64,000 nucleotides of DNA. Source: Eledone cirrhosa. Lineage: Eukaryota. Below the pieces are notes generated by a model. The model was not told the DNA's origin and made no database searches. It was given only the letters and a program-made list of their open reading frames with translations. The translations under genes and the position numbers were made by a program. The DNA is taken from assembly GCA_964016885.1 (NCBI GenBank), contig CAXHJY010000688.1:1-64000 (forward strand), in the 5' to 3' direction. Shown in pieces: positions 1 to 64,000 of the stretch (position 1 is the first letter of the stretch; every line of letters begins with the position of its first letter).

Positions 1-15856: not shown

Positions 15857-15905
15857 TGATTGGTCCACGTGATAATAATGGTGGTGCGTGGGGGCGGGCG
15901 GGAGG
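15857..15905 (-). promoter_or_regulatory. Candidate internal Pol II promoter cluster (CCAAT box, CACGTG E-box, GC boxes) upstream of the RTE ORF
   Basis: gattgg (CCAATC on minus) ~15858, cacgtg ~15866, ggggcgggcgggagg 15891-15905, 50-100 bp upstream of the ATG at 15806. Confidence 0.4.
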
Positions 15906-15922
15906 AGTGTTGAGTTGTTAGC

Positions 15923-16573
15923 GAGAAGAATAGGTTTAAGTTAAATCCTAGTATTTAACGAACGTAAACAAAAATACAAGATTTGTTTAGTAAAATACGC
16001 CAAAAACTTCCGTATTTTACAATCAGGACAAAATACAAGAGATTTGTTTTGGAAAATACAGGAGGAAATAGGTTTGGAAGGACTATGGAATAAGCGGATG
16101 TTAGAAAGCTAGAAAAATGAGTACATTACATTTTACCATGAAAGAGAAATCTGCCACAAATTGGCGAAAGTGAATTACTTTATCTTGTATATGTATATGG
16201 ATAGAGAGAGAGATGGGGGGGGGGGGGGTTGACCGCATGTTGTAGAGTGTGGTGGAGTAGATATTAGGGAGCGGGAATTAAGGGTTTGAAATAATAACAA
16301 ATATATTTAAAATATTGTTAAGAGTTTGAAGTATCAAATATATTTAAAATATTTGTATATGAGAAGAATAGGTTTAAGTTAGATCCTAATATTTAACAAA
16401 CGTAAACAAAAATACAAGATTTGTTAAGTAAGATACGCCAAAAAATTCCGTATTTTACAATCAGGACAAAATACAAGAGATTTGTTTTGGAAAATACAGG
16501 AGGAAATAGGTTTGGAAGGACTATGGAATAAGCGGATGTTAGAAAGCTAGAAAAATGAGTACATTACATTTTA
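15923..16573. repeat. Direct repeat pair of ~213 bp (15923-16135 and 16361-16573) upstream of RTE copy B
   Basis: gagaagaataggtttaagtta...gagtacattacatttta present twice with few substitutions. Confidence 0.9.
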
Positions 16574-16624
16574 TATATATATACATATATATATATATAC
16601 ATATATATATACATATATATATAT

Positions 16625-16665
<41 letters not shown>

Positions 16666-16667
16666 TA

Positions 16668-17103
16668 TGGCGGTACTCAGTAATAGAGAAGACCCGCCTT
16701 ACCTAAATACAAAGTAAAACCTACAACAGTCAGTAGGCATCTCTAACAAAAGAAAAAAAAATATATATACCCCGTCCCATCAACCCCACCCCATCCACAC
16801 CGCCTTTTTCAATGTAAAGTTATGTTGGTGCCACAACATCCAGGCCGAAACAAATGAGATCGTGTAGGTGTCACGACAAAAAAACACACAGTTCACGCTG
16901 TAATGTGGCGTGTAGGCAACGCGGTAAAAACCTCCCAGTCCCACACTGTAAATGTGGTTGGTGTTAGGAAGGGCATCCAGCTGTAGAAAACCCACCAGAT
17001 AGTCCTATGCGAGCAAGACAATTACTCTTGCTTCAAGTGGGAAAACCCCCGTGCAAACCCATGCAAGCGTGGAACACGGACGTTAAACGTTGATGATGAT
17101 GAT
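16668..17103 (+). mobile_element. RTE family 1 3' fragment, copy C
   Basis: Starts at tggcggtactcagta (WRYSV, last ORF codons), full 3' UTR, (GAT)n tail. Confidence 0.9.
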
Positions 17104-17137
17104 ATATACATACACATATATATATATACATATATAT

Positions 17138-17188
<51 letters not shown>

Positions 17189-17211
17189 TATATATATACA
17201 TATATATACAT

Positions 17212-18927
17212 ATCATCATCATCATCATCATCATCAACGTTTAACGTCCGTGTTCCACGCTTGCATGGGTTTGGACGGGGGTAGTCCCACTTGAGGCAAG
17301 AGTGATTGTCTTGCTCGCATAGGACTGTCTGGTAGGTTTTCTACAGTTGGATGCCCTTCCTAACACCAACCACATTTACAGTGTGGGTCTGGGAGGTTTT
17401 TACTGTGTTGCCTACACGGCCACATTACAGCGTGGACTGTGTGTTTTTTTGTCGTGACACCTACACGATCTCATTTGTTTCGGCCTGGATGGTGTGGCAC
17501 CGACACAACTTTACATAGAACGGGGTGGCGTGGAAGGGGTGGGGGTGGTGGGACGGGGGGGGGGGGGTATTTTGTTAGAGATGCCTACTGGTTGTAGTAG
17601 GTTTTACTATGTATTTAAGTAAGGCGGGTCTTCTCTGTTACTGAGTACCGCCAAAGGTCTCGGTCCAGTGACATTGTCTTGGAGAGGTGTAAGTGTGTGA
17701 GGTCAGAGTTTATCAGCTCGTCCCAGGTTTTTCTAGGTCTACCTATTCCGTGGCTACCGTCTATCTTTATTGCCCTGCACTTTGTTATACAGCTATCGAC
17801 TTTCATGCGCATCACGTGTCCATACCAACGTAGCCTTCTCTCGAGTAAACAACATCTGATCCCTCTTATTTCTAATTTTTTCCTTAGTTCGTTTATGCTT
17901 TGCCGTTCACATATATTACTGTTACACATCCAGCGGAGCATGCAAGCTTCGTTCCTCTCTAGTCTGCGTATATCCTCTGCACACAATGCCCAGGTCTCAC
18001 TGCCATGCAACATTGCTGTTCGTATGCAGGCATCGTACAACCTGCCTTTCATTTTTAGGGAGAACCCTTTAGCGGCTAATAGTGGTATAAGCTCCCTGAA
18101 CTTTTTCCAACCAGTTCTGACTCTAGCTACTGTACTTTCAGAGCACCCTCCCCCACTGCTGATTTTGTCACCCAGGTAACGGAAGCTGTCCACTATTTCT
18201 ATAGAACCCTCTGCGCAATTGAAAGAGCTAGTATTTTGTGGGCACTTGCTGCTACTTATTGCACCAGAGCACCGGCCACATGTAAAATCTATGTTCTTAG
18301 TTAGCTTACCTGTGATCCCACTACATCTTTTATGCACCCATACTTTGCATTTAGGACATAAAATGGAGTTTCTACCTACGCCTTTCCTACACACCGAGCA
18401 CGACAATTTCCCTGAAGGGACCGCCGCCTTATTTTCTTTCCTACAAACTAGAACTTTAGTCTTAGCCAGGTTAATTTTAAGGCCTTTTGATTCTAGGCCG
18501 TGCTTCCATGTTTGGAATTTCTTCTCTAGCTCGGCCATTGATTCCGCTATGAGTGTCAGGTCGTCTGCGTATAGGAGTTCCCATGGGCAGCCGGTCTTGA
18601 ACTCCTCCGTTGTAGCCTGAAGGGCAATAATAAATAGTAGGGGGCTGAGAACAGAGCCCTGATGTACACCAACTTTTACGCTAAACTCTTCACTATATTC
18701 GTTGTTAATTCTAACCTTGCCGACTGTTTCTTTATACATGGCTTGTATAGCTCTCACAAGCCATTCGTCAACGCCTAGTTTTCTAAGAGCCCACCAGATA
18801 ATGGAGCGGGGGACTCTGTCGAAGGCTTTCTCCAAGTCGACAAAAGCTAAGTAGAGGGGTTTACCTTTAGCTAGGTACTTCTCCTGTAGTTGTCGTACAA
18901 TGAAAAGAGCGTCTGTGGTACTTTTGC
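17212..18927 (-). mobile_element. RTE family 1 5'-truncated copy D (RT C-half ORF 17615-~18925)
   Basis: 406-aa ORF nearly identical to copies A/B; tail-to-tail with copy C across ~110 bp of (TA)n. Confidence 0.95.
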
Positions 18928-19410
18928 ATGTCGCTTGAGTCCTACTGATTTACATTCTCTAACACATGCTTGGCAAGCATGATGAGTAGCAGCCTGGTAG
19001 TCAACATACATATATACATACATATATATACATACATACACATACATATATATACATACATACACATACATACATATATATACACATACATACATATATA
19101 TACACATACATACATATATATATACGCATACATACATATATATACGCATACATACATATATATACGCATACATACATATATATACACATACATACATATA
19201 CACATACATACATATATATACACATACATATATATACACATACATACATATATATACATACATACATATATATACATACATACATATATATACATACATA
19301 CATACATATATATACATACATACATATATATACATACATACATATATACACATACATACATATACATACATACATACATATACATACACATATATACATA
19401 CATACATATA

Positions 19411-20020
19411 TGGTGGCTGCCAACTCGTTTTCGAGTACGGCCACTACTTTATATCCATGTAGGAGAACCCCTACCGATGCGCTGAACGAATGTGACTTTT
19501 TAGTCCAGCCAGCGACTTGAAAACTCTGGTACAAACACTACACCTGTGACAATTATTGACACATAGTGTTGGGCCCATGGTACCATGTGACGACAAGTGC
19601 AGAGAGATCTCCAGATATAAAGCAATGCCTGTGCCGTGAAGCTTTTATAGTGAGCAAAGGCACTGCACAAAGCCAGTCCCACTCTCTTAACCAAGATGAT
19701 ATTTACCAAAAAGAAGAACAAGTCAACATCATTGGATACCATCAGGGTTGCAGGTGTTATATCAGAGTTTTCCTTCTCCTAGAATTCTGCCTTGACAAAG
19801 GCTAAGGGATCATCTCTCAGGATGATTTTGGATGGCTATTGACTCTTAAGAGCTCCTTTGCCCTTTGACAGGTTTTGTTTTTAGTCCTGCAGGATGTCCA
19901 TAGTCACCCTCTTCACCAAGAAACCTTGGTGGGGTTGCCAGTTTAGTCGCCAACGACCCGATCATGCGACAGGTTGTACTGGGATACATGTTACACCAGT
20001 AGCACCTACTGGAGACCTGA
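19411..20020 (-). mobile_element. Non-autonomous ~610-bp retroelement, copy 2 (apparently full length)
   Basis: Flanked both sides by (CATA)n; matches copies at 4325 and 57907. Confidence 0.85.
19938..20017 (-). ncRNA. Candidate degenerate HDV-like ribozyme at the element 5' end
   Basis: Minus strand: ggtctc(P1)...ccagt(P2) aca-acctgt-cgc(P3/L3, degenerate) atgatc(P1') gg gtcg-ttgg-cga(P4) ctaa(J4/2) actgg(P2'). Confidence 0.45.
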
Positions 20021-20047
20021 TATATACATACATACATATATATACAT

Positions 20048-20078
<31 letters not shown>

Positions 20079-20169
20079 TACAAACATACATACATACATA
20101 CATATATATATATATACATACATATATATACACATATATACACATATATATATACACATGTATAGACAT

Positions 20170-23100
20170 ATATAAGGCTACAGGCCAAGACTGGCTATTA
20201 TTATTATTGTAGCTGTATTCATTTCTATCGGTTATTTTGATAGCCATGACTGGCTGCCTACCTCACAATTTCCCTCCCACCACCATAGCCTATTCGACCA
20301 ATCAAACCTCAGCATGCCATTTCTTCTACTACTACTACTACTACTACCTAACTCTCTCCTCCCCCGTCCCAGCCCAACACACCCTGCCATTATTACCACC
20401 ACCACTGTTCTTCTCGCCCTGAAATTTTTCTACAGTTATGTATGGATGAGCTAAGAATAAATTGGAGCAACACTGAATTAATAGATGAAATGAATATGAA
20501 TCCGCGAGCTACCAAGCACCCATGTGAAGCCTCAATCCAGAGAGGAAGCACACACACACCCCTGCAAAAATCGACCCTTCCCTACGAGTGTTGACAAATG
20601 CCCAAAACTCCGAGTTGGTACCATCAATGTAAGCACGATGAAAGGAAGAGCAGGAGAAATCGTAGAAATGCTAGAGCGAAAGGAAATTGATGTATGCTGT
20701 GTGCAAGAGACTAGATGGAGAGGAGGGTCTGCTAGAGTCCTTGTAGGAAAAAGTCAGTGCTACAAATTTTTCTGGGTGGGAAATGACGATGGGATGGGTG
20801 GTGTAGGTATACTACTAGCTGACAAGTGGGTAGATAAAGTAATCTCAGTGTACAGGGTAAATGCAAGAATCATTAAACTCAGACTAGTCCTGAATAAAAC
20901 AATTACCACAATAATATCAGCTTACGCACCCCAATCTGGGTTGCCAGACGAACTTAAGGATAGATTTTATGAGTCCCTAATGCACACTACTGCTCTAACA
21001 AACGACAATGACTTCCTAATCATCGCAGGAGATTTTAACGGACACGTAAGTAAACACTGTGACGGCTTCAATAGAGGCCACGGGGTTGGCACAAGAAATG
21101 AAGAAGGATTCAGACTTCTAGAATTCTGCGACGTCAATGACATGTCGATATGTAACACAAACTTCAAAAAACCTGACAACCACCTGATCACCTATAGATC
21201 AGGGGAGCATTCTAGTCAGATTTTATCCTCATCAGATGGACGGTCGTAAACACAAAAGCCTACCCTAGTGAGGAATGTACCTCCCAACAGAGCTTAGTTG
21301 TCAGCGACCTCACGGTCAGAACTAGACGAACCTGGAAACAGAGGCCAACCTGGAGAAGAAAGATCTGGAAGCTGAAAGACCACTCAGCCAGTAACAGATT
21401 TAAAGATATTTTACTCAACGCCTACGACAGTAAAGAAGAACAGATAGAGACATTCAATGTAGAAGAGAACTGGGAGTTCCTAAAAAATAACTTACTAGAG
21501 GCGTCGGATGAGGTCTGTGGCTGGAGTAAGACCACAAGCAGGAGAGTGACTTGGTGGTGGAACAATAAGGTAGATGAGGCAGTTAAGGCCAAGAGACAGG
21601 CATGGAAAGAATGGAAGAACGGGGGGAGCAGGGTACATTACATAGAAACGAAGAGGGAAGCTAGGCGACAAGTATACTTAGCTTGGAGGGAAGCAGAGGA
21701 TAGAAAATTCAAGCATGTTTTGCAACGTGAGGACCAGAAACAGGAGGTGTTCAAGATTGCGAAGCAGTGTGTCAGAGAGAATTGTGATGTCATTGGAGCG
21801 AAGTGTATCCGGAATGATAAAGGTGAGCTTGCCCTCACAAGTGCTGAGAAGAAAGATGCATGGAAGAGCCATTATGATAGATTACTAAATGAGGGACCAG
21901 CAGTACAAGTCAGCAGCAGCGTAGTAAGTAAGGCAATCAAAGATATGAAGATGGGGAAGGCAACCGGTCCATCGGATATACCTGCCGAGATTGTGAAGGC
22001 ATCTGGGTCTGTAGGTCACACTATAACCACACGTATTGTTAACCAGGTAATACTAGAAGGCGTCATACCAAAAGATTGGTGCAGTAGCATCATTGTCAAC
22101 TGCTACAAAGGTAAAGGTGATGCACTAGATAGAGGAAACTATAGAGGTATAAAGCTGATGGACCAGGTCATAAAAGTAACAGAAAGAGTTATAGCACAGT
22201 TGATTAGGGACCGGGTGAAAATAGATGAGATGCAATTTGGGTTTGTACCAGGAAGAGGCACCACTGATGCCTTCTTCCTTGTGAGGCAGTTATAGGAAAA
22301 GTACCTAGCTAAAAGTAAGCCACTCTACCTGGCATTCGTCGATCTCGAGAAAGCCTTTGACAGAGTTCCACGTGCTGTAATCTGGTGGGCTCTTAGAAAA
22401 CTAGGAGTAGATGAATGGCTTGTGAAAGCTGTACAAGCCATGTATAGGGGAGCAGTCAGCAAAGTTAGGATTAGCAATGAGTATAGCGAGGAATTTAGCG
22501 TACAGGTTGGTGTCCACCAGGGCTCTGTTCTTAGCCCTCTCCTGTTCATCATAGTCCTGCAGGCAATAACGGAGGAGTTTAAGACCGGATGCCCATGGGA
22601 ACTCCTGTATGCTGATGACCTTTTACTTATAGCTGAATCTATGGTAGAACTAGAGAAGAAATTCCAAACTTGGAAGCAGGGACTAGAAAGAAAGGGTCTC
22701 AAAGTCAACATGACAAAGACTAAGGTCCTTGTAAGTAGACGAGAAAACAGAACCCAGATCCCCTCAGGGAAATGGCCTTGCTCAGTATGTAGGAAAGGTG
22801 TACGTAGGAACTTCATTCTCTGCCCCAAATGCAAACAATGGGTACACAAGAGATGTAGCGGGATCTCAGGAAGCTTAATTAAGAATGTAGGCTTCACATG
22901 CAGCAAACAGCCACAGGAAAAAAGTACCACCAATCTCTAGGAGGGCTCTGTAGAAACAGTAGACAGCTTCTGCTACCTAGGTGACAAAATTAGCAGCAGA
23001 GGTGGGTGTTCAGAAAGTACAATAACTAGGGTAAGAACGGGATGGAAGAAGTTCAGGGAACTACTGCCACTGCTAGCTGCAAAAGGCTTCTCCCTCAAAA

Positions 23101-23784
23101 TGAAAGGCAGACTGTATGATGCGTGTATCCGAACAGCAATGTTACATGGTAGTGAGACCTGGGCGCTGAAGGTGGAAGACTTACGTAGATTAGAAAGAAA
23201 CAAAGCCTGCATGCTCCAATGGATGTGTAATAGTAATATACTCGAACAACAAAGCATAAATGAATTGAGAGAGAGACTGAGCATAAGAGGAATCAAATGC
23301 TGTGTGCAGGAGAGGCGGTTGCGTTGGTATGGACATGTGATGCGTATGAAGGATGACAGCTGCATAAAAAGGTGCAGAGCATTAGAAGTCAAATGAAACC
23401 GCGGAGTGGGGAGACCCAAGAAGACCTGGGATGAGGTGGTAAAAGCCGACCTTACCCATTTACACCTCTCAAAGGCGATGACATACGACCGTGATCTCTG
23501 GCGTCACGCAGTAATACAGAGTACCCGATCTCCCATGGGTACATGCTGAAGCATATAGACAGTGCCCCCACACGCTCCCACTGCAAGGTGGTCGTGGAGG
23601 TGCCACGGCAAAAAAAAAGCACCCAGCCCACACTGTAAAGTGGACGTATAGGCACCACGGAAAAAGCACCCAGCACTCACAGTAAATGAGGTTGGTGTAG
23701 AAATCAAGCCAGAATCAGTTCCCGTCCCACCCTTGCAAGCAGGGAAAAGCGGATGTAAAATGATTATGATGATGATGATGATGA
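20170..23784 (+). mobile_element. RTE family 2, full-length but decayed (pseudo-ORF ~20524-23530)
   Basis: EN (GTINVSTM, CVQETRW, SAYAPQ, GDFNGH) and RT (YADD ~22608) fragments with frameshifts, stops and deletions; (GAT)n tail. Confidence 0.9.
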
Positions 23785-23795
23785 TATACACACAT

Positions 23796-23963
23796 ATCAT
23801 CATCATTTCATTTTACGTCCACTTTTCCCTGCTTGCAAGGGTGGGACGGGAACTGATTCTGGCTTGATTTCTACATCTGGATGCCCTTACTAACACCAAC
23901 CTCATTTACAGTGAGTGCTGGGTGCTTTTTTTCTGTGGCGCCTGCATGTCCACTTTTCAGTGG
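23796..23963 (-). mobile_element. Inverted 3' fragment of RTE family 2, tail-to-tail with the preceding copy
   Basis: 23812-23873 is the reverse complement of 23697-23760. Confidence 0.85.
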
Positions 23964-23994
23964 AATAATAGGGACCCCAGTCCTATCATCTTAT

Positions 23995-24131
23995 TTCTAC
24001 AGCTGGAGCATTTCTACTGGAGCAATGTGAAATAAAGTGTCTTGCTCAAGGAAACATCATTCGGTCTGAGAATTGAACTCACAACCTTTCAATTGCAAGA
24101 CCAATGCTCTAACCACTAAGCCATGTGCCTC
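23995..24131 (-). mobile_element. tRNA-derived CORE-type SINE, 5' part
   Basis: Minus: ggcacatggcttagtggttagagc (A box)...gtgagttcaattctc (B box)...ccttgagcaagacactttatttcacattgctccag. Confidence 0.75.
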
Positions 24132-24137
24132 CATATG

Positions 24138-24179
<42 letters not shown>

Positions 24180-24422
24180 TGCACACATACATATATATAT
24201 ATATATATAGAAATTACATGAATCAAAGTACAGTTTAAATCATTTATTTGGTTACAATTGTTTCCTCCAAACCGAGGTTTGGATTCTTCGCAGTAACTAT
24301 TTAGTGATATTTTACATACTTGACCTCCTTTTCAACACAAGAGACATATAAAAACATATGTATATATTGACCCACAGTGGGTTGACATCCATCATAATAA
24401 TATAGCAGTATGAATTACCAGT

Positions 24423-26696
24423 ATGCTGATCAAAGACCAACTCCCTATGTCAACCAAGAACATACCAGTACCACCCAAAAATACATATGAAAAATTATTG
24501 ATCGACAGTGTAAACTCCTTTATCAATAGAATGAGATGGAGGACATTCCATTATGATAAAAACAAATCTAGCAAGGTTAATAATACTAACAAATTTGACT
24601 CCTTCGGCTTTAAAACCTTTAGAAGCCCCCCTCATAACACACTACTAAACTCCTTTGAAAATGACCTAATAAAACTAGTTAAGAATATTAAATACAAAAA
24701 GCACCGTAATAAAAACAACACCTTCTTAAACAAACTTAGCACCTCTATTAATGATTTCGAAACTAGTAATAAAATTATTGTACATGCGGACAAAACTAAT
24801 AACATATACAGCCTAGATTATAATACTTATAGAAAGTTTATATATAATGAACTACATAAAAGCTACAAGAAAACCACTATGAAAAACTTAGAAGATATTA
24901 ATATGGAAGGCTATAATATAGTGTCCAAACTAGGACTCCAGAGACATACACAACCATATACCCCAAACCCCCCTAGATTCTCTCTGAAGGACCACAAGGA
25001 GGACTTCATTAGCAACCTCTCGATTAGACTCATCTGCCCTTCCAAGTCTGACATTGGCATTATCAGTAAAAAAATTTTAGATAAAATCATCCCACAGATT
25101 ACACACAAGATATACCTTAAACAATGGGGAAATACGGGTGAAGTGATTAAATGGTTCAAAGATATCAAGGATAACAAGGATAAAAAATTTATTCAATTTG
25201 ATATCAATCCTTACTACACCTCTATTTCCCCTATCCTATTAAATAAGGCACTTATCATGGCCATGGACAATAGTGACCTGACTAGACCCCAGATTGATGT
25301 CATACTTGTGGCCCGTAAAACACTAATCACCTTTGAAGACCAATTCAATATAGAAAGAACTAGAAAACTATTGCACAAGACATTCAAAAACTATAACCTT
25401 AGTATTACCATGGACAAAAACACTAAAAACGTCAACTTCCTGGACGCCACCCTCTACCTAGACTCAATGATATATGCACCTTTCCACAAACCTAATGAAA
25501 AACTCATTTACATAGATACCAAGTCTAACCACCCTAGATCTATATTAAACTATCTCTAAGGGAGTATCTAATAGAATCTCTAATCTATCCTATGACGTAA
25601 ACATATTTAACAAAAACTCGCAATATTATAATCAGGCATTAGCTAGATCAGGCCATAATATAGAGATCGAGTTCCTACCTACAAAAACACATAGCTACAT
25701 TATTTCGCACATGTCCATGAGAAAATTTAGTAATAGGAATAGCAACCACACACACACTAATAGGGATGATACCAACAAAAGTAACCCACACCACAGAAAT
25801 TACGATAGTACCATAAAAGGAAACAACTCACCAGACATAAAAAACAAAAATAGAAGAAGAAATAATACATTTTTCAACCCTCCTTTCAATCTAAACGTCT
25901 CTACCAACCTACCTAGGGCTTTCTTCTCACTACTAGATAAAAACTTCCCATCCGGCCACAAGTACCATAGCCTTTTAAACAAAAACACTATTAAAATCTC
26001 CTACTCTACTACGCCTAACATAGCATACCACATAGCTAGTAGCAATAAAAGAAAAATTAATTCTTACTTCCAACAAACTAAATCACAACAGACGATAAAC
26101 CTTCAAAATAACATTATAGTAACTAACCCTAATATCAATAGAAATAATAGTAATAGCACTAGTGTAAACAATAACGCTGGGAACGACAACCCACATAACC
26201 ATAACCCTATAGCTACCATCCAGACTTCTACACAACATAATAACCGGCAGACTAACACCCAGAATAATTGTAACTGTAGATCAAATAGAACCTGCCCTTT
26301 AGATAAAAATGCTTAATCAAGGATATCATATACTCATGCACAGTCACAACTATCAACTCTTCTGAAACCTATATAGGCTCTACTTCTAACTGCTTCAAAA
26401 CTAGATACAATTCGCACCTCCACTCTTTCAAAAAACACAGTCTAGCCAACTCCACTTCACTATCTAGCTACATACACTATCTAAAAACTAAAAATAAACC
26501 ATATACACTTAAATGGGAAGTGATAGGTAATGCGACATCGTACAAACCACCTAATAAATTTTGTAACCTCTGTCTACTAGAGACCCATACTATCATCTTC
26601 TCTAACCATAACCTCCTTAATAAAAAATCAGAAGTGTTCGCGTCTTGCCAACACCGCTTCCGATACTCTTTCCAAAACTTTAAACCCAATATATAA
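24423..26696 (+). pseudogene. PLE RT + GIY-YIG endonuclease; frameshifted, with the RT catalytic core deleted
   Basis: KNIPVP, RMRWR, ADKTNN, LKDHK, QFDI..YYTSI, NFLD, SNHP, FNPPF, CNCR..CPL, IIYSC..TYIG, CNLC; no MG/YxDD segment between ARKTL and NIERTRK. Confidence 0.85.
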
Positions 26697-28163
26697 CAAT
26701 GTCAGACTTGAACCCATCACCACCTCTAGCAACTAGCATCAGGGGCACACCTTACACCTCACCCATTAATCCACTTTAACGCAAATAGTGGCACCCTAAT
26801 AGTACCTTTTACCCTAGAAATATCCCCATGTACTTCTACTTTTGGTATATTGGCCTTGAATTACTTGGACTACATTGCACTAATATATAATTAATGTAAA
26901 CTGTAGGCACAAATTTGGTTGTGCTAACATTGTCCTGTACATGGAGTGCCACCATAGGATAGATAGAAGATTAAGTAATTAATTTATTAAAAAGGCTATA
27001 TATTCTATATGCTGAGTACAATGAATTATGTACAGGTGATATGCGAGTTATGAGTATATGTATGGCTTGATGGCCAGATTAGTGTCTTTGTATGAGAAAA
27101 TTGATCTCTGGACCACCCTGGAGATATTTAACTTTGCCATGCATTCAGACATACAATGACCCAGAGCTTACCGGGAGTCATATATAGTAATAAGACCCTG
27201 CCAGGTTCTGCAGGTGGACTACACTTACAAAGATCATTGATTTGGAGGTCTGACTCTTTTTGTAGAATGTTCGGTTGTGGCACTCCATGATAGAAGGTAA
27301 TCATCCTGATATGAACACCTTTAGTACTTCTTGATAGACTACACTGTAATTTATAGATAAGATACTTAAATTTAGAAATTGTTTATAACCTTATATGATA
27401 GGGACTCATTTGAAACACCATTAATGTACTTTAGGATTATAAATTTAACTATGAAAATCAGCTAGTTACCTCCCCTTACACATTAACTCCCCTTAGTCAC
27501 ACACACACTTCTGGAATATAATACAATGTCATCTCTCACAACAAAAACAACCCGATCTATGAATCAAATTAAGGAACGACAAGATATGATTTATAACATG
27601 GTTCTCCAGGCACCCAATGTTGAATCATCGTGGATTGTGTGATGGACATGTAGTCTATAAATTGCGTTTCCTGGATTGTGTGAGTGGTGGTGGGTGCGAG
27701 GACAGTGGTGCTGTTTTGCTTCTCATTTGTAATATTTTTGATATTTTTGGTGTTTCTCTACAAACGAGCTTATACATTGTACAGGTGTGTGAAAAATGCT
27801 TTAACAATACAGCCCCCATGATGCTATTGATTGCCTGCTTTAACTGCTTGTTTTTACATGTAACAATCTGCCGCACTATAATACTGTATAAATAAGACGC
27901 GTGCATGCCACACGTGAGACTGTTTCATACACTGACTACTCTAAACTTTCCTCTTGCTTTATCTTCATAAACTGCCAATGTTTTATTTTTATTTTTATTT
28001 TAATTTTGTCCTTTAATATGACTGTAACCTTTGTATGTAAATTGCCATGCTATATTATTATGATGGATGTCAACCCACTGTGGGTCAATATATACATATG
28101 TTTTTATATGTCTCTTGTGTTGAAAAGGAGGTCAAGTATGTAAAAAAAAAAATCACTAAATAG

Positions 28164-28212
28164 TTGCTCCGAAAAATCCAAACCTCGGTTTGGAGGAAAC
28201 AATTGTAAGCAA
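28164..28212 (+). ncRNA. Degenerate type I hammerhead in PLE pLTR
   Basis: ttgct-CCGAAAA(degenerate CTGAAGA)-a-tccaaacc/ggtttgga-g-GAAAC-aatt-GTA-agcaa; helix I ttgct/agcaa. Confidence 0.55.
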
Positions 28213-28411
28213 ATAAATGATTTAAACTGTACTTTGATTCATGTAATTTCTATATAACTGCTCTGTAAAACAACTGATGTTGTTACATTGAGCTATTTAT
28301 CTTACTGGTAATAAGATAGTAATGAATTACTGTCTTTCACTATTTAGAGTTTAAAATATATATAACCATAAAAGGTTTTATTATATACATAACCATAAAT
28401 AGTATCCTTAA

Positions 28412-28447
<36 letters not shown>

Positions 28448-28583
28448 GCACACAAACACAGACAAATATATTTATTATATAAACAATTGTGTTCGCTAAT
28501 TAGGATAAATTTACCGCACATGCTTTTAACATCTACATTCTCTCTCTCTATACATATACACACATACATTACATATATACATT

Positions 28584-28625
<42 letters not shown>

Positions 28626-29257
28626 GTATACATATCCTTATCTCTCTCTTTCTCTAAGCTGCTTACTGAAGCAAACATTAAGTGTTCATCCATTCTTGTA
28701 AATGACAACAATTTATAAAGTTATAAAATTATCAAAATAATCAGTTTTAAGGCCACACAGCTTTCATTTATGTCTCCTCCACATAAATTCACTCCATATG
28801 TGATTCAGTAACACTTGAACTTTAAATAGTTAGTAATCATTCATAGAATAAAGTAGCTCATCATTGTCTTGTTTTATTGTCATTGCTATTGTCATTACCA
28901 TTGATGATCTTCACAGCCATTCTATCTGATTGTCTTTCATTTTCTATTAACCCTTTAGTGTTTACATTACTCTATATTTACTATTCTATTTTCACGTTAA
29001 AGGCTTTATTTCACATAATATCGAATCTACAAGATTCTGATATTTATTTTGAGAATAATACCTTAACGTTTGTATGAGCAACCAGTTATGGCCAGTTTGA
29101 ACACAAAGAGGTGAGCAGATACAACCTGTTTAAATGCTCACAAACTTTCAGAAAGTCAACATCCTCATATTTTCTTAAAGCCTTGTTTGTCCTACTCTAA
29201 AAATTATCAAAAAGCAAACTTTATTTTACTCAGTCTCTCCTCCTAGTTTCATACAAA

Positions 29258-29830
29258 TGTTGTTGTGGGGCCATGGCTGATTACTAGACTCACTCTCTTG
29301 TCACTACAGAACAGGTCGGTTCCCTTGTCACACTAACTTGAAAGAAGGTTGTGATCAGAAGGAGCCTTACATGGCCAGTTTGGTTTCCCCGTTACAAGTG
29401 GAGCCTACCAGCCTCAACCATCGTGATGATAAACAGCCAGATGGGATAACCCTCTTTCTGTCTAAAGGAGGCAAATCTTTAATCTGGGATGCCACATTCC
29501 ACTTCCCATTCTTGTCACCTAGGCTACAAAAACAAGCACCACTGTCTGTAACCTGGAGGAGAGGAAGATAGCTAAATACTGAGAGATAAATGACCACTTT
29601 CTTTGCATGCCAGCTGCTGTCAAGCCCTTGGGTGTCATTGGCACATACCAGTTGCTGTCAAGACCTCGGGTTATGTTGGTTTATACCAGTTACTGGCGAG
29701 ACCCCGTGTGTCATTGTTGTCAAGACCTCAGGTGATGGTTTGTATCAGTTGCTTTCAAGACCTCAGGTGATGTTGGTTCCTAAACTACCATGTTTTCCCA
29801 CAAAATCAAGAAAGGTACATAACACCTAAG
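29258..29830 (+). pseudogene. CRE/NeSL-type non-LTR retrotransposon relic (zinc knuckle and REL endonuclease)
   Basis: CCCGA..H..C..GR..H followed by EPTSL..DDKQPDGITL...GKSLIWDAT. Confidence 0.7.
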
Positions 29831-30804
29831 GAGCCCCACTAAGTAAAGTGGCTGTCTACTGGCAGTTCTCCACACCATTTTGTCCATGGGACACAGCTGA
29901 GACATTCCACCAAAACTCGGGTGTAAAGTCTGTGACTTCCTCTCCCCTTTCCCTTACTTTCTGCTATTAAATTTTTTAATATACAAACGATAAATTGTAA
30001 ATTTCTTTTATTTCTAAATAAATATCTACCTGTATAAGTGATCCCAAACCCACATTATCTCAAATGTTCACTATTAGATAATTTAATAAACCCTGACATT
30101 ACTTCAAATGTTCCTTACTAATTTGATATCAGTAGTCCCACACTCAACTAGTCCTTAGTTACATTCTAAGCATACCAGTTCCTCTTGTTTCTTTAATCAG
30201 ATCTTACAGCCATATAAAATAACACTCCAGACACATTTATCATGCAATTCTCTAAAAGTTCTTCAAGTCATTATCAAGCTTATTCGCTGCACTTTTACCA
30301 GTTCCATCCATTCATCTGACTATATCTCACTCCACTTACATGTATGTTGAACTATACAAATTAATCACTTTTTCTTGTATCTTAAAAAGTTTTCAAGTTA
30401 AATTTTCATGTATCTTTAAAGATTTTAAGTTGAACATTCAATCAATAAATGCTATTGATTAATAAAGAAAATATAAATCTACAAAAAATACACAAGTATA
30501 GCATTAGGCCTTTTAGCACTGATTCAGATTGACCAATAGCTAGTTAATTTGGTAGATGGAAACTGTGCTGAAGCCTGTCATATACATATATGACTGGCAA
30601 ACAACAAAAACACTATATTTTTTGTTGATCACCAGTCTGAAGAGCAAATCAATAACGGAGTGAAGTCCATATCTTCTATGAGAGACCCTGCACCAATCCT
30701 CTGAGAAATGAGCATTACAGGTCGATACACAATGAAAAAACTAAATACATGTAAACGAAACTTCAGCATTTTTATTAATATTTATATATATATATATATA
30801 TATA

Positions 30805-30965
30805 TGTGGTTGGTGTTAAGGGCATCCAGCTGTAAAATTCCCAGCCAAAATTACAGGTCCATCTGAGCAAAGTACGGCACAGCCAATCTGGCCAGACTTG
30901 TCTCATGATGTGGACGACCCGTATAATCTATGCAAGCATGAAAAATGGACATTAAACGATGATGA
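30805..30965 (+). mobile_element. RTE-tail-type element fragment (similar relics at 35918-36141, 51790-52073, 56145-56400, 59670-59945)
   Basis: Shared ggttggtgttaggaagggcatccagctgta core, gcaagcatg/gctagcatg motif and (GAT)n tail. Confidence 0.7.
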
Positions 30966-31339
30966 CTATATATATTATAATGCACAGGCTTAACCTGGCA
31001 GCTGACTCATCTCAAACCTATTATTGATCTCTCATCATTTAGTTGAAAATGAGCATCTGATAGAGGTGTGATGGTGAAAGAGAAGAGTTAACAGATAGTA
31101 GTGGTGGTGGTGGCAGATTAAAAATTAGGAAGGTCGAGGAAAACTCAGTGATTCAAGCTTCTTCACATAGAATGTTGCAATAAAGGAAATATTAAATATA
31201 ATGTAAACAGGTGCCTCTATCTTTTTGTTTTGTTGTTGTTGTCTTTTGGCATTCCCAGGAGTATTTTACCAATTTTTTTCAACTATTATTTATAGTGAAT
31301 GACTATTGTTAATAGTATCATTATTATTATAATCATTGT

Positions 31340-31530
31340 TAGAGCGTTGGACACCATGCTTTCCGACAGAGTTATGTCTCTTTACATTCTGAGTTTAAAT
31401 CCTGCAAAGCTTAGCTTTGCCTTTCATCCTTACAGAATTGATAAAATAAAGCACCAGTAATACACTGGGGTCAATTTAATCGACTTTCCTCTTCCCCCAA
31501 AATTGTTGGCCATGGGCCTAAATCACAAAC
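31340..31530 (+). mobile_element. tRNA-derived SINE (same family as 49612-49800 and 56474-56655)
   Basis: B-box-like gagtttaaatcc followed by ctttgcctttcatcctt...gataaaataaag.accag. Confidence 0.7.
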
Positions 31531-31609
31531 CATTATTACTATAAGCATAGTTGTACATTTCAAATTGAATTAATTATTCTTTTACTATACACATCATTTT
31601 TTATAGGCA

Positions 31610-31855
31610 TATATACACCATATATAGGTATATATACACCATACATACTCACATATAACCTGATACCAATATAAGTTGACCCCCACCCCCTATTTTATAT
31701 CAGAGTAATGAGCAAAAATCCAAACCTTATTTATGAAAAATTTTAAGTTGGTGAAAAATCATCAAAATATTGACTCCGAATATAAGACAAGCCATCCTTC
31801 TACCATTGATCCTTTGGTCACATATTCCTTGGCTTATATTTGAGTATACACAGTA
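31610..31855. mobile_element. Tc1/pogo-type MITE (family also at 35852-39222 split, 59533-60025 split, 63818-63893)
   Basis: Terminus ggcttatatttgagtatacacagta complementary to tactgtatatactcgaatataagc seen at 63818. Confidence 0.65.
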
Positions 31856-32879
31856 TATATGCAGGTGTATAAGTGTTTGCATGCATGTGTATGTGCATGT
31901 ATATGCATATGTATGTGCACAGAGCATTGCAGTACACTGTAAAGTGATAAGCATTAGAAAGAGCAAACAATGGTTTGCCAACATTGAAATCATCCGAGCA
32001 GAAAAAAATGGATGAAAGATAATGATAATATATACATGTGTGCATTTGTCCATCACTGTCTTTGACAGCATTTAACTGTTTTAACGGCTGTTCTAGTGAT
32101 GAGTTTTCTCATTTTTATATGTATATCGAATACACTTACTTCGTTTTGATCAGAGATATTGTTTTTGTTTGTTTTGTTTTTTTCATTTCACTTTTATATA
32201 TATTTATTTATTTATTATTTTTTTTTTTTACATTAAGTATACCAACAAAGCATGTAAACATCAGCAAATAAAACTGATAAAGACCCAATATTTGTCTGAC
32301 ACAGGGTTATAGGTACTCCCTTGAACCTCTCACTATCAGAAATGCAGGGACCCAGTCAGTTCAGTCATGAGATCAACTAATGATCTTACTGTTCACAAAT
32401 CGTAATATATATTTTTTTAATTAATAACAGATTAACCAATAAAATATATAAAGAATTTTCAACTAAAATCATCTGTGTCCATCATATTGAAAAATGAAAG
32501 ATATACTTGTTTTTTCAATAATAATTTGATAGAAGTCTAAAAGTAGAAACCACTCCTACAGATGTCATCATTAAAAAAATATCCTGTTTAATTGTAATGA
32601 AATATAATCCATCATGCATTGTAAGCAACATCCCTACTGTATTTTGTTTCATAAACTAACCATGTTATTTTTTAACGTCATCTTTTAGTCTCAGATTCTA
32701 TAATTTTAAATATTTTCCAGATGGTATAATTTATGTATCCAAAACAATTTTTGAGGCCACAGTATAAAAAATAAGAGATATTACATCTTTGGAATGTTAT
32801 ATCAAAATTTGAAATTTGCAAAAATAAGCTTAATTTGACGTGAGAGAGCAGAGTTGCCAGCTTGGGTTATATGTAGCGG

Positions 32880-33376
32880 ATTATGGGAGGATCCTTTAGT
32901 TATGTCAAGGACATGACACCTTCCCTAGTACTGCTGAACTACACAACAAAAGTACCCAGTACATATTGTAAAGTGGTTGGTGTTGGGAAGGAGCATCCAG
33001 CCATAGAAATCTTGCCAAACAAGGAGTTACGAGGATCCTTCAGTTTGTGTTAAGGACATGATACCCTCACTAGTGCTGCTGAGCTACACAATAAAAGAAC
33101 CCAACACACACTGTAAAGTAGTTGGTGTTAGGAAGGAGCATCCAGCTGTAGAAAGCTGGCCAAACAAGGGGTTACGAGGATCCTTCAGTTTGTGTCAAAA
33201 GACAACTTCTCCTCTGCACTCGACATAACCATACATAAGTGGGATACAAAATTCCTTGGCCTGTCTGGGATGTCTGTGGCCCCACTTCAGTACTGACTTG
33301 GTCTATGTAGACCCATCCAAACCTTGCCAGCAGGGAAAGTGGATGTTACATAATAATGATGATAATGACAATGATG
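32880..33376 (+). mobile_element. RTE-tail-type element with an internal ~146-bp tandem repeat (2+ copies)
   Basis: gaggatcctt.agtt..gtcaa recurs at ~32887, 33031 and 33176; (GAT)n-like tail. Confidence 0.7.
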
Positions 33377-33445
33377 TCTACTATAAATTTAGTTTAGGCT
33401 ATTTGCTACTTTAAAATATTCAATTTTTAATGGTAAGAATCCTAT

Positions 33446-34035
33446 TCTTCTTCTTTATCTTTGCCCACTTATTGCTGAGAGAGGCATTGAGAAAGATTCC
33501 TCAGACATACCTTCCAGAAGGTCCTATCAGAAGCAAGACCAACTGTGCTTATAGATGTTATATCACTAATATGTTCATGGTCTACCTCTGGGTCTCCTGC
33601 TGGTTGACTTTGTCTAGAGATTCTTTCCTTAGACATTCTAACTCCTCCATGTCCATAATACAAGAGATGTGATCTCTCAATGCAGAGAAGTAGTGGCTCT
33701 CATCATCTAGGTGAGCTTGCTCGGACATTTATGAGCCTAGCACGCTATCCACCACGATCAAGCATAAGTGTTGGGAGGTCATTAGGGGAGCATCCTATGT
33801 CTCTACATAGTTGGTAGATGTAAGTTAAAGCCTGCTGGCCATCCTTCCTCTGACTGCAGCTGGGTGTCCAAACCAAAAGATCAGTAACAAGTTCCTGCTT
33901 TGCTGGCCAGCAAATTACATTCTTTGTTCCCGCAATATTGCAGATATATCAGGTATGGGACCATAGAACAGTTCTTTAGTAGGATGTTGTGTCCATGAGA
34001 TATTAAGTATAGCCCTCAGCATCCATGTGTAAGTA
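33446..34035 (-). mobile_element. Decayed LINE 3' end with (GAA)n tail (related copy 63190-63504, plus)
   Basis: gcccacttattgctgagagagg matches the reverse of cctctcaggaataagtgggc at 63470; GH..RM-like C-terminal remnants. Confidence 0.6.
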
Positions 34036-34274
34036 TATTAACTAAGTAAACTTCAACTGTCCTACAGGCAGGCTTTGAATTTATATTTTATAATTTACTA
34101 CCAATATTTCTATTTGGGGCTACTTTCTAATGCAATTTGCTACTATCTGAAAATTGTGTTCTATTTCTTTTTTAGGGAACTGATTTAGTAACCCCGTGGA
34201 AGAGAGTATTGGTGCATTTAATTAGCTTTACAGAATATAAGCTAGGATGTTTACTACGAACTGTAATCTTAATA

Positions 34275-34473
34275 TATAAGGCAAGGCTGAAATGTTCATA
34301 GGCTGACTATGAAAGAGTGATGTTAGAGCTGTGAAATCTTGCATGCATTAATTTCAACTCTTATTAATATCTGCATTGTTTCTTTACAGGGACTATGTTG
34401 AAAAATAAACCTCATTTGGTCATTCCATGAGAGTATCTTGCTTAACCTATGAATTTTTCAGCCAACGCTCATA
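34275..34473. mobile_element. Mariner-type MITE (one-ended copy at 40204-40325)
   Basis: Inverted ends ggctgaaatgttcatagg / cctatgaatttttcagcc with TA flanks. Confidence 0.7.
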
Positions 34474-34476
34474 CAT

Positions 34477-34522
<46 letters not shown>

Positions 34523-36141
34523 TCATCATTTTACATCTGCTTTTCCCTGCTTGCAAGGGTTGGACAATATATATTAATGGATTCAGCAAATGAAAAATTA
34601 AATATATTTCAATGGAAACTTTGTGGAATTTTCTAACAAACAAAAAAAAAATCAAAAGCTTTTCTCCACAACTTTTCTACATGCCACTTGGCAGTAATGA
34701 ACCCTTTCATCTTGAAGGAAATACACATTTTGTTATGTGAACAAAATTACAGTGAATGTAAATCAAAATGACTAAATATTGTCTAAGCAAGGAAAAGCAG
34801 ACATATAACCAATGGTGGTGGTGGTTGAATCAACAAACTTTCCAGCTTCCAAGAGAACAGGACTGCAACTATTATTTTATCTACTGTTGATACATAAATT
34901 TCTAACATTATTTATTAGAACATATCTAAAAACATGTTAATTCAAATGTTTGTCTTTACTAGTGGACAGATCATTATGAAAATTTTCAGTAATCTAAAGC
35001 AAAGGCTATGAAATTTTTAATGTGATGCAGTCATAGTTTTGTTTTGTACATATCAAGAATGTTTTATTAATGTGGTTTCATGCAGTACAGGATATTAAGA
35101 GTTAGTGAAGGATATATTTAAAAAATTGACATTCTAAATCTATATATAAATTTGAGCAACTTCCATCCATCACACAATGTGTGTGTTTGTGTAAATGTAT
35201 GTGTGTGTAAAAGGAAGGAAGGGCTGATGAAAAAACTATAGCAAAACAGCTGGGGGGGGGGGGGGGGCGAATGTATGTCTGTGAGTTTGTATTTTTGTGT
35301 GTGTCTGTTTGCACTTTTATATTTATATACTCATACACATAAATGTATGCATATGCACATACACACATACGCGTCAGCGTGTTGAAAAAATCCTAGTTTT
35401 TTATATTTCATAATCAGTCAGGTCATTTTCACCAGAAAGAAAAGAGAATATTTATAGGTAATACTAGTGGTTTTAACAAATTCCACTGTAGTGTCATCTT
35501 TTGTAAACAGTTTTCTCTGTATTAATTTACAACTATCTTTATAATCTTATCAGTTGTTGATATAAGTCAACATCCAATCTTTCTATTTTTGAGCTCTCAA
35601 AAGTTATCTATACATCAACAACTAACTTACAAAATATACAAGCAGTCAAGAATAACACTGTGCTGTGTGATAAAAGATAAAAGCTTATATGAGGTGTTGT
35701 ATCTGTGGATGTCCACACAAAATCAACAAGTTTGTGTAGCAAATATTGATTACTACGTTATCCATTGCTCATAGCTACTTAACAAAATCATAATAAAACA
35801 ATTGTGTGGGCAAGTTGTGTTGACATCTATCTGTGAAAAAGTACCTTGAATTACTGTATATACTAGAATATAAGCCAATATGAATATAAGCCAACTCTAC
35901 TATTTTATGTTTGAGAATCATCATCATCATCATCATTTAACATCCATTTTCCATGCTAGCATGGGTTAGACAGGCTGTCCCATTTGAGTGAAGTTGGGTC
36001 AGGTGACCATGTCTTACTCATATAGAACTATTTCTGGCTAGGTTTCTATGGCTGGATACCATTCCTAGCGCCAACCACTTTACAATGTGGACTGGGTGCT
36101 TTTTGTCATGACACCTACACATCTACTTCACAGTGTGGACT

Positions 36142-39016
36142 TTTGGCTGAGGATGTTGTCACCAATTTAGCGGAGAAGTATTTAGAGAGTTGTAATGTTG
36201 CCACGAGGAACCATCTTTGGTAGAAAGATATGATAGGAATATCGACCACGACTTTAGCATGTTTTACATTATTTATTAACAAAGGTTGAGCTGGCATGCC
36301 AAGAGAAATAAAACAAACGAATTAAGATTTCAGAAAGACACGGGCTACTGGCTGTTTGAGTGTTGCCAGGCCGTGGTTAAATTGTTGTGCTACATATAAT
36401 GTTGGTTAACTTGTATGGTTGAAGTTACACATAAAAATGAGGTTACAAAAGGGAATGTGCCATTGCGCCGGAAAGCCGGCAGGCTAAGGTGCAAAATCTC
36501 ACCGTCACATGTACGTGTTGCTGGTTCGAAGTTTCTGGTGCGAGAGAGAGAGAGAGAGAGAGAGTCTTCAAATCTTCGCGGGTAATTTCTCTCTCAGAAC
36601 GCGTAGGGATACATCCTCTTCTCCTGGCGCTGATTGGCTGTGCTGAGCCAAATCACGCACAGAGAATGTATGTGAGCCCGCGAATGTAGGTCACTACATC
36701 ACCTCCGAGCAGATTTTTAGCCGAAAATCGTTAACGATGAAGCCAAGGACCCAGATTATTGAATCAGCAAGAACAAATGCTGAAAGAGCACATCAGTGAA
36801 AAAATAATTGAGCAGAAAGATGCATGCAAGAAAAAAAATGAGGCACTACGGGCCGTGTTGAGCCGCTGTCAAATGACTAGCTGTTTTGTAGTTTATACGT
36901 GACCACCAAAGGTCTACCAGAAAACAGATAAAGTCTGACATGGGCGAAGTTGCTGTTCTTGCATTAAATGTTAATGGTAAGTGTTGTACCAGTAGCTGTG
37001 GACGAAGCTATTATGGTAGTTTACCAGTGCTGGCAAGAAGATGATGGGTAGGCGAGAAAATGTTGGCCTCCCAGATGTATTGCCGAATGTGCCAGGAAAA
37101 AATGGCTGGTTGCTTTGATAAGAAAAAAGCAAGCTGAATCTGTAGGTGGGTTGCAGTCCCACAATTCGGGCGAATCCACAGAAGTGGTGGAAATGCTGAC
37201 AAGTCCAGTTCTATTTGTTGTTTTCCCGGTGAGTTGGGTAAAATAACAAGATAGAGGTTGTTTTTGGACGATGAATGTGCAACGAGATGCGAAACTGTTT
37301 GAGTTCAGCTGCAAGTGTCGATAGCATGTTTTGGTACCTCCAGAAGGTGAAAAGGGATCTCTCAGAATATTACGACGCTTGAAGATCACATACCATAGAT
37401 AACAACATGTTGGTGTGTGTATATATGCAGGCATGTAATACAGCAAAGAAAATGTGTGCATGCGGTCACATATACAATGATAGAGAGAAATGAATTTTCA
37501 TATAATACAGTTTTAAAAAAATAAATGTCCAAAATAAATGCCTAAAAAAAAAAAAAGAAGAAAGAATTGTTTCTTTTCTTTTAACAAAAAGTTTGTGTCT
37601 TTTTTCTTTGGGAACGCTCTACTAGGGAGCTAGTAGAGTTGTTGTTGTTAAAGCAAAGTCACAATGAATCTTCTGTAGAGTAGAAGTCGAGCGTTGAAGA
37701 ATGCAGAGTCACCAATATGGCCGCCACGTCTGACGCCATAATGGTGAGAAAACTAATGTCTTAATTTCTCGAGTCCTTGTGGTAACGAGACAGAAGGTAA
37801 GGTGGTTGCGTCGGTAAAGTTACAAGCCGTTCCCTGGTGTTGGTTAATAGTTAGCCATGTGTTGCTGCTGATGAGGGGTACTTGGTGGTAGTCGATTTGA
37901 AATTTCCTCGTGGCGTAAAGTTTTTGAAATACTGCTAATTTTTTTTCAAAAAATATTCTAAAGAAAATTTTAATAATAAAAAAAATTATTTTCAATGAAA
38001 ATTATTCAGCAAGAAATCCCAAGATGGCCGATCGAAAAATGCGTCTGTGATGAAGAAGCCGTCATGTGGCACGATGCAGCCAATCAGACGGCTGGGATTG
38101 GAGAAGACAAGCTGTACGCGGGAAAACAAAATTTCTGAGTCTCCATTTGTAATTTCAACAGAACGCCGAAAGCAAAATTCCACATCCAGGGAAATCCTTT
38201 TTTTTTTTAATTAATTTTTTTTTTGTGTTGTATTTTTGTGTTCGTCTGTATGCGTGAGTTACTAGTGTTACCATGAAAGTTATGACAGAAATATTGTGCA
38301 GGCCGCGTGCTTCAACAAATGGAATATTATGAATTTTATGGACTTACGCTAAGTGAGTCTAGCTACCCGATTCGAACATTCCAAATGTTAAGCCACTCCA
38401 CATTGCCGTTAAAATGAATGGCGAATTCAAATAGGCTGCGTTTTCATTCTTAATCGTCGAAGGTCACCAATTTGGCTGAGGATGTTGTCATCAATTTAGC
38501 CGAGAAGTATTTAGAGAGTTGTAATGTTGCCACGAGGAACCATCTTTGGTAGAAAGATATGATAGGAATATAGACCACAACTTTAGCTTGTTTTTACATT
38601 ATTTATTAACAAAGGTTGAGCTGGCATGCCAAGAGAAATAAAAACGAATTAAGATTTCAGAAAGACACGGGCTACTGGCTGTTTGAGTGTTGCCAGGCCG
38701 TGGTTAAATTGTTGTGCTACATATAATGTTGGTTAACTTGTATGGTTGAAGTTACACATAAAAATGAGGTTACGAAAGGGAATGTGCCATTGCGCCGGAA
38801 AGCCGGCAGGCTAAGGTGCAAAATCTCACCGTCACATGTACGTGCTGCTGGTTCGAAGTTTCTGGTGCGAGAGAGAGAGAGTCTTCAAATCTTTGCGGGT
38901 AATTTCTCTCTCAGAACGCGTAGGGATACATCCTCTTCTCCTGGCGCTGATTGGCTGAGCTGAGCCAAATCACGCACAGAGAATGTATGTGAGCCCGCGG
39001 AATGTAGGTCACTACA
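36142..39016 (-). mobile_element. Non-autonomous LTR retroelement, probably Gypsy-type; LTRs 38471-39016 (5') and 36142-36698 (3')
   Basis: ~550-bp near-identical direct repeats; 4-bp TSD GACT (36138-36141 / 39017-39020); PBS TGGTGACC next to the 5' LTR; purine tract ggaggtga before the 3' LTR; no long ORF. Confidence 0.9.
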
Positions 39017-39223
39017 GACTGGGCAAACCAATATAAATATAAGCCAACCCCACTATTTTATGTCTGAGAAATGAGCAAAAATACAAACCTTATTTTTGTA
39101 AAATTTGAAGTTGGTGAAAATCATCAAAATATTGACCCTGTATATAAGCCGACCCCCCCCCCTTTTCTACCATCAAGTTTTTGGTCACATATTCCTTGCT
39201 ATATATTTGAGTAAATACAGTAT

Positions 39224-39368
39224 TTAACCCTTTTGATACTAATGAGAACCATATATTAAGTTACTATCTTAGTAAAGAAAATTTATAATTTTTGCAGATA
39301 TCTCCAAATTCTTCATTAATTAATTGAAACAGTGTCTTTCATTAGAAATGTGGTTATGAAAGGGTTAA
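39224..39368. mobile_element. piggyBac-like MITE
   Basis: TTAA-CCCTTT...AAAGGG-TTAA; similar ends at 28947, 53144-53317, 53384, 55541-55766. Confidence 0.65.
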
Positions 39369-39634
39369 TTAATTTCATTTATCACTAACGTCTTTGAATA
39401 AGGCAGGAACATAATTATGTGTATCATCATCATCATCATCATCATCACTGTTTAACGTCCATTTTTTTCCTCCTACCATCAATTCTTTTGGTCACATATT
39501 CCTTATATTCAAGTAAATATGGCAGTAGTTGAAAGTACATAAGTTTAGATTGGCTGAAGAGATGAGCCAGAGAAACATTACATAGGAAATTGATGTGGTG
39601 TTACTTAAAAGTAACACCACATCAATTTAAAAGT

Positions 39635-40095
39635 ATACAGCCGTACCTGTATAGAGACAGCCGTACTTGTATAGAGACAGCCGTACTTGTATAGAGACAG
39701 CCGTACTTGTATAGAGACAGCCGTACTTGTATAGAGACAGCCGTACTTGTATAGAGACAGCCGTACCTGTATAGAGACAGCCGTACTTGTATAGAGACAG
39801 CCGTACCTGTATAGAGACAGCCGTACTTGTATAGAGACAGCCGTACCTGTATAGAGACAGCCGTACCTGTATAGAGACAGCCGTACTTGTATAGAGACAG
39901 CCGTACTTGTATAGAGACAGCCGTACTTGTATAGAGACAGCCGTACCTGTATAGAGACAGCCGTACCTGTATAGAGACAGCCGTACCTGTATAGAGACAG
40001 CCATACCTGTATAGAGACAGCCGTACCTGTATAGAGACAGCCGTACCTGTATAGAGACAGCCGTACCTGTATAGAGACAGCCGTACCTGTATAGA
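39635..40095. repeat. 20-bp minisatellite (ccgtacYtgtatagagacag) x ~23
   Basis: Near-perfect units differing mainly at one C/T position. Confidence 0.95.
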
Positions 40096-41453
40096 TAGGG
40101 GGCCTACTAAAGCTCATCCAATGATATAGCAGCATCTAAAAAATTTTACATTTTTAACAGTAAAAAATAAGCAACTGAAGTAATAAGTTCTTGTCTTTTT
40201 ATGTACGAGGGTGGGCTGAAATGTTCATATGCAGCCTATGAAGGATTGATGCTAGAGCTGTGAAATCTTGCATGCATTAATTTCAACTTTTCTTATTAAT
40301 AATTGTATTGTGTCTTCCCAGGGTCTACATATGATAGCATAATAGGATATTTCAAACATTAACTATAATAATATGCTGTTTGCATATATCTATATATATA
40401 AAGGGAAGATGGACATTGTTTAGTGTACCGAACTTGCCTGCTACACCGTTCATCCAATTTTCATGAAACCTCACACATATAAAACTCAACGCGTAGAGTG
40501 GAATAGGCTACTTGAAATTTTCGAAAAATCGATAATCGGGCCCTATGACAGAATGTTTTTCGATTCCAATGAAATTTTATGTGAATTCGAACACAAGAAC
40601 TCTTAGTTTACATCTGGCGCAATAAAAATAAATTTCATATGCCCATATAAGGACGTGCGTTATTGATTGGACGGCCAGCTGCATGTCTTCCCAGCTGTCT
40701 CAGTAAACGACCGACCATTAAAGAGTTTCTTTTCATATTCCACCTTATTCAAGTGGAAATACAGTATTATCCCTATCTGAAAAGGGAACCAAATTTAATG
40801 GTGTCTTTTGTGAACCTAAAAGCTGTGAGTAAATTTTCAGTCTTAAATAATCATGCTTTTTGAAAAAAAAATTACTAAATAATACGTTGACCAAGTTGTG
40901 TTGTACACATACAATACAAGTAAAAAAATTTACGTTGTATCAATGTTTTCCTTTTTTAAACAAAAGATTCTAAAAAATTACTTAATTTATAATACAGTCT
41001 TTTGCACAGGAAGTGAGTAACTTTTCGGGTGTTTAAACGTAAGTTCACCAGGGTTTGTGTCTTCATTATTAGCCCACCTCTAATGGCATTTTTTGTTCTG
41101 CTTACGACTAAATGTTATGAGCGTATTTGCAATTAATTGCGCACACGTGCACACCTGCATGCAGATAGACACTGACAGCCAATAAAAAATCGATAACTTG
41201 CTTATTAAGATATCGGTCAAAAAGAGAGATTGAATGTACTTTAGAACATTTTTTGAATATATTGTTCTTTTTGGCATGATATGTCAGAAATATAGCTACT
41301 ATACACTTTGGTTATTTTTTGTAACTAAAAAACGGTTCCTTTTGGGTGGATACTTAACGAGAAAAATCCTAGGGTTTTGGACAAGTTTGTTTCAGGCGCT
41401 GTATAGACGCCTATTTTGTCACACCTTGGTCATGAATTCGTATTCTTTTCCAA

Positions 41454-41711
41454 TAGATATTTTCCGCTCTATAAGGCTCACCAGGATATAAGGCGTATCA
41501 TTTAAAATCAGGTCCGCGCAACAGCGTGTAAGGCCAACCAGAAAATGCTACCTTCTTTACTTTTAGTCTAGATCTATTACTTCTGTTAGAGCCGTGATTG
41601 ATTACCATTGTATTATTTATACATAAGGCTCACCGGAGTATAAAGCGCAGAGCTGTTTTTTGATTAAATTTAATTATTTTAAGTGCAATTTATAGACGGG
41701 AAAATTCGGTA
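41454..41711. mobile_element. Tc1/pogo-type MITE nested in the Helitron
   Basis: atatttccgctctataaggctcacc ... ttatagacgggaaaattcggta inverted ends with subterminal ataaggctcacc repeats. Confidence 0.55.
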
Positions 41712-41833
41712 AGTTATTGTAATCATATTTCCAAACCTTCCCATTCACCAGTAACCATGCTAACGAATCTGGTGTCATCTCTCTCTGTATTTAATCACCT
41801 CTCTCTAACCTAACAGCTTCGTTACACGTCGTT

Positions 41834-42365
41834 ATGCCCACACGGAAACATTCAAGACTTACCTCCAAAAAAGGTACAGCTATTGCTTTGAGACAACGAA
41901 TTAGGCGTTCTCAGGTATGAGTTCATTCACAATTGATTAATCCTTTATGCAATATTCTCCCTTAATGTTAGCAAGTACTGCGTTTATCCTAACTGTCACC
42001 ACTTTTAAGCAACTACAACATTCTAATCGTAGTTATATTAAATTTATTGTCTTACCTTGATTCCCTTTTGTTCATGTTAGACTTTTCTCATTTACTATTG
42101 ACACTGCCATTGGCTTAGCTAACCAGTAGAATTAATTAATTTTCTCTAGGAAACACCTGCTGAGCGCGAATCTCGACTCGCTGATAGACGTCTTTCCCGG
42201 CTGGTTGAGTCACCAACATCACGTACGACAAGGCTTGCTGATGTTCGCCTTCATCGCCAACAAGCGCTGACGGAGGAATCACCAACATCCCGTCAGACGA
42301 GGCTTGAGGCTGTGGCAAAGGGCAATAACCCTAGATACAATTTTGATCAACTTTTTTTCACCTAA
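41834..42365 (+). CDS. Two-exon 98-aa STPR-repeat protein (exons 41834-41914, 42150-42365), Helitron RepHel N-terminus-like
   Basis: MPTRKHSRLTSKKGTAIALRQRIRRSQ | phase-0 intron GTATGA...tttctctAG | ETPAERESRLADRRLSRLV ESPTSRTTRLADVRLHRQQALTE ESPTSRQTRLEAVA...FFT*. Confidence 0.6.
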
Positions 42366-42908
42366 AGCAAATTTACCGGGACAGGTTTTTAGCTACTCAA
42401 ATCTACTTCAGAGATCACGCATTGATGTAAAAAAATCAATAAAACTGAAGCGGGGCTCGACTTTGCGCAAAAAAACAAGGCAAAGTTACACATAGGAAAA
42501 CTTTTTACAGGAACATCCTATATTCTTGAAAACTGTCACAAAAGACTCGCCATTATGCCGCGGTTAAGATAAAGGCCCTTTTAATTCTTCTTCTGCACAT
42601 GTGAGCGCAAAAATTGTAAAAAAAAAAAAACCCTGAAAGTAATCGACATTTTCACCCTGCTTTAAATTAACTGAACATTCAATATCAAGCGATTTTGACT
42701 TCCGTCAGTCGTGCAGAGAACAATTTCAACGATACACTGTAACTACAATTAATAAATTACACACCTGTGTCTACTAACCTATTTTTTTCCATTGAAGTTC
42801 GAAGTTTTGAACCTGTGATGTGCGGGAAGTAACTTTCACATATTCTAACAGACCAAAGGTCGACTTACACCCGGGCAACGCCGGGTACTTCTGCTAGTAT
42901 ATATATAT

Positions 42909-43101
42909 AACGAAGGAAATGTGGTAAGGAACCAGATGGACCATAACGCACGAAAGTACTCAATACTTAAGGTAGTAGAGTGGATAATAGGAACAAGTAT
43001 GACCCCGACGGCAGAGCTCAAGCCGTTTCGACGGCTAATTCTGCGTCCAGAATTAGCCGTCGAAATGGCTTGAGCTCTGCCATCGGGGTCATACTTGTTC
43101 C

Positions 43102-43104
<3 letters not shown>
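42909..43104. mobile_element. Miniature PLE-type foldback, arms 42987-43043 / 43048-43104 plus left tail; relatives at 47527-47676, 49861-49990, 50386-50490
   Basis: Near-perfect 57-bp inverted arms; shared gtggtaaggaaccagatggacc...gtactcaatac tail; flanked by (TA)n. Confidence 0.7.
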
Positions 43105-43132
<28 letters not shown>

Positions 43133-43420
43133 ATCAACATAAGATGATTATTTCATTTACCAGTGGTTTCTTGAAAGCAAATAAATCTGCTTTCAGTCGT
43201 CAGAATGAAAAAATCCTGGTGTTTTTCAAATCCTAGGTTTTTCAAATCCACATTCAATAAAAACACCAGGATTTTTTCATTCTGACGAGTGAAAGCAGAT
43301 TTATTTGCTTTCAAGAAACCACTGGTAAATGACATAATCATCATATGTTGTTTATTACATAAATAAGCTCTGTAACCTACATAGAGCACTCTTTTTTCCT
43401 GGACCTTTCCGACGGAATTA
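43133..43420. mobile_element. Miniature PLE-type foldback carrying hammerheads in both arms
   Basis: 43135-43226 inverted to 43259-43351; right-side tail; (TA)n flanks. Confidence 0.75.
43277..43332 (+). ncRNA. Type I hammerhead ribozyme (mirror copy 43153-43208, minus)
   Basis: tcatt-CTGACGA-g-tgaaagca/gatttatt/tgctttca-a-GAAAC-c-act-g-GTA-aatga; helices I, II and III all form. Confidence 0.75.
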
Positions 43421-43460
43421 CTTCATTTATATATAAATATATATATATGTATATATATAT

Positions 43461-44935
43461 AAGTATAAAAGAGAAAACACAGGTAAGCATTAAGAGAAGG
43501 ATTTTATCCAGGTATTTACGACCATTTCATTGGTAAGTGCAACCTTATATTGCTATACTGCAAATAGCAGCCACTCAATTATAATTGTTGTTCACAGTCC
43601 AAATTTTCAAAATAGTGAGTAAGTTACTCTTGAAATAATTCTTAATATATAGAGAAAAACATTTATTTGGAATTGTATTTACTAGTATAGAGAGAGAGGA
43701 ATCAGAAGGTGAGGGGACAAACGGAATAGTATAGAGAGAGGAAGGGGGAGAGTTAGGAAGTAGAGTGACAAACTGAGATGGAGGGAGGGGTAGAGGTGGA
43801 AGGATTCCTTGATCAGTTTTGATATTCAGACTTCATGTCTTGGAATGTAGTGAGTTAAAGAGAATTAAATTGATCGTAGTGGGAGGGATGGATAGAGAGA
43901 GAGAGAGAGAGGGGAGATATAAAGAGATAAATATATATATAAAGATAAAGATAATAATGACAAAAATAAAAGCAAAGAAGGGGGGAGAAAGAAGAAAAGA
44001 TAGCCAAGAAGGGGAGGGAAGGAAGGAAGAAAACGAAGAAATAGAAGAGGAATGAAAGAGAAGGGGGGGATATAGGTATTGGTTTTTGTGGGTAATTAAA
44101 TAGGCTTAGATACAACAAGAGGGTATAAAGTCTAAGTATATGCAGTTTGTCAGTTGGTAGTAAGAGGTTAAGGGGTTAAGGGTTCGATTTGCACTTGTAA
44201 TGCGAAAACTTCTCTTTGAGTCTATGGTTACAATAAATTGATCTTTCGATTTTATTGTTGAGTAACTTATTCTTCAAACTCAAGATGTGGAACAGCTCAA
44301 GGTCACATAATCGACAGCTTCTCATACCACTCCGATATGGGTGCGCGTGTTCGATAATTTTTTCCACTTCAGGGTGTATTGATGGTTACTTTCCCTCAGT
44401 TGCCAGGTCTTGTTTGCAAGGGTAGTTACCTAACGATGCTGGGAATGTTTCATTGCGTAACGGTGTGTATACCAACAAGCTTTAAATGTATTCCCAGTCG
44501 CTCCGATGTAATACCATTTCTGGTTGTCTGATTCCACTGCGCATTGGTAAACCAGGTTAGAGACTGCATACATTCATTTTGTAATGGACAGGTTTCAGGT
44601 AGGTGGTAGTTACAATTCTCTATATATTAAGAATTATTTCAAGAGTAACTTACTCACTATTTTGAAAATTTGGACTGTGAACAACAATTATAATTGAGTG
44701 GCTGCTATTTGCAGTATAGCAATATAAGGTTGCACTTACCAATGAAACGGTCGTAAATACCTGGATAAAATCCTTCTCTTAATGCTTACCTGTGTTTTCT
44801 CTTTTATACTTTAAGATTGAACGGAATTCTTACAAATTTGTGGAGTTACCCCTAACCGTACGTTGAAACCATCCATGAAACTGGCTTTCTTAACCACGAA
44901 CTGGATCACAAAAAGCAATTTTCTGCTTCCCTAAC
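43461..44935 (-). mobile_element. 5'-truncated PLE: GIY-YIG remnant (44176-44615) between inverted pLTRs 43461-43656 / 44616-44811
   Basis: NCN..CPL, LVYQC..WYYIG, CRLCDLE..LLN..CNHR on minus; ~195-bp near-perfect inverted repeats. Confidence 0.85.
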
Positions 44936-44950
44936 TATATATATATATAT

Positions 44951-46072
44951 AAAGTGAGAGTAGGAATGGAGTTTAGTGAGGAATTCCAGATACAAGTTGG
45001 AGTACATAAGGGTTCGGTCCTCAGCATGCTCTTGTTCATTATAGTCCTCCAAGCCATAACAGAGGAGTTTAAGACCATGGGAACTTCTCTATGCTGACGA
45101 TCTGATACTTATAGCAGAATCGGTAGAGGAGCTAGAGAATAAATTCTGGCTATGGAAACAGCAGTTGGAATCAAGAGGACTGAGCGTGAACCTAGCTAAG
45201 ATTAAAGTGTTTATAAGTAGAAAAGAGGACAAAACTCTGATTCCATCAGGGAAATGGTCATGTTCGATATGTAGGAAAGGAGTTGGCATAAATTCTATAA
45301 AATGTACACAATGCAGATCTTGGGTACAAAAGGGATGTAGTGGGATAGCAGGCAAACTAACAGGTAGGGAAAACTACATATGCAGTAGATGTACAGGGAA
45401 ATTTGACAGTAGAAGTCGCAGTGATAGACACATTTTTCAAATGCAGGTAGGATCTATAGAGGTGGTTGATAGCTTCCGATACCTAGGTGATCAGATTAAC
45501 AACGGAGGAGGGTGCTCCGAGGCCATAGTATCTAGAATAAGGACAGGTTGGAAGAAGTTTAGGGAGCTGCTTCCTCTGTTGACAAAGAAGGGTATCTCCC
45601 TGCGAATGAAAGGCCGGTTATATGATGCTGATGTGCGATGCTGCATAGTAGTGAGATATGGGCAACAACTCCAGAGGATATGCGACAGCTGGAGAGAAAT
45701 GAGGCAAGCATGCTCCGTTGGATGTGCAATGTCAATGTGCATGAATGGCCAAGCATAGATGAGTTGAGAGAGAAGCTGTGTATATGAGGGATAAGTTGTA
45801 GTGTGCTGGAGAGAAGGCTGAGATGGTATGGACATGTGATGCGCATGGAGGATGACCGCTGGGTAAAGAAATGCCAAGAAATCCCAGTAGAAGGAAGATG
45901 CCGTAGAGGAAGACCACGAAAAACATGGGTGGAGGTGGTGAGAGCTGATCTCAGATTGCTTAATCTCACGGAGGAGATGACGAATGACCGTGACAAGTGG
46001 AGAGATGCTGTGTTGAATAGGACCTGTCCCACCCATGCAAGCAGGGAAAAGCAGACGTAAAATGATGATGAT
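44951..46072 (+). mobile_element. RTE family 3, 5'-truncated and decayed
   Basis: YADD ~45090, PHD-like [28 protein letters not shown], (GAT)n tail. Confidence 0.9.
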
Positions 46073-47505
46073 ACATCTCGACTCCTCAGTATTTTCATTG
46101 CTCTAACATCACGCCGACTGAGCTCTTCGCAACCTTCGGCGTCGCGATGACTGTCATCAAACCCGCTGACAAAGGTGGCGCTGTGGTGGTTTGGAGCGCT
46201 GACCTCTATATGGCTGAGGCTCTCCGTAAGCTTCACAATATCCTTTTTTACCGCCCTTTATCCTCTGACCCCACTCCTGGCTACCAACAACTCGTGTCCT
46301 CCACCATCCACGAGCTCATCTCCTCCTCTCACCTACCCCCCACAGCCACCAACCTTATTGTACACCCCCCTCCCACACCCACCATCTACTTCCTTCCCAA
46401 AATACACAAACAAAATAATCCCGGCCGTGCTATCGTTTTGCTTGCAACTGCCCCACTGAGATAATTTTTGAATATTTAGACACCATCCTCGCCCCGTTGG
46501 TCGTCATCGCCCCTCCCACATCCACGATACAAATCATGCCCTTAAACTTTTCAACTCTTTCTCCTTCCCTCCTAGTCCCTCCCGCCTTCTCTTTACCCTG
46601 GACATCACTTCTCTCTATACCGTCATCATAAGGGATGACGGCCTCCGCGTTCTCCAACATTTTTTAGATTTACGCCCTACCCCTTACCCCAGCACTACCA
46701 CTCTTCTCCGTCTGGCTGAGCTTGTTCTCAGCCTTAATGGATTTTCTTTTTCGGGTGAATTTTATCAACAGGTCTCTGGGGTAGCAATGGAAACCAGAAT
46801 GGGTCCAAACTATGCCAACTTCTTTGTTGGCTACGTCGAAGCCCAGATCTTTTCCCAGTATGCTGGACCGACTCCTGAGCTATACGGTCGTTATATCGAC
46901 GACTGTATCAGCGCCACCTCTCTATCACGAGAACAGCTCAACTATTTTTTTGTCCAATGTTCTTTTGTCCAATCTTTCCATCCTGCTCTCAATTTACCAC
47001 CTCCGTCTCCGATTCTTCTGTCGCTTTTCTAGATATCTCTATCTATTAATCACTCTCACCACACCCTCTACTTCCATCTTCATTAAACCAAACAGGCTCC
47101 CAATCTTACGGCAACTTCAACTCCTCCCATCCAATCCACACCAAACACTCCATACCCTATTTCCAATTCCTCCGTCTTCGTCAACTCTGTAACAAGTGGA
47201 GAGATGCTGAGTAGGACCCGTCCAACCCTTGCAAGCAGGGAAAAGCGGACATAAAATGATGATGATGATGATGATTCCCTTCGCATGGCTTCCTGCTTCA
47301 TCCAGCGTGGATATTTTTATCTAAAGACATTTTTCACAATTCCATCCCGCCCATCCCCTCAATCTATCTTATTTCTCATTCTTTCTTCTGATGAAGGACT
47401 AGCGTCCGAAACGTTAAGACCTTCTTCCTGCTATATCAAGCATTAACCTAATATATCCCTTCCATATACTGTACCGATTGTATTGTTATTTCTGTTTACC
47501 TTTTA
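46073..47505 (+). mobile_element. Penelope-like element of a second type; decayed RT with internal deletion and 3' pLTR
   Basis: IKPADKGGAVVVW, YFLPKIHK, FTLDITSLY, GVAM.TRMGPNYANF, RYIDD; hammerhead near the 3' end. Confidence 0.85.
47384..47419 (+). ncRNA. Minimal type I hammerhead ribozyme with palindromic helix III
   Basis: tctt-CTGATGA-a-ggac/tagc/gtcc-GAAAC-GTT-aaga. Confidence 0.75.
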
Positions 47506-47774
47506 CATATATATATATATATATATAAAATGAAGGAGTTGTGGTAAGGAACCAGATGGACCACAACGCACCAGAGTACTCAATACTTAGGGTAGTAGAG
47601 TGGGTAATAGGAAAATGTATGACCCCGATGGCAGAGCTCAAGCCGTTTTTCCGTCGGGGTCATACATTTTCCTATATATATTATATATATATATATATAT
47701 ATAGATACATATGCATATATATATACTTACACGGAGAGAGAGAGAGATACATATACATATATCCGTATGTAGAT

Positions 47775-47965
47775 GACAGGTGAGAGAAAAGAGTACTCAA
47801 TGCCAAAGTAGAGTTTATATATTAAATTGCTATGTAGTGAGCCATCTTATTCTGGAGTTTCACCTGCATACACACAAGATCATCAAACAAGACCGTCTTG
47901 TCTGATGATCCTGTGTGTATGTAGGTGATACTCCAGAGTAAGAAGTTACACTACTTAGCCATAAT
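47775..47965. mobile_element. Decayed miniature PLE foldback with hammerhead remnants
   Basis: Arms ~47820-47893 / 47895-47966; consensus CTGATGA-t-cctg..cagg-t-GAAACtc-ca-gaGTA. Confidence 0.6.
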
Positions 47966-48613
47966 ATATACATATATATACACACAAGTCTGTAACTCTT
48001 TAAAATTTACACACACGCACATATATATATACACAATGCATTTCCTATTTCAGTCATGTTGCTACAATAAGAAGTTCACTTTTCAACCACAAGGACCTAG
48101 GTCCTAACCCTACATTTGTCCAAATAAACTTATTTCTAGAAAGTTACTTGTATATTTAATCTTGTGTATCATTTGTCCATATTTTCTAAGCATTTATGTA
48201 ATTATATCCTAGGAATAGATTATTAAAGTATCATCTTTATTTTAAATCATTTCCATGTGTCAAGAATTAACAAACTATGGGGTTTCTTTTATGCAAACCA
48301 TAAAAATACAAATTTCCCAATTTGTATGATTGTTCATATATTCAGTAATCCTGGTATATATGGCATACCAATCCTGCACTCTAAAATCTAAATACATTTG
48401 GTGCTCTTGCTACTAGTATTATAATAATTTCATTTGAGTAGGCATCAAACATTTTTGTAGTAGAGGCATAGTCAATTGAATAGATTTGGTATAATACTGG
48501 TATTCTATCAATTGCAGGGTAGGGTTGAAAGGTAAAATTAAGCCTGTAGAATGTGAATTCAGAATGATAAAATTAAATAATCTATGTCATCACTTCAGCA
48601 CTTCTATTAATTC

Positions 48614-48830
48614 ACAACCCTGATAAAGATTTCACACTGGTTGCTGTTGAGACCTCAGGCATCTTCAGACCCCACACTGCCAAACTCCTCAGTAAAATCA
48701 GATCGTCAGCAGCCCATCTGAGGAAGGAACCCCACGAGGTGGAGTGGCTGTTGCAACAAGTATCGCTGGCCATTGTCTGCAGAACACTGTCCAAACACTG
48801 CCCAACCTCAGGCATAAAGACTATCACCTC
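48614..48830 (+). pseudogene. CRE-type non-LTR C-terminal relic
   Basis: FTLVAVETSGIFRPHTAKLL...EVEWLLQQVSLAIV. Confidence 0.6.
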
Positions 48831-49611
48831 CTCTTCCCTTTCTTTCCTGGCCTCATAGTCCTTGATTTTTCCCTCCTTTTCCTTTCATGGCATTTATAGC
48901 CCTTTCTCCTACTTTCCTATACAGTCAGATTTGCCCTTCTTTATCCCCCACCCACCCCACCCATCCCACCCTGCTGTTTGTTGCTTGGTTATGTTTTTAT
49001 CCCATTTTTTCTTTCATATATTTCCATCAATATTTGTAATGTTATTTATAGAATTTTGAATTAAAAAAAAAGTTACATAAACACATAAGTTAAAGAGTTA
49101 AACTAAACAATTCTATTTCTGTCCAGTTTAAAATATATTTTTATACACCCGATTATGTATAATAATAAGCCTCCTTCTTATTGTGTAGCTAACAAGTTAC
49201 ATTCTTTCATAGCTCTTCTCAGAAGTTATAGCACAAAGCATGTCATCTCTTAATAACTATTCTCAGAAGTTACATCAAAAAAACATGTTATCTCTAAATG
49301 ACACCAATAACCTGTCGAATTTAATTCATTCAAATGACCTTGGTAAATCTAACTTGAAACCCTGTTAAAATGTAAACAAGAACAAACTATTCTTGGTGTG
49401 AATGTACCATCATGAATTTGGTAAAAAAAAAAATTGTGAAAAAAGGTGGTCTACTTTGATAGTAAATTAGAGTAAATAGTAGAAGAGAGCAACTTGATAA
49501 CTTGATTCTTGGTGGTGGCCAAACACTAACTGCAACTCAATTATACTATTTAGACATTTCTATATTTCTAATGACCTCATATCTTTGATGTTTGTACACT
49601 AGACAATTCTT

Positions 49612-49800
49612 AGGTGGTGGTGGATTGGCAGTATCAGTAGAGATTCGGACTCCATGCCTTCCAGCATAGTTACGTCTCTTTACGATCTGAGTTCAAATCC
49701 CGCCGAGGTTGACTTTGCCTTTCCTCCTTACGGGGTCGATAAAATAAAGTACCAGTAATGCACTGGGTTATTGCTGGCCTTGTGCCTAATGTAGAAACAA
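49612..49800 (+). mobile_element. tRNA-derived SINE
   Basis: tggcagtatcagtagag A-box-like, gagttcaaatcc B box, conserved gcctttc.tcctt.cggggtcgataaaataaagtaccag domain. Confidence 0.8.
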
Positions 49801-50139
49801 TTATTATCCAATCTTCAAATGTCCTATTTTAACACACAAACATGTATATATATATATATAAAGGAATTGTGGTAAGGAACCAGATGGACCATAACGCACC
49901 AGAAATACTCAATACTTAGGGTAGTAGAGTGGGAAATAGTAAAAAGTATGACCCCGACGGCAGAGCTCAAGCCGTTTCGACGGCTATTTCTTGGTGGCCC
50001 TTGAAATATGTATAATGAAATAAATATGGTTTTATAAATATAGTTTCAATTTGTTAATATATTGTATATTTACTCCAATAATTTGTTGAGTGGTTTATAT
50101 CAGTTATAAAAATATTTTGCTTGTTGTATCCCAACAAAT

Positions 50140-50169
<30 letters not shown>

Positions 50170-50176
<7 letters not shown>

Positions 50177-50353
50177 GCTTCTACAGGACTAGAACTGTTT
50201 CATTCGTGAGAAATCATCAGGAAGCTCCTGATGATTTCTCACAAATGAAACAGTTCTAGTCCTGTAGAAGCTCTTCTATATTAAAACTTTTATACTCTGC
50301 TATGTATTGAGTACCTTACTTACTGTGGTTACCTCCGATTCAACCCGGAACAA

Positions 50354-50355
<2 letters not shown>
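50170..50355. mobile_element. Miniature PLE foldback with hammerhead (50175-50227, minus)
   Basis: Minus: gagcttc-CTGATGA-tttctcacgaat-GAAACAG-ttctagtc-CTGTA-gaagctc; inverted arm to ~50278, then tail. Confidence 0.7.
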
Positions 50356-50390
<35 letters not shown>

Positions 50391-50489
50391 AAAGAGTCAG
50401 GACCCCAACAGCTGAGCTCTGGCTGTTTCGACAGCTAGATTCGAACGTTATGTTATGGTCCACATGGTATCTTACCACACCTTTTTTGT

Positions 50490-50521
<32 letters not shown>

Positions 50522-50602
50522 TACACTGGCGGCAGCACCACTCATGTCTAAGTTTGGGTTTGGTTTTTCAGGCACCTTCACGATGCTTCAACCTGAAGCT
50601 GA

Positions 50603-50845
50603 CATGGACTGGGTGCCTTTTTTGTCATGTCACCAGCACAATCACCTTACAGTATGGACTGGGTGCCTTTTTTGTCATGTCACCAGCACAATCACCTTAC
50701 AGTATGGACTGGGTGCTTTTTGTCATGTCACCAGCACAATCACCTTACAGTATGGACTGGGTGCTTTTTGTCATGTCACCAGCACAATCACCTTACAGTA
50801 TGGACTGGGTGCTTTTTATCATGTCCCCAGCTCAACCACCTTACA
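50603..50845. repeat. ~49-bp tandem repeat x5 derived from an RTE 3' UTR subrepeat
   Basis: atggactgggtgc(c)tttttgtcatgtcaccagcacaatcaccttacagt repeated. Confidence 0.9.
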
Positions 50846-52092
50846 GCCGAATGTAGCAAATAAACTATTTATTGAATCAATATAAAAGAATTAACAAAAT
50901 TCTCATTTTTCGATAATCGTGAATAGTGATATTTTTTCTCCAAACCAATGACAAGCAGATGTTTTGATGAAAAAAGCCTTATTCCAGTGAAACATGTCAA
51001 CAATTAGTTTCTTACCTGCTTCATAAGGTCTATAAGTACATTGTGCCATTTAACAATATAACCCCCATGTCAATAATATTTAGAAAATATGTATAGCCAA
51101 AATTATGTCAATATAACCATCGTCATAATATTACAAATAAAAGAGAAAAAAGAAAAAGAAAAGGAAAGAGGAAAAAAAAAACACACACACAACTAGGACC
51201 ACATGCAACAAAAAGCAGGCGAAAGGGGTGGACAAACAAAGCGCTACCCGAACAAAAGATAACGAATTCCATTGACTCTTTAGAAAATGAGAACTCACTG
51301 CCAAACCTCAAAAGCTCAATCACAAATGTTTTTAGGTTGGGCTATCTCTGCATATCTTTCTTTTATTTGTAAGGTTGAAAATATAAAAATAGATGCTTAG
51401 ACCTTTATTTTGTTTTAGCTATAACTATAAAAACCATGCTGTAGCACTGCATAAGGTTAATCTATAAACAAAACTAATTTTTCATTTTTTTTTTTTTTTT
51501 TGTTATTGAATTGATACATATTTACTGGTGGATGGAGTACACAAGGCGAACCCTTCTATAATTAAAAGTATTCCAACCATGACTAACTCTTTCTATATCT
51601 AGGAAGATATTATCCACTATAACCTATATTTAAGAGTATAAAGAAGAGAAAAGTTGGCTGTTATTTCCAGTAGGTCAAGCAACCATATAAACGCTTCCTC
51701 ATTGATTCATTCTAGGAGTATTGAAAGGACACGTGTGTTGTAGTTTGGTAGCAAAAAGGTAATCCTAATAACTTCCTGAAACAGCTGTTTCTATGATATC
51801 CAGCCCAAAACTGTGGCTACGCTTGACATCCAGTACCAGGCTCCAAAACTATGGTTCCACTGTGAGACGGGTTCAGCATGGCCAACTGGCCTGTCCCCAC
51901 TCATAATGGCGCTATCCAGTTCCACAGTGTAAATGTGATGGGTGTTAGGAAGAAAGGGCATCCAGCTGTAAAATACTAGCCAACTCTGGCCAAACTTGCC
52001 TCCCAGCCAGGACAACCCGTCTGACCCATACAAGCATGGAAAAATGGATACTAAACAGAGATGATGATGATGATTTTATATATATATATATA

Positions 52093-53111
52093 TTTCGTTT
52101 CTGAATTTGTTTAGCAAGATTCTTTATCTGAAAACGTGTGTTGAAACCGATATTGTTATACTTTGGGAGGGTCATGTTGCCAATAAGAAACACACGCACC
52201 AGTTGCTTTCACTTCAATTTATTATAAATTAAATTTATAAATTTAGGAATTTATAAATTTCCGCTTGGTTGGGTGGTTCCACAACCAGACGATTGTTCAT
52301 ATATTGTCAGTTCTTTCGTCACACATTCTGTGACCTCTTCAGTGACTGGGGATTCTTTTCTTTGTTTTTGTGCCTCTCCTTTGTTCTGTTCTACGCCATC
52401 TTGTTTTTGTGTGTGTTGTGTGCTTAGTTTGCACATGTGTTACATCCGGGTGTCTGTGTGTGTTTATATTTGTTTATTTATTTGTTTATTTACATGTTAC
52501 TGGTTGGTTGTTTGTTCTATGTGCGTGTGTGTTTTCATTTTGTCCTTAATTTTAAGTTGTGATGTTGCTGTTCCACTCATGTTTTCTATTTAATTTTGGT
52601 TGTAATTCATTTATGTTTATTGCCTCTGTGATTTGTCTAAACATTGCGTCACAGAGGCAATAAACATAAATGAACTCCAACCAAAATTAAATAGAAAGCA
52701 TGAATGGAATAGCAACATCACAACTTACAATTAAGGACAAAATGAAAACACACACGCACATAGAACAAACAACCAACCAGTAACATGTAAATAAACAAAT
52801 AAATAAACAAATATAAACACACACAGACACCCGGATGTAACACATGTGCAAACTAAACACAAAATCAAGATGGCGTAGAACAGAACAAAGGAGAGGCACA
52901 AAAACAAAGAAAAGAATCCCCAGTCACTGAAGAGGTCACAGAATGTGTGACGAAAGAACTGACAATATATGAACAATCGTCTGGTTGTGGAACCACCCAG
53001 CCAACTGGAAATTTATAAATTCCTAAATTTATAAATTTAATTTATAATAAATTGAAGTGAAAGCAACTGGTGCATGTGTTTCTTATTGGCAACATGACCC
53101 TCCCAAAGTAT

Positions 53112-53119
<8 letters not shown>
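52093..53119. mobile_element. ~970-bp palindromic PLE-type element (arms 52150-52631 / 52649-53119, left tail)
   Basis: Near-perfect ~475-bp inverted arms with a 17-bp spacer; hammerhead-like gtca-CTGAAGA-g-gtcaca/tgtgac-GAAA at 52923-52963. Confidence 0.8.
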
Positions 53120-53148
<29 letters not shown>

Positions 53149-55540
53149 TTTTGTCATAATTTCATGTAAGAACATTTAAGTTATGTTCCAAACAGCAGCT
53201 TAATAATTAGAAAGTTAGTTGTATTACTTAATCCTTCCAAATTCTTGGTTATTTACAAAATTATTTGAAAATCATACGCAGTGTTTTCCATTAAAAGTAT
53301 GTTAGTAAAAGAGTTAAACATATTTTGATTTTTTTTTTTAAATAAAAAAAACATCTACCAATTCATGTGTTTATCTCGTGCCATTAACCCTTTCATTACC
53401 ATATTTCTAATGACAATGCCAATGGTTTTCAAATAATTTTCAAAATAAATCTGGAATTTTGGGGAATTTAGTAATATAATTAACTTTCCCTTTCGATGAA
53501 GAGTGGCATTTTATTACAGGTAATTCAACCTGTAAGCTACCAAAGTACTACACAATTATACAATGATTCTGATCTCTACACAAATCAGCTGTATTTTTCT
53601 CCATCTCACTATTTACAACTTGGAAAATGGGAAAAATTAAATATCTTTGTCAGAACAATACCAGTGCTAGGATATAGATGATCAAATATTCAGCTTACAG
53701 GCCAACATCCTAATTCAAATATATTATAAAAACAAAATTAATGAAAACAAAAGAGGAAGCATTAAAGAAAAGCAGATCTAGCTGTATAATAAAGGAAAGG
53801 ACTATAAATGCCATAAATGAGAAGAAAGGGAGAAAAGATTATCAGGCAACGGAAGAAAGAGAAGGGGAAAGGGTGAGACTTTCAACTAGTTCAATATTTA
53901 TTTCATCTCGACCAAACCGAATGAGATTATCTGCTAAGCTGGATAGAGACTTAACAATTTCAATACAATATTTCTAATGGCATACACTGTATTTTTAATA
54001 ATTAATAAAGAATTTGATGGGATTTACTAAAGTTATTTAATATTAAGACAATATTTGTAACATAACGAAAGATTTTAATGAAAAAAATAATGTTGGAAGG
54101 TTTCAATTTAAATAGGAACTTTTTTTTTAATGGTTGGTTTTGTTTCACAGAAGCTGAGCCAGTTTTAGCTAAGAAGGTATCAAAAAGTTTTTAAGATGGT
54201 AAATATACTGATCTGAGACAATATAGATGAGTAAGAAAAACAATAATTATGAGGGAGGAACCAAGAAGTCTTAGACTTTCAAAGAAGTAGAATTAAGAAA
54301 ACTAATTATTTTGTTTTTCTGAAAGGCAATATAAATGAAGTATGTTTTCAAGATATACACTATCTCCATTATAGTAAGATGTTTATACAATACCATAGTG
54401 TGCTGCATTAACATTTTCAAGGAACCATATCCATGTGTTAGGTTAATTCTCAACATCTTGTAATGATTTTAAACAGAAAATGCCTAAAAACAAGTTTGTT
54501 CATTCAAATGTTTATACTATCATTATTAGTAAGCAGATGGTCATCAAAATTTGCAGCTTTAGAGAAAAGACTTTAATTCTTTAATATGATGCAGTCAAAG
54601 TGCTGGCATGTACTTTTTTTTTTTAATGTCTTGCTAATGCGGTTTCGTGCGGTACAGGATATTAAGAGTTAAATACTAATTAATATACATTTTTAACATT
54701 TACAAGTTATAATTGTTTGACATTCTGAATTGAACCTGGTTGTCCTTCAAAAGGGCACTTATTAGTCTTCCTTTAATATGAGGATATGGTTACATCTAAT
54801 TCTTAGCCGAAAATCAGGATTAAACATAATGTATGTAGATTACTGAGGTTAGACTACTCATAAGCGGTTAAATCCTATGTTATAATACAGACAGGAAGGG
54901 CAAACAAAACATTCAGTTTATTAAGTTTGTGATTTTGTCATCAAGTATTTGAATGAAACACATTTTAAAAGTTAAAAAATATTTTATATATATATATACT
55001 TTTTTTTAATCATTTTTTTCTTAAAAACAAAAAACCATGACTGAATTCATATCTAACAAAAGTTTAGATTTTAACTGTCTTTGATTATCTCTCTAAAACC
55101 TCTATTTTAACATGCTATTATTATATGTACAGATACTCTGTCTCCTTATCCATAGATATCTTCTCAAACTGTTTTTTTTTTTTCTAATCCCTGTTCTGTG
55201 TGAATCTTTTTTAAAAGTGGCAGGCTTGTATAGTCTTTAACCCACATGGATCCCACAAGTTGTTTTATACCAATAAACACAATACAGTCCAAATGAGCAG
55301 CAAAGTATACCAAGTTTTATCCACCTTATTGCACAGATCAGATGCATAGACATTATACAGCAAACAATACATGTGTTCATGATAAGACACATGAGATTGA
55401 TCGCTGGACATTACTTGAAAGGACAAAGTAAGAAACAGCAGCATCTTAGAGAAAGTTTAGCTTTCTATTGAAGAAATATTGCTACAGTAATTCTACTACC
55501 TGCTTAGAAGTGTCCAAAGAATAAAGAAATCTCAAATACA

Positions 55541-55766
55541 CCCTCTAGCATTTAAACCGGCCGTAACCAGCCAAAAGTCTCTCACCTCTTTCTGTTCAAA
55601 CCAGCTGTAACTGGTCGCTCATACCTACATTAAGGTATTGTTCTCAAAATAAATAACATCAAAATCTCATAGATTCATTATTTTATGTGAGATAATTATG
55701 TGAGGTAAAGCCTTTACCATGAAAATACAATAATATATATAGAGTAATGTAAATGCTAAAGGGTTA
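55541..55766. mobile_element. piggyBac-like MITE
   Basis: ccctctagcattta ... taaatgctaaagggtta inverted ends. Confidence 0.6.
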
Positions 55767-55960
55767 GGACAAATACTCTAATCACAACTAGTGGCATGGG
55801 ATATGAGGATAGATTACAACTGAAATATAAGAATATCATTAAAAAATACAAGGAGATTAAATATTGATGTCTACAGCAACACAAGACAGAAACCTGTCGC
55901 ACGAGCAATTCATTTTATATATGAAACAGTCATCGTTGATATTAATGAGCAGCCAATGAT

Positions 55961-56007
<47 letters not shown>

Positions 56008-56473
56008 CATGAAGTACAAGTCAACAGGTTAGAATTTACTTCGTTTATTCATAATCGCTGTTATATATATTTTAGTGATAACTTATGCAACAATTATGAC
56101 CTCATCAAATAGCTAAAAGTGGAGTGCTCTATCCTGCATACATTGTTTTAACATCCATTTTTCCCTGCAAGCAACGGTTGGACCTGACTACATAGACCTA
56201 GTCAGTACTGAAGCAATGGCTACTGATCTCCCAGACAAGCCAGGAATCTGTCACAGCACTTATGTATGGTCTCACATTCTACCAGATGCACAAGAGAGGT
56301 TATCACATCTTTGACACAACCAAGGGTCCTCCCAAACCTTTGTTTGGCAAGCTTTCTACAGCTGGATGACCTTCCTATCACCAACTACTTTAGTGTATAC
56401 TGAGTGTGTTTATTGTGTGTGTGTGTGTTTATTGTGTGCGTGTGTGTGTGTGTGTGGTGTGGTGTGTATGTAT

Positions 56474-56655
56474 GTGGATTGGCAGTATAGGTAGAGAGTC
56501 GGGCGCCATGCTTTCCAGCATAGTTACGTCCCTTTACGATCTGAGTTCAAATCCCACCGAGGTTAACTTTGGCTTTCATCCTTACGGGGTCGATAAAATA
56601 AAGTACCAGTAATGTACTGGATATTTGCTGGCCTTGTGCCAAATGTAGAAACAAT
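56474..56655 (+). mobile_element. tRNA-derived SINE (same family as 49612)
   Basis: B box gagttcaaatcc and shared downstream domain. Confidence 0.8.
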
Positions 56656-57528
56656 TATTTTCCATCTATTTTTCTGTGCTGGGTTTGACAAGTCAGTCAT
56701 TCAAAGTTACTGCCTTCCTAAATGGATCAAGACCACATCTTCCATTTTTTTTTTTTTTTTTTTTTTTGCAATGATTGAATGCCCTTCACTTTACAAAGTG
56801 TGCTGGATGCATTTCTCTTTTTTTTTTTTTGTAGCACCAAAACTAGAGAGGTTATCATACCTCTAGCAATACTAGAGTCCTCCTTACACTATGCTCTCTC
56901 TACATTTGTTTGCCAACAGCTTTCTGTACTAGCTTGGCTTGTTATTGTCAAATCAGTTCTTATTCAGATTTAATATCCTCCTAGATGGATCAAGGAACCA
57001 CATTTTATTTGTATATTCCAATTTTTTTGGTGTGGTTTCTACAGTAATTTATCATTACACAAGTGTTGAGGTTGTCAACAAGACTAAAGACTCCTCACTA
57101 TCCTATAGTATCTCAGTTAAATCAAACATTTTATAGAATTTATTGGGTGCATTTTATTATGATGCCATTACGAGAGAGTCCTCTCCATTCAATATCATCT
57201 CTTATTTTTCAAGGCAAATATGCCCAAGAGTTTAATTTGAATACGGGAATAGTGGCAGAGAGAGAGATAGAGAATTCAGGGAGAGAGAGGGGTGTTCAAG
57301 GAGAGAGAGAGGAGGGGGATTCAAGGAGAGAGTATGAATATGACCATGAAAAAGAAAAAAGTGAAAGGATAGCATAGAAGTGAGAGGAGGAGGAAGGAGA
57401 ATGATAGCTACATGTTGGTTGTTGGTAGAAGGGTGGTTGAGCCAATGAGTGTGTGATAGTAAGAGAGAGCTGGTGGTGAATAGCAACTAAGAAATATGAT
57501 GGTGAGACTAGTGGATAACATCTAAAAC

Positions 57529-58860
57529 AATTGTTATATTTGGGGAGGGTCGTGTTATAATATTGCCAGAAAAATATTGTAAAACACACTCAGTTTGGTT
57601 TGGTTTGGGTTTCGCTCCAGTACAGGAATACAATGGAAAGAAACAGAAACATCACTGATGATGTGACAGTTATGTGATGAAAGAACTCCGAGAAACTATA
57701 TTAATATTTATAAATTTAACTGTTGGTCAATCAATGATAAATATTGATTACCAGCTGAATTAATTATATAAATATATATTAAAAAAATATATATATATAT
57801 AAAAATATATATAAAAAAATATATATATAAAGGGCAGTGCCCCAACATGGCCTCAGCCAGATGGCTGGAACAGGTAAAAGAGTATATATAGTTATACATA
57901 CATACATGGTGGCTGCCAACTCGTTTTCGAGTACGGCCACTACTTTATATACATGTAGGAGAACCCCTACCGATGCGCTGAACGAGTGTGACTTTTTAGT
58001 CCAGCCAGCGACTTGAAAACTCTGGTACAAACACTACACTTGTGACAATTATTGACACATAGTGCTTTGCCTTTGGTACCATGTGACGACAAGTGCAGAG
58101 AGATCTCCAGATATAAAGCAATGCCTGTGCCGTGAAGCTTTTATAGTGAGCAAAGGCACTGCACAAAGCCAGTCCCACTCTCTTAACCAAGATGATATTT
58201 ACCAAAAAGAAGAACAAGTCAACATCACTGGATACCATCAGGGTTGCAGGTTTTATATCAGAGTTTTCTTTCTCCTAGAATTCTGCTCTGACAAAGGCTA
58301 AGGGGTCATCTCTCCCAGTGATTTTGGATGGCCATTGACTCTTAAGAGCTCCTTTGACAGGTTTTGTTTTTGGTCCTGCAGGATGTCCAAAGTCACCCTC
58401 CTCACCAAGAAACCTTGGTGGGGTTGCCAGTTTAGTCGCCAACGACCCGACCATGAGACAGGTTGTACTGGGATACATGTAACCAGTTGCACTAACTTGT
58501 GACCTGACATACATACATACATACATACGTACATATATATATATATATAAATAAAAACACAGCCAACTGTATACAGTAAACTAAATGTGTGCACTCTGAA
58601 CAGTTGATTGCAGCTGCATAACTGCAATTTGCCAGATTCATTGAATGAGCTAGACGCTGGCCGAGGGATGCTGAATTTATACCAGCAATCTTCGTTACTT
58701 TTGTTATATATATATATACTGTAGCGAAAACCAACCGAAACCAAACAGTGAGTGTGTTTTACTATATTTTTCTGGCAATATTATAACAATATGACCCTCC
58801 CCAAATATAACAATATCAGTTTCAACTCACAATTTCATATGAAAAACCTTGCAAAACAAA
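57529..58860. mobile_element. PLE-type relic with inverted termini (57529-57622 / 58717-58813), containing nested insertions
   Basis: Same terminal family as 3097 and 52093; hammerhead-like tca-CTGATGA...GAAAGAACTC at 57652-57690. Confidence 0.7.
57907..58507 (-). mobile_element. Non-autonomous ~600-bp retroelement, copy 3; candidate HDV-like ribozyme at 58427-58504
   Basis: Matches copies 1 and 2; flanked by catacat and (CATA)n. Confidence 0.85.
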
Positions 58861-60232
58861 TACATCGCCCTCACAGCTAAAACAGTGGAACAGTGGAAGT
58901 GTGGATATGAGAGTAACATGGCATGCTGGTTGTAGGCAAGAGATTGAGCAATAGGGGTGCATATCATGGTGTTAGGATAATAGTGATGGCAACAGAGAAG
59001 TGCAATGATAAGTTGTAAATGACAGACTAAGTCACATGGTGATGAAAATGATGGTTATGTCATTGGTATTGTGTAGAGAGATGGGAAGATGGATAAATGT
59101 CAATGAGTCACAATACATATAAACACACATACATGCATAAGATACATACATACATAAGATGCATATATACATACATACAATACACATGCATACATACATA
59201 AGGTGCACACACACATACCTAAGATACATATATACATACGCTACGTAACATACAAACATAAGATACACACATACCTAAGATACATACATACACACACACA
59301 TACTCAAGATTCATATATAAAATACATACATAAGAGACATACACACACCAGATACACACATACAAGATACACACCAACACACAAGACACACAAACAATAT
59401 ACACACACACACAAGACACACACAAGACACACAAGACACACACAAGACACACACACTTTTACTTGCTAAATGTAAAAATGCAGTAAATATTACACAATAT
59501 ATTATTCAGGTACTATCAAAATCAAAAGGTAGTATACCATGTACACTAGAATATATACTGATATGAATATAAGCCAACCCCTCTATGTTATGGCTGAGAA
59601 ATGGGCAAAAATCAAAACCCTATTTACATACAATTTGAAGTTGGTGAAAATTGTTAAAATGGTTATGTAGGTGACCTGAGGTCGTTGACATGTTGGCCTT
59701 GCTTCCAGGACAACCCCAGGCCATATGCATTCACACTGCCTATCTTGAGTGAGGTCATAATCTATTAAGAGGAGAAAGATAAAATAGCACCCAGTACACA
59801 CAGTAAATATGGTTGGCATTAGGTAGTGTATCTAGTCATAGAAACCATGCTAGAAACAGTTATGTATGAGCAAGATATGGTCATCTGATCTGGTTTGTCT
59901 CACAGCAGGACAACTCCTCTAACACATGCTATCATGATGATGATTGACCACCAAATATAAGCTGAACCCACCAACCATCGATGTTTTGGTTACACATTCC
60001 TCCGTTTATATTTGAGTATATACAAAAAGTTTGATATTTTTGTAAAAGCACTAGACCTTACAGAAGCTGTGATACTAATGCCTTTCCAATGGACACAAGT
60101 AATGAGAAATGAAAATGTTTGAACCAAGAATCAACACTAGCTTCATGATTGATTTTACTTTGACTTTATAACATTTATTTGTCACAATACATTATCATAC
60201 AATATATTGATTTCCAACAAGGGGTGAAAAAG

Positions 60233-60556
60233 GGTAAAGGGTAAAGACCCCCTTTGGTCACGAATGACCATGGGATTTGTCAAGGCACAAGTCCGGGCAA
60301 CAAGTGTTTGTTGAAGACTAGCAATCACCCATACATACCAGCCTCCCTCTCCATGCCACCAATGTGGTCCAAGGTTAAGGCAATGGCCGATACAGCTTGG
60401 CACCAGCGACATCACAGCACGTTTCTACAGCTGAATAAACTGGAGCAACTTAAAATAAAGAGACTTACTCAAGGACACAACACACAGCCAGGTCTGGGAA
60501 TAAAACTCACAACCTCATGATTATAAGCCCAACTCTCTAACCACTAAGCTATACAC
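60233..60556 (-). mobile_element. Full-length tRNA-derived CORE-type SINE
   Basis: Minus: tagcttagtggttagag A box, gtgagttttattcc B-box-like, ccttgagtaagtctctttatttt..gttgctccag; (ctttacc)n tail. Confidence 0.75.
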
Positions 60557-61271
60557 TTTCAGGGAGGAGGGGTGGGGGGTATAATCAATTAATTTGAACC
60601 CAGTATGACTGGTACTTTGTTGGATTTTTTTTACTTCAGAATGCAAAGATCTGTAGCAAAACATCACAGGGTATTTTACCTGATGTGCTATTAATTCTGT
60701 CATCTCAATACCTTTATAATATATTGCCAAATATTTCAGACTAACAAATGTTTTACTCTTAAACATCAACAAGAATATACCATTTCTTGATATGTAAACC
60801 CAGAAAACCTAATTGGTTGTCAGCTTCCTCACTTCTCAACATTTGTTTTAAGAAACAATTTGGATTTTTAAAAAAATAAACATAGAATGTTAAGTTACTT
60901 TATATATATATATATATATATATATGAGATAATAAGATAAGTTCAAAGAATCATTAGATAAAATATATACAGTATTTCCTCTCCCAATCAGTATAAATCA
61001 ACTACACAAAAAAATCATTTAAACGAGGCTATAAGTTTAAAATGTACTTATGAAGAAATAATAGACAAATGATATAGCTTCTTTTCCGTGACTTACAGCT
61101 ACAAAATATTTACCTAATATTCCTACTAGCCTGTAGAAATTGACTAGTTGCCAAAAACATATATATGTATCTATGAATTTATATATACCCTTTAAATTTA
61201 ATATATACCCATGCTAGCGTGTAAGATGGACGTTAAATGATGATGATGATATATATATATATATATATATA

Positions 61272-62400
61272 TCAGCAAAACTATATGGAGGAGAAGGCAA
61301 TACATTTAAAAACAAGATTTACTTCTTACACAGTGTTTCATCTAAAGTACCATTACAGGTCTATATATATGCATATCCATATATATTATTATAAAGCTCA
61401 TGCACTTCAGAATCTTCAGAGAAGAAATTTTATTGTCTTTAATGATGTTGCTGGAGGAAAGTCCAATCTGTATAACAGCAAAACGAATTTATCATTTAAT
61501 GGTATAATTAATCCTTCAGATGAATGCTTAGAGACAAATATACATCGGCGTTCATACCTTGATCTGTAATACGTTTAAACGGAGAACAAACTTATTTATC
61601 TAAAATGGAGGCTATAAAGGGGCATAATTATCTAAGTGCAATAACTGTGGTATATTTAAAAAAAAATTAATTATAACTTGCCAAAGTTAAGTGACATTGA
61701 GAGTAGATGTTAGGTGGTGTGTTGGGGGCCAAGGTGGTGTGTTGGGGGCCAAGGGGGCCAAGGTCTTTAATTAAGTCATCAATTATAAGCTGCAGTGGTC
61801 TAGCATTTATTAAGGTGGGGAAGAGGGAAAGGAGAAAAATACTTTTTAAAAAAAATTTTAGATATCCTAACTACTCTATAGAAAATAGCTAATAGGGTTG
61901 AGGGAGGAAATTGAGGCTGAACATTTTAGATGGCTATATGAGATCATAGGCTCTGTTAGAGAAACAGTAGGGAAGCCTGTGTGAGCAATTGATTACTGCT
62001 TCGGCTCTACTGTTAATAAGTGTAGGTGCGGAGCTTGTCATATAATATGCCCCATCAGACACAAATTACATTTCTTCTTAAAGTTATAAGAGGCTGCCCT
62101 CTCTATTATACTCCATTGGGTTGTGTAACTAGTGTTGGAATCTATTAATTGAGTAATATAGTTTGTGAGAGAAGTTGAGAACTTGAGTTTTCTATTTTTA
62201 AACGAATGGAGATGAGATCTAAATCCAGTTTTGAATTCATTAGAGGTAGCTCCTATGGACGATTTAATATTATTATCTGTAGTGACTGTGCACTAATAGA
62301 TTACATTACTAACTAGGCAATGACCCTGAAGTGGACAGTTTCTAGGGGTACTATAATTACAGTTCTTGTGGTTATTTTTTACTATTGTATTCTGTCAATC
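61272..62400 (-). mobile_element. PLE 3' relic with GIY-YIG remnant (~61960-62370)
   Basis: NCN..PRNCPLQGHCLVSNVIY*CTV..SIGATSNEFK..H..SF and CNLC on minus. Confidence 0.75.
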
Positions 62401-62607
62401 ATTTAAGCTATGGTTATTTACATCAAATCACGTGCTAGTATTATGCATGTTAGCGTTATAATCATTGCCACAATGGCCACCATCATAACCATCACTAATA
62501 GTAAAGGAATCAATATTACTATTATCATTAATACCGCCATAATAATTACTATTAATTACAATAACTATTACAATACCATTATTACAATAACTATATATAT
62601 ATATAAG

Positions 62608-63131
62608 TATAATAAAATAACAGGAGGCTGGAGTTGTGTAAATCCTTGAAAGGTTTATTATACTATGATCATTTCAATGACCGGGTTCCGTATGAATCCG
62701 GTGATATCATCAGGTATTCGAAATATAATAAATGCATGTAACAGATAAAATCCATGGGGCTGAAAATCATAGACTCGAGGACCGCTGGCTAAAGTGGAAG
62801 ATGCTAGATGGTCGGTTGTCCTCAAGTCTATGATTTTCAGCCCCATGGATTTTATCTGTTACATGCATTTATTATATTTCGAATACCTGATGATATCACC
62901 AGATTCATACGGAACCCGGTCATTGAAATGATCATAGTATAATAAACCTTTCAAGGATTTACACAAGTCCAGCCTCCTGTTATTTTATTATAATATTTAT
63001 CTCCGTACTCGCACCACCAACTACACAAACGAAGACGGTTGAGCTGCTTTACGTTGAGTACTCCCCATATTATTACATCAAGATTGACCATACGGAATGA
63101 CCAGCTCTATCCAGTGGTGAACCTTCAAACC

Positions 63132-63133
<2 letters not shown>
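62608..63133. mobile_element. Miniature PLE foldback (arms 62608-62782 / 62818-62992, right tail) with hammerheads in both arms
   Basis: ~175-bp near-perfect inverted arms; (TA)n flanks. Confidence 0.8.
62883..62940 (+). ncRNA. Type I hammerhead ribozyme (mirror copy 62660-62717, minus)
   Basis: atac-CTGATGA-[extended stem II acc.gattc/gaacccggt]-GAAATG-at-CATA-gtat; palindromic helix III atgatcat. Confidence 0.65.
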
Positions 63134-63172
<39 letters not shown>

Positions 63173-63189
63173 CTAAATTAACTCCGAGA

Positions 63190-63504
63190 TCAGAGTCACT
63201 CCAGGTAGAGCCACTACTATGAATAGAGAGATCACAGCTTCCGCTACTATGGGCATGTGGTTAGAATGTCTCAGGAAAGAATCGTTGAACAGATTTTTCA
63301 AGAAAAACCAAACCAACCGGCAGGAGACCCAGGAGTAGCCCCTCAGCAAGATGGTTGGATAACATCTATGAGCTTGGCTGGTCTCACTTATGGAACAAGC
63401 TAGATCAGTTGGAGATGGTTGCTTCTGACAGGACCCACCGGAACGAGTATTTGAAGACTGCCACCACAACCCTCTCAGGAATAAGTGGGCTAAGAAGAAG
63501 AAGA
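63190..63504 (+). mobile_element. LINE 3' end with (GAA)n tail
   Basis: GHVVRM and RW.DNI-like remnants; ends aataagtgggctaagaagaagaaga. Confidence 0.65.
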
Positions 63505-64000
63505 CTAAATTCGCAAAAGGATTAGTATAATCTATCATTTAAAAATTCATATATAATAATGAATATTCATATATAATAATGAATATTCTTGAAGTTCATC
63601 TAATCCATGAAGTCTGTAATACAATGATCTAAATAATCTAACTATCAACTGTAAGAAGTATGTATTTTACCAAAGATTTTAAATACTTTCTAATTTTGAA
63701 GTAACACATGTTTGTTCTCAAATGTTGCAACTGGCACAGTTTAGACCAATAAATTATTCTCTCTTGTTACTTTGCTTCTGGTTATCGTTTCTTACTATTT
63801 AGGGATTCTGATTTAAATACTGTATATACTCGAATATAAGCTGACCCCTATTTTATATCTGAGAAATGGGCAAAAATCTAAACCCCGTTTATAAACTGGA
63901 GAGAAAGGCAGAGCTTGGACAAGCTGAGAGAAATGCTGGGTTTAAGAGGAATCTGTAGTGGTGTACAGGAGAGAATACTCAGTTAGTATGGGCATGTGAT

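What the first reader, a model, noticed from the sequence alone, without database searches (positions are those of the whole stretch)
19411..20020. 600-bp (CATA)n-associated non-autonomous retroelement starting with a candidate HDV-like ribozyme
Seen: three copies (4325, 19411, 57907), all minus strand and in CATA-type repeats, with no tRNA A/B boxes and a 3' hairpin (gtggccgtactcg-aaaa-cgagttggcagccac) before the TATG tail. The first ~80 nt of copies 2 and 3 follow HDV order: P1 ggtc.. at the very 5' end, a J1/2 hairpin, P2 ccagt, decayed P3/L3 (acaacctgtcgc, compare canonical gcgtcctcgtcgc), P1' atgatc/atggtc, GG, P4 gtcg-ttgg-cgac, CTAA, P2' actgg. Established: HDV-like ribozymes define the 5' ends of R2 and RTE elements, and R2 gives rise to ribozyme-headed short internally deleted elements. 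Inference: a promoter-less, ribozyme-processed SINE equivalent parasitising an RTE-type LINE.
Basis: partly seen in the sequence, partly recalled or inferred. Interest (0 to 1): 0.7.

Follow-up and report, generated by a model that had tools for sequence, protein, structure and literature searches.

The report
Flavivirus-type RNA knot heading a retrotransposon
This 609-base jumping element, with over 10,000 copies in its genome, does not start with the proposed self-cutting ribozyme; its first 57 bases instead match the layout of the RNA knot that dengue and Zika viruses use to block RNA-degrading enzymes, which likely sets and protects the start of the element's RNA (untested).

Summary
The element is real: a 609-bp bipartite non-autonomous RTE retroelement (RTE 5' UTR joined to a zinc-finger ORF end and 3' hairpin), with at least 10,502 exact head matches and a fixed 5' start. 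The HDV reading fails. Two of three P3 pairs never form, the middle P2 pair is broken in 16 of 23 family members, and no HDV-type Rfam family hits. The same 57 nt fit a flavivirus subclass 1a exoribonuclease-resistant RNA (xrRNA): three-way junction, 5' G-C pseudoknot, U-A-U triple positions, single C between P2 and P3, a 4-6 bp L3 pseudoknot, then a P4 hairpin. P2 changes in sequence and length across sister families yet stays paired. In RTE elements from other samples, similarity ends where the pseudoknot partner ends. The inferred RNA start lies where Xrn1 halts on viral xrRNAs. Best reading: host 5'-3' exonucleases trim read-through transcripts down to this knot, doing the job HDV ribozymes do in other RTEs. 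Limits: Rfam scores are far below the cut-off, one junction pair is U-A instead of C-G, the core shows no two-sided covariation, and there are no RNA or bench data.

The parts
19411..20020 (-). Copy 2 of the bipartite non-autonomous RTE element (family A, 609-nt consensus)
19963..20024 (-). xrRNA-like head of copy 2 (positions -3 to 56). This copy is decayed: position 0 is A instead of G, one P2 mismatch, 2-nt insertion in L3
20015..20019 (-). P1 5' strand (pairs with 19970-19974)
20003..20014 (-). P2 hairpin; sequence and length vary between families while pairing is kept
20002..20002 (-). Single C between P2 and P3 (subclass 1a discriminator position)
   Evidence: invariant column in alignment A2
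19977..20001 (-). P3 stem and loop L3 (L3 holds the pseudoknot strand)
19963..19966 (-). S4, predicted PK2 partner of L3, 3 nt after P1
19937..19962 (-).
19620..19936 (-). Rest of the RTE 5' UTR-derived part, 68-73% identical to the 5' UTRs of RTE LINEs L056 and L122
19471..19600 (-). Remnant of the LINE ORF end: C2H2 zinc finger (PF00096, 25.8 bits, cut-off 25.2) and stop codon
19410..19444 (-). 3' hairpin and terminal CAT, 85% identical over 34 nt to the 3' end of the young intact RTE LINE (L122 family)
57907..58511 (-). Copy 3, full length, head with four substitutions
4325..4880 (-). Copy 1, 5'-truncated at position 53 (lacks the three-way junction)
19004..19408 (.). (TATG)n/(TA)n repeat on the 3' side of copy 2 (target-type sequence)
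20021..20172 (.). (TATG)n/(TA)n repeat on the 5' side of copy 2

Best explanation
This is a non-autonomous RTE retroelement whose first 57 nt are predicted to fold like a flavivirus subclass 1a xrRNA, which likely stalls host 5'-3' exoribonucleases and so sets and protects the 5' end of the element's RNA. Shown: bipartite build, copy number, fixed start, target-site duplications, and compatibility of the fold across families. Inferred steps: (1) copies are transcribed passively inside host or tandem read-through transcripts; (2) after decapping, upstream cleavage or debranching, Xrn1/Xrn2 degrades the upstream part and halts 2-3 nt before the 5' G-C pseudoknot, leaving an RNA that starts with a few flank-derived bases (usually UAUG); (3) an RTE ORF protein, most likely that of the young intact 1,182-aa LINE family, binds the shared 3' hairpin and primes reverse transcription at AT sites in TA/TATG repeats; (4) full-length cDNA restores the head. 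The fold would replace the HDV ribozyme that other RTEs use.
For: Rfam RF01415 (Flavivirus_SLIV) aligns over model 1-75 to the heads of family A (23.4 bits, E 0.054), B (19.0, E 0.22), E (27.7, E 0.0035, top hit) and L233 (15.8, E 1). The 3 genome-wide RF01415 matches reported (64 of 216,717 candidates scored) are all such heads. The 56-nt head folds unconstrained into the three-way junction. The xrRNA structure pairs in 92.7% of cells on 23 family members, against 75.1% for the HDV structure. P2 has five stem versions of 4-5 bp with loops of 4-9 nt, all paired, including both-side changes at 3 of 4 pairs. PK2 is 4 bp in A and C, extends to 5 in B and 6 in L161, L229 and L233 (G-U counted), and to 6 in the E consensus (read by eye). 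The base after the PK1 C is A or U, as in the viral set. A pairing descriptor hits 4 of 6 family consensuses at position 0; it hits random sequence 49 times in 114 Mb. An exact 32-nt core occurs in 6 metagenome contigs; in L229/L233 similarity stops right after S4 and the downstream RTE endonuclease is only 41% identical to that of L122. In run X9 two short contigs match only positions 17-56/57, and in X4 one contig carries a much longer P2 that pairs by eye. 23 of 30 head-selected copies and 12 of 30 tail-selected copies start at the same base and none extends further. In 8 of 15 unambiguous junctions 4-8 extra nt, mostly ending in ATG, lie between the duplication and position 1; Xrn1 stops two positions upstream of PK1 (PMC13161572, passages).
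Against: No RNA or bench data. All Rfam scores are far below the 54.5-bit gathering score; the hit is not among the 150 rows shown for the whole window, is absent when L229, L232 and L234 are scanned whole, has genome-wide E of 6.6-9, and the same search rings in 7 of 14 control genomes. The first P3 pair is U-A, whereas it is C-G in all 11 viral sequences seen and the junction is described as exclusively C-G. P1, P3 and PK2 show no family-level two-sided change; the RNAalifold covariation term is 0.05 and 0 of 12 pairs have both sides changed. On alignment A1 the covariation measures do not beat shuffles (38-368 of 500). Folding z-scores are unremarkable (-0.06 to -2.1), and with 90 nt of context other folds win in most representatives. 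The descriptor was written after seeing the element; it misses the D consensus (2 copies), the E consensus (skewed by a tandem array) and both window copies. Unpaired L3 bases are also conserved, which a fold alone does not require. The exact-match metagenome search can only find conserved cores. The young intact LINE lacks the head and has variable 5' ends. A LINE with family A's own two ends was not found.
Confidence: 0.58

Rival explanations
1. The head is an internal promoter (Inr-like TCAG at the start, as in Jockey/I-type LINEs or trypanosome Pr77); the fixed 5' end is a transcription start, and the hairpins serve protein binding or stability.
For: Fixed start; start word matches the Drosophila Inr consensus at 5 of 6 (consensus recalled); unpaired bases and two further motifs near positions 150-195 are conserved across families and in L229/L232; the 1-195 module is portable onto other bodies (L090, family E).
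Against: Family B changes the Inr +1 A to G while keeping P1 as G-U; P2 and P4 vary by paired changes, which DNA promoters do not need; similarity in distant elements ends at S4; 0-8 variable extra bases precede the start. Promoter and xrRNA are not mutually exclusive.
Confidence: 0.2
2. The three-way junction is real but is not exonuclease-resistant: it is a binding site for the ORF protein, a translation element, or a self-cleaving ribozyme of an undescribed class.
For: U-A instead of C-G at the junction; weak thermodynamic support; full-length LINEs (L056 family, L233) carry it upstream of an ORF and would need cap-independent translation.
Against: Every subclass 1a landmark sits at the right spacing; no hammerhead, twister, pistol or other ribozyme family hits; variable extra 5' bases fit a nuclease stop better than a precise scissile bond.
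Confidence: 0.12
3. One reading: an HDV-like ribozyme (active, or a relic in the master copy) cleaves the element from read-through RNA.
For: RTEs and R2 SIDEs use HDV-like ribozymes (PMC5786205 and PMC6765202 passages; PMC3414825 abstract). GG, a hairpin and CTAA occur in the right order; the proposed P1 pairs in 95.5% of cells. Positions 57-82 could be the remnant of an older ribozyme.
Against: P3 pairs in 15.9% of cells and 2 of its 3 pairs in 0 of 23; the middle P2 pair is broken in 16 of 23. No HDV-type Rfam family at E up to 10. Copies start upstream of the proposed cleavage site.
Confidence: 0.04
4. The xrRNA resemblance is chance; the head is ordinary RTE 5' UTR conserved by descent or module swapping.
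For: Marginal Rfam E-values and a post hoc descriptor; core identity could reflect recent horizontal transfer.
Against: Random rate about 4e-7 per base for the descriptor; the match begins exactly at the element's 5' end; paired variation in P2; conservation boundary equals the fold boundary in independent samples.
Confidence: 0.06

Closest known systems
Subclass 1a xrRNA of mosquito-borne flaviviruses (DENV, ZIKV, MVEV, WNV; Rfam RF01415)
   Same: Order and spacing of 5' G-U, 5-bp P1, variable P2, single C, P3/L3, C-(A/U)-A, P1', 2-3-nt linker, PK2, P4; start and end words nearly those of DENV2 xrRNA1; element start at the known halt position.
   Different: First P3 pair U-A not C-G; sits at the 5' end of a host retrotransposon, not in a viral 3' UTR; scores below the Rfam cut-off; resistance untested.
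Bipartite non-autonomous RTE LINEs (RTESINE1/2, WALLSI3, RTE-N2_Lch, Bov-A; PMC5786205, parts 1-3 of 5 read)
   Same: 5' part plus 3' end of an RTE LINE, no tRNA head, microsatellite-associated ends.
   Different: Head is xrRNA-like rather than a predicted HDV ribozyme, and is shared by several bodies and tails.
R2 SIDEs and R2/R1 hybrid SIDEs (PMC3414825, abstract)
   Same: Portable structured head that frees a non-autonomous element from a co-transcript, joined to a LINE 3' end.
   Different: There the head self-cleaves; here it would rely on host exonucleases.
HDV-like ribozymes of RTE, R2 and L1Tc
   Same: Position at the 5' end; proposed role in 5' end formation and exonuclease protection (PMC12222951, passages).
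   Different: No P3/L3, broken P2, short wobble-rich P1.
RTE-2_OV of Octopus vulgaris (PMC9115989, passages; 4 of 8 held supplements searched)
   Same: RTE clade, endonuclease-RT-C2H2 ORF like the candidate partner LINEs.
   Different: Its sequence was not found in the files searched, so identity with L122 or L056 is untested; 0 occurrences of 'ribozyme' in its main text.

Membership tests
HDV-like ribozyme | P3 (3 bp) closing L3 | tested here: not met
   15.9% of cells paired; 2 of 3 pairs never form
HDV-like ribozyme | P2 pseudoknot of 5-7 bp | tested here: not met
   5 bp in family A only; middle pair broken in 16 of 23
HDV-like ribozyme | P1 of 6-7 bp starting at the element's first base | tested here: not met
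   5 bp with 2-3 G-U; starts 4 nt inside the element
HDV-like ribozyme | GG, P4 and catalytic C in J4/2 | tested here: inconclusive
   letters present in A-D, GG lost in E, whole part absent in L229/L233
HDV-like ribozyme | Self-cleavage | not testable with these tools
   bench assay
xrRNA subclass 1a | Three-way junction P1-P2-P3 | tested here: met
xrRNA subclass 1a | Single C between P2 and P3 | tested here: met
   invariant in 23 of 23; feature from PMC8374639 and PMC7527734
xrRNA subclass 1a | PK1: 5' G pairing with the C after P3 | tested here: met
   bases present, 20 of 23 paired; pairing itself is inferred
xrRNA subclass 1a | U-A-U base triple | tested here: inconclusive
   the A-U pair is invariant and the 5' U is at least 90% conserved; the triple cannot be shown from sequence
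xrRNA subclass 1a | PK2 of 2-7 bp between L3 and a strand just after P1 | tested here: inconclusive
   4-6 bp possible in every family, extended in different ways, but no two-sided change
xrRNA subclass 1a | C-G pairs only at the junction | tested here: not met
   first P3 pair is U-A in all families
xrRNA subclass 1a | Rfam RF01415 gathering score 54.5 bits | tested here: not met
   15.8-29.6 bits
xrRNA subclass 1a | [quoted passage not shown] | not testable with these tools
   bench assay or structure
Bipartite non-autonomous RTE | 5' part from an RTE 5' UTR | tested here: met
   positions 16-399 72% identical to LINE L056
Bipartite non-autonomous RTE | 3' part from an RTE 3' end | tested here: met
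   zinc finger 42-46% identical to ORF ends of L056 and L122; 3' hairpin 85%
Bipartite non-autonomous RTE | Signs of target-primed reverse transcription (5' truncation, duplications) | tested here: met
   18 of 30 truncated; duplication-like match in 55 of 86, 15 unambiguous
Bipartite non-autonomous RTE | Autonomous parent sharing both ends | tested here: inconclusive
   L056 family shares the head, L122 family the tail; no single parent found
tRNA-derived SINE | tRNA head with A and B boxes | tested here: not met

The most novel reading that the evidence does not exclude
A group of RTE retrotransposons and their non-autonomous derivatives, in this genome and in other organisms' samples, carry a working flavivirus-type xrRNA as a portable 5' module and use host RNA decay to cut out their own RNA. 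This would be a cellular subclass 1a xrRNA and a third way, beside internal promoters and ribozymes, to define a retrotransposon's 5' end, and it would imply exchange of the fold between flaviviruses and animal retroelements.
Probability: 0.5. Interest if true: 0.9.

Novelty: new variant of a known kind. Interest (0 to 1): 0.74.

Why it matters
A 2021 review states that xrRNAs had been characterized only in viruses and asks whether they exist in eukaryotic genomes (PMC8374639, parts 1-3 of 5 read). Searches (listings only) showed no paper placing an xrRNA in a native retrotransposon; subscription papers, Repbase and Dfam were not searchable. If the fold resists Xrn1, it answers that question with a multi-thousand-copy example, adds a decay-dependent route for 5' end formation in promoter-less non-LTR elements, and bears on where the flavivirus fold came from. 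One gel assay decides it.

Tried and rejected
HDV mapping: rejected; my HDV descriptor had no positive control. tRNA head: none; a 5S-like word near position 57 was noticed, but no 5S hit in Rfam. Protein search with the zinc-finger remnant found nothing. Search for a parent LINE by an upstream zinc-finger codon pattern gave 2 hits whose matched text is the family-A sequence with one change (loci not read further); 0 of 30 tail-selected loci continue into an ORF. A strict viral-core pattern gave 12 genome hits, none a head in the three loci read. The only viral-contig hit (L235) lies in coding-like sequence and does not pair; taken as chance. No RNA holder listed; X19 is only guessed to be RNA and contigs cannot show starts; raw-read run X21 laid 0 reads. 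Searches used mis-indexed structure strings and are disregarded; replace them. The head model R2 could be run only on the window; model R1 was built and not used. Not held: Ruminski 2011 and Albertin 2015, so the HDV-in-RTE statements are second-hand and identity with the octopus SINE named in the latter (recalled) is untested. The O. vulgaris repeat paper (part 1 of 3 and its one supplement) holds no sequences to compare.

Full report
Observation. A 40-nt head word has 10,502 exact matches and a 38-nt tail word 20,460, with 0 for the reversed controls. The best-scoring copies are 97% identical to copy 2, so the family is young. The consensus of 39 aligned copies is 609 nt.

Anatomy. Positions 16-399 are 72% identical to the 5' UTR of a decayed full-length RTE LINE (L056), and 191-397 are 69% identical to that of a young intact RTE family (L122; 1,182-aa ORF with endonuclease, RT and C2H2 fingers). 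From about 425 on, the element is a LINE 3' end: a C2H2 finger with its stop (PF00096 above cut-off) and a hairpin 85% identical over 34 nt to the L122 tail. This is the bipartite non-autonomous RTE type described in PMC5786205 (parts 1-3 of 5 read). 18 of 30 tail-selected copies are 5'-truncated at scattered points and 12 of 30 start at position 1; 23 of 30 head-selected copies start there and none extends further. Duplication-like matches beginning at the terminal AT were seen in 55 of 86 copies, 15 unambiguous; in those the extra bases before position 1 were none (5), G (2), TATG (3) or 5-8 nt (5). No single parent LINE with both of family A's ends was found.

HDV test. The consensus does not restore P3/L3. 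No HDV-type Rfam family appears at E up to 10 on any head. The HDV reading is rejected; positions 57-82 could still be a relic.

What the head matches instead. A narrow Rfam scan aligned the head to RF01415, a flavivirus 3' UTR xrRNA family, over the whole model; the same family hit heads B, E and L233, best for E (27.7 bits, E 0.0035). These scores are far below the cut-off (54.5) and vanish in larger searches; genome-wide the three reported matches have E 6.6-9 but all three are heads. Compared with 11 viral xrRNAs (PMC8571300, supplementary Table S1) and the features listed in PMC8374639, PMC8571300, PMC7527734 and PMC13161572 (passages, the first in three of five parts), the head has the 5' G-U, a 5-bp P1, P2, the single C, P3 with the A-U pair of the triple, C-(A/U)-A, a 2-3-nt linker, a 4-bp L3 pseudoknot and a following hairpin. 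It differs in one junction pair (U-A for C-G). The 56-nt head folds unconstrained into this junction, though z-scores are unremarkable and longer contexts often prefer other folds. A pairing descriptor, written after the fact, hits the A, B, C and C2 consensuses at position 0, misses D and E (2 copies; consensus skewed by a tandem array) and both decayed window copies, and hits random sequence 49 times in 114 Mb.

Comparative evidence. The genome holds several families with this head on different bodies: B (non-autonomous, L122-type body and tail), C (old full-length LINE and derivatives), D, a B-head/A-body chimera, an old family E with another RTE body and a GGATT tail, and one copy of head A fused to an unrelated LINE. 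Across them P2 changes in sequence and length but stays paired, P1 changes only to G-U, and PK2 extends to 5-6 bp in different ways. P1, P3 and PK2 show no family-level two-sided change, and on alignment A1 the covariation measures do not beat shuffles; on A2 three of five do, which relatedness alone can produce. An exact 32-nt core was found in 6 metagenome contigs. Four of them carry one RTE element whose similarity ends right after S4 (a fifth ends at the contig edge); its endonuclease is 41% identical to that of L122. L232 is another RTE 5' UTR with a further P2 version. Contigs of two other runs match only positions 17-56/57 or show a much longer P2 (pairing read by eye). The boundary of conservation thus equals the boundary of the fold, with the caveat that exact-match searches select for conserved cores.

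Mechanism. Shown: build, copy number, fixed start, duplications, fold compatibility. Inferred: passive transcription within host or tandem transcripts (tandem copies are common); exonuclease trimming to the knot, whose known halt point two positions before PK1 matches the extra TATG; reverse transcription by an RTE protein through the shared 3' hairpin. In line with this, the young LINE lacks the head and has no fixed 5' end, though that also shows the head is not needed for RTE activity. An internal promoter is the main rival and could coexist. Whether the fold was captured from a viral RNA by template jumping (as R2 captures small RNAs, PMC3414825 abstract), donated to viruses, or convergent cannot be told.

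Novelty. The element class is known. An xrRNA in a native retrotransposon was not seen in the listings. An unchecked note of this scan on another genome (e1-8666864) reaches the same reading; I had noted it before that look-up, and it is not independent evidence. Verdict: real element, HDV not supported, xrRNA-like head likely (fold about 0.8, function about 0.58), interest 0.74.

Noticed in passing
window 18918-18991 (minus): 77 bp 92% identical to the zinc-finger region of the young L122 LINE, joined directly to the truncated 5' end of a different RTE-type LINE copy (17615-18949); looks like a template-switch chimera.
   Followed up: partly
window 5115-7772 (+), 12576-15917 (-), 17615-18949 (-), 20500-23396 (+), 45060-45758 (+): Several near-intact or truncated copies of another RTE-type LINE with a cysteine-rich insertion inside the RT region.
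   Followed up: no
window 24414-26696 (+): Three consecutive ORF pieces that read like a Penelope-like element (RT followed by a GIY-YIG-like end; label from recall).
   Followed up: no
window 17022-17305, 23718-23853, 52540-52742: Long inverted repeats; the first two seem to be tail-to-tail LINE 3' ends around a microsatellite; they cause spurious miRNA hits.
   Followed up: no
window 39637-40095, 50604-50846, 32887-33198: Minisatellites of 20, 48 and 145 bp.
   Followed up: no
L090:7716-7929 (minus): Head A (positions 1-196) fused to the 5' end of an unrelated, decayed LINE ending in (GAT)n.
   Followed up: partly
L122-L135, L142-L146: Young intact RTE family with an unusually long low-complexity 5' region, a poly-T tract where sister families carry the head, variable 5' ends, and in L130/L131 a locally inverted 5' piece.
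   Followed up: partly
L203-L209, L166; G000:C1 near 229.157 Mb, C26 near 12.828 Mb: Tandem arrays of the family-E head (periods about 95-110 bp), reminiscent of tandem xrRNAs and of satellites born from retroelement heads.
   Followed up: no
L177, L181, L197: Chimeric subfamily: family-B head with a changed P4 loop on a family-A body.
   Followed up: partly
element positions about 150-195: Two short motifs conserved in all families and in L229/L232 beyond the fold; they mark the end of the portable module; function unexplained.
   Followed up: no
L150-L154, L158: A satellite of about 40-bp units; in L158 it runs into RTE 5' UTR sequence.
   Followed up: no

What the first reader, a model, noticed from the sequence alone, without database searches (positions are those of the whole stretch)
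42909..63133. Swarm of miniature palindromic, hammerhead-bearing non-coding elements with a ribozyme on each strand
Seen: at least six unrelated short sequences share one architecture, (TA)n - arm - short spacer - inverted arm - unpaired tail - (TA)n, with no ORF (42909, 43133, 47775, 50170, 52093, 62608; also 3097 and 57529). In five of them the arm contains a type I hammerhead core (CTGANGA...GAAA), so a transcript of either strand carries a ribozyme. Established: PLE pLTRs contain type I hammerheads and PLE insertions often have an inverted pLTR. Inference: these may be a MITE-like, pLTR-only class mobilised by PLE RT/GIY-YIG rather than one-off abortive insertions; the both-polarity ribozyme layout recalls viroid/retrozyme RNAs.
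Basis: partly seen in the sequence, partly recalled or inferred. Interest (0 to 1): 0.75.

Follow-up and report, generated by a model that had tools for sequence, protein, structure and literature searches.

The report
Miniature head-to-head Penelope insertion stubs
These small mirror-image sequences are real and very numerous, but they are the short ends of several Penelope-type jumping genes, likely rebuilt at every insertion by copying one short RNA onto both sides of a DNA cut, and their ribozymes are predicted to be trapped rather than active.

Summary
The hairpins are real. A random 600 kb held 39, 26 beside (TA)n, about 10^5 genome-wide. They are 3' ends (pLTRs) of Penelope-like elements (PLEs): long copies of three families run into RT/GIY-YIG ORFs, and 52093 itself carries endonuclease codons.

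The hairpin is not copied as a unit. In family E1 (42909), 37 of 37 sampled junctions differ, and the window's junction is in 75 of 7,266 hairpins. Loci sharing a junction carry different subfamily alleles and the tail on either side. Both arms of one locus share alleles. In full-hairpin RNA the cores are predicted paired (P 0.85-1.0).

Best reading: both nicked ends of a (TA)n cut prime copies of one pLTR RNA, which are then joined head to head. In four families the arm ends pile up about 30 nt below a TATA-like box, so the template is probably a short promoter-to-tail transcript (inferred; no RNA data).

The layout is in print (PMC3846280, PMC8557442, PMC4209133), and this scan reported it on other DNA. 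MITE-like and viroid-like readings are not supported.

The parts
42910..43101 (.). E1 mini insertion: tailed arm (sense on -, 42910-43040) joined head to head to tail-less arm (sense on +, 43050-43101); holds only the 3' half of the family ribozyme; pLTR of a Hydra-type PLE
43130..43437 (.). E2 mini insertion: tail-less arm 43130-43226 (sense on -), tailed arm ~43240-43437 (sense on +); hammerhead cores at 43203 (-) and 43282 (+), both with three stems; parent ORF not found
47760..47965 (.). E3 older mini insertion; tail on left; both cores mutated (GATA on +, TTGATGA on -)
50172..50355 (.). E4 mini insertion; junction at the 5' strand of stem I; cores at 50220 (-) and 50228 (+); tail 50276-50355; pLTR of a Hydra-type PLE
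52093..53116 (.). E5 1-kb head-to-head insertion; tail 52093-52152; both arms start inside the C-terminus of a GIY-YIG ORF (about 52545-52735); cores at 52342 (-) and 52927 (+)
62608..63133 (.). E6 insertion; arms 62608-62992, tail 62993-63133; cores at 62713 (-) and 62887 (+); parent ORF not found
47528..47676 (.). second E1 hairpin with a different junction
49861..49991 (-). E1 single-arm copy without inverted partner
50388..50489 (.). diverged E1-type copy: one arm joined to the tail end only
3097..3445 (.). E5-related insertion with unequal arms (inverted part 59 bp), no hammerhead core
57529..57760 (.). E5-related decayed insertion, one core at 57655 (+)
58719..58861 (+). E5-related single-arm copy with tail
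46107..47507 (+). decayed 5'-truncated PLE (RT remnants with a YIDD motif) ending in a hammerhead at 47388 and (TA)n; a separate family
   Evidence: PLE assignment from recalled RT motifs, no Pfam hit

Best explanation
These hairpins are the short 3' ends of several Penelope-like retroelement families, and each one was likely built during its own insertion, when both nicked ends of a (TA)n target primed reverse transcription of the same short pLTR RNA and the two copies were joined head to head. Shown: pLTR identity, fixed outer ends, variable inner junctions, alleles shared by the two arms. Step 1 (inferred): a promoter in the pLTR of long copies makes a 130-140-nt RNA running from a start site to the tail, with no ORF. 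Step 2 (inferred from PMC11167929): PLE protein binds it in trans, the endonuclease nicks both strands of (TA)n, and RT starts at two fixed internal sites, the two ends of the tail. Step 3 (inferred): both cDNAs run to or near the RNA 5' end and are joined by end joining, with small deletions, microhomology or inserts. The minis lack the upstream TATA-like box, so they are probably dead on arrival. Their ribozymes are passengers, predicted to be sequestered in any read-through RNA.
For: Link to PLE ORFs: L152 has inverted pLTR - pLTR - RT/GIY-YIG remnants - 3'UTR - E1 tail in one orientation. The E4 pLTR lies next to the same ORF at two loci (L153, L163; 99.8% aa identity). E5 abuts a GIY-YIG ORF in L151 and L167 (L167 piece passes the Pfam GIY-YIG cut-off, 22.9 vs 22.6). 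Two fixed outer ends: the tail-less arm ends at d=78 from the tail end in 33 of 42 E1 hairpins and at d=68-75 in 21 of 25 E4 hairpins. Inner junctions: 37 of 37 distinct in E1 (42 found, 37 resolvable) and 20 of 22 in E4 (25 found); E1 shows 24 inserts, 9 microhomologies and 4 blunt joins. Arms of one locus differ by 4.6% against 8.9-9.4% between loci (E1, 38 of 42 used) and 3.3% against 7.3-8.3% (E4, 22 of 25 used); 0 of 5000 permutations reached this. The tail-less arm is the longer one in 19 of 42 E1 and 12 of 25 E4 hairpins, so it cannot be a fold-back copy of the tailed cDNA. 5' ends cluster in the unbiased 600-kb sample: 11 of 16 E1 arms at d123-146 and 10 of 12 E4 arms at d120-133. The E1 mode (d137-138, 26 of 74 arm ends) is the A of TT/TC-A-GTC, 29-31 nt below TATTTAAA or TATTTATT. 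The E4 limit (d134-135) is 30 nt below TATAAATA. Only 2 of 434 (E1) and 2 of 555 (E4) reference positions have this motif pair (motif chosen after seeing the data). The E1 cluster lies inside the ribozyme, not at its edge. The five E1 haplotypes seen in long, TATA-bearing copies cover 125 of 144 short arms.
Against: No RNA data: the start site is predicted from motifs only. The 5'-cap test was not supportive: G precedes the E1 start base 2,929 times and C 2,812 times among 17,544. E3 failed the motif-pair test (no site among 205 positions), although long copies show TATTTATA or TATTTTTA about 30 nt upstream by eye; many E7 copies have TATCCA or TATTCA there. The E1 cluster also coincides with the 3' strand of a weak stem-loop. 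In E3 and E4 it coincides with the 5' base of stem I. In E6, 11 of 30 tailed arms end at d351-362, at the base of a GC-rich stem-loop with no TATA motif. E2 and E5 show no cluster. Gene conversion between arms after insertion could also make arms alike. The E4 subfamily of the window has no long copy in my sample (5 of 38 short arms). Parent ORFs of E2, E3 and E6 were not found. Target-site duplications cannot be read in (TA)n.
Confidence: 0.7

Rival explanations
1. Same de novo head-to-head insertions, but the shared 5' ends are set by RNA structure (RT stalling, or nuclease trimming or cutting at a stem or loop of the long PLE transcript), not by a transcription start.
For: E6 ends pile up at the base of a strong stem-loop. 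E3 and E4 ends coincide with the 5' base of hammerhead stem I, and E1 ends with a small stem-loop. No cap-G excess.
Against: In E1 the RT must pass stronger helices (stems I-III, 3' strands) before stopping at a weak AU-rich one. E1, E4 and E7 each stop at a pyrimidine-A-G start with a TATA-like motif 29-33 nt upstream. No cluster was seen at the ribozyme cleavage site.
Confidence: 0.25
2. Self-renewing SINE-like class: minis keep enough promoter at the hairpin centre to be transcribed outward as single-arm RNAs, which PLE protein reinserts, rebuilding the hairpin each time.
For: Short copies outnumber long ones about 10 to 1 in E1 (144 vs 14 arms; sample partly query-biased). Many keep the putative +1 base. 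The D. virilis Penelope promoter is internal and TATA-less (PMC2377424, passages). Variable junctions and shared arm alleles fit this model equally well.
Against: The main short-copy haplotypes are all present in long copies. The TATA-like box and the -1/-2 bases are lost in most minis. By eye there is no RGWYV-type downstream element (consensus recalled) at +28 to +32 in E1, E4 or E7. Ends erode by several bases at each insertion.
Confidence: 0.12
3. The inverted arm arises by self-priming or fold-back, as proposed for PLE palindromic junctions (on an antisense template) in PMC3846280.
For: Arms share alleles. Some junctions are perfect or near-perfect palindromes.
Against: Either arm can be the longer one. 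Both arms stop near the same 5' limit, with inserts in 24 of 37 E1 junctions. Both outer ends are fixed sites abutting (TA)n. Fold-back on an antisense RNA was not excluded directly.
Confidence: 0.1
4. One reading: a MITE-like hairpin element copied as a whole unit by PLE enzymes.
For: Some junctions recur: among the first 50 E1 hairpins listed, 27 junction types occur and the top three have 9, 5 and 5 members (counted by hand); 75 loci share the window's junction.
Against: 21 loci with the window's junction carry at least six arm haplotypes, with the tail left in 5 and right in 16. The three commonest junctions behave the same way (9, 5 and 5 loci). No arm-specific difference is shared by more than 3 loci.
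Confidence: 0.04
5. Viroid- or retrozyme-like RNA replicon with an active ribozyme in both polarities.
For: Cores lie on both strands in E2, E4, E5 and E6; 7 such hairpins in 600 kb.
Against: The sense core always lies in the downstream arm, and its mean probability of pairing with the upstream antisense arm is 0.85-1.0 in all 10 strand folds that had a core. There are no head-to-tail repeats to give a monomer. E1 minis have no core, and the E5 copy lacks 2 nt at the predicted cut site in both arms relative to L020 and L151.
Confidence: 0.02

Closest known systems
Inverted 5'-truncated pLTR insertions of endonuclease-bearing PLEs (Pen2a_Av and others, PMC3846280; scheme in PMC8557442 Fig. 2 legend)
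   Same: Head-to-head inverted copy, tail on one end only, AT-rich or microsatellite target, hammerhead in the pLTR, pLTR sufficient in cis for mobilisation in trans
   Different: Here both copies are often only 50-200 nt, carry no ORF and are the commonest product (tens of thousands per family). Tails are 60-140 nt rather than 30-40 nt. 5' ends cluster at a predicted start site.
Hydra clade of C-terminal EN+ PLEs (PMC8557442, section read)
   Same: Parents of E1 and E4 show CxCX5C linker, CxxC and CxH around the conserved E and N, RWK-like and DKT motifs, about 700-aa relatives, (TA)n insertion and hammerheads
   Different: No tree was built. [quoted passage not shown] The mini form is therefore not clade-specific.
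Minimal PLE hammerheads, including opposite-strand pairs 100-700 bp apart and the U3-A8 core variant in Schistosoma (PMC4209133, parts 1-2 of 4 read)
   Same: Type I cores with long stem II and short or palindromic stem III; paired motifs on opposite strands; long E1 copies have TTGAGAA or TTGATAA in 5 of 11, a U3-A8-type core
   Different: In E1 the predicted promoter and start site lie inside the extended stem II, so the short copies hold only half a ribozyme.
Poseidon PAc mechanism (PMC11167929, main text parts 1-2 of 4 read)
   Same: Both strands of AT-rich DNA are cut and extended; RT starts at two internal sites that bound the tail; ribozyme cleavage is not needed
   Different: That work did not reconstitute head-to-head joining; the joining step here is inferred from junctions.
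Animal non-LTR retrozymes (PMC7229834 passages; bioRxiv 10.64898/2026.07.22.740005 part 1 of 5) and non-autonomous Chlamys/MRC1 (PMC8557442 passage)
   Same: Non-coding, pLTR-related, dependent on PLE enzymes
   Different: Those are head-to-tail tandem units with their own propagating RNA; these are single head-to-head stubs with no sign of their own lineage.

Membership tests
EN+ PLE insertion | Terminal repeat belongs to an element with an RT + GIY-YIG ORF | tested here: met
   Met for E1 (L152), E4 (L153, L163) and E5 (L151, L167). Pfam GIY-YIG is below cut-off for L153 (E 0.005) and RT identity rests on recalled motifs. Not found for E2, E3, E6.
EN+ PLE insertion | Inverted, variably 5'-truncated copy joined head to head | tested here: met
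EN+ PLE insertion | Tail on one end only, bounded by two fixed sites | tested here: met
   E1 d78 in 33 of 42, E4 d68-75 in 21 of 25, E6 d135-143 in 11 of 12 inverted arms
EN+ PLE insertion | Type I hammerhead in the pLTR | tested here: met
   Sequence and fold only; Rfam gave no hammerhead match; activity untested
EN+ PLE insertion | Target-site duplication | not testable with these tools
   Flanks are (TA)n, so a duplication cannot be read
Hydra clade (parents of E1, E4) | CxCX5C linker, CxxC/CxH motifs, RWK, DKT, no CCHH, short ORF | tested here: met
   Read by eye in translations of L152 and L153 and homologue P0002 against PMC8557442 section 11
Hydra clade (parents of E1, E4) | Phylogenetic placement with reference Hydra RTs | not tested
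   No named reference sequences at hand
MITE-like unit element | Fixed internal sequence and junction inherited between copies | tested here: not met
MITE-like unit element | Uniform size and high copy number | tested here: met
   Met for E1 and E4; not for E2 and E5
Non-LTR retrozyme | Head-to-tail tandem units, each with a complete hammerhead | tested here: not met
Non-LTR retrozyme / viroid-like RNA | Self-cleavage and circular RNA | not testable with these tools
   Folding predicts sequestered cores; no bench or RNA data

The most novel reading that the evidence does not exclude
The minis are a self-renewing, SINE-like parasite class of PLEs: each hairpin is a back-to-back promoter that emits single-arm RNAs, PLE enzymes reinsert them, and the palindrome is rebuilt by double priming in every cycle.
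Probability: 0.12. Interest if true: 0.7.

Novelty: new member of a known kind. Interest (0 to 1): 0.38.

Why it matters
How PLEs make their inverted copy and tail is unsettled: PMC3846280 proposes self-priming, while PMC11167929 shows two RT start sites and cutting of both strands. Thousands of tiny, countable insertions give a natural test set. Here it favours two cDNAs from one RNA joined end to end, and suggests that short pLTR transcripts soak up much of the PLE enzyme. About 10^5 such hairpins also make a large potential source of double-stranded RNA and would be misfiled as MITEs or miRNA hairpins (one search shows only miRNA-type matches). It is not a new class of replicon.

Tried and rejected
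Cap-G signature: in the first E1 sample several arms ending at the putative +1 carried an untemplated G, but genome-wide G and C were equal (2,929 vs 2,812). Both counts are inflated by microhomology and by a TCAGTC subfamily, so this is inconclusive and not used as support. A DNA search with the E5 end returned nothing because the tool skips very common words; E5 was assessed from random stretches instead. One search used microsatellite-rich references and was largely uninformative; it was redone masked, and an apparent E6 cluster at d287-289 was partly a reference indel. The E2 search query favoured copies of at least 193 nt and the E6 query at least 204 nt, so their end distributions are biased. 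Pfam did not recognise the RT, PDB gave no relative, and the Atlas gave no answer. PLE ORFs near E2 and E6 long copies (L161, L158, L170) point the wrong way and were not counted as parents. Literature: searches listed no paper on a mini head-to-head PLE class or on 5' ends clustered at a pLTR start site; the library lacks most subscription papers (e.g. Arkhipova 2006, Lunse 2017, recalled only), and no supplements were read.
Full report
Observation. The window comes from a 3.0-Gb animal genome (G000). Self-comparison shows hairpins at 42990-43101 (E1), 43130-43355 (E2), 50173-50275 (E4), 52153-53116 (E5) and 62608-62992 (E6), with a one-sided unpaired tail and (TA)n flanks; E3 at about 47760-47965 is older. 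Hammerhead cores lie on both strands in E2, E4, E5 and E6, always in the downstream arm. E3's two cores are mutated and E1 has none. Stem-checking descriptors passed both strands for E2 and E6 or E5; Rfam gave no hammerhead match. E5 is not ORF-free: its arms open with ...AMFRQITEAININELQPKLNRKHEWNSNITT, the end of a GIY-YIG protein also seen in L151. 3097, 57529 and 58719 are E5 relatives, and 47528, 49861 and 50388 are further E1 copies with other junctions.

Abundance. Sixty 10-kb stretches at round coordinates on the large contigs held 39 hairpins with arms of at least 30 bp; 26 touched TA repeats and 7 had a core on both strands. This extrapolates to about 195,000, 130,000 and 35,000 (95% intervals 138-266k, 85-190k, 14-72k). 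E1 had 11 insertions and E4 had 9 in that sample. An exact E1 25-mer occurs 17,544 times, and 7,266 E1 hairpins match exact anchors with a gap of at most 12 nt.

Identity. I extended 20 long copies to 10 kb. L152 shows inverted pLTR, pLTR, RT and GIY-YIG remnants, 3'UTR and the E1 tail in canonical order. L153 and L163 place one ORF (99.8% identical) beside the E4 pLTR. L151 and L167 join a GIY-YIG ORF to E5. The L153 protein has 682 relatives at E<=1e-20, many near 700 aa and unnamed. It carries the CxCX5C, CxxC and CxH motifs, and L152 the RWK-like and DKT motifs, that PMC8557442 gives for the Hydra clade. Pfam support is weak except for the E5 endonuclease piece. Parents of E2, E3 and E6 were not found.

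Are hairpins copied as units? Outer ends are fixed but inner junctions are not: 37 of 37 resolvable E1 junctions and 20 of 22 E4 junctions differ, mostly with inserts or 1-3-nt microhomology. In genome order, the first 50 E1 hairpins show 27 junction types, the commonest in 9 (hand count), and the window's junction is in 75 loci. I therefore examined 21 loci with the window's junction and 19 with the three commonest ones. Each set mixes subfamily haplotypes and has the tail on either side, so recurrent junctions are convergent. The two E4 pairs with equal junctions also differ in alleles. Arms within a locus are about twice as alike as arms between loci (0 of 5000 permutations), and diagnostic alleles sit in both arms (for example E1 site d104: 21 T/T, 17 A/A, none mixed). 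Both arms thus come from one template, or were converted afterwards. The tail-less arm is longer than the tailed arm in 19 of 42 E1 and 12 of 25 E4 hairpins (shorter in 10 and 5), which a fold-back from the tailed cDNA cannot give.

Why so uniform in size? In the unbiased sample, 11 of 16 E1 arms end at d123-146 and 10 of 12 E4 arms at d120-133; E2 and E5 ends are spread. The E1 mode is the A of TTAGTC (TCAGTC in 3 of 10 long copies), 29-31 nt below TATTTAAA or TATTTATT. E4 stops at the A of CCAGATT, 30 nt below TATAAATA. A seventh family (E7, seen in neighbouring DNA) stops at TTAGTT, and E3 near AGTTCTTGTC. This reads as a TATA/initiator promoter (consensus motifs recalled; PMC3846280 reports such a pair in a rotifer pLTR, passage read). 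In E1 the site lies inside the long stem II of a U3-A8-type hammerhead, so the minis lack the core; this separates a start site from a ribozyme-edge stall. Against it: the cap-G test was null, E3 failed the scripted motif test, E6 ends pile up at a strong stem-loop without a TATA motif, and no RNA was available.

Ribozymes. In folds of the full hairpins, the core paired with the upstream antisense arm at mean probability 0.85-1.0 in all 10 strands that had a core. Because that arm is transcribed first, co-transcriptional folding should not rescue cleavage (inference). PMC11167929 found ribozyme cleavage dispensable for insertion in vitro, and PMC4209133 found minimal PLE hammerheads weak and already noted opposite-strand pairs 100-700 bp apart.

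Mechanism. Most likely, a short pLTR transcript (or, in E5-type cases, a long transcript copied incompletely) is bound by PLE protein. Both nicked (TA)n ends prime RT at the two tail boundaries, and end joining links the two cDNA ends. Shown: structure, family origin, junction diversity, allele sharing. Inferred: double priming (about 0.8), start-site origin of the short class (about 0.6), inactivity of minis as sources (about 0.85; five haplotypes of long copies cover 125 of 144 short E1 arms).

Comparison and verdict. The architecture is the published inverted-pLTR-plus-tail insertion of endonuclease-bearing PLEs (PMC3846280 passages and discussion; PMC8557442 passages and section 11; PMC8969392 passage), here in miniature and at very high copy number. 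It fails the tests for a unit-copied MITE-like element and for a retrozyme. My searches listed no paper on start-site-bounded mini insertions, but the library is partial and supplements were not read. This scan has noted the same miniature form and start-site idea in other genomes, and double priming in this genome; those notes are not independent evidence. New member of a known kind; interest 0.38.

Noticed in passing
L007, L036, L049, L239, L244 (long E1 copies): The E1 ribozyme has a non-canonical core (TTGAGAA, TTGATAA or CTGAGAA; U3-A8 type) and a very long stem II that contains the TATA-like box and the predicted start site, so it can form only in read-through RNA.
   Followed up: partly
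window 46107-47507: Decayed PLE with RT remnants and a hammerhead at 47388; the 3' end of an RTE-like LINE (about 47189-47257, matching 45990-46063) is inserted in it.
   Followed up: partly
window 43462-43656 and 44616-44810: 195-bp inverted pair, 99.5% identical, around a 960-bp piece next to E2; may be a longer young inverted-pLTR insertion.
   Followed up: no
window 24210-24407 and 28048-28250: 200-bp inverted pair 3.6 kb apart, beside (TA)n; possibly another long inverted PLE insertion.
   Followed up: no
window 900-5100 and 8100-12200: Multi-kb degenerate (TA)n-based satellites; one hosts the 3097 insertion.
   Followed up: no
window 44952-46070, 5206-8139, 12599-15557, 17236-18927, 20662-23527: Several copies of RTE-like LINEs (label recalled from the translation and the (GAT)n end).
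   Followed up: no
window 39637-40095 and 50604-50846: Tandem arrays with 20-bp and 48-50-bp units.
   Followed up: no
L002, L005, L101, L119, L163 (E7); L049, L184, L214 (E8): Two more hammerhead-bearing pLTR families forming the same head-to-head stubs in neighbouring DNA.
   Followed up: partly
L168, minus strand, 321-codon open frame: Intronless frame resembling a mitochondrial carrier protein (recalled resemblance, not searched).
   Followed up: no
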